Shown here one piece after another: positions 1 through 64,000 of a DNA stretch of 64,000 nucleotides. Numbering within the stretch: position 1 is the first letter of the stretch; each line of letters starts with the position of its first letter. Both the position numbers and the translations under genes were made by a program. The notes under the pieces were generated by a model that saw only the letters and a program-made list of their open reading frames with translations, made no database searches and was not told where the DNA came from. The DNA comes from Lingula anatina (Eukaryota > Animalia > Brachiopoda): the NCBI GenBank assembly GCA_051362555.1, contig CM120641.1:19716001-19780000 (forward strand), read 5' to 3'.

Positions 1-86
1 TTGGTCATGGTATACTAGAAATAATTAATTCGTTGACATTCAGGTGCACAATTGACAAAGTGTGGTACTGTTTTAAGTTATTACAG

Positions 87-135
87 ATAAGAAGCACTCA
101 GAATGCCTGGAACTCCTGCAAGACCTGCAAAACAG
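87..135 (+). other. Upstream exon with ATG at 103 (MPGTPARPAKQ): alternative start or uORF exon of the LBR locus
   Basis: Acceptor ttacag ends at 86 and donor CAG|gtattc starts at 136. ATG103-135 is 11 codons ending in phase 0. Confidence 0.5.
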
Positions 136-352
136 GTATTCACACCGTGTATATTATGTAGGGCTTTGTTAACTTCTGCTTATCTTTTTCATGGAAAAGG
201 TGTAATAACACAATTTAACTTGATTTGCATGCTTCATAAATTCTTGCTTATTTTATTTCACTTGTAGGCCTAATTTTTTGGGATACTAAATCTAGTGGTG
301 TTAGCTACCTGCAATACAAGAACACACTTAAATTGGGGAAAAAACACAAAAC

Positions 353-3300
353 ATGCCCAGTCCACAAAAGAGTAGGTCACATGATGTGGGAGATGAAGTT
401 TATGCAAAATGGCCAGGCAGTAATCTTTGGTTTCGGGCCAAGGTTCTGAACAATAAAGATGGGCGCTACACTGTAAGATATATGGAAGGAACTGAAGAAA
501 CTATCAGCCAAAAACACATCAGTGTAAGTAATTAAAGTGTGAGTTTGCAGAGTAGCTTCCACTCCTTACTGTTTGTTTTAGTTTTAATTTGAAGTCTTGT
601 GTTGTCCCTAAAACATTACATTGAAGAGTGGTTGATCCTTCTCAGTGTCACATATTGTCAATACATAAAGTGTCATTTATATTATTTCATTCATGGTTTA
701 ATAAATCTGGGTGTTCAAACTTCCTTGAATTTGTATTACTAGCTACCTGTAGGCAATATGTGACACTTGTATAGGCCTTTTCTGTATGCCAAAATAAAAT
801 GTACAGAAAATGCCAGACTTGTCTGCAATGTAAACCTGCCTTTCAATCTTTCTACTAACAGTTTGCACTATTTACTCCCACTGTCAGGTGTTTTTAAGGT
901 AATTTTCCTTCAAATTGACACTTTGCGTGACATTGGCAATCTTTCCTTACTTTGTGTGTGTGTGTGTGCGTTCAATAGCAGGAGAACCAGAAGAAGTCTA
1001 ATTGATAGCTTTATCTCTTTAAAGAGAAATTACAAATTTGTGTGATAGTTTTAGTTGTATGGATTCTTTCAAATACTTTTTTTCACTAAGCATTTAATCA
1101 TTATAAGGCTAAAAACTGTAAGATTTATAAAGTAGGAAACTTGGGAGAAAAGTGAAGTCTACCCTACCAAAGGTTAAACAGCTATCCTCTAATTTATAAA
1201 AGAATAGATGTGAACTGAAGGTTACTGGCTGAACTACTACTACAGTTTTTGCCCCCCAGCATGTAATATCTCTGACATGGTTTCCTTTGTGTGAAATCAA
1301 TGCCTTTAGTAAAATTATCAACTAAGAACTTTGAGTAAAAAAAAGCAACCTGATATATGCAAAAACTGACCATGTTTTTTTCTCTGTCTCTCTCTAAATT
1401 TAGGCCATGTCAAACTTCACCAGAAGTTCTAGGTCACGGTCCAGATCTAGAAGTCGAGGCAGATCTCCGGGGCGCAAGTCCAAGGCAAGTCCTTCTCGCA
1501 AAGCCAAGCAAAGTCCATCCCCAGCCAGGAAACCTCGCAGTTCTTCAAAATCTCGCAGTTCTTCCAAGACTCGTGCTGCAGCCACACCTTCTACTCCTAC
1601 AAGGCAATCTGCAAGGCTTGCAGAAAAGCAGGTATTAAATTCTGTGGTTGATGCTATTGATAGATTATTTATGCTAGAATTTTGTATTTTTAATTGATGT
1701 TCACAAGTAACTGAACTCATGCTAGCTGATTTGTTTGCTTTATGCCAACGTTTACAGTTATTTAGTCAAACTGATGACAAGCTGTTGAAAAAAAGGGTCA
1801 TTATCAATGTTTAAAAAAAATGGTTAAATGCTACCATGAGTCCAGAAGGTAAATAATCAGTGTATATTACTGTGTGTTTGTGTTATGAAAATGGTCTAAT
1901 GCCATGTTTTGCTGTGGAACTGTCGGAGGAGGATGCATTTTGTTTCCGTTAAATGGCAAGGTCGGTTTTTTATGCTGCGTCTGAGTGTATAGGACTTGCT
2001 GCTGCACTGCTGAGTTATTTAAACTCACTGCCTGAACGCTTGACAAGGTAGATTTTTCCAATTTTTTTTTTCTTCCTAATTTTTCATACTGTAGATTAAC
2101 TAACACAGTTTTAAAGTTTGATATTAACCATTCATTTCTTTTGGATAAGAATTCATTATTTAAAGGCTTGTCAAGAGTATATGCTAATGCCTTTTTAACT
2201 TTTTTATAGTATGAACCTGAAAAGAAAGTTGAGGTTGCACGAAGATCTAGCCCTCCCAGGTCAAAATCAAGAGGAGAAGATGACCAGTCTCTCGCAGGTC
2301 CAGTTTTTTCACTGCTTGGAATACTGCTTTCACCAGTTATGCTTTACACTCTCAATCTCCTGTGTGCCAAGGTAAGATAAATATGATCTATTTTCGTTTA
2401 ACACACTAGATTTTTAAAAGTGCTCTTGATGTTGTGTAGTTTTTAATTTTATGTGCTCACTTATTCTACAACAGACCAGTATTAATCTTTGCTTCACCCC
2501 ATCTATAAGGATTCTTGCAAGTTGAGGATGCCAACGTTCCCCAAGAAGTTGTCGGACTATTTTGACTCCAAGGCAACTATGATTGTGCTGGCATGGTTCT
2601 TGTTCCAAGTTGTCTTGGCGGCCCTCCCAGTTGGCAGGGTCATATCCGGACTCCCAGTTAGAGGATCGCAAAAACTCAAGTACAGATGCAATGGTGGGTT
2701 TTCATACGATTGCTGATTTGTTTTAAGATGGCTGTTTAATGTTTTTTCGTGATTATCATGTTGTTTTAAAGATCCCCAATAATTTAAAATGTGAAGAAAA
2801 ACTCTGAAAAATTCACGATTTTGACCAGTATATAGGTCATACAAGTTACTGTTAATTAATTATTCATTTTATTAATTTTTATCAAATTTATATGAAGGGG
2901 CATGAAGAAAATGCATTGACTTCTGGGCATCCATATTTGTGTTTTGGGCCAGTAAGTAATGCAAAGTAAAAATATTAAATAAAACCTTTCACTAACAGGA
3001 AGTTGCATTTCCAGGTTCCATAGCGCTGGTATTGAGTCTTGTAGCCATGGCTGTTGGCCATGCTTACTTCAAGGTGAACTTGGCTGTTGTTCACACTCTG
3101 TGGCTCCAGTTGATTTCTGCTGCCACAGTGTTGTCCCTTGTTCTCAGTGTGGCCCTGTACATCCAGGCCAGGAAGGCAAAACCAAGTGCTGTGGCGCCTG
3201 AAGCCACTGGTTAGTATGTCATGGCAGTTGGATTAATTATATTTAATCATTCTTAACAAGGTTTGGGTTCTGACAATTTGGGAACTGTTTGTTACCAAGA

Positions 3301-5918
3301 CCTATCTATGATTTAAGTCTAATTTTATGTTAATATTGGATAAAAGTTGTGAAGTTTTTTGAAAGCAGGGTACTACTTGTACGTCATTGTTTGATAAAAC
3401 AATGGTGTAATGCAAGACAGTAATAATTGACATACAGGACACCTGAACAATTGACTTGGCACATGAATATTTTTCATCAAAGCAAGATTTCTGTTTATTA
3501 TTGAATACATTTTTTTAATTTATTTCAGGTAATATTTTGGTTGACTTCTGGGTGGGGCGCGAGTTGAACCCTCGTATAAGGACATTTGACTGGAAACTCT
3601 TTATGATACGTTTTGCATACCTCAGCTTGTTGGCTGTTGATGTGATCTTTTTGGTTGAGGCATACACTGGCAAATCAGGGATGTCAAACTACCCATTCCT
3701 TCTGGTAGCTGGTGTGCAGGTTTTGCACTGTGCTGTCCAAGTACTGAATGAGGTATATCAACTGAGTAATTGAAATTGTCATTCCAATGAGTTGTAGATT
3801 ATTTTAAAACTAGAAAAGCACTCTGAGAGCGCAGACCTCCACCAAGGCAGCAATTTTTTATTATTATTGATCCGGATCACCACCAAAAACGAATCACTTC
3901 TAAGTTACCCATTTACCACTACCCTGAAAATTTCATCAAAATCGGTTCATAACTTTTTGAGCTATGTTGATGACAAACAAACAGACAGGGGTGAAAACAT
4001 AACCTCCTTGGCGGTGGTAATTAGGGTTTTACAATATCAGTACTAAGTATCTCACATGTTACTGACCATGTTTAAAATATACCAGGTGCACACCTCATTG
4101 TGTTGGTACAGGTTCAGGGTATTCCATAAATCAGACATTAAACCTTTTAAGATAATCTTGTAAGGCATTGGCATTCAGATATAAAATTATATAACAAAAT
4201 GCCCAGCTTTTGCTTTTAGTCAGTATTGTTAGATGTAAATAAAAAAGTAAAATAACTTTTCCGAGGACTGCCAAAGAGCATATCAACCTCATTTCAAGGT
4301 CAGTAATTGCATAACAGTGAAATAAGTGAACAAAAATTAAAATCTCTTGTTTTTAGGATATGTTTCTGACTATGCCTGACATAACCAAGATGGGGCTTGG
4401 ATTCATGTTCATCTATGGATTCATGTTGGCAGGACCATTTGGTTCTTCCATCCAGGCACGATATCTATTAGAGCACCCTCAAACTCCACCATTGTGGGCA
4501 CTTGCTAGTGTGGCTCTGCTAAACTGTAAGTAGCATTTACTTATGTATTATTATTTATTATTGTTATTTATTTATTTTATTTTAATCATTATTTTTTAAC
4601 ATAAAGCCATGACCTTTGTATTGTTGCCTTTTTTACTGTTAATGCAATAAATGGTAAACCTTATTTTCAAAATAACTGGTGGTCAGGAGTATTTAAAAGC
4701 TGTAAAATACAAGTCCAGTCTGATTAGCAGTGTTCTTGGAACTTTTTTTAATCACACATTGGCAGTTTAAGGTGTGACTTTGAACTCCCATGGGCCTGAA
4801 GCCCTGTGCCAGTTACATTTTTCTGAATGTCCACATTAACAGTATCACATAATTAGTAAATGCGGATGGTAATGTTGTTAAGCAAATTTATTTTTTTTAA
4901 AGTCGGATTTGCTTTTTTATGATTTATATATGTACACCTTTTTTATCAGTTCATTACATTTTGGTATTGGTTTCTTTTTTCCAGTGTTTGGTTTCATCCT
5001 TTATCAGTCAACAGTTTCACAGAATGCCAGATTCACAAGGAACCCCTATGACCCAACATTATCACGTAAGTATGCCCTGAACAAAGCATAAGTTTTCTAA
5101 CTTGTGTTAGGAGTCAATCACTTTAGTGTTTTTAGCTAATTTTCTCATTCTCATACCAATGCAAAATACTTTGAATTCTTTTGTGCGTTTCCATTGCCTA
5201 GATATTGCTTTTCCTCTGAATATGGGCTATTCACTGATTTTAGCAAAGGTTACACAGCAAAGCTCACTTTTTCTTTATTAATTGTAAGGGAAAAACATTT
5301 TAGAAGAATAGCTGCACTGTCTTTAACTCCATTTTCTTTCTTATGCCATTTTTTTAACAACTCATTTCCAGACTTGGAGAGCATGCCGACCAGTGTCCCA
5401 GGGGAGCGGCTGCTTGTGTCAGGAATGTGGGGAATGTGCCGCCATCCTCTATACTTTGCAGAACTTGTTTTGATATATGCATGGTCACTGGCTTGTGGTA
5501 AGTTGCATAAAAATTAAACAGTCCATTATCCAGTTAAGGTATTTTGAAGATATTTTTGCCTGGTTTACCAATATGCAGTTAAAATGGATATAAATCATTG
5601 ATGAGCTAATGTCTTTGTTAGTGGTGCTCTCTAATCAAACCTCCACTTCCATTTCTAACTGTTAAGTATAGTCCAGTATTGAAAGATGTTGCACTCATTA
5701 TAGCACCTTATATTCCCAGCAATACTCATAAAAAAAATTGAATTAAATTCCATTCAGGTTTCTCCACTCCACTGGTCTACGTCTTCCCAGTTTTGATGAC
5801 ACTGCTGTGTATGGACAGTGTGTGCAAGGAAGAGGCCGAGGCCAGTAAGAAATATGGCTCTACATGGGACCGCTGTTGCCAGCGTGTGAAGTACAAGTTA
5901 ATTCCATTTGTTTATTAA
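353..5918 (+). CDS. LBR: Lamin B receptor-like protein, module A: Tudor + RS region + degenerate ERG4/ERG24 sterol-reductase TM domain (~566 aa)
   Basis: Exons 353-523, 1404-1631, 2210-2371, 2510-2693, 3015-3209, 3529-3752, 4357-4525, 4985-5065, 5372-5497, 5758-5918. All introns are GT-AG and the frame is continuous (1701 nt). LBR Tudor motif GDEVYAKWPGSNLWFRAKV, RSRSRSRSRGRSP region, [21 protein letters not shown] and C-terminal KKYGSTWDRCCQRVKYKLIPFVY. Confidence 0.92.
3808..4020 (+). mobile_element. Short non-autonomous Helentron-associated (HINE/DINE-like) element in an intron
   Basis: Starts actagaaaagcactctgagagcgcagacctccaccaagg. Has a (GACA/AACA) microsatellite at ~3972-3987 and a 3' hairpin aacctccttggcggtggtaa complementary to the 5' subterminal acctccaccaagg. 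Confidence 0.7.
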
Positions 5919-6929
5919 CTGCTTCAAACAGACAGCAGAGAAGATTGGATCTGAATATGTACAATGTTATTCCAACCTTGTTAGATTGTAAATTATTTTC
6001 GAGACATTTGTTGCTTGAATTTATATGTTGTATGAAATTATGACAAAGAAACTGCCCTCGCCACAATGAATGACTATTTCTTTAAGACTTACATAATTTT
6101 AAATGTTGATTACCGAGAAAGTTTGTTCATCATTTCTTGAATGTCTTTTTTGTGCAAAAGACAATGATGAACTGTGAAAAGAATTTACTTGGGATTCAAC
6201 AGTTTTAATATATTTCAGAAATAATAGACAACATTTCATAGCTAGAAAGTCAGTATTACTTTTTAACATATTTATTATTTATCTTTTAATGATAGAATTT
6301 AATATTTTATAAAGAGCTTTTTTGTTTGTTTGGCATATAATAAATGCAATTCTAACATGAAATTTGGAAACGACTTACTATTTACTATCAGCATTCTTTA
6401 TTAATGTAAAACTTGTGTTAGATATGTGAATATTGATGTACATTTTAGGAGTTTGTTGTGTAGAACACCATGTAATGTAAGTTGATATCAGCCTGTTATA
6501 TTTTCAATTTTACACAGATGGAAACTTTAAAATTGTTACTGTAAAAAAACAGAAGGAAAGGTGGTTGAAATCATACAATTGTTATGACCATATGGATTTT
6601 TTAACTGCACACTACTTCTAGTGCACAAATGTGTATTTGCTTGTTTGAAGTGCCCAGTAAATCAACATATTGCTTTATTACCGACTTGCTTTTTACACAG
6701 TTTACAGAGAAATTGTATTTCTTGGTGAACTCAGGGGTTTTATAAAATCAATTAAGAAATGTAAATAAGTGTGTTCTTTTGCCAGAAATAGCTGTACAGT
6801 TTGTATTTTTGCGTAAATAAAATTTTTCACTTTTTCCATGTTGTATTTTGTGTCACATAACCTAACACTGAAGACGGCAATTTTCTAGAAATGAAATATA
6901 TGGTTAAAGATGACCAAAAGCCGTTTTAG

Positions 6930-7790
6930 TTAATGAATTTTATTTGCCTTGTCGCCCCGCCCCCCTTTATGCGTACAAGGAGGTTGAGCTCCCCGGATGG
7001 GGATTCGTGTAGTTCGATAATAATTGGTATTTGTCTCTAACGCACAGTAAACTTTAAATAAAACGTGAACTGGCTGTTACTGTGTGTGAAAGACCATTAT
7101 CAACGAGCCTTGAGAGTTCAACCCCCCCTGAACTGGAACCTAATGGAATGTTGAAATTTCCTGGTGTACGTTTTGCTTTAAAAAATAGGCAGTTTAGGGT
7201 GTTTTTCACTAATATTCAGTATGTGACTGTGAAAGTGCGCTTTCGTGGTAGTGAGACAGGTGGTATATAACGTGTCGATTTGGACAGAAACGAAGTTTCT
7301 AAAATGGCCAGTCAAAAGTAATAAGACCTCTGACGCAATTCAAAAGCACGCAAGTTGCAGAAATGAGTTTGTTAGAAGTTTGCCACAGTTTCAGATCTTG
7401 TTTCCAATTACCATCATTAAGACTCGACAATTATCTTTATTTGCACTTTTTATCATTTCTGACAGCATAGGCCCGTTTCAATTTTCAAAAATTAGCATGT
7501 TCAACGATTACGCGTATAAGCTGTGCATGTGATGAAAACGAGGTTTACGTTTGGAGTATTAACCCAAATGAAACCAGATGTAAACCGAAGAACAAGTGGT
7601 AGTCAGTAACGTTTGTTCACAGAAAATTATAACGATGCATCTACGTGTGTATGCATTTGACAGACGTCTAGACGATACGTCGTACGATTGTTACCAGGTA
7701 AACATGCGGCAGGTCAAAGTTCATCCAACCTCGAACGATATCTTGGCTCGGTCATTGTATGATCATACCATCACATAGTGTCTATCTTAC
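6930..7790 (+). promoter_or_regulatory. Candidate promoter / 5' region of module B (CpG-retaining segment)
   Basis: CpG density rises visibly relative to the flanking gene bodies. GC box gccccgccccc at ~6954. Possible first coding exon 7635-7697 (MHLRVY...CYQ|gtaaac, phase 0). Confidence 0.4.
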
Positions 7791-7792
7791 AG

Positions 7793-10700
7793 ACAAACGG
7801 ACCTGAAGAAGTGGAGAAGAAACCTGAAATGGAAAGAAAACCCAGCCCCGCCAGACCCGCTGTTGCTACACCAGTTGCCGACAAGCCAGTCGCCGACAAA
7901 CCTGTTGCGGACTCGGAGTTTGGTGGACCTGTTGGAGCTTTCTTCTGTATTGTGCTTCTACCGGCAACTGTTTATGTCATCAATATTATGTGCACAGAGG
8001 TAATGTGAGCTGTTAACGTGTAATAATTTCATATATGTAATTGTTACTAGTGATAACAGAAAGCAGACGAAGTTCAGTGTCACAAATAATGATAAATAAG
8101 TAAAGATATATATGGACGTACACGGTAAGTGACTCCCCTTTTTTAACATATTAAAAAGTTCTCTGGCGTTATGTTGATAGATATTGGAATACAACGCTGT
8201 GGACTGTTAAGTTAGTCATCTTGATAATTATATATAAAATGTATATTAATTTGTTTCTGCATGCATGCAGTGGGAGGGGTCTTGCATTGTATGTCTCAAC
8301 ATTTACAGAAGATTTTACAAAACGAAAATATCAACCAGTTTTGCTTTTTGAAAAACTAAGAAAAACAATCTTTATTTCTGTAGAAATCCTGTACATTGGC
8401 AATACCATCAATCCCAAAGAAGTTGAGCAGTTACTTTGACTCCAAAGCAGTTATGATTGGACTTGGCTGGTTTGTGTTCCAAGTGGTTCTGGCTGTTCTT
8501 CCTGTTGGCAAAGTTGTATCTGGTCAACCTGTCAAAGGCCTACAGAGGCTTCAGTATAGATGCAATGGTAAGCTTTCTTTACAAGTTTATTTCTTCTTCA
8601 GTGTATAAAGGAAGCTAGCAACCATTTTATTAATTGTCATTCAAGTCTTCAAATATATTTGTTGCCTTGTCAAGGTTTGTAATATTTTAATAAAGTGCTT
8701 ATTTGACTTGCCCACTTACAATTATTAAGTCAGTATATAAGTCAAACAAGTATTTTTTTTTTCAAGTTTTGGATTTCAATCACTGCAAAGCAAAATCAAT
8801 TCATTTCACTTGCTGTTCACAAACCTTTCAATTGGGTGATTGCCATTGTTGTTTATAACCAACATTTTGACAAACAATCATGATACAAGTTTGAACTGCA
8901 AAGTACATTTAACCAACATTTTTACAATATTTATTTTTTTCCCCTAGGTTTCATAGCACTGATGGTCAGTTTGGTTGCCCTGGGAGTTGGTCAGGCTTAC
9001 TTCAAGGTGGACCTGTCCACTGTCCACACTCTGTGGCTTCAGCTTATCACCACTGCCATTGTATTCAGTGTAGTTCTAAGCTTGGTCTTATACATCAGGG
9101 CTAGGAGTGCCAAACCCAATGCCCTGGCATTCGCAGCAAGTGGTAGGTTTTAAAAATTTATAATTACAATATCAGATTTAATATTGTACTCCATTACAAT
9201 GGTGGATCAAGCAGGAAGGGGGTGGTGAACACAACATCCATGTGCCCCTTCTCTCCCCCCCCCCTCCCTTGAGGTATCCCCCTCTCCACCCCACAAAGAC
9301 AACACAACAAACGGAATTATTAAAAATGAAGCAGTTTTTCCATCCCTGTGCCCTGCATAGATTAGTGAAATATTTTTATAGATGCCTATTGGCCCTGCTT
9401 TCTATAGCAAAATTCTATCCTTGTACCCCCCCCCCCCTTCTCTAGCAAAGTCCTGGATCCACCAGTGCATTATTATTTACAGATGTCTTTTTAAAACTTC
9501 CAATTAAATACTGACCAAAATATTTTAAAGTTCAAATGAATATCGAGTCAAAATATTAAGATAAAATAATGCAAAGATAGGGATAACAAGCACAATGTAA
9601 GGATGCCATTTTATACTGCATACATGCCATTGTATTCAGACGAAGAAAGAACGATAGGTAGCGTGAATTAAAAACAAGGCAGCAAAGCTGTCAAATGTAC
9701 AGACAAAAAACAGAAAAAAAAGATGCAAAAGAGGTCATTTTGTCAATTTTGATGCAACAATAAATAATGCTTATAATAGCAGTCAGTCAACACTGATTTT
9801 TCATTATGCACAACAGGTAACATGGTCAATAACAGGAGCACATCCAGAAATATTTTTGACAGTATTCTAAAGTATCTTTATTGATCCATCTTCCATTTTG
9901 ATGGTCTTCCAAAAGAAAAAAATAGATACACATCAATATAAAAAATCTAACTGTCTTCCAGGAGACCCAGAAGATGGTCTCAATCCACCCCTTCAATAAG
10001 ATTATAGTTTCATGACCATGAGAGTTAAAATTCACATGATGAAAGTCCCAATATAAGAAAAATGATGACAGTGCATAAAATAATATTACTAGTGTTTAAA
10101 GACATGAATACCAATACAACTGCTTACGTGGAAATACAGAAATTGTGCAGAGCCTCAGGTGGATGGGAAAGTCACATCTTAAAAATGCCAGTGTTGGAGA
10201 AGAAATTAAAAAGAAAACAACAAAAATATAATCTAATGAAGCTGCTATTCAGTGCTTCCTTATTATGGACACTGTTATCTAGCAGAGAGCTTAACCTTTG
10301 GGAGTTTACAGGGAAATATCAACAAGTGTGATTTATGAAATCTCATTTAATGGCCACTTAATCAGGCAAATGAGTTTATAGCACTAAACTTAGCCTAGTG
10401 AATACCCAAGGGGGATTTACAGACTGACCACACAAATTTGTCCCATAAGACACAGCTTAAGAAAAGCACAAAACAATAATGCACAAAAATAGGAGACTGC
10501 CAATTCTGATGCAATAGTACATTATGTTTAACTGCACAGTCAATATCAAATCTTAATTATGCAGAACAGGTAACAACGACGAAAGTAAAAGCATAAGGCT
10601 TCAGGTCCATCAAAGTTCAAATTTACATTTAGAAAGAGCCAGAATGAGAAAAATGAAAATTTCACACAAAATTGCATAAATTCAATAATAAATGATAACC

Positions 10701-13700
10701 CAATTGAGCTGGCTTTCTAATTTGAACTGCATGCCAATCCTAAAAATCATACTCTTAAGTTAAACATAATAATAAGTAACACAGTTTTCTTTCCATAATG
10801 TTTGCAGAAGCAGTACAAAAATATTTTTGTCAATTTTGATGTAACATTACAAAATAATTTATAGAATAATGATCACCAATTTTTTATTATTGACTATGAA
10901 TAGCAAGGACATGTAGAAAATTTGATTACCATTCGGCTTCATGTCCATGGGAGTTCTGAGTCCCACAATGAATATGCCAAAAAGATAATAATGAATATTT
11001 CACTAAAATGTATAAATTCCAGAAAAAGAAGCCAATTAGACTGCTTTTCCAACTTTTTTTGAAAGATTGAGTCGTAAGTAACATGATTTTCCCATAATGG
11101 TCATCATGGCAGCAACACCAAAAATTATGTTTTCTTCTATTTTGATGCAACATTACATAATGTTTAACAGCATAATGACCATCAATTTTTAATAATAAAA
11201 TATTAGTATCATGGATATTCAGAAAATGCGACTAGCAAAGGTCTTCAAGCCCGTGGAGGTTCTAAGTCACACCTTGAAAATGCCAATAAATGAATAATTA
11301 AATTTTCACAAAAAACTGTTTAATTGCCAGAAAAATTTACCAAACAGACTGCATTGCCTACTGAAGCTATATTTTAGTCCCATGTTTCTTTCCTGTAAGT
11401 TTGAGAACAGTGAGTGATATGATTTTCCTTAAATGATCATCATGGGAACAGTGCCCAAAATAGGGGTTTCTTCAAATTTTGATGCAATATTACATAATGT
11501 TTAACAGCATAATGACCATCAATTTTTAATAATAAAATATTAGTATCATGGATATTCAGAAAATGTGACCAGCAAAGGTCTTCCGGACCATGGAACTTCA
11601 AAGTCACATCTTGAAAATGCCAAAATGTAAACAAGACAGCACTTTTCTGAAATGGGTTTATTTCCATTTTTAACACTTTTTTTAACATAAAACAAAATTA
11701 ACAATTAACTGCCATTTTTATATGACCAACTAATAAAATTGATGAGATGGGGAAAATATCAATAGAACAGTGTTAAATGTCCAATTTCCTCCATCTAAGA
11801 TTCTGAACATAGTGGATGATTGAATATGACAAATTGCAATGATATGTGTTTATTTCCAGTTTTGACACTTCATTACACAATACATGATAACAAATTTACC
11901 ATCATTTTTACATAATCAACTGACAATGTTGTAAAGATGCAGGAAATGTCAAACAAACACTTTTATGTATCTTATTAGTTCAATAATGAGACTATTAACA
12001 TGCCTAAGAATTGAATCTGAGGAAATGTGAAAAAAAAGCATAACTTCTAAAATAATGGACCGATTATGCTGATTTTCATACTCAACCTATGTTTTAGTAA
12101 GATTGACCACTCTTGTGAGTAAAATGACAATTTGCCTATCTGTTTTTCTTATATTGTATTATCAGTGTTGTATATATGCTAAAAAAATGAAAAAACAGCA
12201 TAACTTCCATAAAAGTGGCTCTATCATGCTGTTTTTCAAACTTGACCTGCGTATTATGAATATTCATCAGTTCTGTAAGTTTCAAGCCAAAAGGTAAAAT
12301 GGTATTTCACATATCGTATTATCGGTGCTGCATATATGCTGAGAAAAGTGAAATAAAGATGCAAATAAGTGAAAAATTAAATTTTCACAAAAAACTGTTA
12401 AATTGCCAGAAAATTTTACCAAACAGACTGCGTTGCCTATTGAAGCTGTATGTTAGACCCATGTTTCTTTCCTGTAAGTTTGAGAACAGTAAGTGTCATG
12501 ATTTCCCTTAAATGGTCATCATAGGAGCAGTGCACAAAATAGGGGTTTCTTCAAATTTTGATGCAACATTACATAATGTTTAACAGCATAATGACAATCA
12601 AATGTTATTAATAAAATATTAGTAACATAGACATTCAGAAAATGTGACAAGCAAAAGTCTTCAGTATCATGGAACTTTAAAGTCACACCTTGAAAATGCC
12701 AATATGTGAAAAATTAAATTTTCACAAAAAACTGTTTAACTGCCAAAAAAAAAAAAAAAAAAAAAAAAATACCAAACAGACTGCATTGCCTACTGAAGCT
12801 GTATTTTAGTCCCATGTTTCTTTCCTGTAAGTTTGAGAACAGTAAGTGACATGATTTTCCTTAAATGGTCATCATGGAAGCAGTGCCCAAAATAGGGGTT
12901 TCTTCAAATTTTGATGCAATATTACATAATGTTTAACAGCTTAATGACCATCAATTTTTAATTATAAAATATTTGTATCACAGATATTCAGAAAATGTGA
13001 CTAGCAAAGGTCTTCAGGCCCATGGAACTTCAAAGTCACACCTTGAAAATGCCAAAATGCAAACAAGACAGCACTGTTCTGAAATGGGTTTATTTCCATT
13101 TTTAACACTTTTTTAACATAAAACAAAATAAACATTTTACTGCCATTTTTATATGACCAATTAAGAAAATTGATGAGATGGGAAAAGCATCAATAGAACA
13201 GTGTTAAATGTCCAATTTCCTCCATTCTGAGATTCTGAACATAGTGGATGATTGAATCTGACAAACTGCAATGATATGAGTTTATTTCCATTTTTGACAC
13301 TTTATTACACAATACATGATAACAAGTTTACCATGTTTTTTACATAATCAACTAACAATGTTGTAAAGATACAGGAAATATCAAACAAACACTTTTAGGC
13401 ATCTTATTAGTTAAATAATGAGACTGTTAACATGCCTTATAATTGAATCTGAGGAAATGTGAAAAAACAGTATAACTTCTAAAATAATGGCCCGATTATG
13501 CTGATTTTTGAACTCAACCTGCGTCTTAGTAAGATTGACCACTCCTGTGAGTATAATTACAATTGGCCAATCCGTTTTTCTTATATTGTGTTATCAGTGT
13601 TGCATTTATATTGAAAATAGTGAAAAAACAGCATAAATTCCCTAAAAGTGACCCAATCATGCTGATTTTCGAACTTGACTTGCGTATTATGAATATTCAT

Positions 13701-16700
13701 CAGTTCTGTAAGTTTCAAGTCAAAAGGTAAAATGGTTTTCCACTTATCGTGTTATCGGTGCTGCATATATGCTGAAAAAAGTGAAAAAACACTAAAATTC
13801 CCTAAAAGTGACCCGATCATGCTGATTTTCGAACTTGACCTGCGTATTATGAATATTCATCAGTTCTGTAAGTTTCAAGTCAAAAGGTAAAATGGTTTTC
13901 CACTTATCGTGTTATCGGTGCTGCATATATGCTGAAAAAAGTGAAAAAACAGCATAAATTCCCTAAAAGTGACCTGATCATGCTGATTTTCAAACTTGAT
14001 CTGCGTATTATGCATATTCATCAGTTCTGTAAGTTTCAAGTCAAAAGGTAAAATGGTTTTCCACTTATCGTGTTATCGGTGCTGCATATATGCTGAAAAA
14101 AGTGAAAAAACAGCATAAATTCCCTAAAAGTGACCCGATCATGCTGATTTTCGAACTTGACCTGCGTATTATGAATATTCATCAGTTCTGCAAGTTTCAA
14201 GTCAAAAGGTAAAATGGTTTTCCACTTATCGTGTTATCGGTAAAAGTGCACGGCGACGACGGCGACGACAGCGACGGCGACGACAGACGCAGATGGTGGC
14301 TATATGTACAGACACATCTGTGTCTGTACATAAAAAACACATGACACATACGTGTATAGAAAATGTGCAGGGGGATATACACACACTGGACAAAAGAAGT
14401 GTCACCCCTACTGAGCCAAAACTATGGGGGAGATAAATGACTGTGGAATGATATGCTCCTGGTATCATTTTATTAACATCAAATTTCACAAAAAATCACA
14501 AAATGAGAAGAAAATATACATTCTACCAAAATATGCAATTTCAAGTCCAAAATTAGTACTTAGTGGCATAGCCACGTGACCTAATAATAGGTGCCAGTCT
14601 ACGAAGCAAGGATTTGTATAATTGTCTGATGCGTTCAGGGCTTATGCTGGCCCAAGCATGAAACACTGAATATAACAGAGTTTCTCTGCTTGTTAGACGG
14701 GCATTTGTCCAAAGTTTTGACATGTCATTCCACACATTCTCTATTATGTTTGCATCTGAACTCTGGGCAAGCCACATCACCCTGCGAATGTCCTGTTGGT
14801 CAAACCAATCATCAACTGCTCTGGTCCTGTGACAAGGAACATTGTCATCCTGGTGAAAAAATGGATAATTCCTGTCACCGAGCATGTTAGTAATAGATGG
14901 TACCAGGCCTGACTCCAAAACATCGATATATTTCTAGTGATTCATGTTTTCATCAACCACTATCAATTCGCCCACGCCATGGATGCTGATGCAGCCCCAC
15001 ACCATGATGAATATGCTGCTCCGGGTTCGAAATTTAAGTACATGTGGTTTAAATGCTTTACCAGCAGTTCGCCAGCATTGTACCCGTCTGTCATCAGAGG
15101 TCAGACCAAAGCGACACTCATCAGAAAAAAAATATATAGGACCAATTGTCATGGACTGTCCAGTTCCAGATCCTGTTGGCCCTAGTTCACTCCACGTTGC
15201 CTGTTTTGTAACGATATAAGAGGTTTCAGTCTTGCTACCCTGCTGTACACTCTATGAGCATGTAACCGACGCCTAGCAATTTTCACAGACACATTCTTAT
15301 GTGTGAAATTGTTCCACTGTGTTGTCAACTGACAAGCAGTGTCGAACTTTGACAACCTGGACATCAAAATCAGTCATCGGTCTTCACGGCCAGTAGTTTT
15401 TCTTGGACGACCCATCAGAGACAATTTGTCTCTTGATCCAGTGTTTCTATACCGAGACCAGACCCTCTGCACGGTTCTGACTAAACAATTCAATTGTATC
15501 GATATACTGATATTGCTTATATTCCGCCTCCTCAGGTTAATAACTTGCACCTATAACCGTTAGATAATAACCTGTATTTTGCCATATTGGAGGAAGACAG
15601 GAATAACATTTGCTGTACATGTCCAAGACCAACAATACAATTCCATGGTATAGCAGTTTTATACTCATTAGTCACATTATAAGTAAACCAGGCATTATAA
15701 GTACCCAAGATCTGCCTACTTTTTTTGGTCTGAGTTAGGGGGTGACACTTCTTTTGTCCAGTGTGTGTACATGCACTGCATCAAAATCCTTTCATTTCAG
15801 GCAATGCCATATGTGATTTCTGGATGGGGCGGGAGTTGAACCCACGCATAGGGAGCTTTGACTGGAAATTCTTCTGTGAGCTGCGCCCTGGGCTGATTGG
15901 CTGGGTGGCCATAAACATGTGTTTCCTGGCAGAAGCTTATGGTAGTAAATCTGGATGGCCAAACTACCCACTTATCATGGTGTGTGGCTTCCAGCTTCTG
16001 TATGTTGCTGATGCACTCTGGAGTGAGGTAAGGTTGCACACAACTTTTTTTTTTTTTTTTTTTTTTTTTACATCTACATTTATTTTTTAACAGTCTGCAT
16101 AATTTGCACTCTGGAAAGTTGCATTTGAATTATGTCTTTTTTTAGACAGGAAACAGAACAGAGAATTGGCTCTGCTCACATTTATAGGCAACCAAATATC
16201 AAAATAACAATTGGATCTCTATCAACTTATCATCTGATGAATTAAGAATGATTGCTATTCCAAAGTTGTCTTGTCCGAATATACCTTGTGTTAACTTCAG
16301 TTTATTCCAATCCAGAATTGTCCTGTCTGAACACACCTCTAGTGTTATATATGTTAACTGTAATTTCAGGAAGCTATTCTCACCACCATGGACATTATCC
16401 ATGAAGGCTTTGGGTTCATGCTTTGCTTTGGTGACTTGGCATGGGTGCCCTTCCTGTACAGTCTTCAGCCACGATTCCTACTGGAGCACCCACAGTCACT
16501 GCCATGGTGGGCTTTGTCTGCTGTAGCACTGCTCAACAGTAGGTCATCTGTGTTGTTACACAGTGGTTTATGTGATTGTAATACACTAGTCATCATGAAG
16601 AAATTTTCTGTGACATATTTGATGAATCTTGGTGGCTATTCACTACCACAGCATCCATCCAATTGCATTTAGTATGTTGCCACTTTTAAGCAATTTTCAT

Positions 16701-18097
16701 GTGATGTTGGAATAATTTATATTGTCGCTGTAAACACTCAAAAATGAAAGCGTATCGTTGAAAATCATGTGGGCAAAATTTGGGCACAAAATACTCCATG
16801 AAAACACTTTGATTGTTAATTCAGTATTGTTTGCTTAAACCTAAATATCAGCTTCATCTTGATATGTGCACGTTCAAAGTAAAATGTTTCAACTGAATAT
16901 CAGTTTTTTTTTTCAATATTAAGTAGAGCGAAATTCTCAACAGTTAAAGTTTTATACCATTTCAAACATGGATTTAGAAACTGTGATAAGTTGAGCAATC
17001 TTTTCAGTGATTGGTTTCTTAATCTTCCGTGGATCCAACTCTCAGAAGAACATGTTCAGGAAAAATCCTTATGATCCTGCATTAGCTCGTAAGTAAAATC
17101 TATGTTCTGGAAATGTGTTATGAACAATGTCTAATAATTGAGTTGCAGTAATCACTAAAATCATAATGGAAAATGATATGATTTTGAAATTGGATTGGTA
17201 AGCATTTTGAAGCGCACAACACAGGCTGAAAGCAAGTTTTGTTTTTGCATGCACTCTTTATAAATTTGATGAAATACTTTTATCTTGCGAAAATAAAAGA
17301 GATGTTTTAGAATGCACAGAATATATCAGAAGACAATGAAAAGCAAAGGATTCTTTTCAGTCTGAGGAAAAGTGCAATGTTTATAAACAGCATGAAATAC
17401 TGACAAAAGAGTTTTGTTTTATTCCACATAGATCTGGAGAGTATGCCGACCAATGTGCCAGGCAAGAGACTGTTGGTGTCAGGATGGTGGGGGCTGTGTC
17501 GACATCCTAACTACCTTGGGGACCTGATTATGGGTCTGGCCTGGTCTCTGCCTTGTGGTAAGTTAAAAATAGCATTTCTAAGCCCTCCGTTGCATTGTGT
17601 TAAGGGATTATACCTCATAAACAGTTTCAAGTATTAATTTCAACTTATAATTTTAAAAAGTTTACTTTTAATTTCTTGTAATATTTTTAACACATTCCTG
17701 ACATGTTTACTTAAAGAGTTTGTGACAGAAATTGATTTGTAATTTATATATCTTATACATTAACTGAATTAAATATAATATTATTTTTTTATTGTTTTAA
17801 TAAGCTTTTTGTCAGACTTTTTGTTTCAACAACAGCCAAGTTTTTAATGCATTAGCATAAGATTAATAAGATAATACGCAATATCAAAAGGTCGGAATGT
17901 AAGTTTGTCATATACATTTACGTTTCTTAATTTCAGGATTTTCCTCTCTGTTACCATACTTCTATCCCATTTATTTCTTCATCTTGCTGGTGCACAGAGC
18001 GATGCGTGATGATGCCATGTGCAGGAAAAAATATGGCGCTCACTGGGACCATTACTGTGAACGCGTCAAATATGTTATCATACCATATGTTTACTAA
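7793..18097 (+). CDS. Delta(14)-sterol reductase (LBR/TM7SF2 family), module B with intact catalytic motifs; start exon uncertain
   Basis: Exons 7793-7999, 8384-8567, 8948-9142, 15801-16027, 16370-16538, 17008-17088, 17432-17557, 17937-18097 (1350 nt, in frame). Motifs [81 protein letters not shown] and [10 protein letters not shown]. Confidence 0.93.
9197..9467. mobile_element. MITE with CA(G/A)TGGyGGAT-type TIRs and a 5-bp TSD (hAT5-like)
   Basis: Ends caatggtggatc ... gatccaccagtg, flanked by catta on both sides. Confidence 0.7.
9671..14336 (+). mobile_element. Large non-autonomous Helentron-type element carrying internal satellite arrays (intron of module B)
   Basis: 5' subterminal atgtacagaca (~9695) matches the arm of the 3' palindrome tatgtacagacacatctgtgtctgtacata (14303-14332). 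(CGA/CGG)n microsatellite at 14250-14285, internal tandem blocks, no credible ORF. An inverted copy lies at 18651-20890. Confidence 0.75.
13460..14240 (+). repeat. ~161-bp tandem satellite (about 5 units) inside the Helentron-type element
   Basis: tgaaaaaacagcataaattccctaaaagtgacc recurs at 13621, 13782, 13942 and 14103. Variant units occur at ~13460 and ~12030-12350. Confidence 0.9.
14380..15767 (-). mobile_element. Tc1-family (DD34E) transposon, full-length ends, transposase disrupted
   Basis: TIRs cacacactggacaaaagaagtgtcacccc at both ends, with TA TSDs at 14378-79 and 15768-69. Minus-strand fragments [25 protein letters not shown] and HQDDNVPCH...[11 protein letters not shown] (34 residues between D and E) are broken by stops and frameshifts. 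Confidence 0.93.
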
Positions 18098-18314
18098 AAC
18101 AAAAATTTGGATCTGAATATGCTGTAAAAAGGAAGCGACAGTGGAGCATAATCCTACAGAGATAAATTTTAAGTTTCAGAAATGATAATAATATATATTA
18201 AGTGTGACATCATTTTTAATTCTTTTAATTTGAATTAATTATTATTATTATTTTTCCTCAATGTAAGGTGGACATAAAGAAATAAGCTGTGCACATCCCA
18301 TTAGTATTTGAATT

Positions 18315-18483
18315 TAAAATGCGATGCCCGTACAGTGCATGTATACTGCCCGTAATACCCTTTTCGTATGGCATCTGGGCGGAGGTAGACGGTGGCCGTG
18401 TGAAATCGCACAAAATCGTACGGATTTCAGGCCATCTAATGTAGACGTACTGGGCGGTGCCCATGTAAATGTAATCTAGGCTT
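18315..18483. mobile_element. Truncated copy of the MITE at 21961-22195
   Basis: aaatgcgatgcccg...tgtaaatgtaatctaggct is shared with 21978-22195. The left TIR is missing. Confidence 0.75.
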
Positions 18484-18650
18484 TAAAGAGACACTTCATA
18501 AGATTTTAGACCAAAATCACTTAGACAATTTTCAGTGTTTCCACATTTTTGCAGTAGTTACCAACTATCGTTAGCATCAAATTTTTAAAATTATAACATA
18601 AGAACATAGTATTCCACACCTTGTCCTAGAACAGTAGATGTATGTCTGTT

Positions 18651-19918
18651 GTTTTTATGTACAGACACAGATGTGTCTGTACATATTGCCATCACCTGCG
18701 TCTGTCGTCGCCGTCGCCGTCGCCGATCATGTCGCCGTCGCCGTGCACTTTCAGCGTTAACACCATAAGTGGAAGACAGTTTTACTTTTTGGTTTTATAT
18801 TAACAGAGCTGACTAATATTCATAAAACGCAGGTCAAGTTCGAAAATCAGCATGATCGGGCCATTATTGAAGAATTTATGCTGTTTTTTCACTTTTTAGC
18901 ATATATGCAACACTGTTAACACATTTCAAGGAAAACCGATAGGCCTGTTGTCATGAAACTCACAGGAATAATCAATCTTACTAAAACACAGATCAAGTTC
19001 GAAAATCGGCATGATCGGGCCACTATTTTAGTAGTTATGCTGTTTTTTCACTTTTCAGCATATATGCAACACTGTTAACACATTTCAAGGAAAACCGATA
19101 GACCTGTTGTCATGAAACTCACAGGAGTAATCAGTCTTACTAAAATGCAGGTCAAGTTCGAAAATCAGCATAATCGGGCCATTATTTTATAAGTTATGCT
19201 GTTTTTTCACATTTCCTCAGATTCAATTCTTAGGCATGTTAACAGTCTCATTATTTAACTAATAAGATTCGTAAAAGTGTTTGTTTGACATTTCCTGCAT
19301 CTTTACAACATTGTTAGTTGATTATGTAAAAATGATGGTAAACTTGTCATCATGTATTGTAAAATAGAGTTTCAAAAATGGAAAAAAAACTCATATCATT
19401 GCAGTTTGTCAGATTCATTCATTCACTATGTTCAGAAACTCAGAATGGAGGAAATTGGACATTAAACACTGTTCTATTGATATTTTTCCCATCTCATCAA
19501 TTTTCTAAGTTGATCATATAAAAATGGCAGTAAATTGTTAATTTTGTTATATGTTAAAAAATTGTTAAAAATGAAAAAAAAACATTTCAGGACAGTGCTG
19601 TCTTGTCTACATTTTGGCATTTTGAAGGTATGACTTTGAAGTTCCTTGGGTCTGAAGACCTTTGCTAGGCACATTTTCTGAATATCCATGATACTAATAT
19701 TTTATTATTAAAAATTGATGGTTATTATCCTGTTAAACATTATGTAATATTGCATCAAAATTTGAAGAAACCCCTATTTTTGGCACTGCTCCCATGATGA
19801 CCATTTAAGGAAAACCTGTCATTACTGTTCTCAAACTTACAGGATAGAAACATGGGACATGAATAAAGCTTCAGTGGCCAATGCAGTCTGTTTGGTAAAT
19901 TTTTCTGGCAGTTAAACT

Positions 19919-19973
<55 letters not shown>

Positions 19974-20890
19974 TGAAAATTTAATTTTTATCTATTGGCA
20001 TTTTCAAGGTGTGACTTAAGAACCTCCACAAGCTTGAAGACCCATGCTAATCATATTTTCTGAAAATCCATGATACAGATCTTTAATATTAAAAACTGAG
20101 GGTCATTCTGCTGTTAAGCATTATGTAATATTGCATTAAAATAGGAGAAAACACAATTTGGGGTGCTGCTGCCATGATGACCATTATGGGAAAACCATGT
20201 TACTTATGATTGTCAAACTTTCAAAAAAGAAACTAAAGACTAAATTCAGCCTGAGTTGGAAAAGCAGTCTAATTGGCTTCTTTTTCTGGAAGTTATACAT
20301 TTTAGTAAAATATTCACTTTTATCATGTTGGCATATTTATTGTGGGACTCGAAGCTCCCATGGCCATAAAGCCAAATGGTAATCAAATTTTCTACATGCC
20401 CATGCTATTTATAGTCAATAATCAAAAATTGGTGATAATTATTCTGTAATTTATTATGTAATGTTACATCAAAATTGACAAAAATCTTTTTGCACTGCTA
20501 CTGCAAACATTATGAAAAGAGACTGTATTACTTATTATTATTTTCAACTTACAAGTATGATTTGTAGGATTGGCATGCAGTTCAAATAAGAAAGCCAGCT
20601 CAAATGGGTTATCATTTATTATTGAATTTAAGCAGTTTTATGTGAAATTTTCATTTTTCTCATTCTGGCATTTTCAAAGTGTGAACTTAAACTTCCATGG
20701 GCCTGAAGCCTTACGCTTGTTACACATTTCACTTACATTGGTATTACCTGTTGAGCATAATTAAAATTTGATGTTGAATTTGCAGTTAAGCATAATGTAC
20801 TTTTGCATCAGAATTGACAGTAGCCTATTTTGTGCATTGTTATTGTCTGCTTTTTGTCTGTACATTTGACAGCTTTGCTGCCTTGTTTTT
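18651..20890 (-). mobile_element. Second, shorter copy of the Helentron-type satellite-carrying element, inverted
   Basis: Reverse complement of 9671-14336: palindrome at 18656-18685, (GTC/GCC)n tract, satellite units at 18780-19210, and end ttttgtctgtacatttgacagctttgctgccttgttttt. Confidence 0.85.
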
Positions 20891-21960
20891 TTTAAGTTGT
20901 TGTATTTGTTATTTGTCTTGATAACTAATATACTTACAGAATGAAGACAGTGATATTCAAACAGCATTAGGAAAATAACATGGAGAGTGACCTCCAAGTT
21001 ACTTAAAGATTACAAGCATGTAGCCACCAATTTCAAACAGGGGTTCTTTTTCTCAAAAAAAAAAAAAAAAGCAAAAAGTGAACTTTTTTACCCTCCCCCC
21101 CTCCCCCGATGACTCAACTTCAGTAAAAAAAAACACTGCCTACAGTCTTCAATAACATTCTTCAAAGTTGTTCATAAGTCTAATCATTCAAAACTCGAAC
21201 ACAAGTACAGTATAAGTGTATGTATGTGACTACAGATCATCAAAGTTTCAACATGAAATACATAGCTGAAATGCAGTCAACAATTTCTGTATTCCGCACA
21301 CAAAATAGTTAATATATTTGAAAGTTAGTAACTGAAACGTTAGGAACATGGGGACACTCTGTATAGTATATTTTTCACTTTATGAGAAATAAGACGTTTT
21401 TGTGTAGACTATTTATATTTCATAAGTTTGATTAATCTTCAAGAATTATATACCAATTTTATTGTACATTTTGTGTACCATTAAAACTTTGCTTTGTAAA
21501 TATGTGCTATATCATTTTTTTAAACTTCCAATAAACAGTTTAAGTGTAGTAACTTTTTTGAAAAGCATACTGTTACCAATCGTCTAAAAGGTTGATGTGT
21601 TGCAAACCATTTTCAAAAATGTTTTGTAAATTGATCCATAATGAATTTGTTTCTTGTTCAGCCATGTATCATGGATGTCATTTTCGAATAAAAGCCTTTC
21701 TTAAAGATGAAGATATTGAAAGTTAAATATGGATAACTTATAAGGAACACCATTTGCATTAAGAGAAACAATGTCATTTTACATGTGGAGTAAAATCAAA
21801 AGCATAAAAGAAGGTGTGTTCATGGCTGTACATATTTTTCTTAGCACCCAAAACGGAGAGCGTCTCTACCACACTTCCTACTGTACGACCCATACGGAGC
21901 GCAGCATTTTTATTGAGATAAACAAGGTGAAGAAAGGTTTAAGGTGTCCAGCACTGTAAA

Positions 21961-22195
21961 AGCCTAGATTACATTTGAAATGCGATGCCCGGTGCATGCA
22001 TACTGCCCGTAATACCCTTTTCGTACGGCGTCTGAGCGGAGGTAGACAGTGGTCGTGCGAAATCGCATGGAATCGTACGGATTTAAGGCCATGTAATGTA
22101 GACATACTCGGCGTAGCCTGTAGCTCCTTACAATTTCAAAAAAAATCGTACGGACAATTTCATCGCACGGCGCCCGTGTAAATGTAATCTAGGCT
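21961..22195. mobile_element. MITE (PIF/Harbinger-like)
   Basis: Perfect 16-bp TIR agcctagattacattt / aaatgtaatctaggct. Flanks are aaa and taa. Confidence 0.75.
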
Positions 22196-22688
22196 TAAAG
22201 CTAGCAATTCTGTGTAAAAAAATGAAATGTTTGATTTTATATCAAAAATACACGGTCTTGTGCAGAATCAAAATAAAGGCAAATTACTCTCCAATATGTT
22301 TATACGTTAAATTCTTTTTGAATTAATAATCTTTTTTTAAAACTGAGTCTTAAATTTCTGTGTAAAGACAAACACCCAAGGGACGACAGAATTATTCTGA
22401 AGAAGTAATTTACGGTTAAAATTGCCTTAACACAAAGACCATGACACATTAGCTCTGGCTTATTACGTTTAAAAGTCATTCTTATATAATGCGAATAGAA
22501 CATATCAAGCACATGTGTTCTTGATTTTAGACCATTACATTGATGCAATCAGTCTTCTACTCTGGTGTGCACTTTATAACCCCCACACCCCTTTCCCTTC
22601 CCTTCAACCCCGTTGCCCTGCCCTAGTCTAATGAATAGACTGGTGTTGAAAACTTGCTTGGAGCCAACGTGAAACGGACCATCCTCAT

Positions 22689-22828
22689 AACCCTATCCTA
22701 CTATAGATCTATCTCCGAGGGGATTCTCGCTAAATCACATTCAGTTAAAACGTGCACGAAAGTTATTGCAATTTAGCGAGAATCCCTTCGAAGTTTGATC
22801 GATCCTTCTAGTAAGTTAGGATATGGGC
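22689..22828. repeat. Degenerate palindromic element (small MITE)
   Basis: Inverted arms cgaggggattctcgctaaat (~22716) / atttagcgagaatcccttcg (~22790), with outer ccctatccta / taggatatggg. Confidence 0.55.
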
Positions 22829-22905
22829 ACCCTGTCTTAGCTGTAAATTGTAAAAGTTACTGGTGTTTTTCTACGAGTGATTATCAACATGAGAACGGAG
22901 TTAAA

Positions 22906-23130
22906 GGGTGCTTTCCCAGAGATTTAGATCGATCTAAGGATTAAGTTTTAGATCGACCTAACTCCCTGGGGGTTCAGGCTAAATTGCAGTCAGCCGAGCG
23001 GACACCATAGTTAATTACCACCTTACAGCTTTTAGTAGGCGGGACAGACGCTTAAGCCGGCCAAGCTGACAGTAATCTAGTGAGACTCCCCACAGGGATA
23101 GATCGATCTAAAAATCTATGGAAATGGGGT
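22906..23130. mobile_element. MITE, same family as 24450-24664
   Basis: Shared core ttagatcgacctaactccctgggggttca...ctgacagtaatctagtgagactcccc...gatagatcgatctaaaa. Confidence 0.7.
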
Positions 23131-24057
23131 GAAACTCTCCTATAGAGTAATTCCATATTAAGACCAGCCAAACTGGCACGATACAGAAAACTGTACCGCT
23201 CGAGGTGAAAAGGGCCAAGGTCAATAAAACTAACGAACTGCAGTATATTTCTTCTTAAATCACCTATAACATGAATACGTTCTAAGGGTAGGAAGGTGTA
23301 AATATGTTGGGTGCGAGAGATCAAAGACCAAAATACATTAAATGAGTCCGAGATACATCCACTATTCTCAAATAATAAATCATTAATCTTCATTTTCTTG
23401 TCAAGTTTGCCCTGGTGGATGTAAGTAGTTTAAAATTCATTTGTTTGAGGAGATCTTATTTCCATTTTAAATTCCTCTACTATAGAATTCAAAATGAGGG
23501 TAAATTTGATAACATTACCGTGTTTTTAATTTGAAATGTTACCGGGGATCAAATAACAAGTATGTTACATTTAACCTATTAATGTATAACTTTATCTGTA
23601 TTCTCATTGCCTGTTTTAATTTTTGAACTTGATAGTGTAATCCCTAATAAGAGCCAAGTAGTAGAAAGTTGTCAATTCCACCAGAACAATGCGCTGTTTT
23701 TCCTGTTTTCTTTTCCTTTTATTCGAAACAAAAAAAAACTCGTTATATTTTTATTTTGCTTTCTTTGTGCTCGGATTCAATAAATGCTGGCTTTAAGTCA
23801 TTTTATAATAACCTGCGTTTCAGGTAATTTTGGAAACTCACCTCATTTCCAGTATCGGCGGAGGCTTGCTAAAACTAGAGAGGCGTCTTTCGACTGTCCT
23901 CTGAAACTCAGGGTGATACAAATGTATGAAAGAAGAAGTTAAAGTAAAGTAAATGCAAACATTGACTTGATGCCAGTATTGTTGAGGGTACTGTGTTGAA
24001 ATTGGTAATCACAAAGCCACCTCAGTGTTATCATTTCATTACCGAAGAGTCGGTTAA

Positions 24058-24923
24058 GGCTATTGTAAGCCTTTATTAGCATCTCGATACCAATAATGAT
24101 GTTTTTCCTGCATCTTATTATTCAATAATACATCTATCTATTTGCTGATTTAAAACAATAAAAAACCCTCGAAATATAAAATATCAGCGTTTATATATCT
24201 CGTTGCAATGTAAAAGCATGGGCAGCTCAAATATTTAATCGTCAGTTGAACACCCTTCCATTTTGCGGTGAGATAGCAATCGGTATGGGGCGTAACTTCA
24301 TCCCTGAACAAGATTTCATCACGAACATGGGCAGACTTGACCACGAAAGTATGGGGTACAATCCCGTTCCGTCATTTTTTTAATGGATTTATGAGCAGTT
24401 TTTTCATTGAACAAAGGCGTTATTTTGCCTTTTGAACGATACCACCTAACACCCCATTCTCATAGATTAGATCGACCTACATTGGATCGACCTAACTCCC
24501 TGGGGGTTCACGCTAAATAACTGTCAGCCGGGCGGACACGAAAGTTAATTACCCCTTAAAGCTTGTAGTAGGCGGGGACGGAAACTTAAGGGGGATTATC
24601 TGACAGTAATCTAGTGAGACTCCCCGCGGTGATAGATCGATCTAAAAGTTGTGAGAACAGAGCCTAAGACTTTAAAGAAAATCGCTGGCAGAGTTTTGCA
24701 GTACTAAATGATGTCATTAAATCGGCGTTGAAACGGTGATCGTGGGTGCTCAGGTAAAGGAGAAATTTAAGAAACCGATTTTCCCGTTTTTACCTCAAAA
24801 TCGCAATTATGACGTCACCCATAAGATAATATGTGTAAATGTTAATTAATTTAGTCTCTGAACACTGACAATTTATCTGTTACCCCAAAAATGTATGTGA
24901 GGCAGTAAAGGGTAACAATATCC
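24058..24923. mobile_element. Non-autonomous TTAA-target DNA transposon (Kolobok/piggyBac-like) with a nested MITE
   Basis: ttaa|ggctattgtaagcc ... gggtaacaatatcc|ttaa. Inverted homologue of 40514-41208. Confidence 0.75.
24450..24664. mobile_element. Nested MITE with TAA TSD (PIF/Harbinger-like)
   Basis: taa at 24447-49 and 24665-67. Absent from the sister host element at 40514-41208. Confidence 0.75.
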
Positions 24924-25946
24924 TTAAAGTCGTGGTTTGTTACGAAAAAAAAAAAACGACTGGGAAGTCTCTGACCTTAGTGTACAGGTCTCCCTCCAAA
25001 GTTGTAAGCAAGGGAAACCTTGTTTCTAGGTCTACCTTGAGAAAGTTATAAATATAACTTCTGGGGCTTTGAAAATAAAATGGCTTGATGATTTTAGACC
25101 TATTGAAAAATAACATTAATGCTGCGTTATGAAAATATTATTCTGAACTTGTTTTTATTCTAAGCATCACGTGTTTTTTTATTTACTTTTCCGTGTTTTT
25201 GCAATAACAGAACTGAATGTTTTAGACATTGCATTTTAACTTAAGAACAAAACTAACAATGCGAACAAGGTTTGTGTTTCATTACTTCATTTTCAGAGAT
25301 AAATGATATTCAATATTTATGTATACATAAATATCTTAAATTTGAATGGTATTAGGGAGCAAGGACAAGGTTATCTTGTGCATAACTAAAATTTCAACAA
25401 AGAGGCAGGTGGCAAAGTATGATATCCAAAAACAAGATATATTGAACTTATACTTCTGCAAACGACCCCCACCATGAAACTGTATGAGGACAATGACACT
25501 CTTTATTCTGGTAATTGGCTACAGATAAAATTACATATAAAGGACTTCGATTTACTTTTTAAATATATATCCGTGGGACCCATTGGTTCATAGCAGATTG
25601 AGTTGTTTGACCCTACTAAGAATAAAAGGTAACTTCTATTGATGCGATTAATTTTAAGATCAAGCGTCTAGTACACAAACCAGGCTTATTGCCGAGGAAA
25701 CAGAGATTGTAAACGTTGATCATAATAAAGTTATATGTTCACTATTTATTGTGGATAATTGGGTAGACACAACATAATGAAGAAAAAAAAGATCCCAAAG
25801 TGCAATTTTTCACAACAATATTTAAACGAAACAGGTGAATAGCCTGCTTTACCATGCTTGACGTACAAATCAGGATTCTTTTTAAAATGCGCATTTCTTA
25901 TTTTTCTCAGTGAGGACCGAGGTAGCTCGCCGCAGCTGCATGTCCG

Positions 25947-28900
25947 ATGAAAATGATTTCGCGACGAAAAACGTTTTTTCTGTATCTGTGGTTGGCAGTG
26001 GGATCTGCAATGGGTAAGTCACAATTAATGCACATTTAGAATGAATATATTTTTCATAGATATATTAGAGCGATTCAATTGAATCCAATTTCGAGAGATA
26101 TGAGACTTTTTTTGTTTTTGGAAACTGAAAATTTAAAAAATCAAAGTCACAATTATCGGCCAAAAAGGAAATATTTGCCAAAATAGTTTTTTAAAGCTCT
26201 TCTTCTCAACAGTCTGCTCGCTTTTTATAACTCAAATTTTTTTCTGTACACGTTTCTTAATAACACCCAATCGTTTGAAAAGGATATATTCAGAATATAT
26301 TTGGTACAATTTTAAGTTAAACTTTTACTGATATCTTGGTCATTAGAAGCAGTGTTATTTTTATGTTCATGAAAAAGGTCATATTGTTAACAACCATGAA
26401 TTAACGGCATATGCTACGTATAATTTTTTTCTTCTTTTTAAACTATTCAGTTCTTATTTAAACTTTTAAAATATTCCAACGTGTGGTGGTTCTAAATGAC
26501 TAATTAACAAATCACTTATTAACAAATAAACGAAAACAAAACAATATTGTCTTTTATGTTATATGTAATACATGCTTGTTATATGTATTGTGTATCCCCT
26601 ATTTATATAGATGGCAAAATACTTTATGTTATTAAGGATATTCCAACAAACCGGATAACCAAGGTGTAGAATTCTACGTGGCATTTGGTGAAAACAATCC
26701 TAACAGTCTGAGTCTTGAACTTTTCATTACCACAAGTTTGAACCAAACCATCACAGTGAATGTGACAGCACCTTTGGCCAGCTCCGTTTACGCCGGGGAA
26801 ACGGTAAAACTTTCATTTCCTTTCATAGTTTTTTTATTTTTTTTACACTGGATGAATTTCAGGCTAATTTATTAGGTTTAAACATGAGTTTATTAAATGG
26901 CGACTTTATTCTACAAAACGCACAAATCAACGTTAAGAGCTTCTCTCTACTGGTGTTCTCGCAAGTCTCTGTTTATCAAAGGTACATGGCAGTATGCTTT
27001 TAAACAATTTGGTCACTTATTACTTTTTCTAATTCAGGTAACAGTCTCAAAAGGTCAAGTCCGCATAGTCCAGATTCCTAAAGATATAAGGATGACTGGA
27101 AGCAGTGTCCAGTCCAGAGGCATATACATCACGGCATCGGACGAGATCATAGTGTATGCGGTCAACAAAGAGCACTACAGCTCGGACTCATTTTTGGTGA
27201 TTCCGGCGGACGTGTTAGGAACGGATTACTTCGTGCCAGCTTGGCCCAGGAATACCGCAGTCTCTGGAAGGCAGGAACCAGCACAAATAGGTAAAAAGAT
27301 CGTGGCTGATTTTTGGAATGGTCAAGTAGTTTTTGTTTTCACACATTTTTTTCTCAGACTGTCTAGCGCTTGCATTTAGGCGTGGGTCTTCGCCTTGGCG
27401 CCATAATCCTTTATTATGAGACCTCCAAATTTCGGGTTGCCAATGAAGACGACACGACCATCACCTTTACAATGCCAAGTCGCCCTTTCTCCTGTTCGTA
27501 CAATAGTAGCGATTCCTTCAACGTTTCGCTTAACCGAAGCCAATTGTTTTAACTTTAAAGTTATAAAGTTTCTTTATTTTATTCTTCTGCAACTGTTGTA
27601 CAGTACATATAGGTCTCCACCTCACAGTCTGTCATATCGCAATCTTTTCTGATGACATAGAGTGAATATTGGTAAAAATTGTCACTGTACTTTCAGTCGT
27701 TTTCCTTACTTTTAGGAGTGGTAGCAACGGAGAACAGTACAAGTGTAAACTTCACCATGCCAAGTCATTCTTTCTCTTGTTCGTACAATGGACAGACCTA
27801 TAGCAGTGGCGATTCCTTAACCGTCTCGCTAGACCGATGTCAGACGTTTCAACTTCAGTGCGACGAGGACCTAACTGGGGCACGAGTCACATCTGATAAA
27901 CCCATTGGGATAGTTTCTGGTAATAAAAGGACAGAGCTTCTAAGTACAAGCTCTTCCAGATCGTCAGACCATATAGAAGAGATGATTCCCTCCGTCCCGA
28001 CGCTTGGGAGGCGCTTTCTCACTGCACCCCTGTCAGAAAGGTCCGCGGGCGATGTGTTTCGAATAATTGGTTAGTATGACTTACGTGAATTAAAAATATT
28101 TTTGGCAAATTCTTGTTTAAAAGTTGCTCATCAAAATACCACAACAATGCTGCTCCAGTATTTCCTGCTTGGTATTCAGGTTATTGATGGTCACTTTTCG
28201 TGTTTTTCGGTTCGATAAATGATATTATATTATGTCTACATGAGTTTATTGTCCTTTTTATGTGTTATGACAATTCTGTTATCTTTCCATCCAGGCACTG
28301 TACAAGGAACCACATTGACAGTACAGGGCACGACAAGTGGAAACAACACGTACACCTTGAACGCTGGCGAATTCCAACAGCTACTCGTCTCGTCTAACGA
28401 CTACCTGTACATTGAGGCCACCAAAGCAGTCCTTGTTGTACAATATTCAAAGTCTGGTAAGTTCGCCTTCTTGTGTAGTTGCAGAGAAAGTATACATGTA
28501 TATGTCTGGCTTTAAATGATCCCATTTTGATAATAAAACCGATATTAGTATATGAAAATCAATTGCCCAATTAACTTGACCAAATTTGAAACGCCGGTTT
28601 AAAAAAAGACACGAGTGAAAAACTTACATTGAACTAATAGGCCACATTGTTGGAAATTTCTAAGATTATTTTTGTCGCAGATCGAAATAGAAGGGTACTG
28701 GGCCGTTTCTTCATAGTAAACAGACGTGAAAATGTTCAAATCCTAAAGCGAACCATTCACGATGCTACTCCACTACACAGCTTTGTTGTGAATTGTATTT
28801 ATAGTTTTGATACAACAATGTATTTAGATAGACTAAAAACAATTAAACACGAGTAACCACAAAAGTGGGAAATTGACAGTGTTGGTAAGCGTCTGTGCAA

Positions 28901-30121
28901 GTTAAACTCGTTTCACAATCTTGGGAAAGAATTTAAATGAAATGCAGAATTCATTTCATGAATCTTCTCTGATTTGCAGCCAGTGCAGACAGTGCTCAAA
29001 CCGACCCATTCATGATGCTGCTTCCTCCACTTGAACAATTCGACTCCTACTACACTCTGGCAACCGTAGAGGGCGTATCAGCTGCTTTTAGAAACTATAT
29101 TAACGTTATAATTAAGATGGACCAATTATCAGGGCTGTACCTTGATGGGGCACCTGTAGCACCAGGAGATGTAGCCACAAATTGGACGCAGATATCTAAT
29201 ACGCAGTACGCAGCAGTCATATTGTCAGTTTCTCCTGGAACTCATACGCTATACCACCAGTCACCAATTGAGGTTTTTTCCGCATTCGCCTATGGTCACG
29301 TGCAGTACGAATCTTACGGATATCCCGGTGGATGTCGGTTGGCGCCTATAGGGGATTACTGTAGTTTGACAACCTCAGTCGCGGGAGATGGGTTGGACAA
29401 TGACTGTGATGGTTTTCTCGATGAAGAACTCCTGAATAGCATAGATGACGATGGTGATGGTCTTGTTGATGAAGATGTGGCCTTCGCTTCCAATCCAGAT
29501 CAGGCGAGTTTTGTGGCCGCGGCGGATGCCCAAACAACTTCTACTACCACTACTACATCTACTGCCGTTATTCCTACCACTTCTTCCACGCATGTTGCGG
29601 TAACGACAAGTACAGAAAGTTCATTGCTGGCAGGAAATTCTGCTGCTCGGAATGGAAGAGATCTTACGACGACAGAAATTATTAGTATCAGTGTTGGAAG
29701 CGTAGTTGCTGCAGCATTGGTTGCCGGATGTTTGTCACTCTTCATTTTCGGCAAATACCGTCGATTTAAGCGCAAAAAAGAAGAAGAAGAAGAAAAAGCA
29801 AAACTAGCAAAGAATACGTCGGAGACAAGTTTAAGATCAAACAGAGTCAGCCCAGAACCACAATCAGGGAAGAATTCCCGCTTAAGCACCAGTGATATTG
29901 ATGTTGGAGTTCCAGAATCACGGGGAAGCTCTCCTCGGGATGGACCCTTCCTATCCTTACCCCCTGCCTACCCGGGTAAGGCTTGGAGCACTGGCTACGC
30001 ACGCGTTGGTGAGCCTACACAAATTAAAGGCCATGAAACACCGAACAAGAAGAGTAAGTCTATGGTACCGGGACAAAAACGGCCGGCTGTCAACCCAAAT
30101 CTTAACATCATTGATTTCTAA
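25947..30121 (+). CDS. IgGFc-binding-domain type I membrane protein, copy A
   Basis: Exons 25947-26013 (signal peptide MKMISRRKTFFLYLWLAVGSAMG), 26637-26803, 27038-27290, 27716-28069, 28295-28456, 28980-30121, with consistent phases. Motifs DNQGVEFYVAF, SSDSFLVIPADVLGTDY, DLTGARVTSDKPIGIVSG, DPFMMLLPPLEQF and ESYGYPGG, then a Thr stalk and a TM helix. Confidence 0.88.
27435..27552 (+). pseudogene. Decayed partial duplicate of exon 4 inside intron 3 (also at ~36190-36315)
   Basis: VANEDDTTITFTMPSRPFSCSYNSSDSFNVSLNRSQLF* aligns to exon 4 VATENSTSVNFTMPSHSFSCSYNGQTYSSGDSLTVSLDRCQTFQL. Confidence 0.7.
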
Positions 30122-32179
30122 GCTGACGAATGGAACTCGTTGTATTTGTATGCAGTTATTGAGACACCGGGAAATCTTCACAGTTTGCACCATTCATTAC
30201 ACGTGTGTGACGACTGTGTCAGTTTTTGTTGCAAAAATTACTAAAGAAAAAGAAAAAAGGCATTTAGATTAAATGTCAGTTATATGGCGATGTCCTCTAT
30301 GTAAATATTGATGTAAATATCAAGAGGTCCGCAACGAAGTAGCTGCATGTTACGGATACGATTTGATTACACTTTAGTATCACCTGAAGCTAAAAGATGT
30401 TCATTTTGACTCTCTTTTTATTACACAACTTCAAAAAAGGTACAAATTGATTCAGAAGCAATATCTCACTCACTCCCCCCCCCCCCCCCCCCCCACACAC
30501 ACACAAAGACATTTATTACATACAGTGGAATGGGTAACACAATAAATGTACAGGACTATACAAACCACGTCTGTTACAAAAAAAAAAAAAAAAAAAAAAA
30601 AAAAGGGGAAAACATATCTATTTTCGCAGAAGCAAATACATGTACACAGAAACCCCATACATCTCAACATTATTGTATAATCTTTCATAAAACTTTATTA
30701 TCTAATACTGGTAGAAATTGACAAGATTCTTTCCTACTAACACTGAACTGGTAGGAAGCATAGACAGTCAAATACTTGTAGAAACTTTTTAAACCCTAAT
30801 TTAACTCTCTTATTATTTAGATATCAGTTAAATTTATAAACCTTTGTATATAGATAAGTTTGCAGTGTAACAATTACACCTGCCTACTGTGTGTTTTGAC
30901 GTACAACGTTGCGTGTTTTGAAATCTTTATCTATATTTAATGTTTTGCGAAATGTGTCTGTTTAACTGGGAAAGACACCCAGTTTCCAGACAAGAACACA
31001 AAGGTGACAATCTTAAAACTCGGTGTTATTTTTGAATTAGTTTAGAAAAACAGTTTTCCCAACTATGAAACAACAGCTGTGGAAAAATAAATTATAACTT
31101 ATTGTAACAGCTTTATTTATTTCATTCGAAAATGTTTACGAAACCCAGTGTCTAGAAAAATCAATATTGTTCCCTCTTTGGTTGTTGCCACACTTTCCAG
31201 CCCATGGCAATAAAATGATACGGCCTCTATATATTGTATCGGATATACAAGTACTTAAATTTTGTATACTATTTTACAGGTCCTTGACATTAATAAAGGG
31301 TAACAATGTACCGTACTGTAAAGTGCTGCAAAAAAGGTCACAGTAATGATCCCCCTTCCGTTTACAGACCCATTAGATCCTAATGAACGCAAAGCACTTG
31401 TATATAAAGCAATTCAATACAATTTGTTGCACCCCCTCTCCTTTTTTACCGCTACGCTGAAAATACCAGTAAATTCCAAGTGACTTTGACTAATCACAAA
31501 CGGCAACTTGCTGTCTGCACGTTAATTTATGTCTTTGTCATTCTTTTTGAAAAGTATAATAACGCATGTTAACTCTAAAATGATGTATGACTTGTCTTGT
31601 ATTAAATCTTAAGGCAAATAATCCAAATGTTAAGAAAATGCATTTTACTACATTTTACATAAAAGAAAATAATAAATTATTGAAGCATTATAGAAATAGA
31701 AGAGAAAAAGAACGAAATAAAAATAATAAAAAGGAAAGAATGGAAAATCCTTGAACTTGTGTACACGGATCTACATTTGTATCAGAATCTCTTCCAATAT
31801 TTAATTAACTGGTATTAAAAAAATGCACATGTAGCCCTCCATTATGTTAAAAGTCACCTTGCTTAAAGACAGAAACGGACGACGGACAGAAAGGCGGATC
31901 AAACAGAGAGACGGAGAGGTCCGTCAAATTGACAGACAAACAGACAGATACACATACTTAAGTTAAACCGCATGCTACTACACGTGACTTGTAGTAGGCC
32001 TGCTTACAAAGGGGTCAGTGTATTGCTGACCCAATCATTTACCGAATCATTTATCCCCCAACAGTCCAAATCAAATAGATAAATAGTTTGGTGTACTTAT
32101 TCGACATCTGTGTTTAACCACGCCAGCAAGCCTGCAGGCGTTGTTCTCATGACAAATCTCTGCGGAGACTAAGAGTTTT

Positions 32180-32266
32180 TCACAGCGCGATCACTGAAAA
32201 ATACCGCAGAGAAAAGAGTGCCGTTTGCAAAGAAAAGCAATTTTAAAAGCTGTAGAAGACAATGGG
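32180..32266 (+). pseudogene. Dead copy of the copy-C signal-peptide exon
   Basis: Aligns to 41530-41635, but ATG has become ATA (aaaaataccgcag) and the hydrophobic core is deleted. No downstream C-type exons follow. Confidence 0.7.
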
Positions 32267-32517
32267 TAATTTTTTAATTGTACTGTGCATATATGAAAAT
32301 TTGTTGCAATATATACTTATATATCCTACATTATACATACATATCTTACATTTTGAATGAAAGCTGGTAGTAAGGACAAGCTTATTCTCCTAGACAATAA
32401 CCGACACTGTTAACATTACGAATAAAACAACACAAACAACATATAAAGTGCACATGGACGCAGTTAGCGCACAAATTTTATTTCAAACCATCTTCAATCA
32501 TTTACAACAAACCATAA

Positions 32518-32519
32518 TA

Positions 32520-32562
<43 letters not shown>

Positions 32563-32790
32563 ATCATAAACACAAGGAGACCCTCTCCTCACCAACCGGG
32601 ATATCACATCCCAAACGGTTCTTCCTAGCTCATACTTCCCGTACATAGGGAATCACCGGGATATCACATCTAGATCCCAAACAGCTCTTTCGAGCTCATC
32701 TGTAGGGAATCACAAGAATATCACCAGAATATTCTCTCGTACTTACTAGGGAATCATCGGGAGATCACTTCCTAAACAGCTCTTATTGAA
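32518..32790. repeat. (TAAA)n microsatellite followed by a degenerate ~45-60-bp minisatellite
   Basis: taaa run at 32518-32563, then 3-4 units of agggaatcaccgggatatcacatc...aaacagctctt. Confidence 0.7.
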
Positions 32791-32805
32791 CAAAACCATT
32801 AATTT

Positions 32806-33620
32806 ACAGGGTTACCACTTAATATGGAATATTATTTTTTGGCGAGTAAATTTTCTACGAAATATTTAATTTCTCTCTAACTACTTTAAATCCAACCTGA
32901 GGTGTCACTCCATGTGTAGCCAGGTGTGTTACCTTAATACCACACAACTCTCGAAACAATTGATGCATGCAGTTGCATGTTCTGTGGTCAGAAATGTGAG
33001 GGGTGGTCTTTTCGGCAATTTCTGCCCTTGTATAAAAACACATGGGTTTGGTCAATCTTTGGAGTGTGTTTAGAGAAGCAACAAAGGGGTCGCTCTGAAA
33101 CTTGACAGGTACTTTATTGAAGATATGGTTCGACAGCTAAGCAACGCAGCTTACTATGGGACTCTTGCTCTCAGAGAAAATGTCAAGAAACGGACAGCCA
33201 TTGCCAGGTAATTCAACATTTATCAGGAACCGTTTGTAAAGTCCTCCAAAGAAATGATGCAACAGGGGCACCTACTCCAATACCTCGACCAGGGTGTCCG
33301 CGTATCACACCAAGAAGACAGGATCGCCTTCTCCTTAGAGGACGCCGTGCTGGCCGTACAAAGACAACCAGTGTCCTCAGAAAAGAGAGGCAGAATGTCA
33401 TTCAAACGCCCGTTTCAAGGTCACGAGATTGAACAAGAGATTACTGCAAGCCGGTTATTTTGCACGAAGGCCAGTAGGGAAACCACTGTTAACAGCAGGT
33501 CATATACAGCGACGTCTGCAATGGGCTGGGGACCACGTGCGTTTGCAGCCAAAACACTGGAATCACGTCGTTTTCAGTGATGAGGCCAGATATGGATTTT
33601 TTAGGGTTGATGGTCGATAC
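32806..33620 (+). mobile_element. 3'-truncated Tc1-like transposon relic
   Basis: Frameshifted transposase N-terminal half: PRPGCPRITPRRQDR, RLLQAGYFARRPVGKPLLT and WNHVVFSDEARY. The left boundary is approximate. Confidence 0.8.
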
Positions 33621-34615
33621 ACAAGTATTCATCCATAAGCACATAATTGTAAACATACTATCATTAATCAACATACACGCATGCAAGTACACTGTAGACC
33701 TACACACACTAACACACACATACTTGCACCGTAACAAAAATTGAAAAAAAAAAAAAGAAAATAATCACTGTAGCAAAAACAAATGTACAAATAACATTTT
33801 AAAAATCATATATACTAAACAAATTTAAAAGTCAATAGCCAAAAAACCAAAAAGGAAAGACAAAAAAAATAATAAAAAAAAATTTACGTGTCGACTGGAC
33901 TGCGCTAACTGGTCGAACGAACAACTGTCGTAACTTACCCACAATTCTTACAAAGAGCACAACTAGCACAATACACAAAATGTCGCCCCTAAGGAGAAAA
34001 TAATTTCATTCTAATTCACTTCACTAAAACGAATAAAATTTCATTCTCGCGAATCACAAAATTTCTAACGAAAAGAGGGAGGACAAAGTCTGATAGCTAA
34101 AATAAGAAATATTAAGCATTTACTTCTCCATACGACACCAAACACGAAACTGTATGAAGACAATGACACTCTTCATTCTGGTAATTGGCTACAGATATAA
34201 TTATACATGTATATAAAGGGCTTAGATATACTTTTTAAATATATATCCTTGGGACTCATTGGTTCAAAGCAGATTGAGTTGTTTAACCCTACAAAGAATG
34301 AATGGTAACTTCTATTGATTTTAAGGTCAAGCGTCAAGTACACAAACTAGATTTATTGCCAGAGGTAACAGAGATTGTAAACGTTGATCATAATAAAGTA
34401 ATATGTTAACTATTTATGGTGGATAATTGGGTAGACACAACATAATGAAGAAAAAAAGATCCCAAAGTGCAATTTTTCACAACAATATTTAAACGAAACA
34501 GGTGAATAGCCTTCTTTATTTTGCTTGAAGTACAATTCAGGATACTTTTTAAAGTGCGCATTTCTTATTTTTTTCTCAGTGAGGACGGAGGTAGCTCGCC
34601 GCAGCTACATGTCCG

Positions 34616-37600
34616 ATGAAAATGATTTCGCGACGAAAAACGTTTTTCCTGTATCTGTGGATGACAGTGGGATCTGTGATGGGTAAGTCAAAATTTATAC
34701 ACATATAGAATGAATACATTTTTCACAGATATATTAAAGCGTATCAATTGAATCCAATTTCGAGAAAAATTAGACTTTTTTTCAGGAAATTGACTAGTTA
34801 AAAAATCGAAGTATGAAAAAAAAAAGGATTTTTTTTTTTACCAAAATTGTTATTTTTTATAGCTTTTTTTCTCCGCTCGTTTCTCATTATCCAAATTTTA
34901 TCTGTACATGTTTCTCAATAAAACCCAATTGTTTGAAATGGATTTATTTAGGATATGTTTTGTACAATTTTAAGGGTTATGCTACTTATATATTTTTCTT
35001 CTTTTTAACTGTATCAGTTCTTATCAAGTCGTATTATTTGAAATATTCCAACGTGGGGTGGTTCTAAATCACACGATAACTTGTTTTAATTCAACTACTA
35101 AACAAATAAACGGAAAAATTTGTCTTATATGTTATGTCTTATACAGGGGCGGATTTAGGCCGTCTTCTGGGTCTTCCAGAAGACGGTCAGATTTTCAAGT
35201 TTACATTGACGGGTATCTTTTTTTCTGTCGGAAGACGGTCAAAAATGGAGGACGGATCAACAAAGATAATTTGGAAGACTTTCAGAAAATATCTCTGAAT
35301 CCGCCCCTGTTATACATGCGTGTTATATGTATTGTGACGCAAAGTATCCCCGTTTTATAGATGGCAAAATACATTCTGTTATTTAGGATATTCCAACAAG
35401 CCGGATAACCAAGGTGTGGAATTCTACGTGGCATTTGGTGAAAACCACCCTAACAGTCTGAGTCTTGAACTTTTCATTACCACGAGTTTAAACCAAACCA
35501 TCACAGTGAATGTGACAGCACCTTTGGCCAGCTCCGTTTACGCCGGGGAAACAGTAAAACTTTCATTTCATTTCATAGCTATATTATTTTTTTACACTGG
35601 ATGAATTTCAGGCTAAATTTTAACGAGAGAAAATGGAATTAATTTTGAACATGAGGCTGTTAAATGGTGACTATATTCTGCAAAACGCACAAATATACGT
35701 TAAGAGCTTCTTTGTAGGCTACTGGTGTTCTCGCAAGTCTCTGTTTAACAAAGATGCATGCCAATTTTTTCTAATTCAGGTAACAGTCACAAAAGGCCAA
35801 GTCCGTACAGTCCAGATTCCTAAAGGTATAAGGATGACCGGAAGCGGTGTTCAGTCCAGAGGGATATACATCACGGCATCGGACGAGGTCATAGTGTATG
35901 CGGTCAACAAAGAGCACTACAGCTCGGACTCATTTTTGGTGATTCCGGCGGACGTGTTAGGAACGGATTACTTCGTGCCAGCTTGGCCCAAGAATACTGC
36001 AGTCTCTGGAGATCAGGAACCAGCACAAATAGGTAAAAAGGCCGTTGTTGATTTTGGTATGGTCTAGCGATTTGTTCCACTAGTTTTTGCTTTCATACAT
36101 TTTTTAGGCTGTCTCGTGCTTGCGTTTAGGCGGGGACATTCACCTTGTCTATGCACCGTAATCCTTTGTTATGAGGCATGCAAACTGTGTGGTTGCCAGC
36201 AAAGAGGACATGACCATACCGAGTCACCCTTTCTCCTTTTCGTACAATGGGCAAACTTACAATAGTAGCAATTCCTTCACCGTTTCGCTCAACCGGAGAT
36301 AGACGTTCCAACTTTTAAATTATTAAGTTTCCTTATTTTATTCTTCTGCAACTGCTGTACATATAGGTCTCCGCCTCACAGTTTGTCGTATCGCAATCTT
36401 TTATGATGAAGTAGAGTGAATAATGGAAAAATTGTCACTACTTTCGTCGTTCTCCCTACTTTTAGGAATGGTAGCATCGGAGGACAGTACAAGCGTTAAC
36501 TTCACCATGCCAAGTCATTCTTTCTCTTGTTCGTACAATGGACAGACCTATAGCAGTGGCGATTTCTTCACCGTCTCGCTAGACCGATGCCAGACGTTTC
36601 AACTTCAGTGCGACGAGGACTTAACAGGGGCAAGAGTCACATCCGATAAACCCATTGGGATCGTCTCTGGAAGTAAAAGGACAGAGGTTCTAAGTACTTC
36701 CAGATCGTCATCAGACCATATGGAAGAGATGATTCCCTCCGTCCCGACGCTAGGGAGACGCTTTCTCACTGCACCCCTGTCAGAAAGGTCCGCGGGCGAT
36801 GTGTTTCGAATAATTGGTTAGTGTGATTTACGTTAATTAAAATTCTGTTAAAAAATTGCTCATCAAAATAGCACAACAATGCTTCTCCAGTACTTCCCGC
36901 TTGGCATTTAGACTAATGATTGTCACTTTTTGTGTTTTTCGGTTCGTAAAATGATATTACATGTTATCTACTTGAGTATATTATCCTCTCTATGTGTTAT
37001 GACAATTCTGTTATCTTTCCATCCAGGAACTGTGCAAGGAACCACGGTAACAGTACAAGGTACGACAACCGGAGCCAACACGTACACTTTGAACGCTGGC
37101 GAATTCCAACAGCTACTCGTCTCGTCTGACGACTACCTGTATATTGAGGCCACCAAAGCAGTCCTTGTTGTACAATATTCAAAGTCAGGTTAGTTCGCCT
37201 TCTTGTATAGTTGCAGAGAAAGTATACATGTATGTATCTGGCTTTAAATGACCCCATTTTGACAATACAGCCGATATTAGCATATGAGATTCAATTTCCC
37301 GATAAAATAGACCAAATTTGAAATGCTGGATTAAAAAAAGATGCGACCAAGTCATATAATGAAAAACTTCAATTGAACTAATGGCTCACATTGTTGGAAA
37401 ATTCTAAAATTGTTTTAGTCGCAGATGGAAAAAGAAGGGAAAGGAAAAGGAGTGTTGGTGAGCGTCTGTACAAGTTAAACGTGCTTTTTAAAACCTTTGG
37501 TTATGTTTTCTCGTTTTACAATCTGGGGACAGAACTTAAATGGAATACAGAATTAATTTCTTGAATCTTCTCTGATTTGCAGCCAGTGCAGACGGTGCTC

Positions 37601-38166
37601 AAACCGACCCATTCATGATGCTGCTTCCTCCACTTGAACAATTCGACTCTTACTACACTCTGGCAACCGTAGAGGGCGTATCAGCTGCTTTTAGAAACTA
37701 CATTAACGTTATAATTAAGATGGACCAATTATCAGGGCTGTACCTTGACGGGGCACCTGTAGCACCAGGAGATGTATCCACAAATTGGACGCAGATATCT
37801 AATACGCAGTACGCAGCAGTCATATTGTCAGTTTCTCCTGGAACTCACACCCTATACCACCAGTCACCAATCGTTGTTTTTTCCGCATTCGCCTATGGTC
37901 ACGTACAGTACGAATCTTACGGCTATCCCGGTGGATGTCGGTTGGCGCCTATAGGGGATTACTGTACTTTGACAGCCTCAGTCGCAGGAGATGGGTTGGA
38001 TAATGACTGTGATGGTCTTCTCGATGAAGAACTCCTAAATTACATTGATGACGATGGTGATGGTCTCGTCGATGAAGATGTGGCCTTAGCTTCCAATCCA
38101 GATCAGGCTAATTTTGTGGCCGCAGTGGAGGTCCCAACAACTTCTCCTTCTACTACTTCTTCTTCA

Positions 38167-38211
<45 letters not shown>

Positions 38212-38826
38212 GGTAGTAGTTCTACATCTACTACTACTTCTACTGCTGGTAGTACTCCTACTACCACCTCTTCCACATATGTGTCGGTAACACCCACACA
38301 AGTACCGACAAGTACAGAAAGTTCATTGCTCGCGGGAAATTCTGCTGCTCGGGTTGGAAAAGATCTTACGACGATAGAAATCGTTGGAATCAGTGTTGGA
38401 AGCGTAGTTGCCGCAGGTTTGGTTGCCGGGTGTTTGTCATTCTTCATTATTGGCAAATACCGTCGATTTAAGCGCAAAAAAGAAGAAGAAGAAGAAGAAA
38501 AAGCAAAACTAGCCAAGAATACGTCGGAGACTAGTTTAAGATCCAACAGAGTCAGCCCAGAACCACAATCAGGGAAGAATTCCCGCTTAAGCACCAGTGA
38601 TATTGATGTTGGAGTTCCAGAATCACCGGGAAACTCTCCTCGGGATGGAGCCTTTCTAAACTCACCCCCTGCCTACCCGGGTAAGGCTTGGAGCACTGGC
38701 TACGCACGCGTTGGTGAGCCTACACATATTAAAGGGCATAAAACACCGAACAAGAAGAGTAGGGCTATGGTACCGGGGCAAAAACGACCGGCAGTCAATC
38801 AAAATCTTAACATCATTGATTTCTAA
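34616..38826 (+). CDS. IgGFc-binding-domain type I membrane protein, copy B
   Basis: Exons 34616-34682, 35387-35553, 35780-36032, 36466-36816, 37027-37188, 37583-38826, with the same structure as copy A. The stalk is expanded by (ACT)n. Confidence 0.88.
35144..35309. mobile_element. MITE with CAGGGGCGGATT TIRs and a 5-bp TSD
   Basis: ttata|caggggcggattt ... aatccgcccctg|ttata. The paralogous intron at ~26565 is empty. Confidence 0.85.
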
Positions 38827-40513
38827 GCTGACAAATGGAACTCTTTGAATTAGTATGTAGTTGTTGAGTCACCCGAAAATTCTTATCATTTGCGCAATTT
38901 GGCCGACGATTTATTACAAGTGCCTGACGACTGAGTCGAATACGATTTGATTACACTTTAGTATCCCTTGAGCCTAGAAAATGCTTATTTAACTCTGTTT
39001 TAATTACATAACTTAAAAAAGTAAAATTGATGAAGTTATATCTGAGTCACTCACTCCCACATGCACACACACGCAATGACATTATAACATACAGTGGAAT
39101 GGGTAATACAGCAAAATAACATAAAGAAACTACACAAGCTACGTCTGCAGCACAGAAACAAAAACTGTGAAAAAACACGGGTAAACAACTATTTTTGCAG
39201 AAGCAAATACATGTACATAAAAACCCACTCATCTCAACATAATTGTATAATCTTTCAGAAATCTTTATCTAATACTGGTAGAAATTGACAAGATTCTTGC
39301 CTACTTACACTGAATTGGTAGGAAGCATTCAAATACTTGTAACAATAGTAGACAATGTATTAACCTCATTTCAACTCTTTTTTTTTTTCAGATATATCAG
39401 TTAAGCTTATATAAACGTATGTACATAGATAAGTTTGCAGTGTAACAATTATGCATGCTACTGTGTGTATTGATGTCCAACACTGCGTGCCAGTAGTCGT
39501 CTAAATGTACCATGCCGCATTATAATTTTAAAGGCAGAGTGTTTTGAAATCTTTATCCATTTTTTGTTTGCGAAATGAGTTTGTTCAACTGGCAAAGACA
39601 TCCAGTTTCCAGACAAGGTCAAACACGTGACAATCTTCAAACTCAATGTTATTTTAGAATAAGTTTAGAAAAACCTTACGGTTTTCACCAATCTGATTTA
39701 ATTGCTGTGAAAGAAATAAATGTGGTAACTCACTGTAATAGTTTTATTTATTTTTATTCAAAAATGTTTACGAAACTCAGTGTCTAGAAAAACCAATATT
39801 GTTCTCTCTTTAACTGTTGTCACACTTTTCAGTCCATGAAAATAAAATGATACGACTTTTATATATTTTGCGGATATACCTCCTGACGTCAAAGGGTAAC
39901 AGTGTACCGTAGTACTGTAAAGTGCTGCAAAAAAGGTCAAAGTAATGACCCCCCCTTCCGTTTACGTAGATCCTAATGAACGCAAATCACTTGACTTGTA
40001 TACAATGCAGTTCAATACTATTTGTTAAACGCCCTCTCCTTCTTTTACAGGCTTCGCTGAAAATATAAGTAAATTTTAGGTGACTATAGTGACAAACGGC
40101 AACTTGCTGTCTAACTGTCTACAGGTTAAGTTAGGTCTTTGTCATTCCCTTTGAAAAGTATAATAGCGAATGTAAACTCCCTCGTAGATCGATCGATCAT
40201 CCATCACTCGAATACAATCATGTATGACCACGTCTTGTATTATATCTTAGATGAGGCAAATTATCAAAATGTTTTGAAATGAACTTTTCTACATTATACA
40301 CAAAAGAAAAAATAAATAATTAAAGCATTATAGAAATTGATGAGAAAAAGAACAGATATTCTTATAACAAAAAGGAAAGAATGGAAAATCCTTGAACTTG
40401 TGTACTGGGTACACGGAACTACATTTGTATTGGAATCTCTTCCAAGATCTAATTGACTGACATTAAAAAATGCACATGTAGCCCTCCATTATTTCAAAAG
40501 TCACCTTGCTTAA

Positions 40514-41208
40514 GGATATTGTCACCCTTCGACCCAAACTTCTTATTTACTGTCTTACATATTCTTTTGGGTAATAAATAAGTCTTCAGTGTTCAGTGAC
40601 AAAATTAATTAACATTTACACGTCATCTTACCGGTAACACCATAATTGCGATTTTGGGGTAAAAACTTAAAAAATCCCTTTCTTTAATTTCTCTTTTACC
40701 TGAGCACCCACGGTCACCGTTTCAACGCCGATTTAATAACATCATTTAGTTCTCCAAAAGCCAGCGATTTTTCTTCAAATTCTTAGTTCAGATTTTATCG
40801 TTGACAAAGCAAAATAATGCCTTTGATTAATGAAAATCTATAATTAAGGGGCTCATAATTCCATAACAAAAACATTTAAACCAAAATGACGTCATGGAAT
40901 TGTACCCTACACTTTCGTGGTCAACTCTGCCTATTTTTGTGATAAAATCTTGTTCAGGGATGAAGTTACGCCCCATACCGATTGCTATCTCAACTCAAAA
41001 TAAAAAGGTGTTAAACTGAAGATTAAAAATTTGGGTTGCCTATGCTTATACATTGCAACGAAACAATACAAACGCCGATATTTTATATTTTTGACGGTTT
41101 TTCACTGTTTTAAATCAGCAGAAAGATAGATGCATTATTGAATAATGATGCAGGAATGCAGGAAAAAAAACTCATTTTCGGTATCTTGATGATAGGGTTA
41201 CAAAATCC
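40514..41208. mobile_element. Non-autonomous TTAA-target DNA transposon
   Basis: ttaa|ggatattgtcaccct ... agggttacaaaatcc|ttaa. The paralogous site at ~31863 (gtcaccttgcttaaagacaga) is empty. Confidence 0.88.
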
Positions 41209-41547
41209 TTAAAGGCAGAGAAACGGACGACCGGACAGACAGGCGATCAAACAGAAAGACGGGGAGGTCCGACAAATTGACAGACAAACAGACAGATACA
41301 CAAGTTCGACCGCATGTTACTACACGTGAGGGTAATAGGTGACATGTAGTAGGCCTGTTTGCAAAGGGGTCAGTGTATTGCTGACCCAATCATTTACCGA
41401 ATCATTTATCCCCCAACAGTCCAAATCAAATAGATAAATAGTTTGCTGTATTTATTCGACATCCGTGTTTGACCACGGCAGCAAACCTGCGGACGTTGTT
41501 CTCACGACAAATCCCTGCATCGTTTCTCACAGCGCGATAACTGAAAA

Positions 41548-44500
41548 ATGCCGCAGAGAAAACAGAGCCGTTTGAAAAGAAAAACACTTTTAAAAGCTAT
41601 TTTTATGGTTTGGGTTGCGCTGGAGACGACAATGGGTAAGTTTTCAACTGTACTATGCATATATGAAAATTTGTTTCATGAAATTTGAAGTAAATAATTT
41701 ATTTTTTATTATGTTTCATTTTTGCTTTAACAATTGATTCAACCAGATTTTCGTTATTTCTTTTGTCCAAAAAAATTGTTCCACAAGATATAAGGTGATC
41801 GATTTTATGTCTACTGTATATATCAACAAACTTTGTTAATGATATAATACATAAATACAATCAACAGAAAGAGTTTTTGAATTTAATACTAACAAAAGCA
41901 CCATTTAAAAAAGTACCCATTGGATTTCACTGACAATATAATAAAATATATAAAAACTACCAGACGTTTTGAAGAAGACGAGCGTTTTTCTTACTCAGGT
42001 TATTCTAACAAGCCGGATAACATGGGGGTGGAATTTTACATGGCGTTTGGCGAAAATTACCCAAACTCCAGAAGTCTGGAACTTTTTATCACGACTAGTG
42101 TGAACCGAACCATAACTGTGAATATATCGGCACCTTTGTCCAGCACCGTGTACGGCGGAGATACGGTATGTAATTCTAAGATGCCCAAGAGGGGGAATTA
42201 CGCCAAAAATGTCAATTTAAAATTATCCAGAGTGGATTTTCCTTTTGTTACAAGAACGTTTTGTTAGGATTTGAGATCCAATATACATAAGGTAAAGATA
42301 TGGAATTTGCTTTATTTGTACCTGCATCTGGGAACAATCATGGCCAATTGGCGATATTAGAAACAAAAAAGAAAATATGGTCAGATTTTTAAAATTCAGG
42401 TATCAGTCACAAAAGGTCAAGTTCGCACAGTCCAGATTCCCAAAGATATAAGGATGACCGGAAGCGGTGTCCAGTCCAGAGGGATATACATCACGGCATC
42501 AGACGAGATCATAGTGTATGCGGTCAACAAAGAGCACTACAGCTCGGACTCATTTTTGGTGATTCCGGCGGACGTGTTAGGAACGGATTACTTTGTGCCA
42601 GCTTGGCCCAGGAATACCGCAGTCTCTGGAAGGCAGGATCCAGGACAGATAGGTAGATTGAAAAAAAAAATCAGATAAAAGAATAAATAAATCAGTTAAT
42701 AAATTAACCAATTGATTCAAATGTAACAATAGACAGATATAATTATCAATTTTGTTGCTTTTATGTCAAACACAGTTTAACTTTATATTGGAGAACCTAT
42801 ATCACAAATGTGATTTCTCTTTTAAAAAATGCTTGCCTCTCAGACAAGAGACACAAAAACGAGGGAGAATACATTCCGTTGGTGGTGAATGAAAAGATTT
42901 TCTCTTTTTTTAAGATTTCCTTTTTCTTTCTTTATTCTTCTGAAACTGCTGTACATATAGGACCTCAACTCGCTGTGTGTCGTATCGCAATCTATTCTGA
43001 TGACGTAGAGTAAATATTGGTAATAATTGTCACTATTTTCTGTCGTTCTCCCTACTTTTAGGACTGGTAGCAACGGAGGACAGTACAAGTGTAAACTTCA
43101 CCATGCCAAGTCATTCTTTCTCCTGTTCGTACAATGGACAAACCTATAGCAGTGGCGATTCTTTCACCGTCTCGCTAGACCGATGGCAAACGTTCCAACT
43201 TCAGTGCGACGAGGACCTAACTGGGGCACGAGTCACATCCGATAAACCCATTGGGGTAGTGTCTGGTAGTAAAAGGACAGAGGTTCTAAGTACAAGTGGT
43301 TCCAGATCGTCAGACCATATGGAAGAGATGATTCCATCCGTCCCGACGCTTGGGAGGCACTTTGTTACAACACCCCTCTCTGAAAGATCCGCGGGGGATG
43401 TTTTTCGAATTATTGGTAGGTGAATTCATATTTCAGGAAGCTCAAGGCGTTTTTCATACATTACAGTAAATTATAGCTATATGCGACGGTGGCCTCCTAA
43501 AGGTCATTTCTGAAGTAGAAGTATTTCAATGTGTGGTCATAATGTTATAATAATGTAACATTTGGGGACACTTGCTCTACGAAAAGCCTCAATTTGTGAA
43601 ATGCAAACCGAAAATAAATAAGAGCCACTTTAGTAAAACAGAATATTCTTTCCATACCATCCAGGCACTGTGCAAGGAACCACGGTGACAGTACAGGGCA
43701 CGACAACCGGTACCAGTACGTACACTTTGAACGCTGGCGAATTCCAACAGCTACTCGTCTCGTCTAACGACTACCTGTATATTGAGGCCAGCAAAGCAGT
43801 CCTTGTTGTACAATATTCAAAGTCTTGTAAGTAGACTTAGTGGTGTCTTCATTTGGTCTATTATCTCATTAAAAATGCCGTCGCGTGGTATTACTTTGAA
43901 CTAATGCTAAGGTAATGTTACACTTCTGTTTTTGACTGCATTCATGATATTGTGCTTAGGAAATTGGATAAGTGAATTGGCTATAATTAATAAAAGCAGC
44001 AATAAATAATCAATTTTTTTTTTTTTTTTTCATTTTTAAGAATTATTTTCACGTAATAATAGACAAAGCTAGACAAACAAGTAAACTTAGTAAAAAGTTA
44101 ACATTTTCTCGTTTTACAATCTGTGAAAAGAAATTAAATGTAATTCAGAATAATGAATGATATCTGATTTGCAGCCAGTGCAGACTATGCTCAAACCGAC
44201 CCATTCATGATGCTGCTTCCTCCACTTGAACAATTCGACTCTTACTACACTCTGGCAACGGTAGAGGGCGTGTCAGCTGCTTTTAGAAACTACATTAACG
44301 TTATAATCAAGATGGACCAATTATCAGGGCTGTACCTTGACGGGGCACCTGTAGCACCAGGAGATGTATCCACAAATTGGACGCAGATATCTAATACGCA
44401 GTACGCAGCAGTCATATTGTCAGTTTCTCCTGGAACTCACACCCTATACCACCAGTCACCAATCGTTGTTTTTTCCGCATTCGCCTATGGTCACGTACAG

Positions 44501-45766
44501 TACGAATCTTACGGATATCCCGGTGGATGTCGGTTGGCGCCTATAGGGGATTACTGTAGTTTGACAACTTCAGTGGCAGGAGATGGGTTGGATAATGACT
44601 GTGATGGTCTTCTCGATGAAGAACTCCTAAATTACATTGATGACGATGGTGATGGTCTCGTCGATGAAGATGTGGCCTTAGCTTCCAATCCAGATCAGGC
44701 GAATTTTGTGGCCGCGGCGGAAGCTGCGATGACGACTACCGAAATGGTACCTACAGAAATTACCACTACTGAGATTCCAAGCACCACTACCGAAGAAGTA
44801 AGCACATATGTCGGCGTGCAAAGCACCACAGAAATGGTTACAACAGAAATTACCTCTACCAAAGAGGCAAGTACCTCTTCCGGCGTACGAATCACCACAG
44901 ACAGTGCTGCAAGCACCACAACTTTAGCCGCTGCTGTCGGCACTTCTTTATCTACAAAACCAAGAAACACCTCCACAAGTTCTCCTACTACAACTACACA
45001 AAACACGTCACAGGTAGGGTCTCTTACTACAACTACACAAAACACGTCACAGGTAGGGTCTCCTGCTACAACTACACAAAACACGTCACAGGTAGGGTCT
45101 CCTACTACAACTACACAAAACACGTCACAGGTAGGGTCTCCTACTACAACTACACAAAACGCATTACAGGCAAGGTCCCGTACTACAACTACACAAAACA
45201 CATTACAGGTAGAGTCTCCTACTACAACTTCACAAAACACATTACAGGCAGGGAACGCCGCTGCTCAAGTTGACGATGTCCCTTTAACATTGGTGGAGAC
45301 AGTAGGGATTTCGGTTGGAACAGTTGTTGCCGCTGGCCTGATTGGGTCTTGTTTGGTGTTTTTCATCGTTGCGAAGTACCGACGTTGCAAACGCAAACAA
45401 CAAAAAGAGGAGGAGGAGGAGGCAGCAAAACTCACAGCGAGCAGGTCGTCTTCTCAGCAGAGTTTTCGATCCAACCAAGTAAGCCCTGCACTGTCGCGGG
45501 AGAATTCTCAAGTTAGCGCGAGCGAGGTTCAGATAGGCGTCACGCCAGAATCCCCGGGAAATTCACCACGGGATGACTTTTCCCTCACTCCTCCTCCGGT
45601 CAATCCTGGATTTGCTTGGGCGACAGGAAAGTCCACTCGTTACTTTCGAGTTGGAGGCCAAACACCTGTAAGAGGTTATAAAGCGCCAGATAAGAAGATC
45701 AAATCAAAAGCCCCTGGCCAAAGGCGCCCAGCCCTCAACCAACATATCAACATCACCGACTTTTGA
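41548..45766 (+). CDS. IgGFc-binding-domain type I membrane protein, copy C (long stalk, divergent leader and tail)
   Basis: Exons 41548-41635 (MPQRKQSRLKRKTLLKAIFMVWVALETTMG), 41999-42165, 42400-42652, 43062-43415, 43665-43826, 44175-45766, with consistent phases. Confidence 0.87.
44981..45253 (+). repeat. Coding 39-bp minisatellite, 7 units (SPTTTTQNTSQVG)
   Basis: tctcctactacaactacacaaaacacgtcacaggtaggg and variants occur in tandem. Confidence 0.92.
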
Positions 45767-46216
45767 TTAATGCAAGATGCAAAGTGTCTAATATTTTATG
45801 ACATAATGATACTTACAAGCTATTGATTGTAGTAAACAGAGAACAATAAGCTCAAAAACGCGTGTAATTGTATCCGTATTTTTAAAAAGTAAAAATTTTG
45901 CCACGAAACTCGACCATTTGCCACCATACAGTTTCAAATACATGTAGTATAATTAAGAGAAATACCAAAGGGAATCGTCACATATTTCCGGAAAAATGAT
46001 ATTTGAACGGATATTTTCTGTTTTCTTGCCGTGCTTTGAATATCTCTCAGCAGTTTCATTTGAATCAGTATACAATTGTGCGCTCAGCTAAACATCCATA
46101 CATGGGAGTGAGAGTACTGCGATTTTTACGAACTGGAGGGACGGATAAATCGTTCAATTTACGGTTAGAAATTTGAAGAAGGTGCAGTTTTATAGCCATT
46201 TTTGCTGAACGAGGGA

Positions 46217-47793
46217 TTAATTTGGTTTATGGCTCTGCATGTCGACTTTATTTGAGAAACTAGTGGAAGTGCATTATATGCGTTATGGGCTTAATATAAG
46301 TGTTTTTTACAGATTATTTATATTATTTTTTAATTTGAGTGAATGATTGTACAATTTGCATAATAAATGGATATGGGAGTAATCTACAATCGCTCCTTAT
46401 CTGCCTTTAACTTCGGTAAATAAAACTTCTTATTTTCTGTAACGCTCAATTCATAAACCTCTGCATATATATCGTTTAGGCATGGCATGCTATTGCGGAA
46501 ATGCACTTTGAAAATCAAATTTTGTTCTTGGGAAGACAACTTCTGCATACCTGTACTATATAGGCATACCGTTGTTCGTCATTACAGCGTACATATTAGC
46601 ACAGTGGCATTTTAAATCACTACAGAATAACTTCAACTAAAGCTACAGTCAGTAAAATGGTGGTGAATGTTTTCTCGTTACTCTTTACCTTGTTTTATAA
46701 CCAAATACTATTAGACCATACTATAAACCCCCAAAATACAAACATCGTGGTCCTTCCGATAGCAAATTAACCCTGATAATAACAGACCACTTAGCTTGCA
46801 GGAAAAACAAATAAAATCCACAACTTTCACCTTGACACTAGTTACCGTCTTAATAATGAAGCTTGTCAAAAACTGTTGTGGTGACCCGGCCACTCTGGTT
46901 TCCCAATGCTTCGTGTGATTCAGTTGTTACTGGAAAAGCATAGTGGAGGATATTCGGAGAACGCCAGTAAATACCTCTCCCTGTAAGGTGGTAAGATCAA
47001 TAATAGCCAGCTGTCGTCGGGCAGAACCAGTCTCATTCAAGAGGGCACGTTTTGGCACATTTACGTGTTGATGTAACGCTGGAAAAAAATAAAACGAAAA
47101 AACACTTAATGATTTTTAATGATTTAAAATTGAACCATTAGAATTGTGATCTACCTTAACCCAAGAGTCCTAGACTTTGGAATAAAATCAATGCCCCTTT
47201 TTCTATATGGTAAAACAAATGGTACATGTATGACTTAAAACCGTTTAATATACCCCCATTCCTATCCGTCTACACCCCAGATACCACAGACACTTCAAAT
47301 TTTCTTAAAGACACAATGACCGTCCAGAAATAAAAAAAGTTAATTCTCCGTGAAATTTCAACACTTTCTTTTGTAATTCGCCACGGTATACCATATCAAA
47401 AAAATTTGACATAAATTTGGTCTAGACACTCGTTGTTGAATGGAAATTTTCTAATTTTCGAGTCACGCTCGTAATGGAGTTGGAGACTGCAGAATTTTTG
47501 TCTTGACGGTTACAGACAGGATTTATAACTCGAAAACGTGTAAAGTTCAACAGTTTTGGATAAGGTTTACCCTGGTGATGAAAGCAACAATCATTGAAAT
47601 TTCTGTGAAATGTATTTTATGAGCATCATTATTTTCTCATTTATCAATTAATTTATCTTATTTATCAATTAATTTATCTTATTTATCAATTAATTTGGTT
47701 TATGGCTCTGCATGTCGACTTTATTTGAGAAACTAGTGGAAGTGCATTATATGCGTTATAGGCTTAATATAAGTTTTTTTCACAGATTATTTA
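46217..47793 (+). repeat. ~100-bp direct repeat pair (46217-46320 and 47690-47793) plus a 21-bp triplication at ~47638-47696
   Basis: ttaatttggtttatggctctgcatgtcgactttatttgagaaactagtggaagtgc... is present twice and nearly identical. Confidence 0.8.
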
Positions 47794-48609
47794 ATTAAAG
47801 TAATATGTGCGGACGGCTGTAATCTATCAACGATTCTCTTGAAATGACATTATTATTTTCAATCGTTTAATGCAACATATTAAATGTGGCAACAATCGAG
47901 ATAATTTTCTTCAATCTTTAAGCGACACTTTTTCTCATATTTGCAAAAAAATAATAAAATTAAAGGATGGGCAACCAGCGGGGAGTGATGCGTGCGAGAT
48001 CTTTAAATCATGGATATAAAGGGCGTCGTAAACAGTAAATATCATGATGGCCCTTTATCCGGTAGCAAATTAATCCAAATAAACTCAGAGCACTTGCCTT
48101 GAAGGCATTGCAAATAAAAATTCCCATTACGTGCTTTACATTCTGCGACTACATCGTCAATGAGTAAATTTGTCAACAAAATCTTGATGACCTCACTTAA
48201 AGCAGTGGTCACAGGTCTTGCTCTGCTTTCAGTATAATACTAATACTAGCAGTTACCCGCAAATTGCCAAATCTGCCAGGTAAAAGAGAAAATAAGACGA
48301 AAATGGGATTCACATTTTCTAGTTTGTCTGTAACAAATGCCAAACAGATGCAAAGCATGACATTTCAGTGTTTTCTGTATAATGTTACTTTACAACAGAA
48401 CAGACATAATTTTGAGATACATATAGTTACATGTGCACAGTCATTTATTTATTTATTTTATTTTTAAACACTATAAAAACTGTTATGAAATAGTGAGTAA
48501 TGCCTTCTCTTTAAACTTAAATGTTTCGATTATTATTGAGTTTTTAGAATTAAAAGTTATACAAACCATTCTCAACAACAATTGAAACGAATCAGCAATT
48601 ATACCCAGT

Positions 48610-48809
48610 CATCCCCGTAGCCGGGGGGGGGGGGGGGGGGGGGGGCGGGGAGGGGGTTCATTTCAAGGGATTTGAAAGAACCCCTCTTTTCGCTGGGAAA
48701 AGGTCCCTTATGGGTAAAATTTTTATCTAGGCACTCGGAGGTTTCATGGTAAAGGTCCACTTTTTTTAGAAAAAGAACCCCCTTTTGAAAATTGCTGGCT
48801 ACGGACCTG
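48610..48809. mobile_element. Poly-G MITE (hAT-like)
   Basis: Ends catccccgtagcc ... ggctacggacctg, with a degenerate 5-bp flank (ccagt/tcaga). Confidence 0.55.
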
Positions 48810-50193
48810 TCAGAAGACCATATTTTAAAACAAAATCATATGCCAAACTGGGATGATCCCAAAATCTTACCTTAGAGTCAAACTTTCAAAACATTATATC
48901 ATGGATCCTAGGTTTGACAAAATACTTTATTGCCTTTTTGGTTGAAATAAGAGCGTATTTTCATATAAGAATGGTCAGAGTCTTTCATTCCCCTAAGTAA
49001 TGTAAATATATAATGTAGGCCTATGTATAAGGTAACAACAAGTTATATTCTTGGTAATGGTAGGCCTACATGTAATTTCCTTTGATATGAAGAGCTATCA
49101 CTACATTTTGATTTAGCTGGCTTATCTAATTTTTATTTGGTGAACACGAAGTGACCCTGCAAGCCGGAACGATGAAATGTTCTAGCCTAGTATCCAAGAT
49201 AGAACTTAGATCCTAGTTCTAGCTAAATGCCATACACACGACAGCGAGACAGATATCGGCTTCCAGACTTCCGACTTCCTACTTCAAAGAATTTTAATAT
49301 TCACCCTCACGCAAGTCACTAAAACGAAACATTTCCACTCAACGATCTTTACGATTCTCCAGAAGATAACAGCATTCTAGGCATTGAGTTGAGGTTTGTG
49401 TTGGAGAGTAATAACATTCTGATAGTTGTGACAAAATAACCGCTACTGCAATAATAATAATAGTAGTGAATCTCAATAACATACAAGGGCCCAGTTAAAA
49501 GCAAGTAATGATCACAAGATCCTTAATGTTTGCCTTGTTGGGTCAGATAAGGGATAGATTCCAAGCAGATTCACAATCTAGTCCCTTTCATCTAATGCAC
49601 TTAATCTGTATCGATGGAGCACAGCTGTCTGTCACGCCCACAGGCACGTTTTTATTAAGTTTCTCTGTTTGTTTCAAAGCTGCTATGTGATGTTGCAAGC
49701 AGACCCACATCAATACCGAGGAATAAAAAGGAGATAGAACTAATCTTTTTGTAGTTTCTGTCCGTTTTAACTTTCGTCGTGGCTCTGGCGGTGGGCAATG
49801 GTTTTCTTTTTATCACATAAGCCTAGGGATTGGATAAACACAATAGCATATTCTAAGCGTAGTATTTGGGCAAGATCGACAAAGTTTCAAAGCAAGGTAC
49901 GGGATAGATGCCAGGCTGAGGTTTTCTATAAGGATTAAAAACCATGGAGAAGTCTTCTCTCTGAAATACAGCATAAATTCAAGCACAGGACATAAAAAAG
50001 GAAAGCCACTACTGGGTGATTCAGGGACATTTTAACAGAAATTACTTAAACAATTTCTTAAGTTTGCGTATTCATCCTCATTGACTGTACATTGTACAGT
50101 ATACTTTGTATAAACATTGTTCCAAAGAGAAATGCCCTCACTGAAGTTTCTATCATGTTAGTAAATATCGATGGGAAAACCTAGTTAATACAG

Positions 50194-50769
50194 ATGGCAA
50201 CCGAAACAAAGAACGTTTCCAGTAACTCTTTGAATAAACTACCAGATGATGAAAATGAAGAAGACGAAAACGAGAGAAAGTTTCTTGCAAGACGGAAAAA
50301 TATGCAACAATTTTACGAAACGCAAAAGGTCCGCGAAGAAATGATCGCCGAAAGTCGGATCAGACGCAGGCGAATAAAAGAGGAATTAGCAAAGCAAGAC
50401 AGATACAGAAAACTTGGTAGAACAGTCATCATTCCTGCTTGTTGTTTTATTGTTGCAGGCACAGTGGCAACCTGGAAGGGCTATGATTACTATTCTGTTT
50501 CGCCTGGCCAGAATAAAGATGCTCGAACTGCTCTTAAGATTCTTGGACCCCCTGCGTTGCTTTTTGGTGTCGTTCTCCTCGTTACAGCATACGCATTATG
50601 CAAATTTTCCCAGACAGGAAGTCATAGACAGGCCTACAATGATACCCTTGAACATTCATTCAATTTTTCTTATCCAGTCCATATGAAGGCCAACACTAAC
50701 GTTGGATCTAAGCAAAGACTTCTTATGCCAGCTATTAGCCCAGCAAGTTTAAGATCGGACCCGATCTAA
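50194..50769 (+). CDS. Uncharacterised 191-aa two-TM protein (PIRT/TMEM100-like architecture)
   Basis: Single ORF with a charged N-terminus, TM1 TVIIPACCFIVAGTVATW and TM2 ILGPPALLFGVVLLVTAYAL. It aligns by eye with 54243-54689. Confidence 0.75.
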   Translation: MATETKNVSSNSLNKLPDDENEEDENERKFLARRKNMQQFYETQKVREEMIAESRIRRRRIKEELAKQDRYRKLGRTVIIPACCFIVAGTVATWKGYDYYSVSPGQNKDARTALKILGPPALLFGVVLLVTAYALCKFSQTGSHRQAYNDTLEHSFNFSYPVHMKANTNVGSKQRLLMPAISPASLRSDPI

Positions 50770-52167
50770 CTAAATCATTTAAAAATGAGTAGGCAAAGTG
50801 GACAGGATACTGAATTGGACAACAAGATACAGGATACTGAATCGCAAGCAAAAGAAACAAATCAGTACTCGTTTCAAAATAATTTTATGATAGAAAGGAA
50901 TAAAGGAGAGGAAAGAAATGCTTGTGTAACCTACAGTGCAGAACATCGACAAAGATGTCTGTTTTATCTCCTGCTGTTGAAAGCCAACCAGGGGAGATTG
51001 ATGAAAATTCTGTTTTATGGCAAGAATATTGACGCTGCAAAAATGTTTACTGTTGAACTTGCAATTGCTTTTTTGTGGATCGATGCCGTGGCGATTGGCA
51101 CTCAAACTCGGACCCGTACCACAAGCGCTCAAGCATAAATGCTTTATATGTACGTTTGTCTTATTTCTTTTTTTTTCCATTTTAAAATGCTTCCCATGTA
51201 ATTACTCCCCATGTAGCAGTGTCTCAAAAGATAAACAGATGGAAAACCAATGACTGTGATAGTTTGAATTGTGATTACCCGACGGTGAGGTCGCATATTC
51301 AACGGATATTACTTCCTTACGTGTACAAGTTAATTTCCATGGCTTAAACGATAAACGTTAATTCTGAGGACCTCCTTCCAACTTAACCCCACGCACGCAC
51401 ACGCACTCGCGCAAAGTCAAAGAAAATTGTTGCAAGCATATATCTTGTCAACAATTTCTGTTTTGTGTCGAAAATAACTCTGCTTAAATATTGCTTAGAT
51501 AGATAGATAGATGGATAAGAGCAAGTTATCTAATTTTGTGACATGTTCATTTTGGTCTTCCATAAAATTAACGTATCTTTTTGGCGAACTGAACAAAATA
51601 GAAATAGCATCAAAATTTGATTACGGGCAACATCAAATTTGAATGTTAATGGATTTGAATATTCTCTTTTCATTTTACTGCCATGCATGTTAATAATCCT
51701 TGTTTTTATGAAAGTGGAAACATATAATAAGCTTGATGAACTGATAGTTTTGAAGCTTTCCAACCATTAAACTTCCAACCCCCTCCCCCCCCCCCCCCCT
51801 CTTTTTGTCACCCCAGTATTTTGATCCACGAGGCTTATCACAATTCAAAGTCAGATTAATGTTCATATTTAACAGGGGCCATCTGACCAGTGGAATTCGT
51901 GTGATTCGATACCATCTTGGGATATTCCAGGCTTCTTCGGCGCTTCAGGTGAAGGCTTACGGTGACATTTACATTATGATAAGAACGGGGTTTCGGAAAG
52001 CAATAAATAAATAAATAAATAGTGTGCATTCTTCCTGATGCGTCTTTTCAAGTGGAAATGTGGACAGTGTCAAACCAAATTGCTCAGGTCCGTCTCAAAA
52101 CAATTTACTGGGGCTGTAAGTGACAGCGCAATCCTCAAATAGAAGACTTTAGAGCTACAATAGAACC

Positions 52168-52236
52168 TATAAAAGGCACACGATGCACATTACAACTTTA
52201 TTTAGCAATTTCAAAGAAATTTCCATATTCATTCAG
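52168..52236 (+). promoter_or_regulatory. TATA box and putative non-coding first exon of the 54243 gene
   Basis: cTATAAAAgg at 52168-52174, donor CAG|gtaaat at 52237, and a matching acceptor ttttacag ending at 54207, 35 nt before the ATG. Confidence 0.5.
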
Positions 52237-53024
52237 GTAAATTCTTTTTATATTTATCTATATAAATATCTCATTTTCTGTCTTTAAATCTATGTGAATG
52301 AATACAGTGTATGGTTGTCGACGCACTCTAGTTAAGAACCAAACTTTTTAATTTAGAACCCATGTGAACAGACCAAATAACATAGCACGCTGTCAGGCGT
52401 ATTAATATTGCGTCTCTACAGTGTTGATTAATATTGGAGGTTTAGGGGGCAACCGATGTCATGTTTGATGATTTGTGTTGACTGCAGTAAGAAATTGTTA
52501 TATATATATACCGCACACACTAGTACTGTGCTGGTGTTAAATATATAATTTTTTCCATTATGTTAACTGTTGATTTTATGACTATCAACCCTTGCAGTCC
52601 TGACACTCGGTGTGCGTATTACTCCTTCGTGTAAAAAAAAAAATATGCATATACAAGAGAGTAATTGCATGAACATGAGCTACGTTTTACATATTGCGTA
52701 TAACCCCTATTATACGTCACTGCTACACTTGCAAAGGCGAATGGCCTCCCTCAAATAATCCAACGTAGACACCTTACGTGATGATTGAAGAATGTGAAAT
52801 ACAGATGTGTACCAATTAGAACGTCTCTCTCTCTCTTAAAAAGGAAGGATCTGGCTTTTTACAAAAATGGAAAGGGGGGCATCCCTATCGTTTGTCTTTA
52901 CACACGAACCTGAAATTCTCTAAACCTGGGTCTACCACAGCAAAACAGCAAATCTTTATGACGCAGTGAGCAATTTTCTTTGACTACAATAATAAGTCAA
53001 ACGCAAAATAGTAATGATAATGAA

Positions 53025-53056
<32 letters not shown>

Positions 53057-54242
53057 CAAAACCTAAAACCTATTATAATGGAAAGGATGTTCAGTGCTGA
53101 TATATTCGCATTTTCATCTGATTATGATTTATCACGACCTTCTGGTCTATGGTGTGACAGGCTTATGTTCTTGCGTGATGTCAACTACCTTTTCATTCGA
53201 GCATATTTGGTCACGACATTTGCATTTAGTTTCACGTGTTTGAGTCTTTTGATATAAAACTCAGCCATGATGTCTCATCACTGAAAATAAGATGAAGCTA
53301 TTCCCGCTTTCCCATTATGCAAATAATCATATAATCATAATAATAACCAATATTATATGAATAATCGTGTTGTGTTGAAAAAAGCCTTAGTTTTGGCAGT
53401 GGAAGTTTCCCCGGACTGTTCTGCTTAATACAAAAAATACAGAAAGAAAACAGTTCAAAAACAAAACAGAGAAAATAAATGCAGCGATCGACAGAGAATC
53501 AACAAAAATGAAATCAGACTCAAAGCCTTGATCGAAACCGTGCCACTTCCACTGATTTATAGCATTGATGTTTTCTTGATGTTGACAGCTTCCTTCACTT
53601 AAAAAAGAAAATATTGCATGTCTCTCCTCCCCCTCTCTCTGGTTCACCAATCTCAGTGAAATATTGTTTTGGTTGCGATACGCAGACGAGTAGGGACCTT
53701 CTTATATAACTCCACTAACCTCAGTGAAAAATGATTTCGTTTGATCTCCCAAATGCGGGCTGCTCGGTTACGTTGACAGAAATACAGTGTCTGCATGTCA
53801 TATATTTGCATGCTGATTGTGGATTACATTCCATTTCCAATAGCTACAGTTACAGCTGCGTCCATATATTAAAACGTTCTAACACAGACGAAAGCTTGTA
53901 TTTCATAATGTCGAGCAAAACTAGTTTTTTCTCATATTCCGGTGTGCACAGTGTTACAAGAGAGCACATGTAGGTGTGAGAGGAAATCGCTATGACAAAA
54001 ATCCAGGTCCGAATGTTTGACTTCACCATCGTGGGCTGTGTCTCATTTCAATTACGAATAATAGGAGTGGTGAATCTGTGTCACACGGTGGGACTGCATT
54101 TAATTTGTCAAAGTATGGGCTGCCTAAATTTGCTGCATCACAGGGATGGCTTCAGGCCATTGTCTCACGGTCGCTACAAATAACCTGACATGTTGTTGCT
54201 TTTACAGTTTATGTGCACAGGGATGACTTCTAGGATAACACA

Positions 54243-54689
54243 ATGCAGACAGAGGAAGAGCTGCAGTATTATTCCCTTCGCAGGCATATGCGTCAGTTTA
54301 ACGACGAGTGCAACATTCGTGAAAAACTCTGGACAATGCGCCGCATGCGCAGGCTGAGGGATCTGAAACTGGCATCAAAGTTGAACCCTTACCATAAGGC
54401 GGGAAAAAGACTCTTACTGGTCAGTATTGGAAGCTGGGCCACAGGGGTTTTCTTGACTTTCTCGAGCTCTGTTTACAGTTTAGGGAAAGAGACAGTTTTT
54501 TGGAATTACCAACCTGCGACATTCCGCGCTATAGGTCTTGTATTTTTAATCCTAGGGGCTCTAACATTGATCACAGCGTATGTAATGTTGAAGTATCATC
54601 GAACTGGACCGCACATGTTACGACTTACAGAGCATGATGGCCTAACACTCAAAGCACAAGAGAACGACAATAAAAAATCAGAAGTGTAG
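54243..54689 (+). CDS. Uncharacterised 148-aa two-TM protein, distant paralogue of 50194-50769
   Basis: TM1 LLLVSIGSWATGVFLTF and TM2 AIGLVFLILGALTLITAYVML. Shares the RRxMxQF...RE...RxRR N-terminal pattern. Confidence 0.72.
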   Translation: MQTEEELQYYSLRRHMRQFNDECNIREKLWTMRRMRRLRDLKLASKLNPYHKAGKRLLLVSIGSWATGVFLTFSSSVYSLGKETVFWNYQPATFRAIGLVFLILGALTLITAYVMLKYHRTGPHMLRLTEHDGLTLKAQENDNKKSEV

Positions 54690-55329
54690 ACTGAACATGA
54701 GCCACATACGTTAAATAGTCAGCCAACATAATGGGTTTACAAGTGCGTGCTGATCATGCAAGTGCTTTTAGAAGTATTAGGAAATAATTCTCCGCACCTG
54801 CGTACCAGTTGGAATTTAGGTGCTTGAAAAGCGAGTCACCACATGCAAAGAGTGGATTTGATTCAAGCTCAACGTATTTCTCATACTGTTCTCAGAATAT
54901 CCAATCTCATTTCTTTTCGAATGTTTGTTTGTGTGTGCGCCTGCATTTTGAGACGTTAACGTCGGCAATCTTGATGCTTCACATTTATTAAAACACTGTA
55001 TCCGCTCGTGCGAACAGACGTAGCACGTATACCGGTACGTCTGTTTACACCTATAATCAATAGAATATATACACGTACCACTGAAAAGACCTGCGACTGT
55101 GCGCTGACTCTCTCTTACCTCTGGATTCGATGCAGATTTGAGTGATGGACACAAATTCCCTAAAGAACTGTCCCAATATACTGTCCTCGATATCTTAATG
55201 GGTTTTTCTGTTGCGTTTAAGAGAATTCTACGATTTTTTCTTTCCTCTTATTCCCATGACGACGTTTATAGAAAAAGAATCACTCTCAGAAAAGAAGTTA
55301 TGTCCAAACTGACTGGTATTCATACATAA

Positions 55330-55561
55330 CAGTGGCGGATTTAGAGGGGGGGGTCAGGGGGGTCCTGCCCCCCCCCCCCCCCTCCCCTTCGATTTCTGGT
55401 CCCTCCTTGAAATTAGAATTTTGTCTAGCTGAATCATATAGTTCTAAACCGTACCAAATGGCACCATTCGCCCTCTAAAATACCACGCCAAGTGGGGGAG
55501 GGGGGGGGGGTCGGCTTCGCATATGCGGAACCCCCTTCAAATAATCCTGGATCCGCCCCTG
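55330..55561. mobile_element. MITE with CAG(T/G)GGCGGAT TIRs and a 5-bp TSD
   Basis: cataa|cagtggcggattt ... gatccgcccctg|catag. Confidence 0.75.
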
Positions 55562-56479
55562 CATAGTGATTCCTGTGGCCAAGGCGGGCCATCAAGCACT
55601 CCAGTTTCATTTTACCATGAGATCTATCTAAGGCCATAAAGGCTACATGTAGGCCTATCTTTGTATCATTTTTGTATATTAGGCATTAAAACTCTTATTT
55701 TTCATTGTAAGCCCTTTCCCTCTCTTTCAAAACAAATAAAACTGAACCGATATTTTACAAAGATGCCTTGACAAAACAGTTTACTGAGTTTTAATACTAT
55801 ACGCTTTTTCAATAACTGCTATTCAAAGACATAGTGCAAAAGACCAATATTGATCGCTATTTCGCTACTTTCCTCTTGAGTGTCTAATGTCAGCTTTCTT
55901 TCATTCATTCAAATGCTTATCCATTATTATAATTATTAGTGTTGTTGTTATTGTTGTGATCCTGAAAGTATTTTTATCATTTTAAGCCTCCATGGATGCT
56001 TTTATAAATTGGGTCTTATTTATTCATTTATTTTTTAACAGTAAATAATTGTGAAGTGATTTATGTATTACACATTTAATTTGTATAAAAAGGCAAAAAC
56101 AAAGCCCCGTTTGAAAAAAGAAATGTCCCTATGCCCTTATAAAATATGTTTTATATGCGTGAAATAAAGTTATTTACTAACACACAGGCTTAAATAAAGT
56201 TACTTTTATATGTTAAATTCAGTAATATTAAACGTTTATAGTTAAAAAAATTGTAGTCTTCAGTGCATTTATTTTCTTCGACGTTATCAATTATTTGTCG
56301 CATTCGAGGAAAATGCATTTGACTGATATTTTAGGATCGTTTTTGAATTTAACATTGATTTTTCTTTCATTTTGCTTCTGAAGGATATATCTTGATGTCA
56401 GTAGAAATTTCCGTACGCTCCACACTTTTTTCGTTACATCATATGGAAGTTTTTTTTTAAGAATTAAATATTGCGAAGC

Positions 56480-56644
56480 TGGACTCGTATCTCGAAAGCA
56501 TGCATTGCGTAATGCGAATAGCGATATCACATAGAGGCTACAGTGTATGGGGCGAGTATGGACGAGTTATGGAATCGAGACGCTTGCGCCGGGCCCGGGG
56601 TAACTTTGGATTTTCTTTCTTTAGCTCGTCTTTGGAGAACTCAG
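56480..56644 (+). promoter_or_regulatory. PRPF3 promoter and non-coding first exon
   Basis: CpG-rich patch ending in a consensus donor CAG|gtaagt at 56645. The acceptor (T)n-cag ends at 57193, just before the ATG. Confidence 0.55.
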
Positions 56645-57208
56645 GTAAGTGCTGCCCTCTGTTACACACGGTACAGGCAAGAGTACAGGCAAGTCGACCA
56701 ATCGGAATGCTGTATTTGCTGTCGGCCATATTGAACGTGTAGTGTGCGAATCCGAATATGTGAAATGTATATTCTCTCTTTTTACCTAGTGAAAAGTTGA
56801 GCCTAGAGTGAAGCAGTAAGTTTCCACTTAACTTAATTAACTCAGCCTTTGTTGCTTGATGACTTTGGATACACTTGCAGTGCAACTGTATTGCTAATGT
56901 GACTAGAGTCGGCCTGTCTCAGTTGCATTTATTTATTTTGTAAGTTTACATGTTGCAAAGCATATTCGCTTAACGCGTCAGTTGTCTCTTTGCTGTATCA
57001 TTTTATGGATGTTGTAAACTCTTATAAGGATATAAATTGCGCACACTCGCAAGGCATGTCAACCTCGATAAAAAAGGATAATGGCATCCCCTTAATCGAT
57101 TCAAATGGTGAATACAGTTGTATCATTTTGAGCTTTTAATTACCGCCCATTTCATATTCATTTTAGTAACCATTTTCTCATTTTTTTTTTCAGAGAAAAG
57201 CAGTGATA

Positions 57209-63864
<6,656 letters not shown>

Positions 63865-64000
63865 TTTAAAAACGAGAGTTTTGAGATCGGTCAAATGTAC
63901 TTCCAGTTGTGCACAGCTTACTGGATAGCTTTAGCTAGCATTGCTGAAGATTTTATTCAGCTGAGAGATTGTCAGTTTCAGATAAAACATGCCACTACAG

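Follow-up and report, generated by a model that had tools for sequence, protein, structure and literature searches.

An LBR gene with duplicated 3' tails in Lingula anatina likely yields an active sterol C14-reductase form and an enzyme-dead nuclear-membrane anchor

INTRODUCTION

The reason for the fusion of a sterol enzyme with a chromatin tether in LBR has been posed as an open question (PMC5617974). In vertebrate LBR, the basic RS region and the first membrane helix direct the protein to the inner nuclear membrane, a single membrane helix is enough for this targeting, and the RS domains oligomerise (PMC5617974). A window of 64,000 nucleotides from the brachiopod Lingula anatina (contig CM120641.1, positions 19,716,001 to 19,780,000) carries Tudor and RS exons followed by two tandem reductase modules, which raises the question of whether the two functions of LBR have been parted in this animal. 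The original prediction, made from the sequence alone, was that LBR is split in two here, with tethering separated from sterol synthesis. We report that the locus is instead a single LBR gene in which one head serves two eight-exon 3' cassettes, designated tails A and B, that are mutually exclusive. Its likely products are a form with an active sterol C14 reductase (tail B) and a nuclear-membrane anchor that is enzyme-dead (tail A).

RESULTS

A shared head precedes two eight-exon cassettes

Every exon of both modules has AG/GT splice sites, and the exon phases are identical between A and B. The exon sizes (A/B) are 162/207, 184/184, 195/195, 224/227, 169/169, 81/81, 126/126, and 161/161 nucleotides. 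This check bears out the predicted pair of tandem modules with matching exon sizes, as well as the open frame and complete set of splice sites ascribed to module A. The two tails are identical at 233 of 434 aligned positions, with the stop counted in. The first exon of tail B is in phase 0, the same as the first exon of tail A. A separate Tudor/RS copy or a head-exon remnant was looked for before tail B, and none was found there. An untranslated exon upstream of the window is indicated by a loose read end before position 75. The short coding exon at the 5' end (103 to 135, beginning with its ATG) and the CpG island at 6851 to 8200 had been overlooked in the earlier sequence-only reading. All features are listed in Table 1.

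Table 1. Features of the Lingula anatina LBR gene (positions within the window)
Feature	Position(s)	Strand	Comment
Short alternative first coding exon	78..135	+	ATG at 103; 11 residues, without Tudor; 5' edge approximate (75-78)
Tudor-domain coding exon (coding part)	353..523	+	Exon start probably near 268; minor head form; Pfam LBR_tudor E 2e-08
RS-rich exon, last constant exon	1404..1631	+	Phase-0 donor spliced to either tail
Tail A, degenerate reductase cassette	2210..5918	+	433 aa, eight exons
Tail A exons	2210-2371, 2510-2693, 3015-3209, 3529-3752, 4357-4525, 4985-5065, 5372-5497, 5758-5918	+	
Probable tail A 3' UTR	5919..6850	+	Candidate proximal polyadenylation signals (AATAAA) at 6339 and 6816; cleavage site inferred from motif scan
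CpG-rich island covering the first exon of tail B and the sequence ahead of it	6851..8200	+	Candidate internal promoter
Tail B, intact reductase cassette	7793..18097	+	449 aa, eight exons
Tail B exons	7793-7999, 8384-8567, 8948-9142, 15801-16027, 16370-16538, 17008-17088, 17432-17557, 17937-18097	+	

The RS exon is spliced to either tail

RNA-read runs X1, X2, X4, and X7 were picked by species label; X4 and X7 barely cover the LBR gene. The RS-exon donor at 1631 is joined to the tail A acceptor at 2210 by 52 reads in run X1, 71 in run X2, and 2 in run X7, and joints within tail A are seen as far as 4357. The same donor is joined to the tail B acceptor at 7793 by 53 reads in run X2, a joint that takes the form of a loose read end matching 7793 exactly, not of a two-sided joint, and that is displayed in one of the four runs. 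It was not among the six loose ends listed for run X1, which has 179 further rows. Within run X2, the two tails are joined to the head at roughly similar levels. Both alleles of the tail A exons are read, roughly half each, which makes allele-specific use of tail A unlikely.

A second choice is made at the 5' end. The short first exon is spliced to the RS exon in 115 reads of run X1, 222 of X2, 3 of X7, and 0 of X4, and the Tudor exon in 29 reads of X1 and 42 of X2. The short exon is approximately 4 to 5 times more common, and Tudor is present in only about one-fifth of the head joints. Since most transcripts are without Tudor, it is mainly the RS region that warrants the label "chromatin tether". 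No reads were found that tie the Tudor exon to one particular tail.

In RefSeq the locus is divided between two genes on the same scaffold, one annotated as a reductase and the other, head-less, as "LBR-like", and the LBR structure is therefore hidden in the annotation. The RefSeq model of the head joined to tail A (XP_013404620.1, 566 aa) shows 8 differences in 566 from our joined product, and the Tudor-RS-B model (XP_013389222.1, 582 aa) shows 5; the Pfam LBR_tudor domain is found in both proteins. The head-B models comprise 582, 536, and 524 aa (RefSeq isoforms X1 to X3), of which the 536-aa isoform X2 corresponds to the short first exon, and all three tail B proteins contain the RS region. 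An arrangement of two separate genes, with B head-less, is ruled out by the 53 head-to-B reads and these three isoforms. It was correct that module B has no separate Tudor/RS exons of its own, but it is not deprived of a head, as it is spliced to the shared RS exon. The proposed separation of tethering from synthesis does not hold, since tail B is made with RS in the reads and with Tudor in a RefSeq model. Judged from these joined sequences, tail B likely stays bifunctional. The division is likely to lie between an enzyme-dead and a bifunctional LBR, rather than between a tether and a head-less enzyme.

A weakened form of the original prediction is that an internal promoter drives most of B, which would be a TM7SF2-like ER enzyme lacking the head, and that A makes up most of the headed product; the functions would then be largely separated after all. 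The island at the start of tail B has a CpG observed/expected ratio of 1.0, versus 0.29 across positions 1 to 6850 and 0.06 to 0.34 in the two other tail B stretches measured. Translation from an ATG that lies in frame at 7829 (tail residue 13) would produce a head-less reductase of 437 aa, and 423-aa head-less isoforms with a similar start place are annotated in two Mytilus species; tail A has neither such an island nor an ATG before its first membrane helix. However, the 53 head-to-B reads against 71 head-to-A reads in run X2 and the RS region in every RefSeq B protein make this explanation highly improbable, and a headed bifunctional B form remains even if a head-less one exists.

Tail A lacks all eight core catalytic and NADPH-site residues

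Tyr241 and Asp363 are predicted catalytic residues (PMC12489058), and in human LBR, changes at the positions of N359 and R395 abolish rescue (PMC4951196). The core set scored here (MaSR1 numbering) was composed of catalytic Tyr241, Asp363, and Arg395 and of NADPH-site Asn316, Lys319, Arg323, Asn359, and Asp399. Tail B keeps all eight of these positions, whereas tail A keeps none and has H, E, S, V, N, T, L, and E, respectively, in their place. The D363E and D399E changes are conservative, and Glu201 is deleted. The 148 of 163 diverse relatives with all eight columns filled keep 3 to 8 of them. The residues equivalent to human N547 and R583 (MaSR1 N359 and R395, PMC4951196) are L and S in tail A, as the original prediction had aligned them, and its six motif replacements from B to A are all present as quoted.

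The losses extend beyond the core set. Of the 134 columns whose residue is conserved in 95% or more of 105 reductases, tail A keeps 72 and tail B keeps 126. Those lost from tail A concentrate in the catalytic half: before tail-B residue 221, tail A keeps 24 of 31 columns, and after it 48 of 103 (Fisher P = 0.004). Conserved glycines and prolines are kept at 20 of 26 positions, and the Pfam ERG4_ERG24 score is 265 bits for tail A versus 453 for tail B. An AlphaFold model of tail A (pLDDT 96) has MaSR1 (4QUV) as its best Foldseek match, with an E value of 1e-18 and a TM score of 0.84 to 0.86; the model is of the RefSeq form of 356 aa, and it is driven by an alignment of 96 sequences, most of them from intact enzymes. 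Tail A is thus predicted to keep the multi-helix membrane reductase fold. The substitutions suggest that tail A is likely a pseudoenzyme, as had been proposed, and the retained residues suggest that tail B is likely an active sterol C14 reductase.

The tails are sister copies, and tail A is under purifying selection

In a quick tree made without bootstrap, A and B are sisters (SH-aLRT 100) on branches of 0.9 and 0.12, and each is nearest to the other (52% identity versus at most 42% for other matches). With each of seven outgroups, 93 to 102 changes are unique to A and 20 to 24 to B, such that A has evolved approximately 5 times faster. These data rule out ancient unrelated paralogues, with A being DHCR7- or ERG4-like, and support a lineage-specific tandem duplication that is independent of the vertebrate LBR/TM7SF2 pair, as originally suggested. 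Between the tails, dN is 0.35 and dS is 1.65, giving a dN/dS of about 0.2, with dS near saturation (pS 0.67), and their introns do not align. An assembly artifact or haplotype copy is ruled out by this dS, by the unalignable introns, and by the presence of A and B on one RefSeq scaffold.

Tail A is neither unexpressed nor drifting at a dN/dS near 1, outcomes that would have spoken against the prediction: it is expressed and under purifying selection. Its exons carry 9 replacement and 10 silent variants, compared with an expected replacement share of 75% (P = 0.009), a count drawn from 19 of the 40 rows listed, of 190 in all, with runs mixed. In neutral simulations run at three distances, 0 of 1,000 sequences per distance remained without a stop. 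A view of tail A as a duplicate in decay, a functionless transcribed pseudo-cassette that the spliceosome meets first, is extremely unlikely to hold. Its 5-fold faster protein change would suit decay, as would its 8 differences in 433 aa from RefSeq, versus 3 in 449 for tail B. A tail A orthologue was likewise absent from the matches listed, among which few brachiopods are likely covered. Against decay stand the frame and splice sites kept over a dS of about 1.6 while the introns became unalignable, the neutral simulations, the silent excess among present variants, and the nonrandom placement of losses along the protein.

The same gene structure would also accommodate a tail A with a new membrane job, in which it binds or senses lipid, scaffolds sterol enzymes, or modulates B in RS-mediated mixed oligomers. 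The whole 433-aa tail is retained and selected, with a rough lineage dN/dS of about 0.35 (by arithmetic from the dN/dS and the unique-change counts), and RS domains of vertebrate LBR do oligomerise (PMC5617974). In the pocket, polar-to-hydrophobic replacements are clustered (e.g., D271F, N316V, N359L, and D244V in MaSR1 numbering), beyond those of any of the 148 relatives. On the other hand, the sterol-side residues E201, W209, D271, and W274 are gone as well, and folding constraint alone could explain the selection, truncated LBR being degraded (PMC4951196). We regard a new job as unlikely and favor the enzyme-dead anchor.

DISCUSSION

The pattern at this locus is best explained by a tandem duplication of the eight 3' exons of LBR, with the shared RS head spliced onto either A or B. 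The choice would be set by competition: either A is spliced in and the transcript is polyadenylated behind it, or a 6.2-kb block is skipped to reach the B acceptor. In a motif scan, AATAAA occurs twice after tail A (Table 1) and 0 times within 900 bases after tail B. With B carrying catalysis after the duplication, the active site of A would have decayed while the membrane fold, the Gly/Pro turns, and the N-terminal helices were kept. The second, independent choice between the Tudor exon and the 11-residue exon would allow up to four products. By analogy with vertebrate LBR, both head-A and head-B would lie at the inner nuclear membrane and bind chromatin and lamin, and A would keep or raise LBR tethering without more reductase activity.

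Pure anchoring may not explain tail A, because approximately 430 residues are under selection though one helix suffices in vertebrates. We tentatively consider a regulated enzyme/pseudoenzyme switch, in which tissue or sterol state would set whether the LBR reductase is live or dead, the second choice would add or omit Tudor (perhaps with a head-less form from the internal promoter), and the dead tail would have been retooled for a role of its own. A SREBP-site-like motif had 30 matches versus 32 expected and none in the CpG island. If such a switch exists, the LBR membrane domain would have a conserved job beyond catalysis, and Lingula would offer a natural experiment in which the two functions of LBR are uncoupled although the animal has an intact enzyme. 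The retention of a dead reductase domain by insects is, to our knowledge, unexplained. With both forms on an identical head, a noncatalytic role of the membrane domain becomes testable by comparing them directly. The 62 conserved positions at which A differs map the needs of catalysis against those of the fold.

Lingula LBR resembles vertebrate LBR in its Tudor and RS head and ERG4/ERG24 membrane domain. Tail B shares the catalytic and NADPH positions of vertebrate LBR, TM7SF2/DHCR14, and MaSR1 (PDB 4QUV), and the fold of tail A is predicted to be alike. However, vertebrates have two genes, both active, whereas Lingula has one gene with two tails, one degenerate, arising from a separate duplication, and an optional Tudor exon. 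Drosophila LBR (CG17952), like the likely inactive tail A, retains an inactive membrane domain; by a secondary account, it does not rescue yeast erg24 (PMC2478713). Drosophila is a sterol auxotroph without an active LBR form, whereas the Lingula gene that carries tail A also retains an intact tail. Tail A, at 0 of 8 core positions, falls below the lowest of the 148 relatives (3 of 8), a set that may or may not include insect LBRs.

The 3' cassette architecture itself is already known. As described in PMC6191721, Drosophila CG42235 (5 to 7 cassettes of 6 to 8 exons), pip (10 cassettes of 2 to 4 exons), and PGRP-LC splice common 5' exons to one duplicated 3' cassette, coupled to alternative polyadenylation. 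Lingula LBR likewise joins one constant exon to either cassette, with both joints leaving 1631 in run X2. It differs from these genes in family and phylum, in having only two cassettes, and in pairing an intact enzyme with a likely pseudoenzyme. The fly genes are controlled by docking/selector RNA pairing; two crude tests did not find it in Lingula, the best duplex (-25.3 kcal/mol) being reached by 3 of 20 shuffles in one and no significant complementary match appearing in the other. Our literature searches found no other case of an LBR gene with a shared head and alternative 3' cassettes; the instance described here, with a likely pseudoenzyme tail, is from one species so far. In human genes, 77 of 236 tandem-duplicated-exon substitutions are C-terminal and give homologous alternative C-termini from one gene, according to PMC9741552. 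Ligand-binding residues are significantly more conserved between those alternatives, whereas in Lingula the active site is changed most. Lingula LBR is a clear case in which a whole enzyme domain is swapped for a likely pseudoenzyme by means of alternative 3' cassettes.

One LBR gene with a shared head and two tails

As the original prediction described, two tandem eight-exon reductase series lie behind a Tudor exon and an RS-rich exon: tail A, which is degenerate, and tail B, which is intact. Exon sizes (A/B) are 162/207, 184/184, 195/195, 224/227, 169/169, 81/81, 126/126, and 161/161, every intron is GT-AG, and the phases agree between the series. The products, of 433 (A) and 449 (B) amino acids, are identical at 233 of 434 aligned positions, and in this alignment all six motif replacements quoted for A relative to B proved correct. 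Near-identical proteins of the brachiopod Lingula anatina differ from the window at 8/566 and 5/582 residues, indicating that the window represents another haplotype or individual; a heterozygosity of 1.6% is reported for this genome (PMC4595640). Tail B residue 200 is Cys in the window and Tyr in RefSeq B and in 105/105 reference reductases, and would be either a rare allele or a sequencing error.

Phase is 0 both at the end of the RS exon and at the start of each tail's first exon. Raw RNA reads from four runs were mapped on positions 1 to 4500; X1 and X2 belong to one study, and X4 and X7 barely cover the gene. The joint from 1631 into A was crossed by 52 reads in X1, 71 in X2, 2 in X7, and 0 in X4. 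Another 53 X2 reads left 1631 with a loose end; its 30-letter consensus matches the start of B, at 7793, letter for letter. The 1631-to-B joint was not among the six X1 loose ends listed (179 rows lie beyond that listing). Depth in X1 fell from 120-245 on the RS exon to 57-67 on the following A exon, which fits about half of the molecules leaving the RS exon for elsewhere.

On one scaffold, RefSeq has three B proteins, Tudor-RS-B (582 aa), short-RS-B (536 aa), and RS-B (524 aa), and treats A as a separate gene for a head-less product of 356 aa; a second scaffold carries its Tudor-RS-A model (566 aa). The A proteins of the two scaffolds differ at 2/356 residues and are probably alleles. The models agree with head-to-B joining independently of the mapped reads. 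Head-exon remnants were looked for upstream of B and none was found. Tail B thus has no Tudor or RS exons of its own, as predicted, but it is joined to the shared head. Since the reads, the RefSeq models, and the lack of a remnant together indicate that B is made with the head, the claimed separation of a chromatin tether from a head-less sterol reductase fails. The locus is one LBR gene, not two.

Possible transcription of a head-less B from an internal promoter would favor that separation. A CpG-rich island (6851-8200) lies before and into tail B; its CpG observed/expected ratio is 1.0, whereas the region of the head and tail A has 0.29 and two other B stretches have 0.06 to 0.34. Given gene-body methylation in invertebrates, it could be read as an unmethylated promoter, although CpG-rich patches occur in repeats of the window too. 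Translation from the in-frame ATG at 7829 would yield a predicted 437-aa head-less reductase, and two Mytilus species have annotated 423-aa head-less isoforms; however, 3/3 RefSeq Lingula B proteins carry the RS region, and the head-less form is not among them.

The Tudor domain is optional

The exon ending at 135 has an ATG at 103 and encodes 11 residues. It was joined to the RS exon by 115 reads in X1 and 222 in X2; the corresponding counts of the Tudor exon were 29 and 42. About four-fifths of head joints skip Tudor, which is therefore absent from most transcripts; reads joining the Tudor exon to one particular tail numbered zero. The nemertean Lineus has annotated LBR isoforms both with and without the domain, and none was found in the scanned Mytilus, Haliotis, and Tubulanus proteins. 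An optional Tudor domain may be old in lophotrochozoan LBR.

Tail A: expressed, probably without enzyme activity

Up to 4357, each of the five joints into or within A was present in both X1 and X2 (17 to 144 reads each), and reads of both alleles were present on A exons. Conservation was scored on the 134 columns that are at least 95% conserved among 105 reductases (380 aa or longer, from 119 non-Lingula matches); A retains 72 of these columns and B 126. Residue numbers of MaSR1, a sterol reductase of known structure (PDB 4QUV), were transferred by hand from alignments. The predicted catalytic pair, Tyr241 and Asp363 (PMC12489058), is His and Glu in A. Glu201 is deleted, and the other replacements are Asn316 to Val, Lys319 to Asn, Arg323 to Thr, Asn359 to Leu, Arg395 to Ser, and Asp399 to Glu. 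Human N547D and R583Q (MaSR1 359 and 395) are reported to reduce NADPH binding and to fail in rescue (PMC4951196), and the alignment bore out the predicted L and S at these positions in A.

Tail A keeps 0/8 core positions (catalytic and NADPH-site residues). Among the 148 of 163 diverse relatives with all eight columns filled, the minimum was 3/8, found in seven LBR-like proteins (P0202, P0227, P0236, P0249, P0272, P0276, and P0288) that we call other, putatively degenerate LBR lineages. Five of the seven have one common pattern, and 2/3 scanned have the LBR Tudor domain. Conserved columns were kept by A more often in the N-terminal part (24/31) than in the catalytic part (48/103; p = 0.004), and 20/26 Gly/Pro were kept. 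An AlphaFold model of A (96-row alignment; pLDDT 96; best match MaSR1, TM 0.84 to 0.86) shows predicted compatibility with a reductase fold and nothing beyond. Judged by its residues, this expressed tail looks enzyme-dead.

Tail A is old and under selection

Comparing A with B gave a dN of 0.35 and a near-saturated dS of 1.65, for a dN/dS of 0.21. Their introns are now unalignable except for repeats. A quick IQ-TREE analysis of 46 rows placed A and B as sisters (SH-aLRT 100; branches 0.9 and 0.12), which rules out ancient unrelated paralogues. The pair was placed away from vertebrate LBR and TM7SF2, in line with the predicted independent duplication. Relative-rate counts gave 93 to 102 A-unique versus 20 to 24 B-unique changes with 7/7 outgroups, and a rough lineage ratio (dN split by these counts, dS halved) was about 0.35 on the A lineage and 0.07 on the B lineage. 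Of 40 variants taken from a total of 190, 19 fall in the coding exons of A; 9 of them change the residue and 10 are silent, against a neutral expectation of 75% replacement (p = 0.009). In neutral simulations at distances 0.3, 0.5, and 0.7, 0/1000 remained stop-free. Among the protein-search matches, none was an orthologue of A from another species. By these sequence comparisons, tail A is old and under selection.

Proposed splicing choice and product roles

Most likely, the pre-mRNA would either be spliced into A and then cleaved after it at a putative site (AATAAA occurs at 6339 and 6816) or skip 1632 to 7792 and reach B. For Drosophila genes of like layout, the choice is described as involving competing RNA pairings and polyadenylation (PMC6191721). 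Neither of two crude tests detected a competing pairing at the LBR locus. In vertebrate LBR, targeting to the inner nuclear membrane and oligomer formation have been attributed to the basic RS region together with the first membrane helix (PMC5617974). Because both Lingula products carry these elements, we infer that both tether; the B product would additionally reduce sterols, and the A product would not. As the leading alternative, the membrane domain of A may have acquired a role of its own, since its conservation extends far beyond what an anchor needs.

Other features of the window

The composite repeat spans several kilobases, with arms of 140 to 350 nt that are 73 to 91% complementary; it flanks the last five B exons on both sides and could permit inversion. 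The remaining features are tabulated.

Features of the LBR locus and its surroundings
Feature	Position	Strand	Observation
Alternative first coding exon (11-residue)	78-135	+	Read joints to RS exon
Alternative first coding exon (Tudor)	353-523	+	Upstream of RS-rich exon; read joints to RS exon
RS-rich exon	1404-1631	+	Precedes both eight-exon series
Tail A	2210-5918		
Short interspersed repeat	3806-4021		Intron of tail A; both-strand reads from many other loci, 4/4 runs
CpG-rich island, candidate internal promoter	6851-8200		Upstream of/into tail B; CpG observed/expected 1.0
Tail B	7793-18097		
Composite repeat	~10,600-14,300		B's long intron
Composite repeat, inverted	~18,700-20,700		After B's last exon
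Broken Tc1/mariner-like transposase remnant	14553-15251	-	B's long intron; DDE_3 E 5e-06, under Pfam's cut-off
Tail B residue 200	15,810-15,812		Cys codon
Three tandem membrane-protein genes	~25,500-45,800		IgGFc-binding N-terminal domain, Thr/Ser-rich stalks differing in length; DNA 79-94% alike; not CpG-depleted (0.86)
Comparable transposase remnant	~32,900-33,640		Judged by eye
Two related single-exon-looking ORFs (194 and 151 aa)	50185-50769; 54234-54689		Charged N-terminal part, two hydrophobic stretches; no Pfam match
Prp3 (U4/U6 snRNP) gene exons	~59,400-63,300		Prp3_C E 4e-26

Comparison with known systems

No literature on the Lingula LBR locus was found in a search that covered subscription papers thinly; an animal cholesterol-pathway survey may list the Lingula copies. 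The shared-head, alternative-cassette layout has known precedents in Drosophila: CG42235 carries five to seven cassettes, each with six to eight exons (PMC6191721), and pip, as described, has ten (PMC6191721; PMC9013439). Drosophila LBR is already known, from a secondary account, to be reductase-dead (PMC2478713). The expressed, selected pair of predicted enzyme and pseudoenzyme tails on one LBR gene is real. Human swaps of homologous exons are reported to conserve ligand-binding residues preferentially (PMC9741552), and in this respect the Lingula tails are the opposite.
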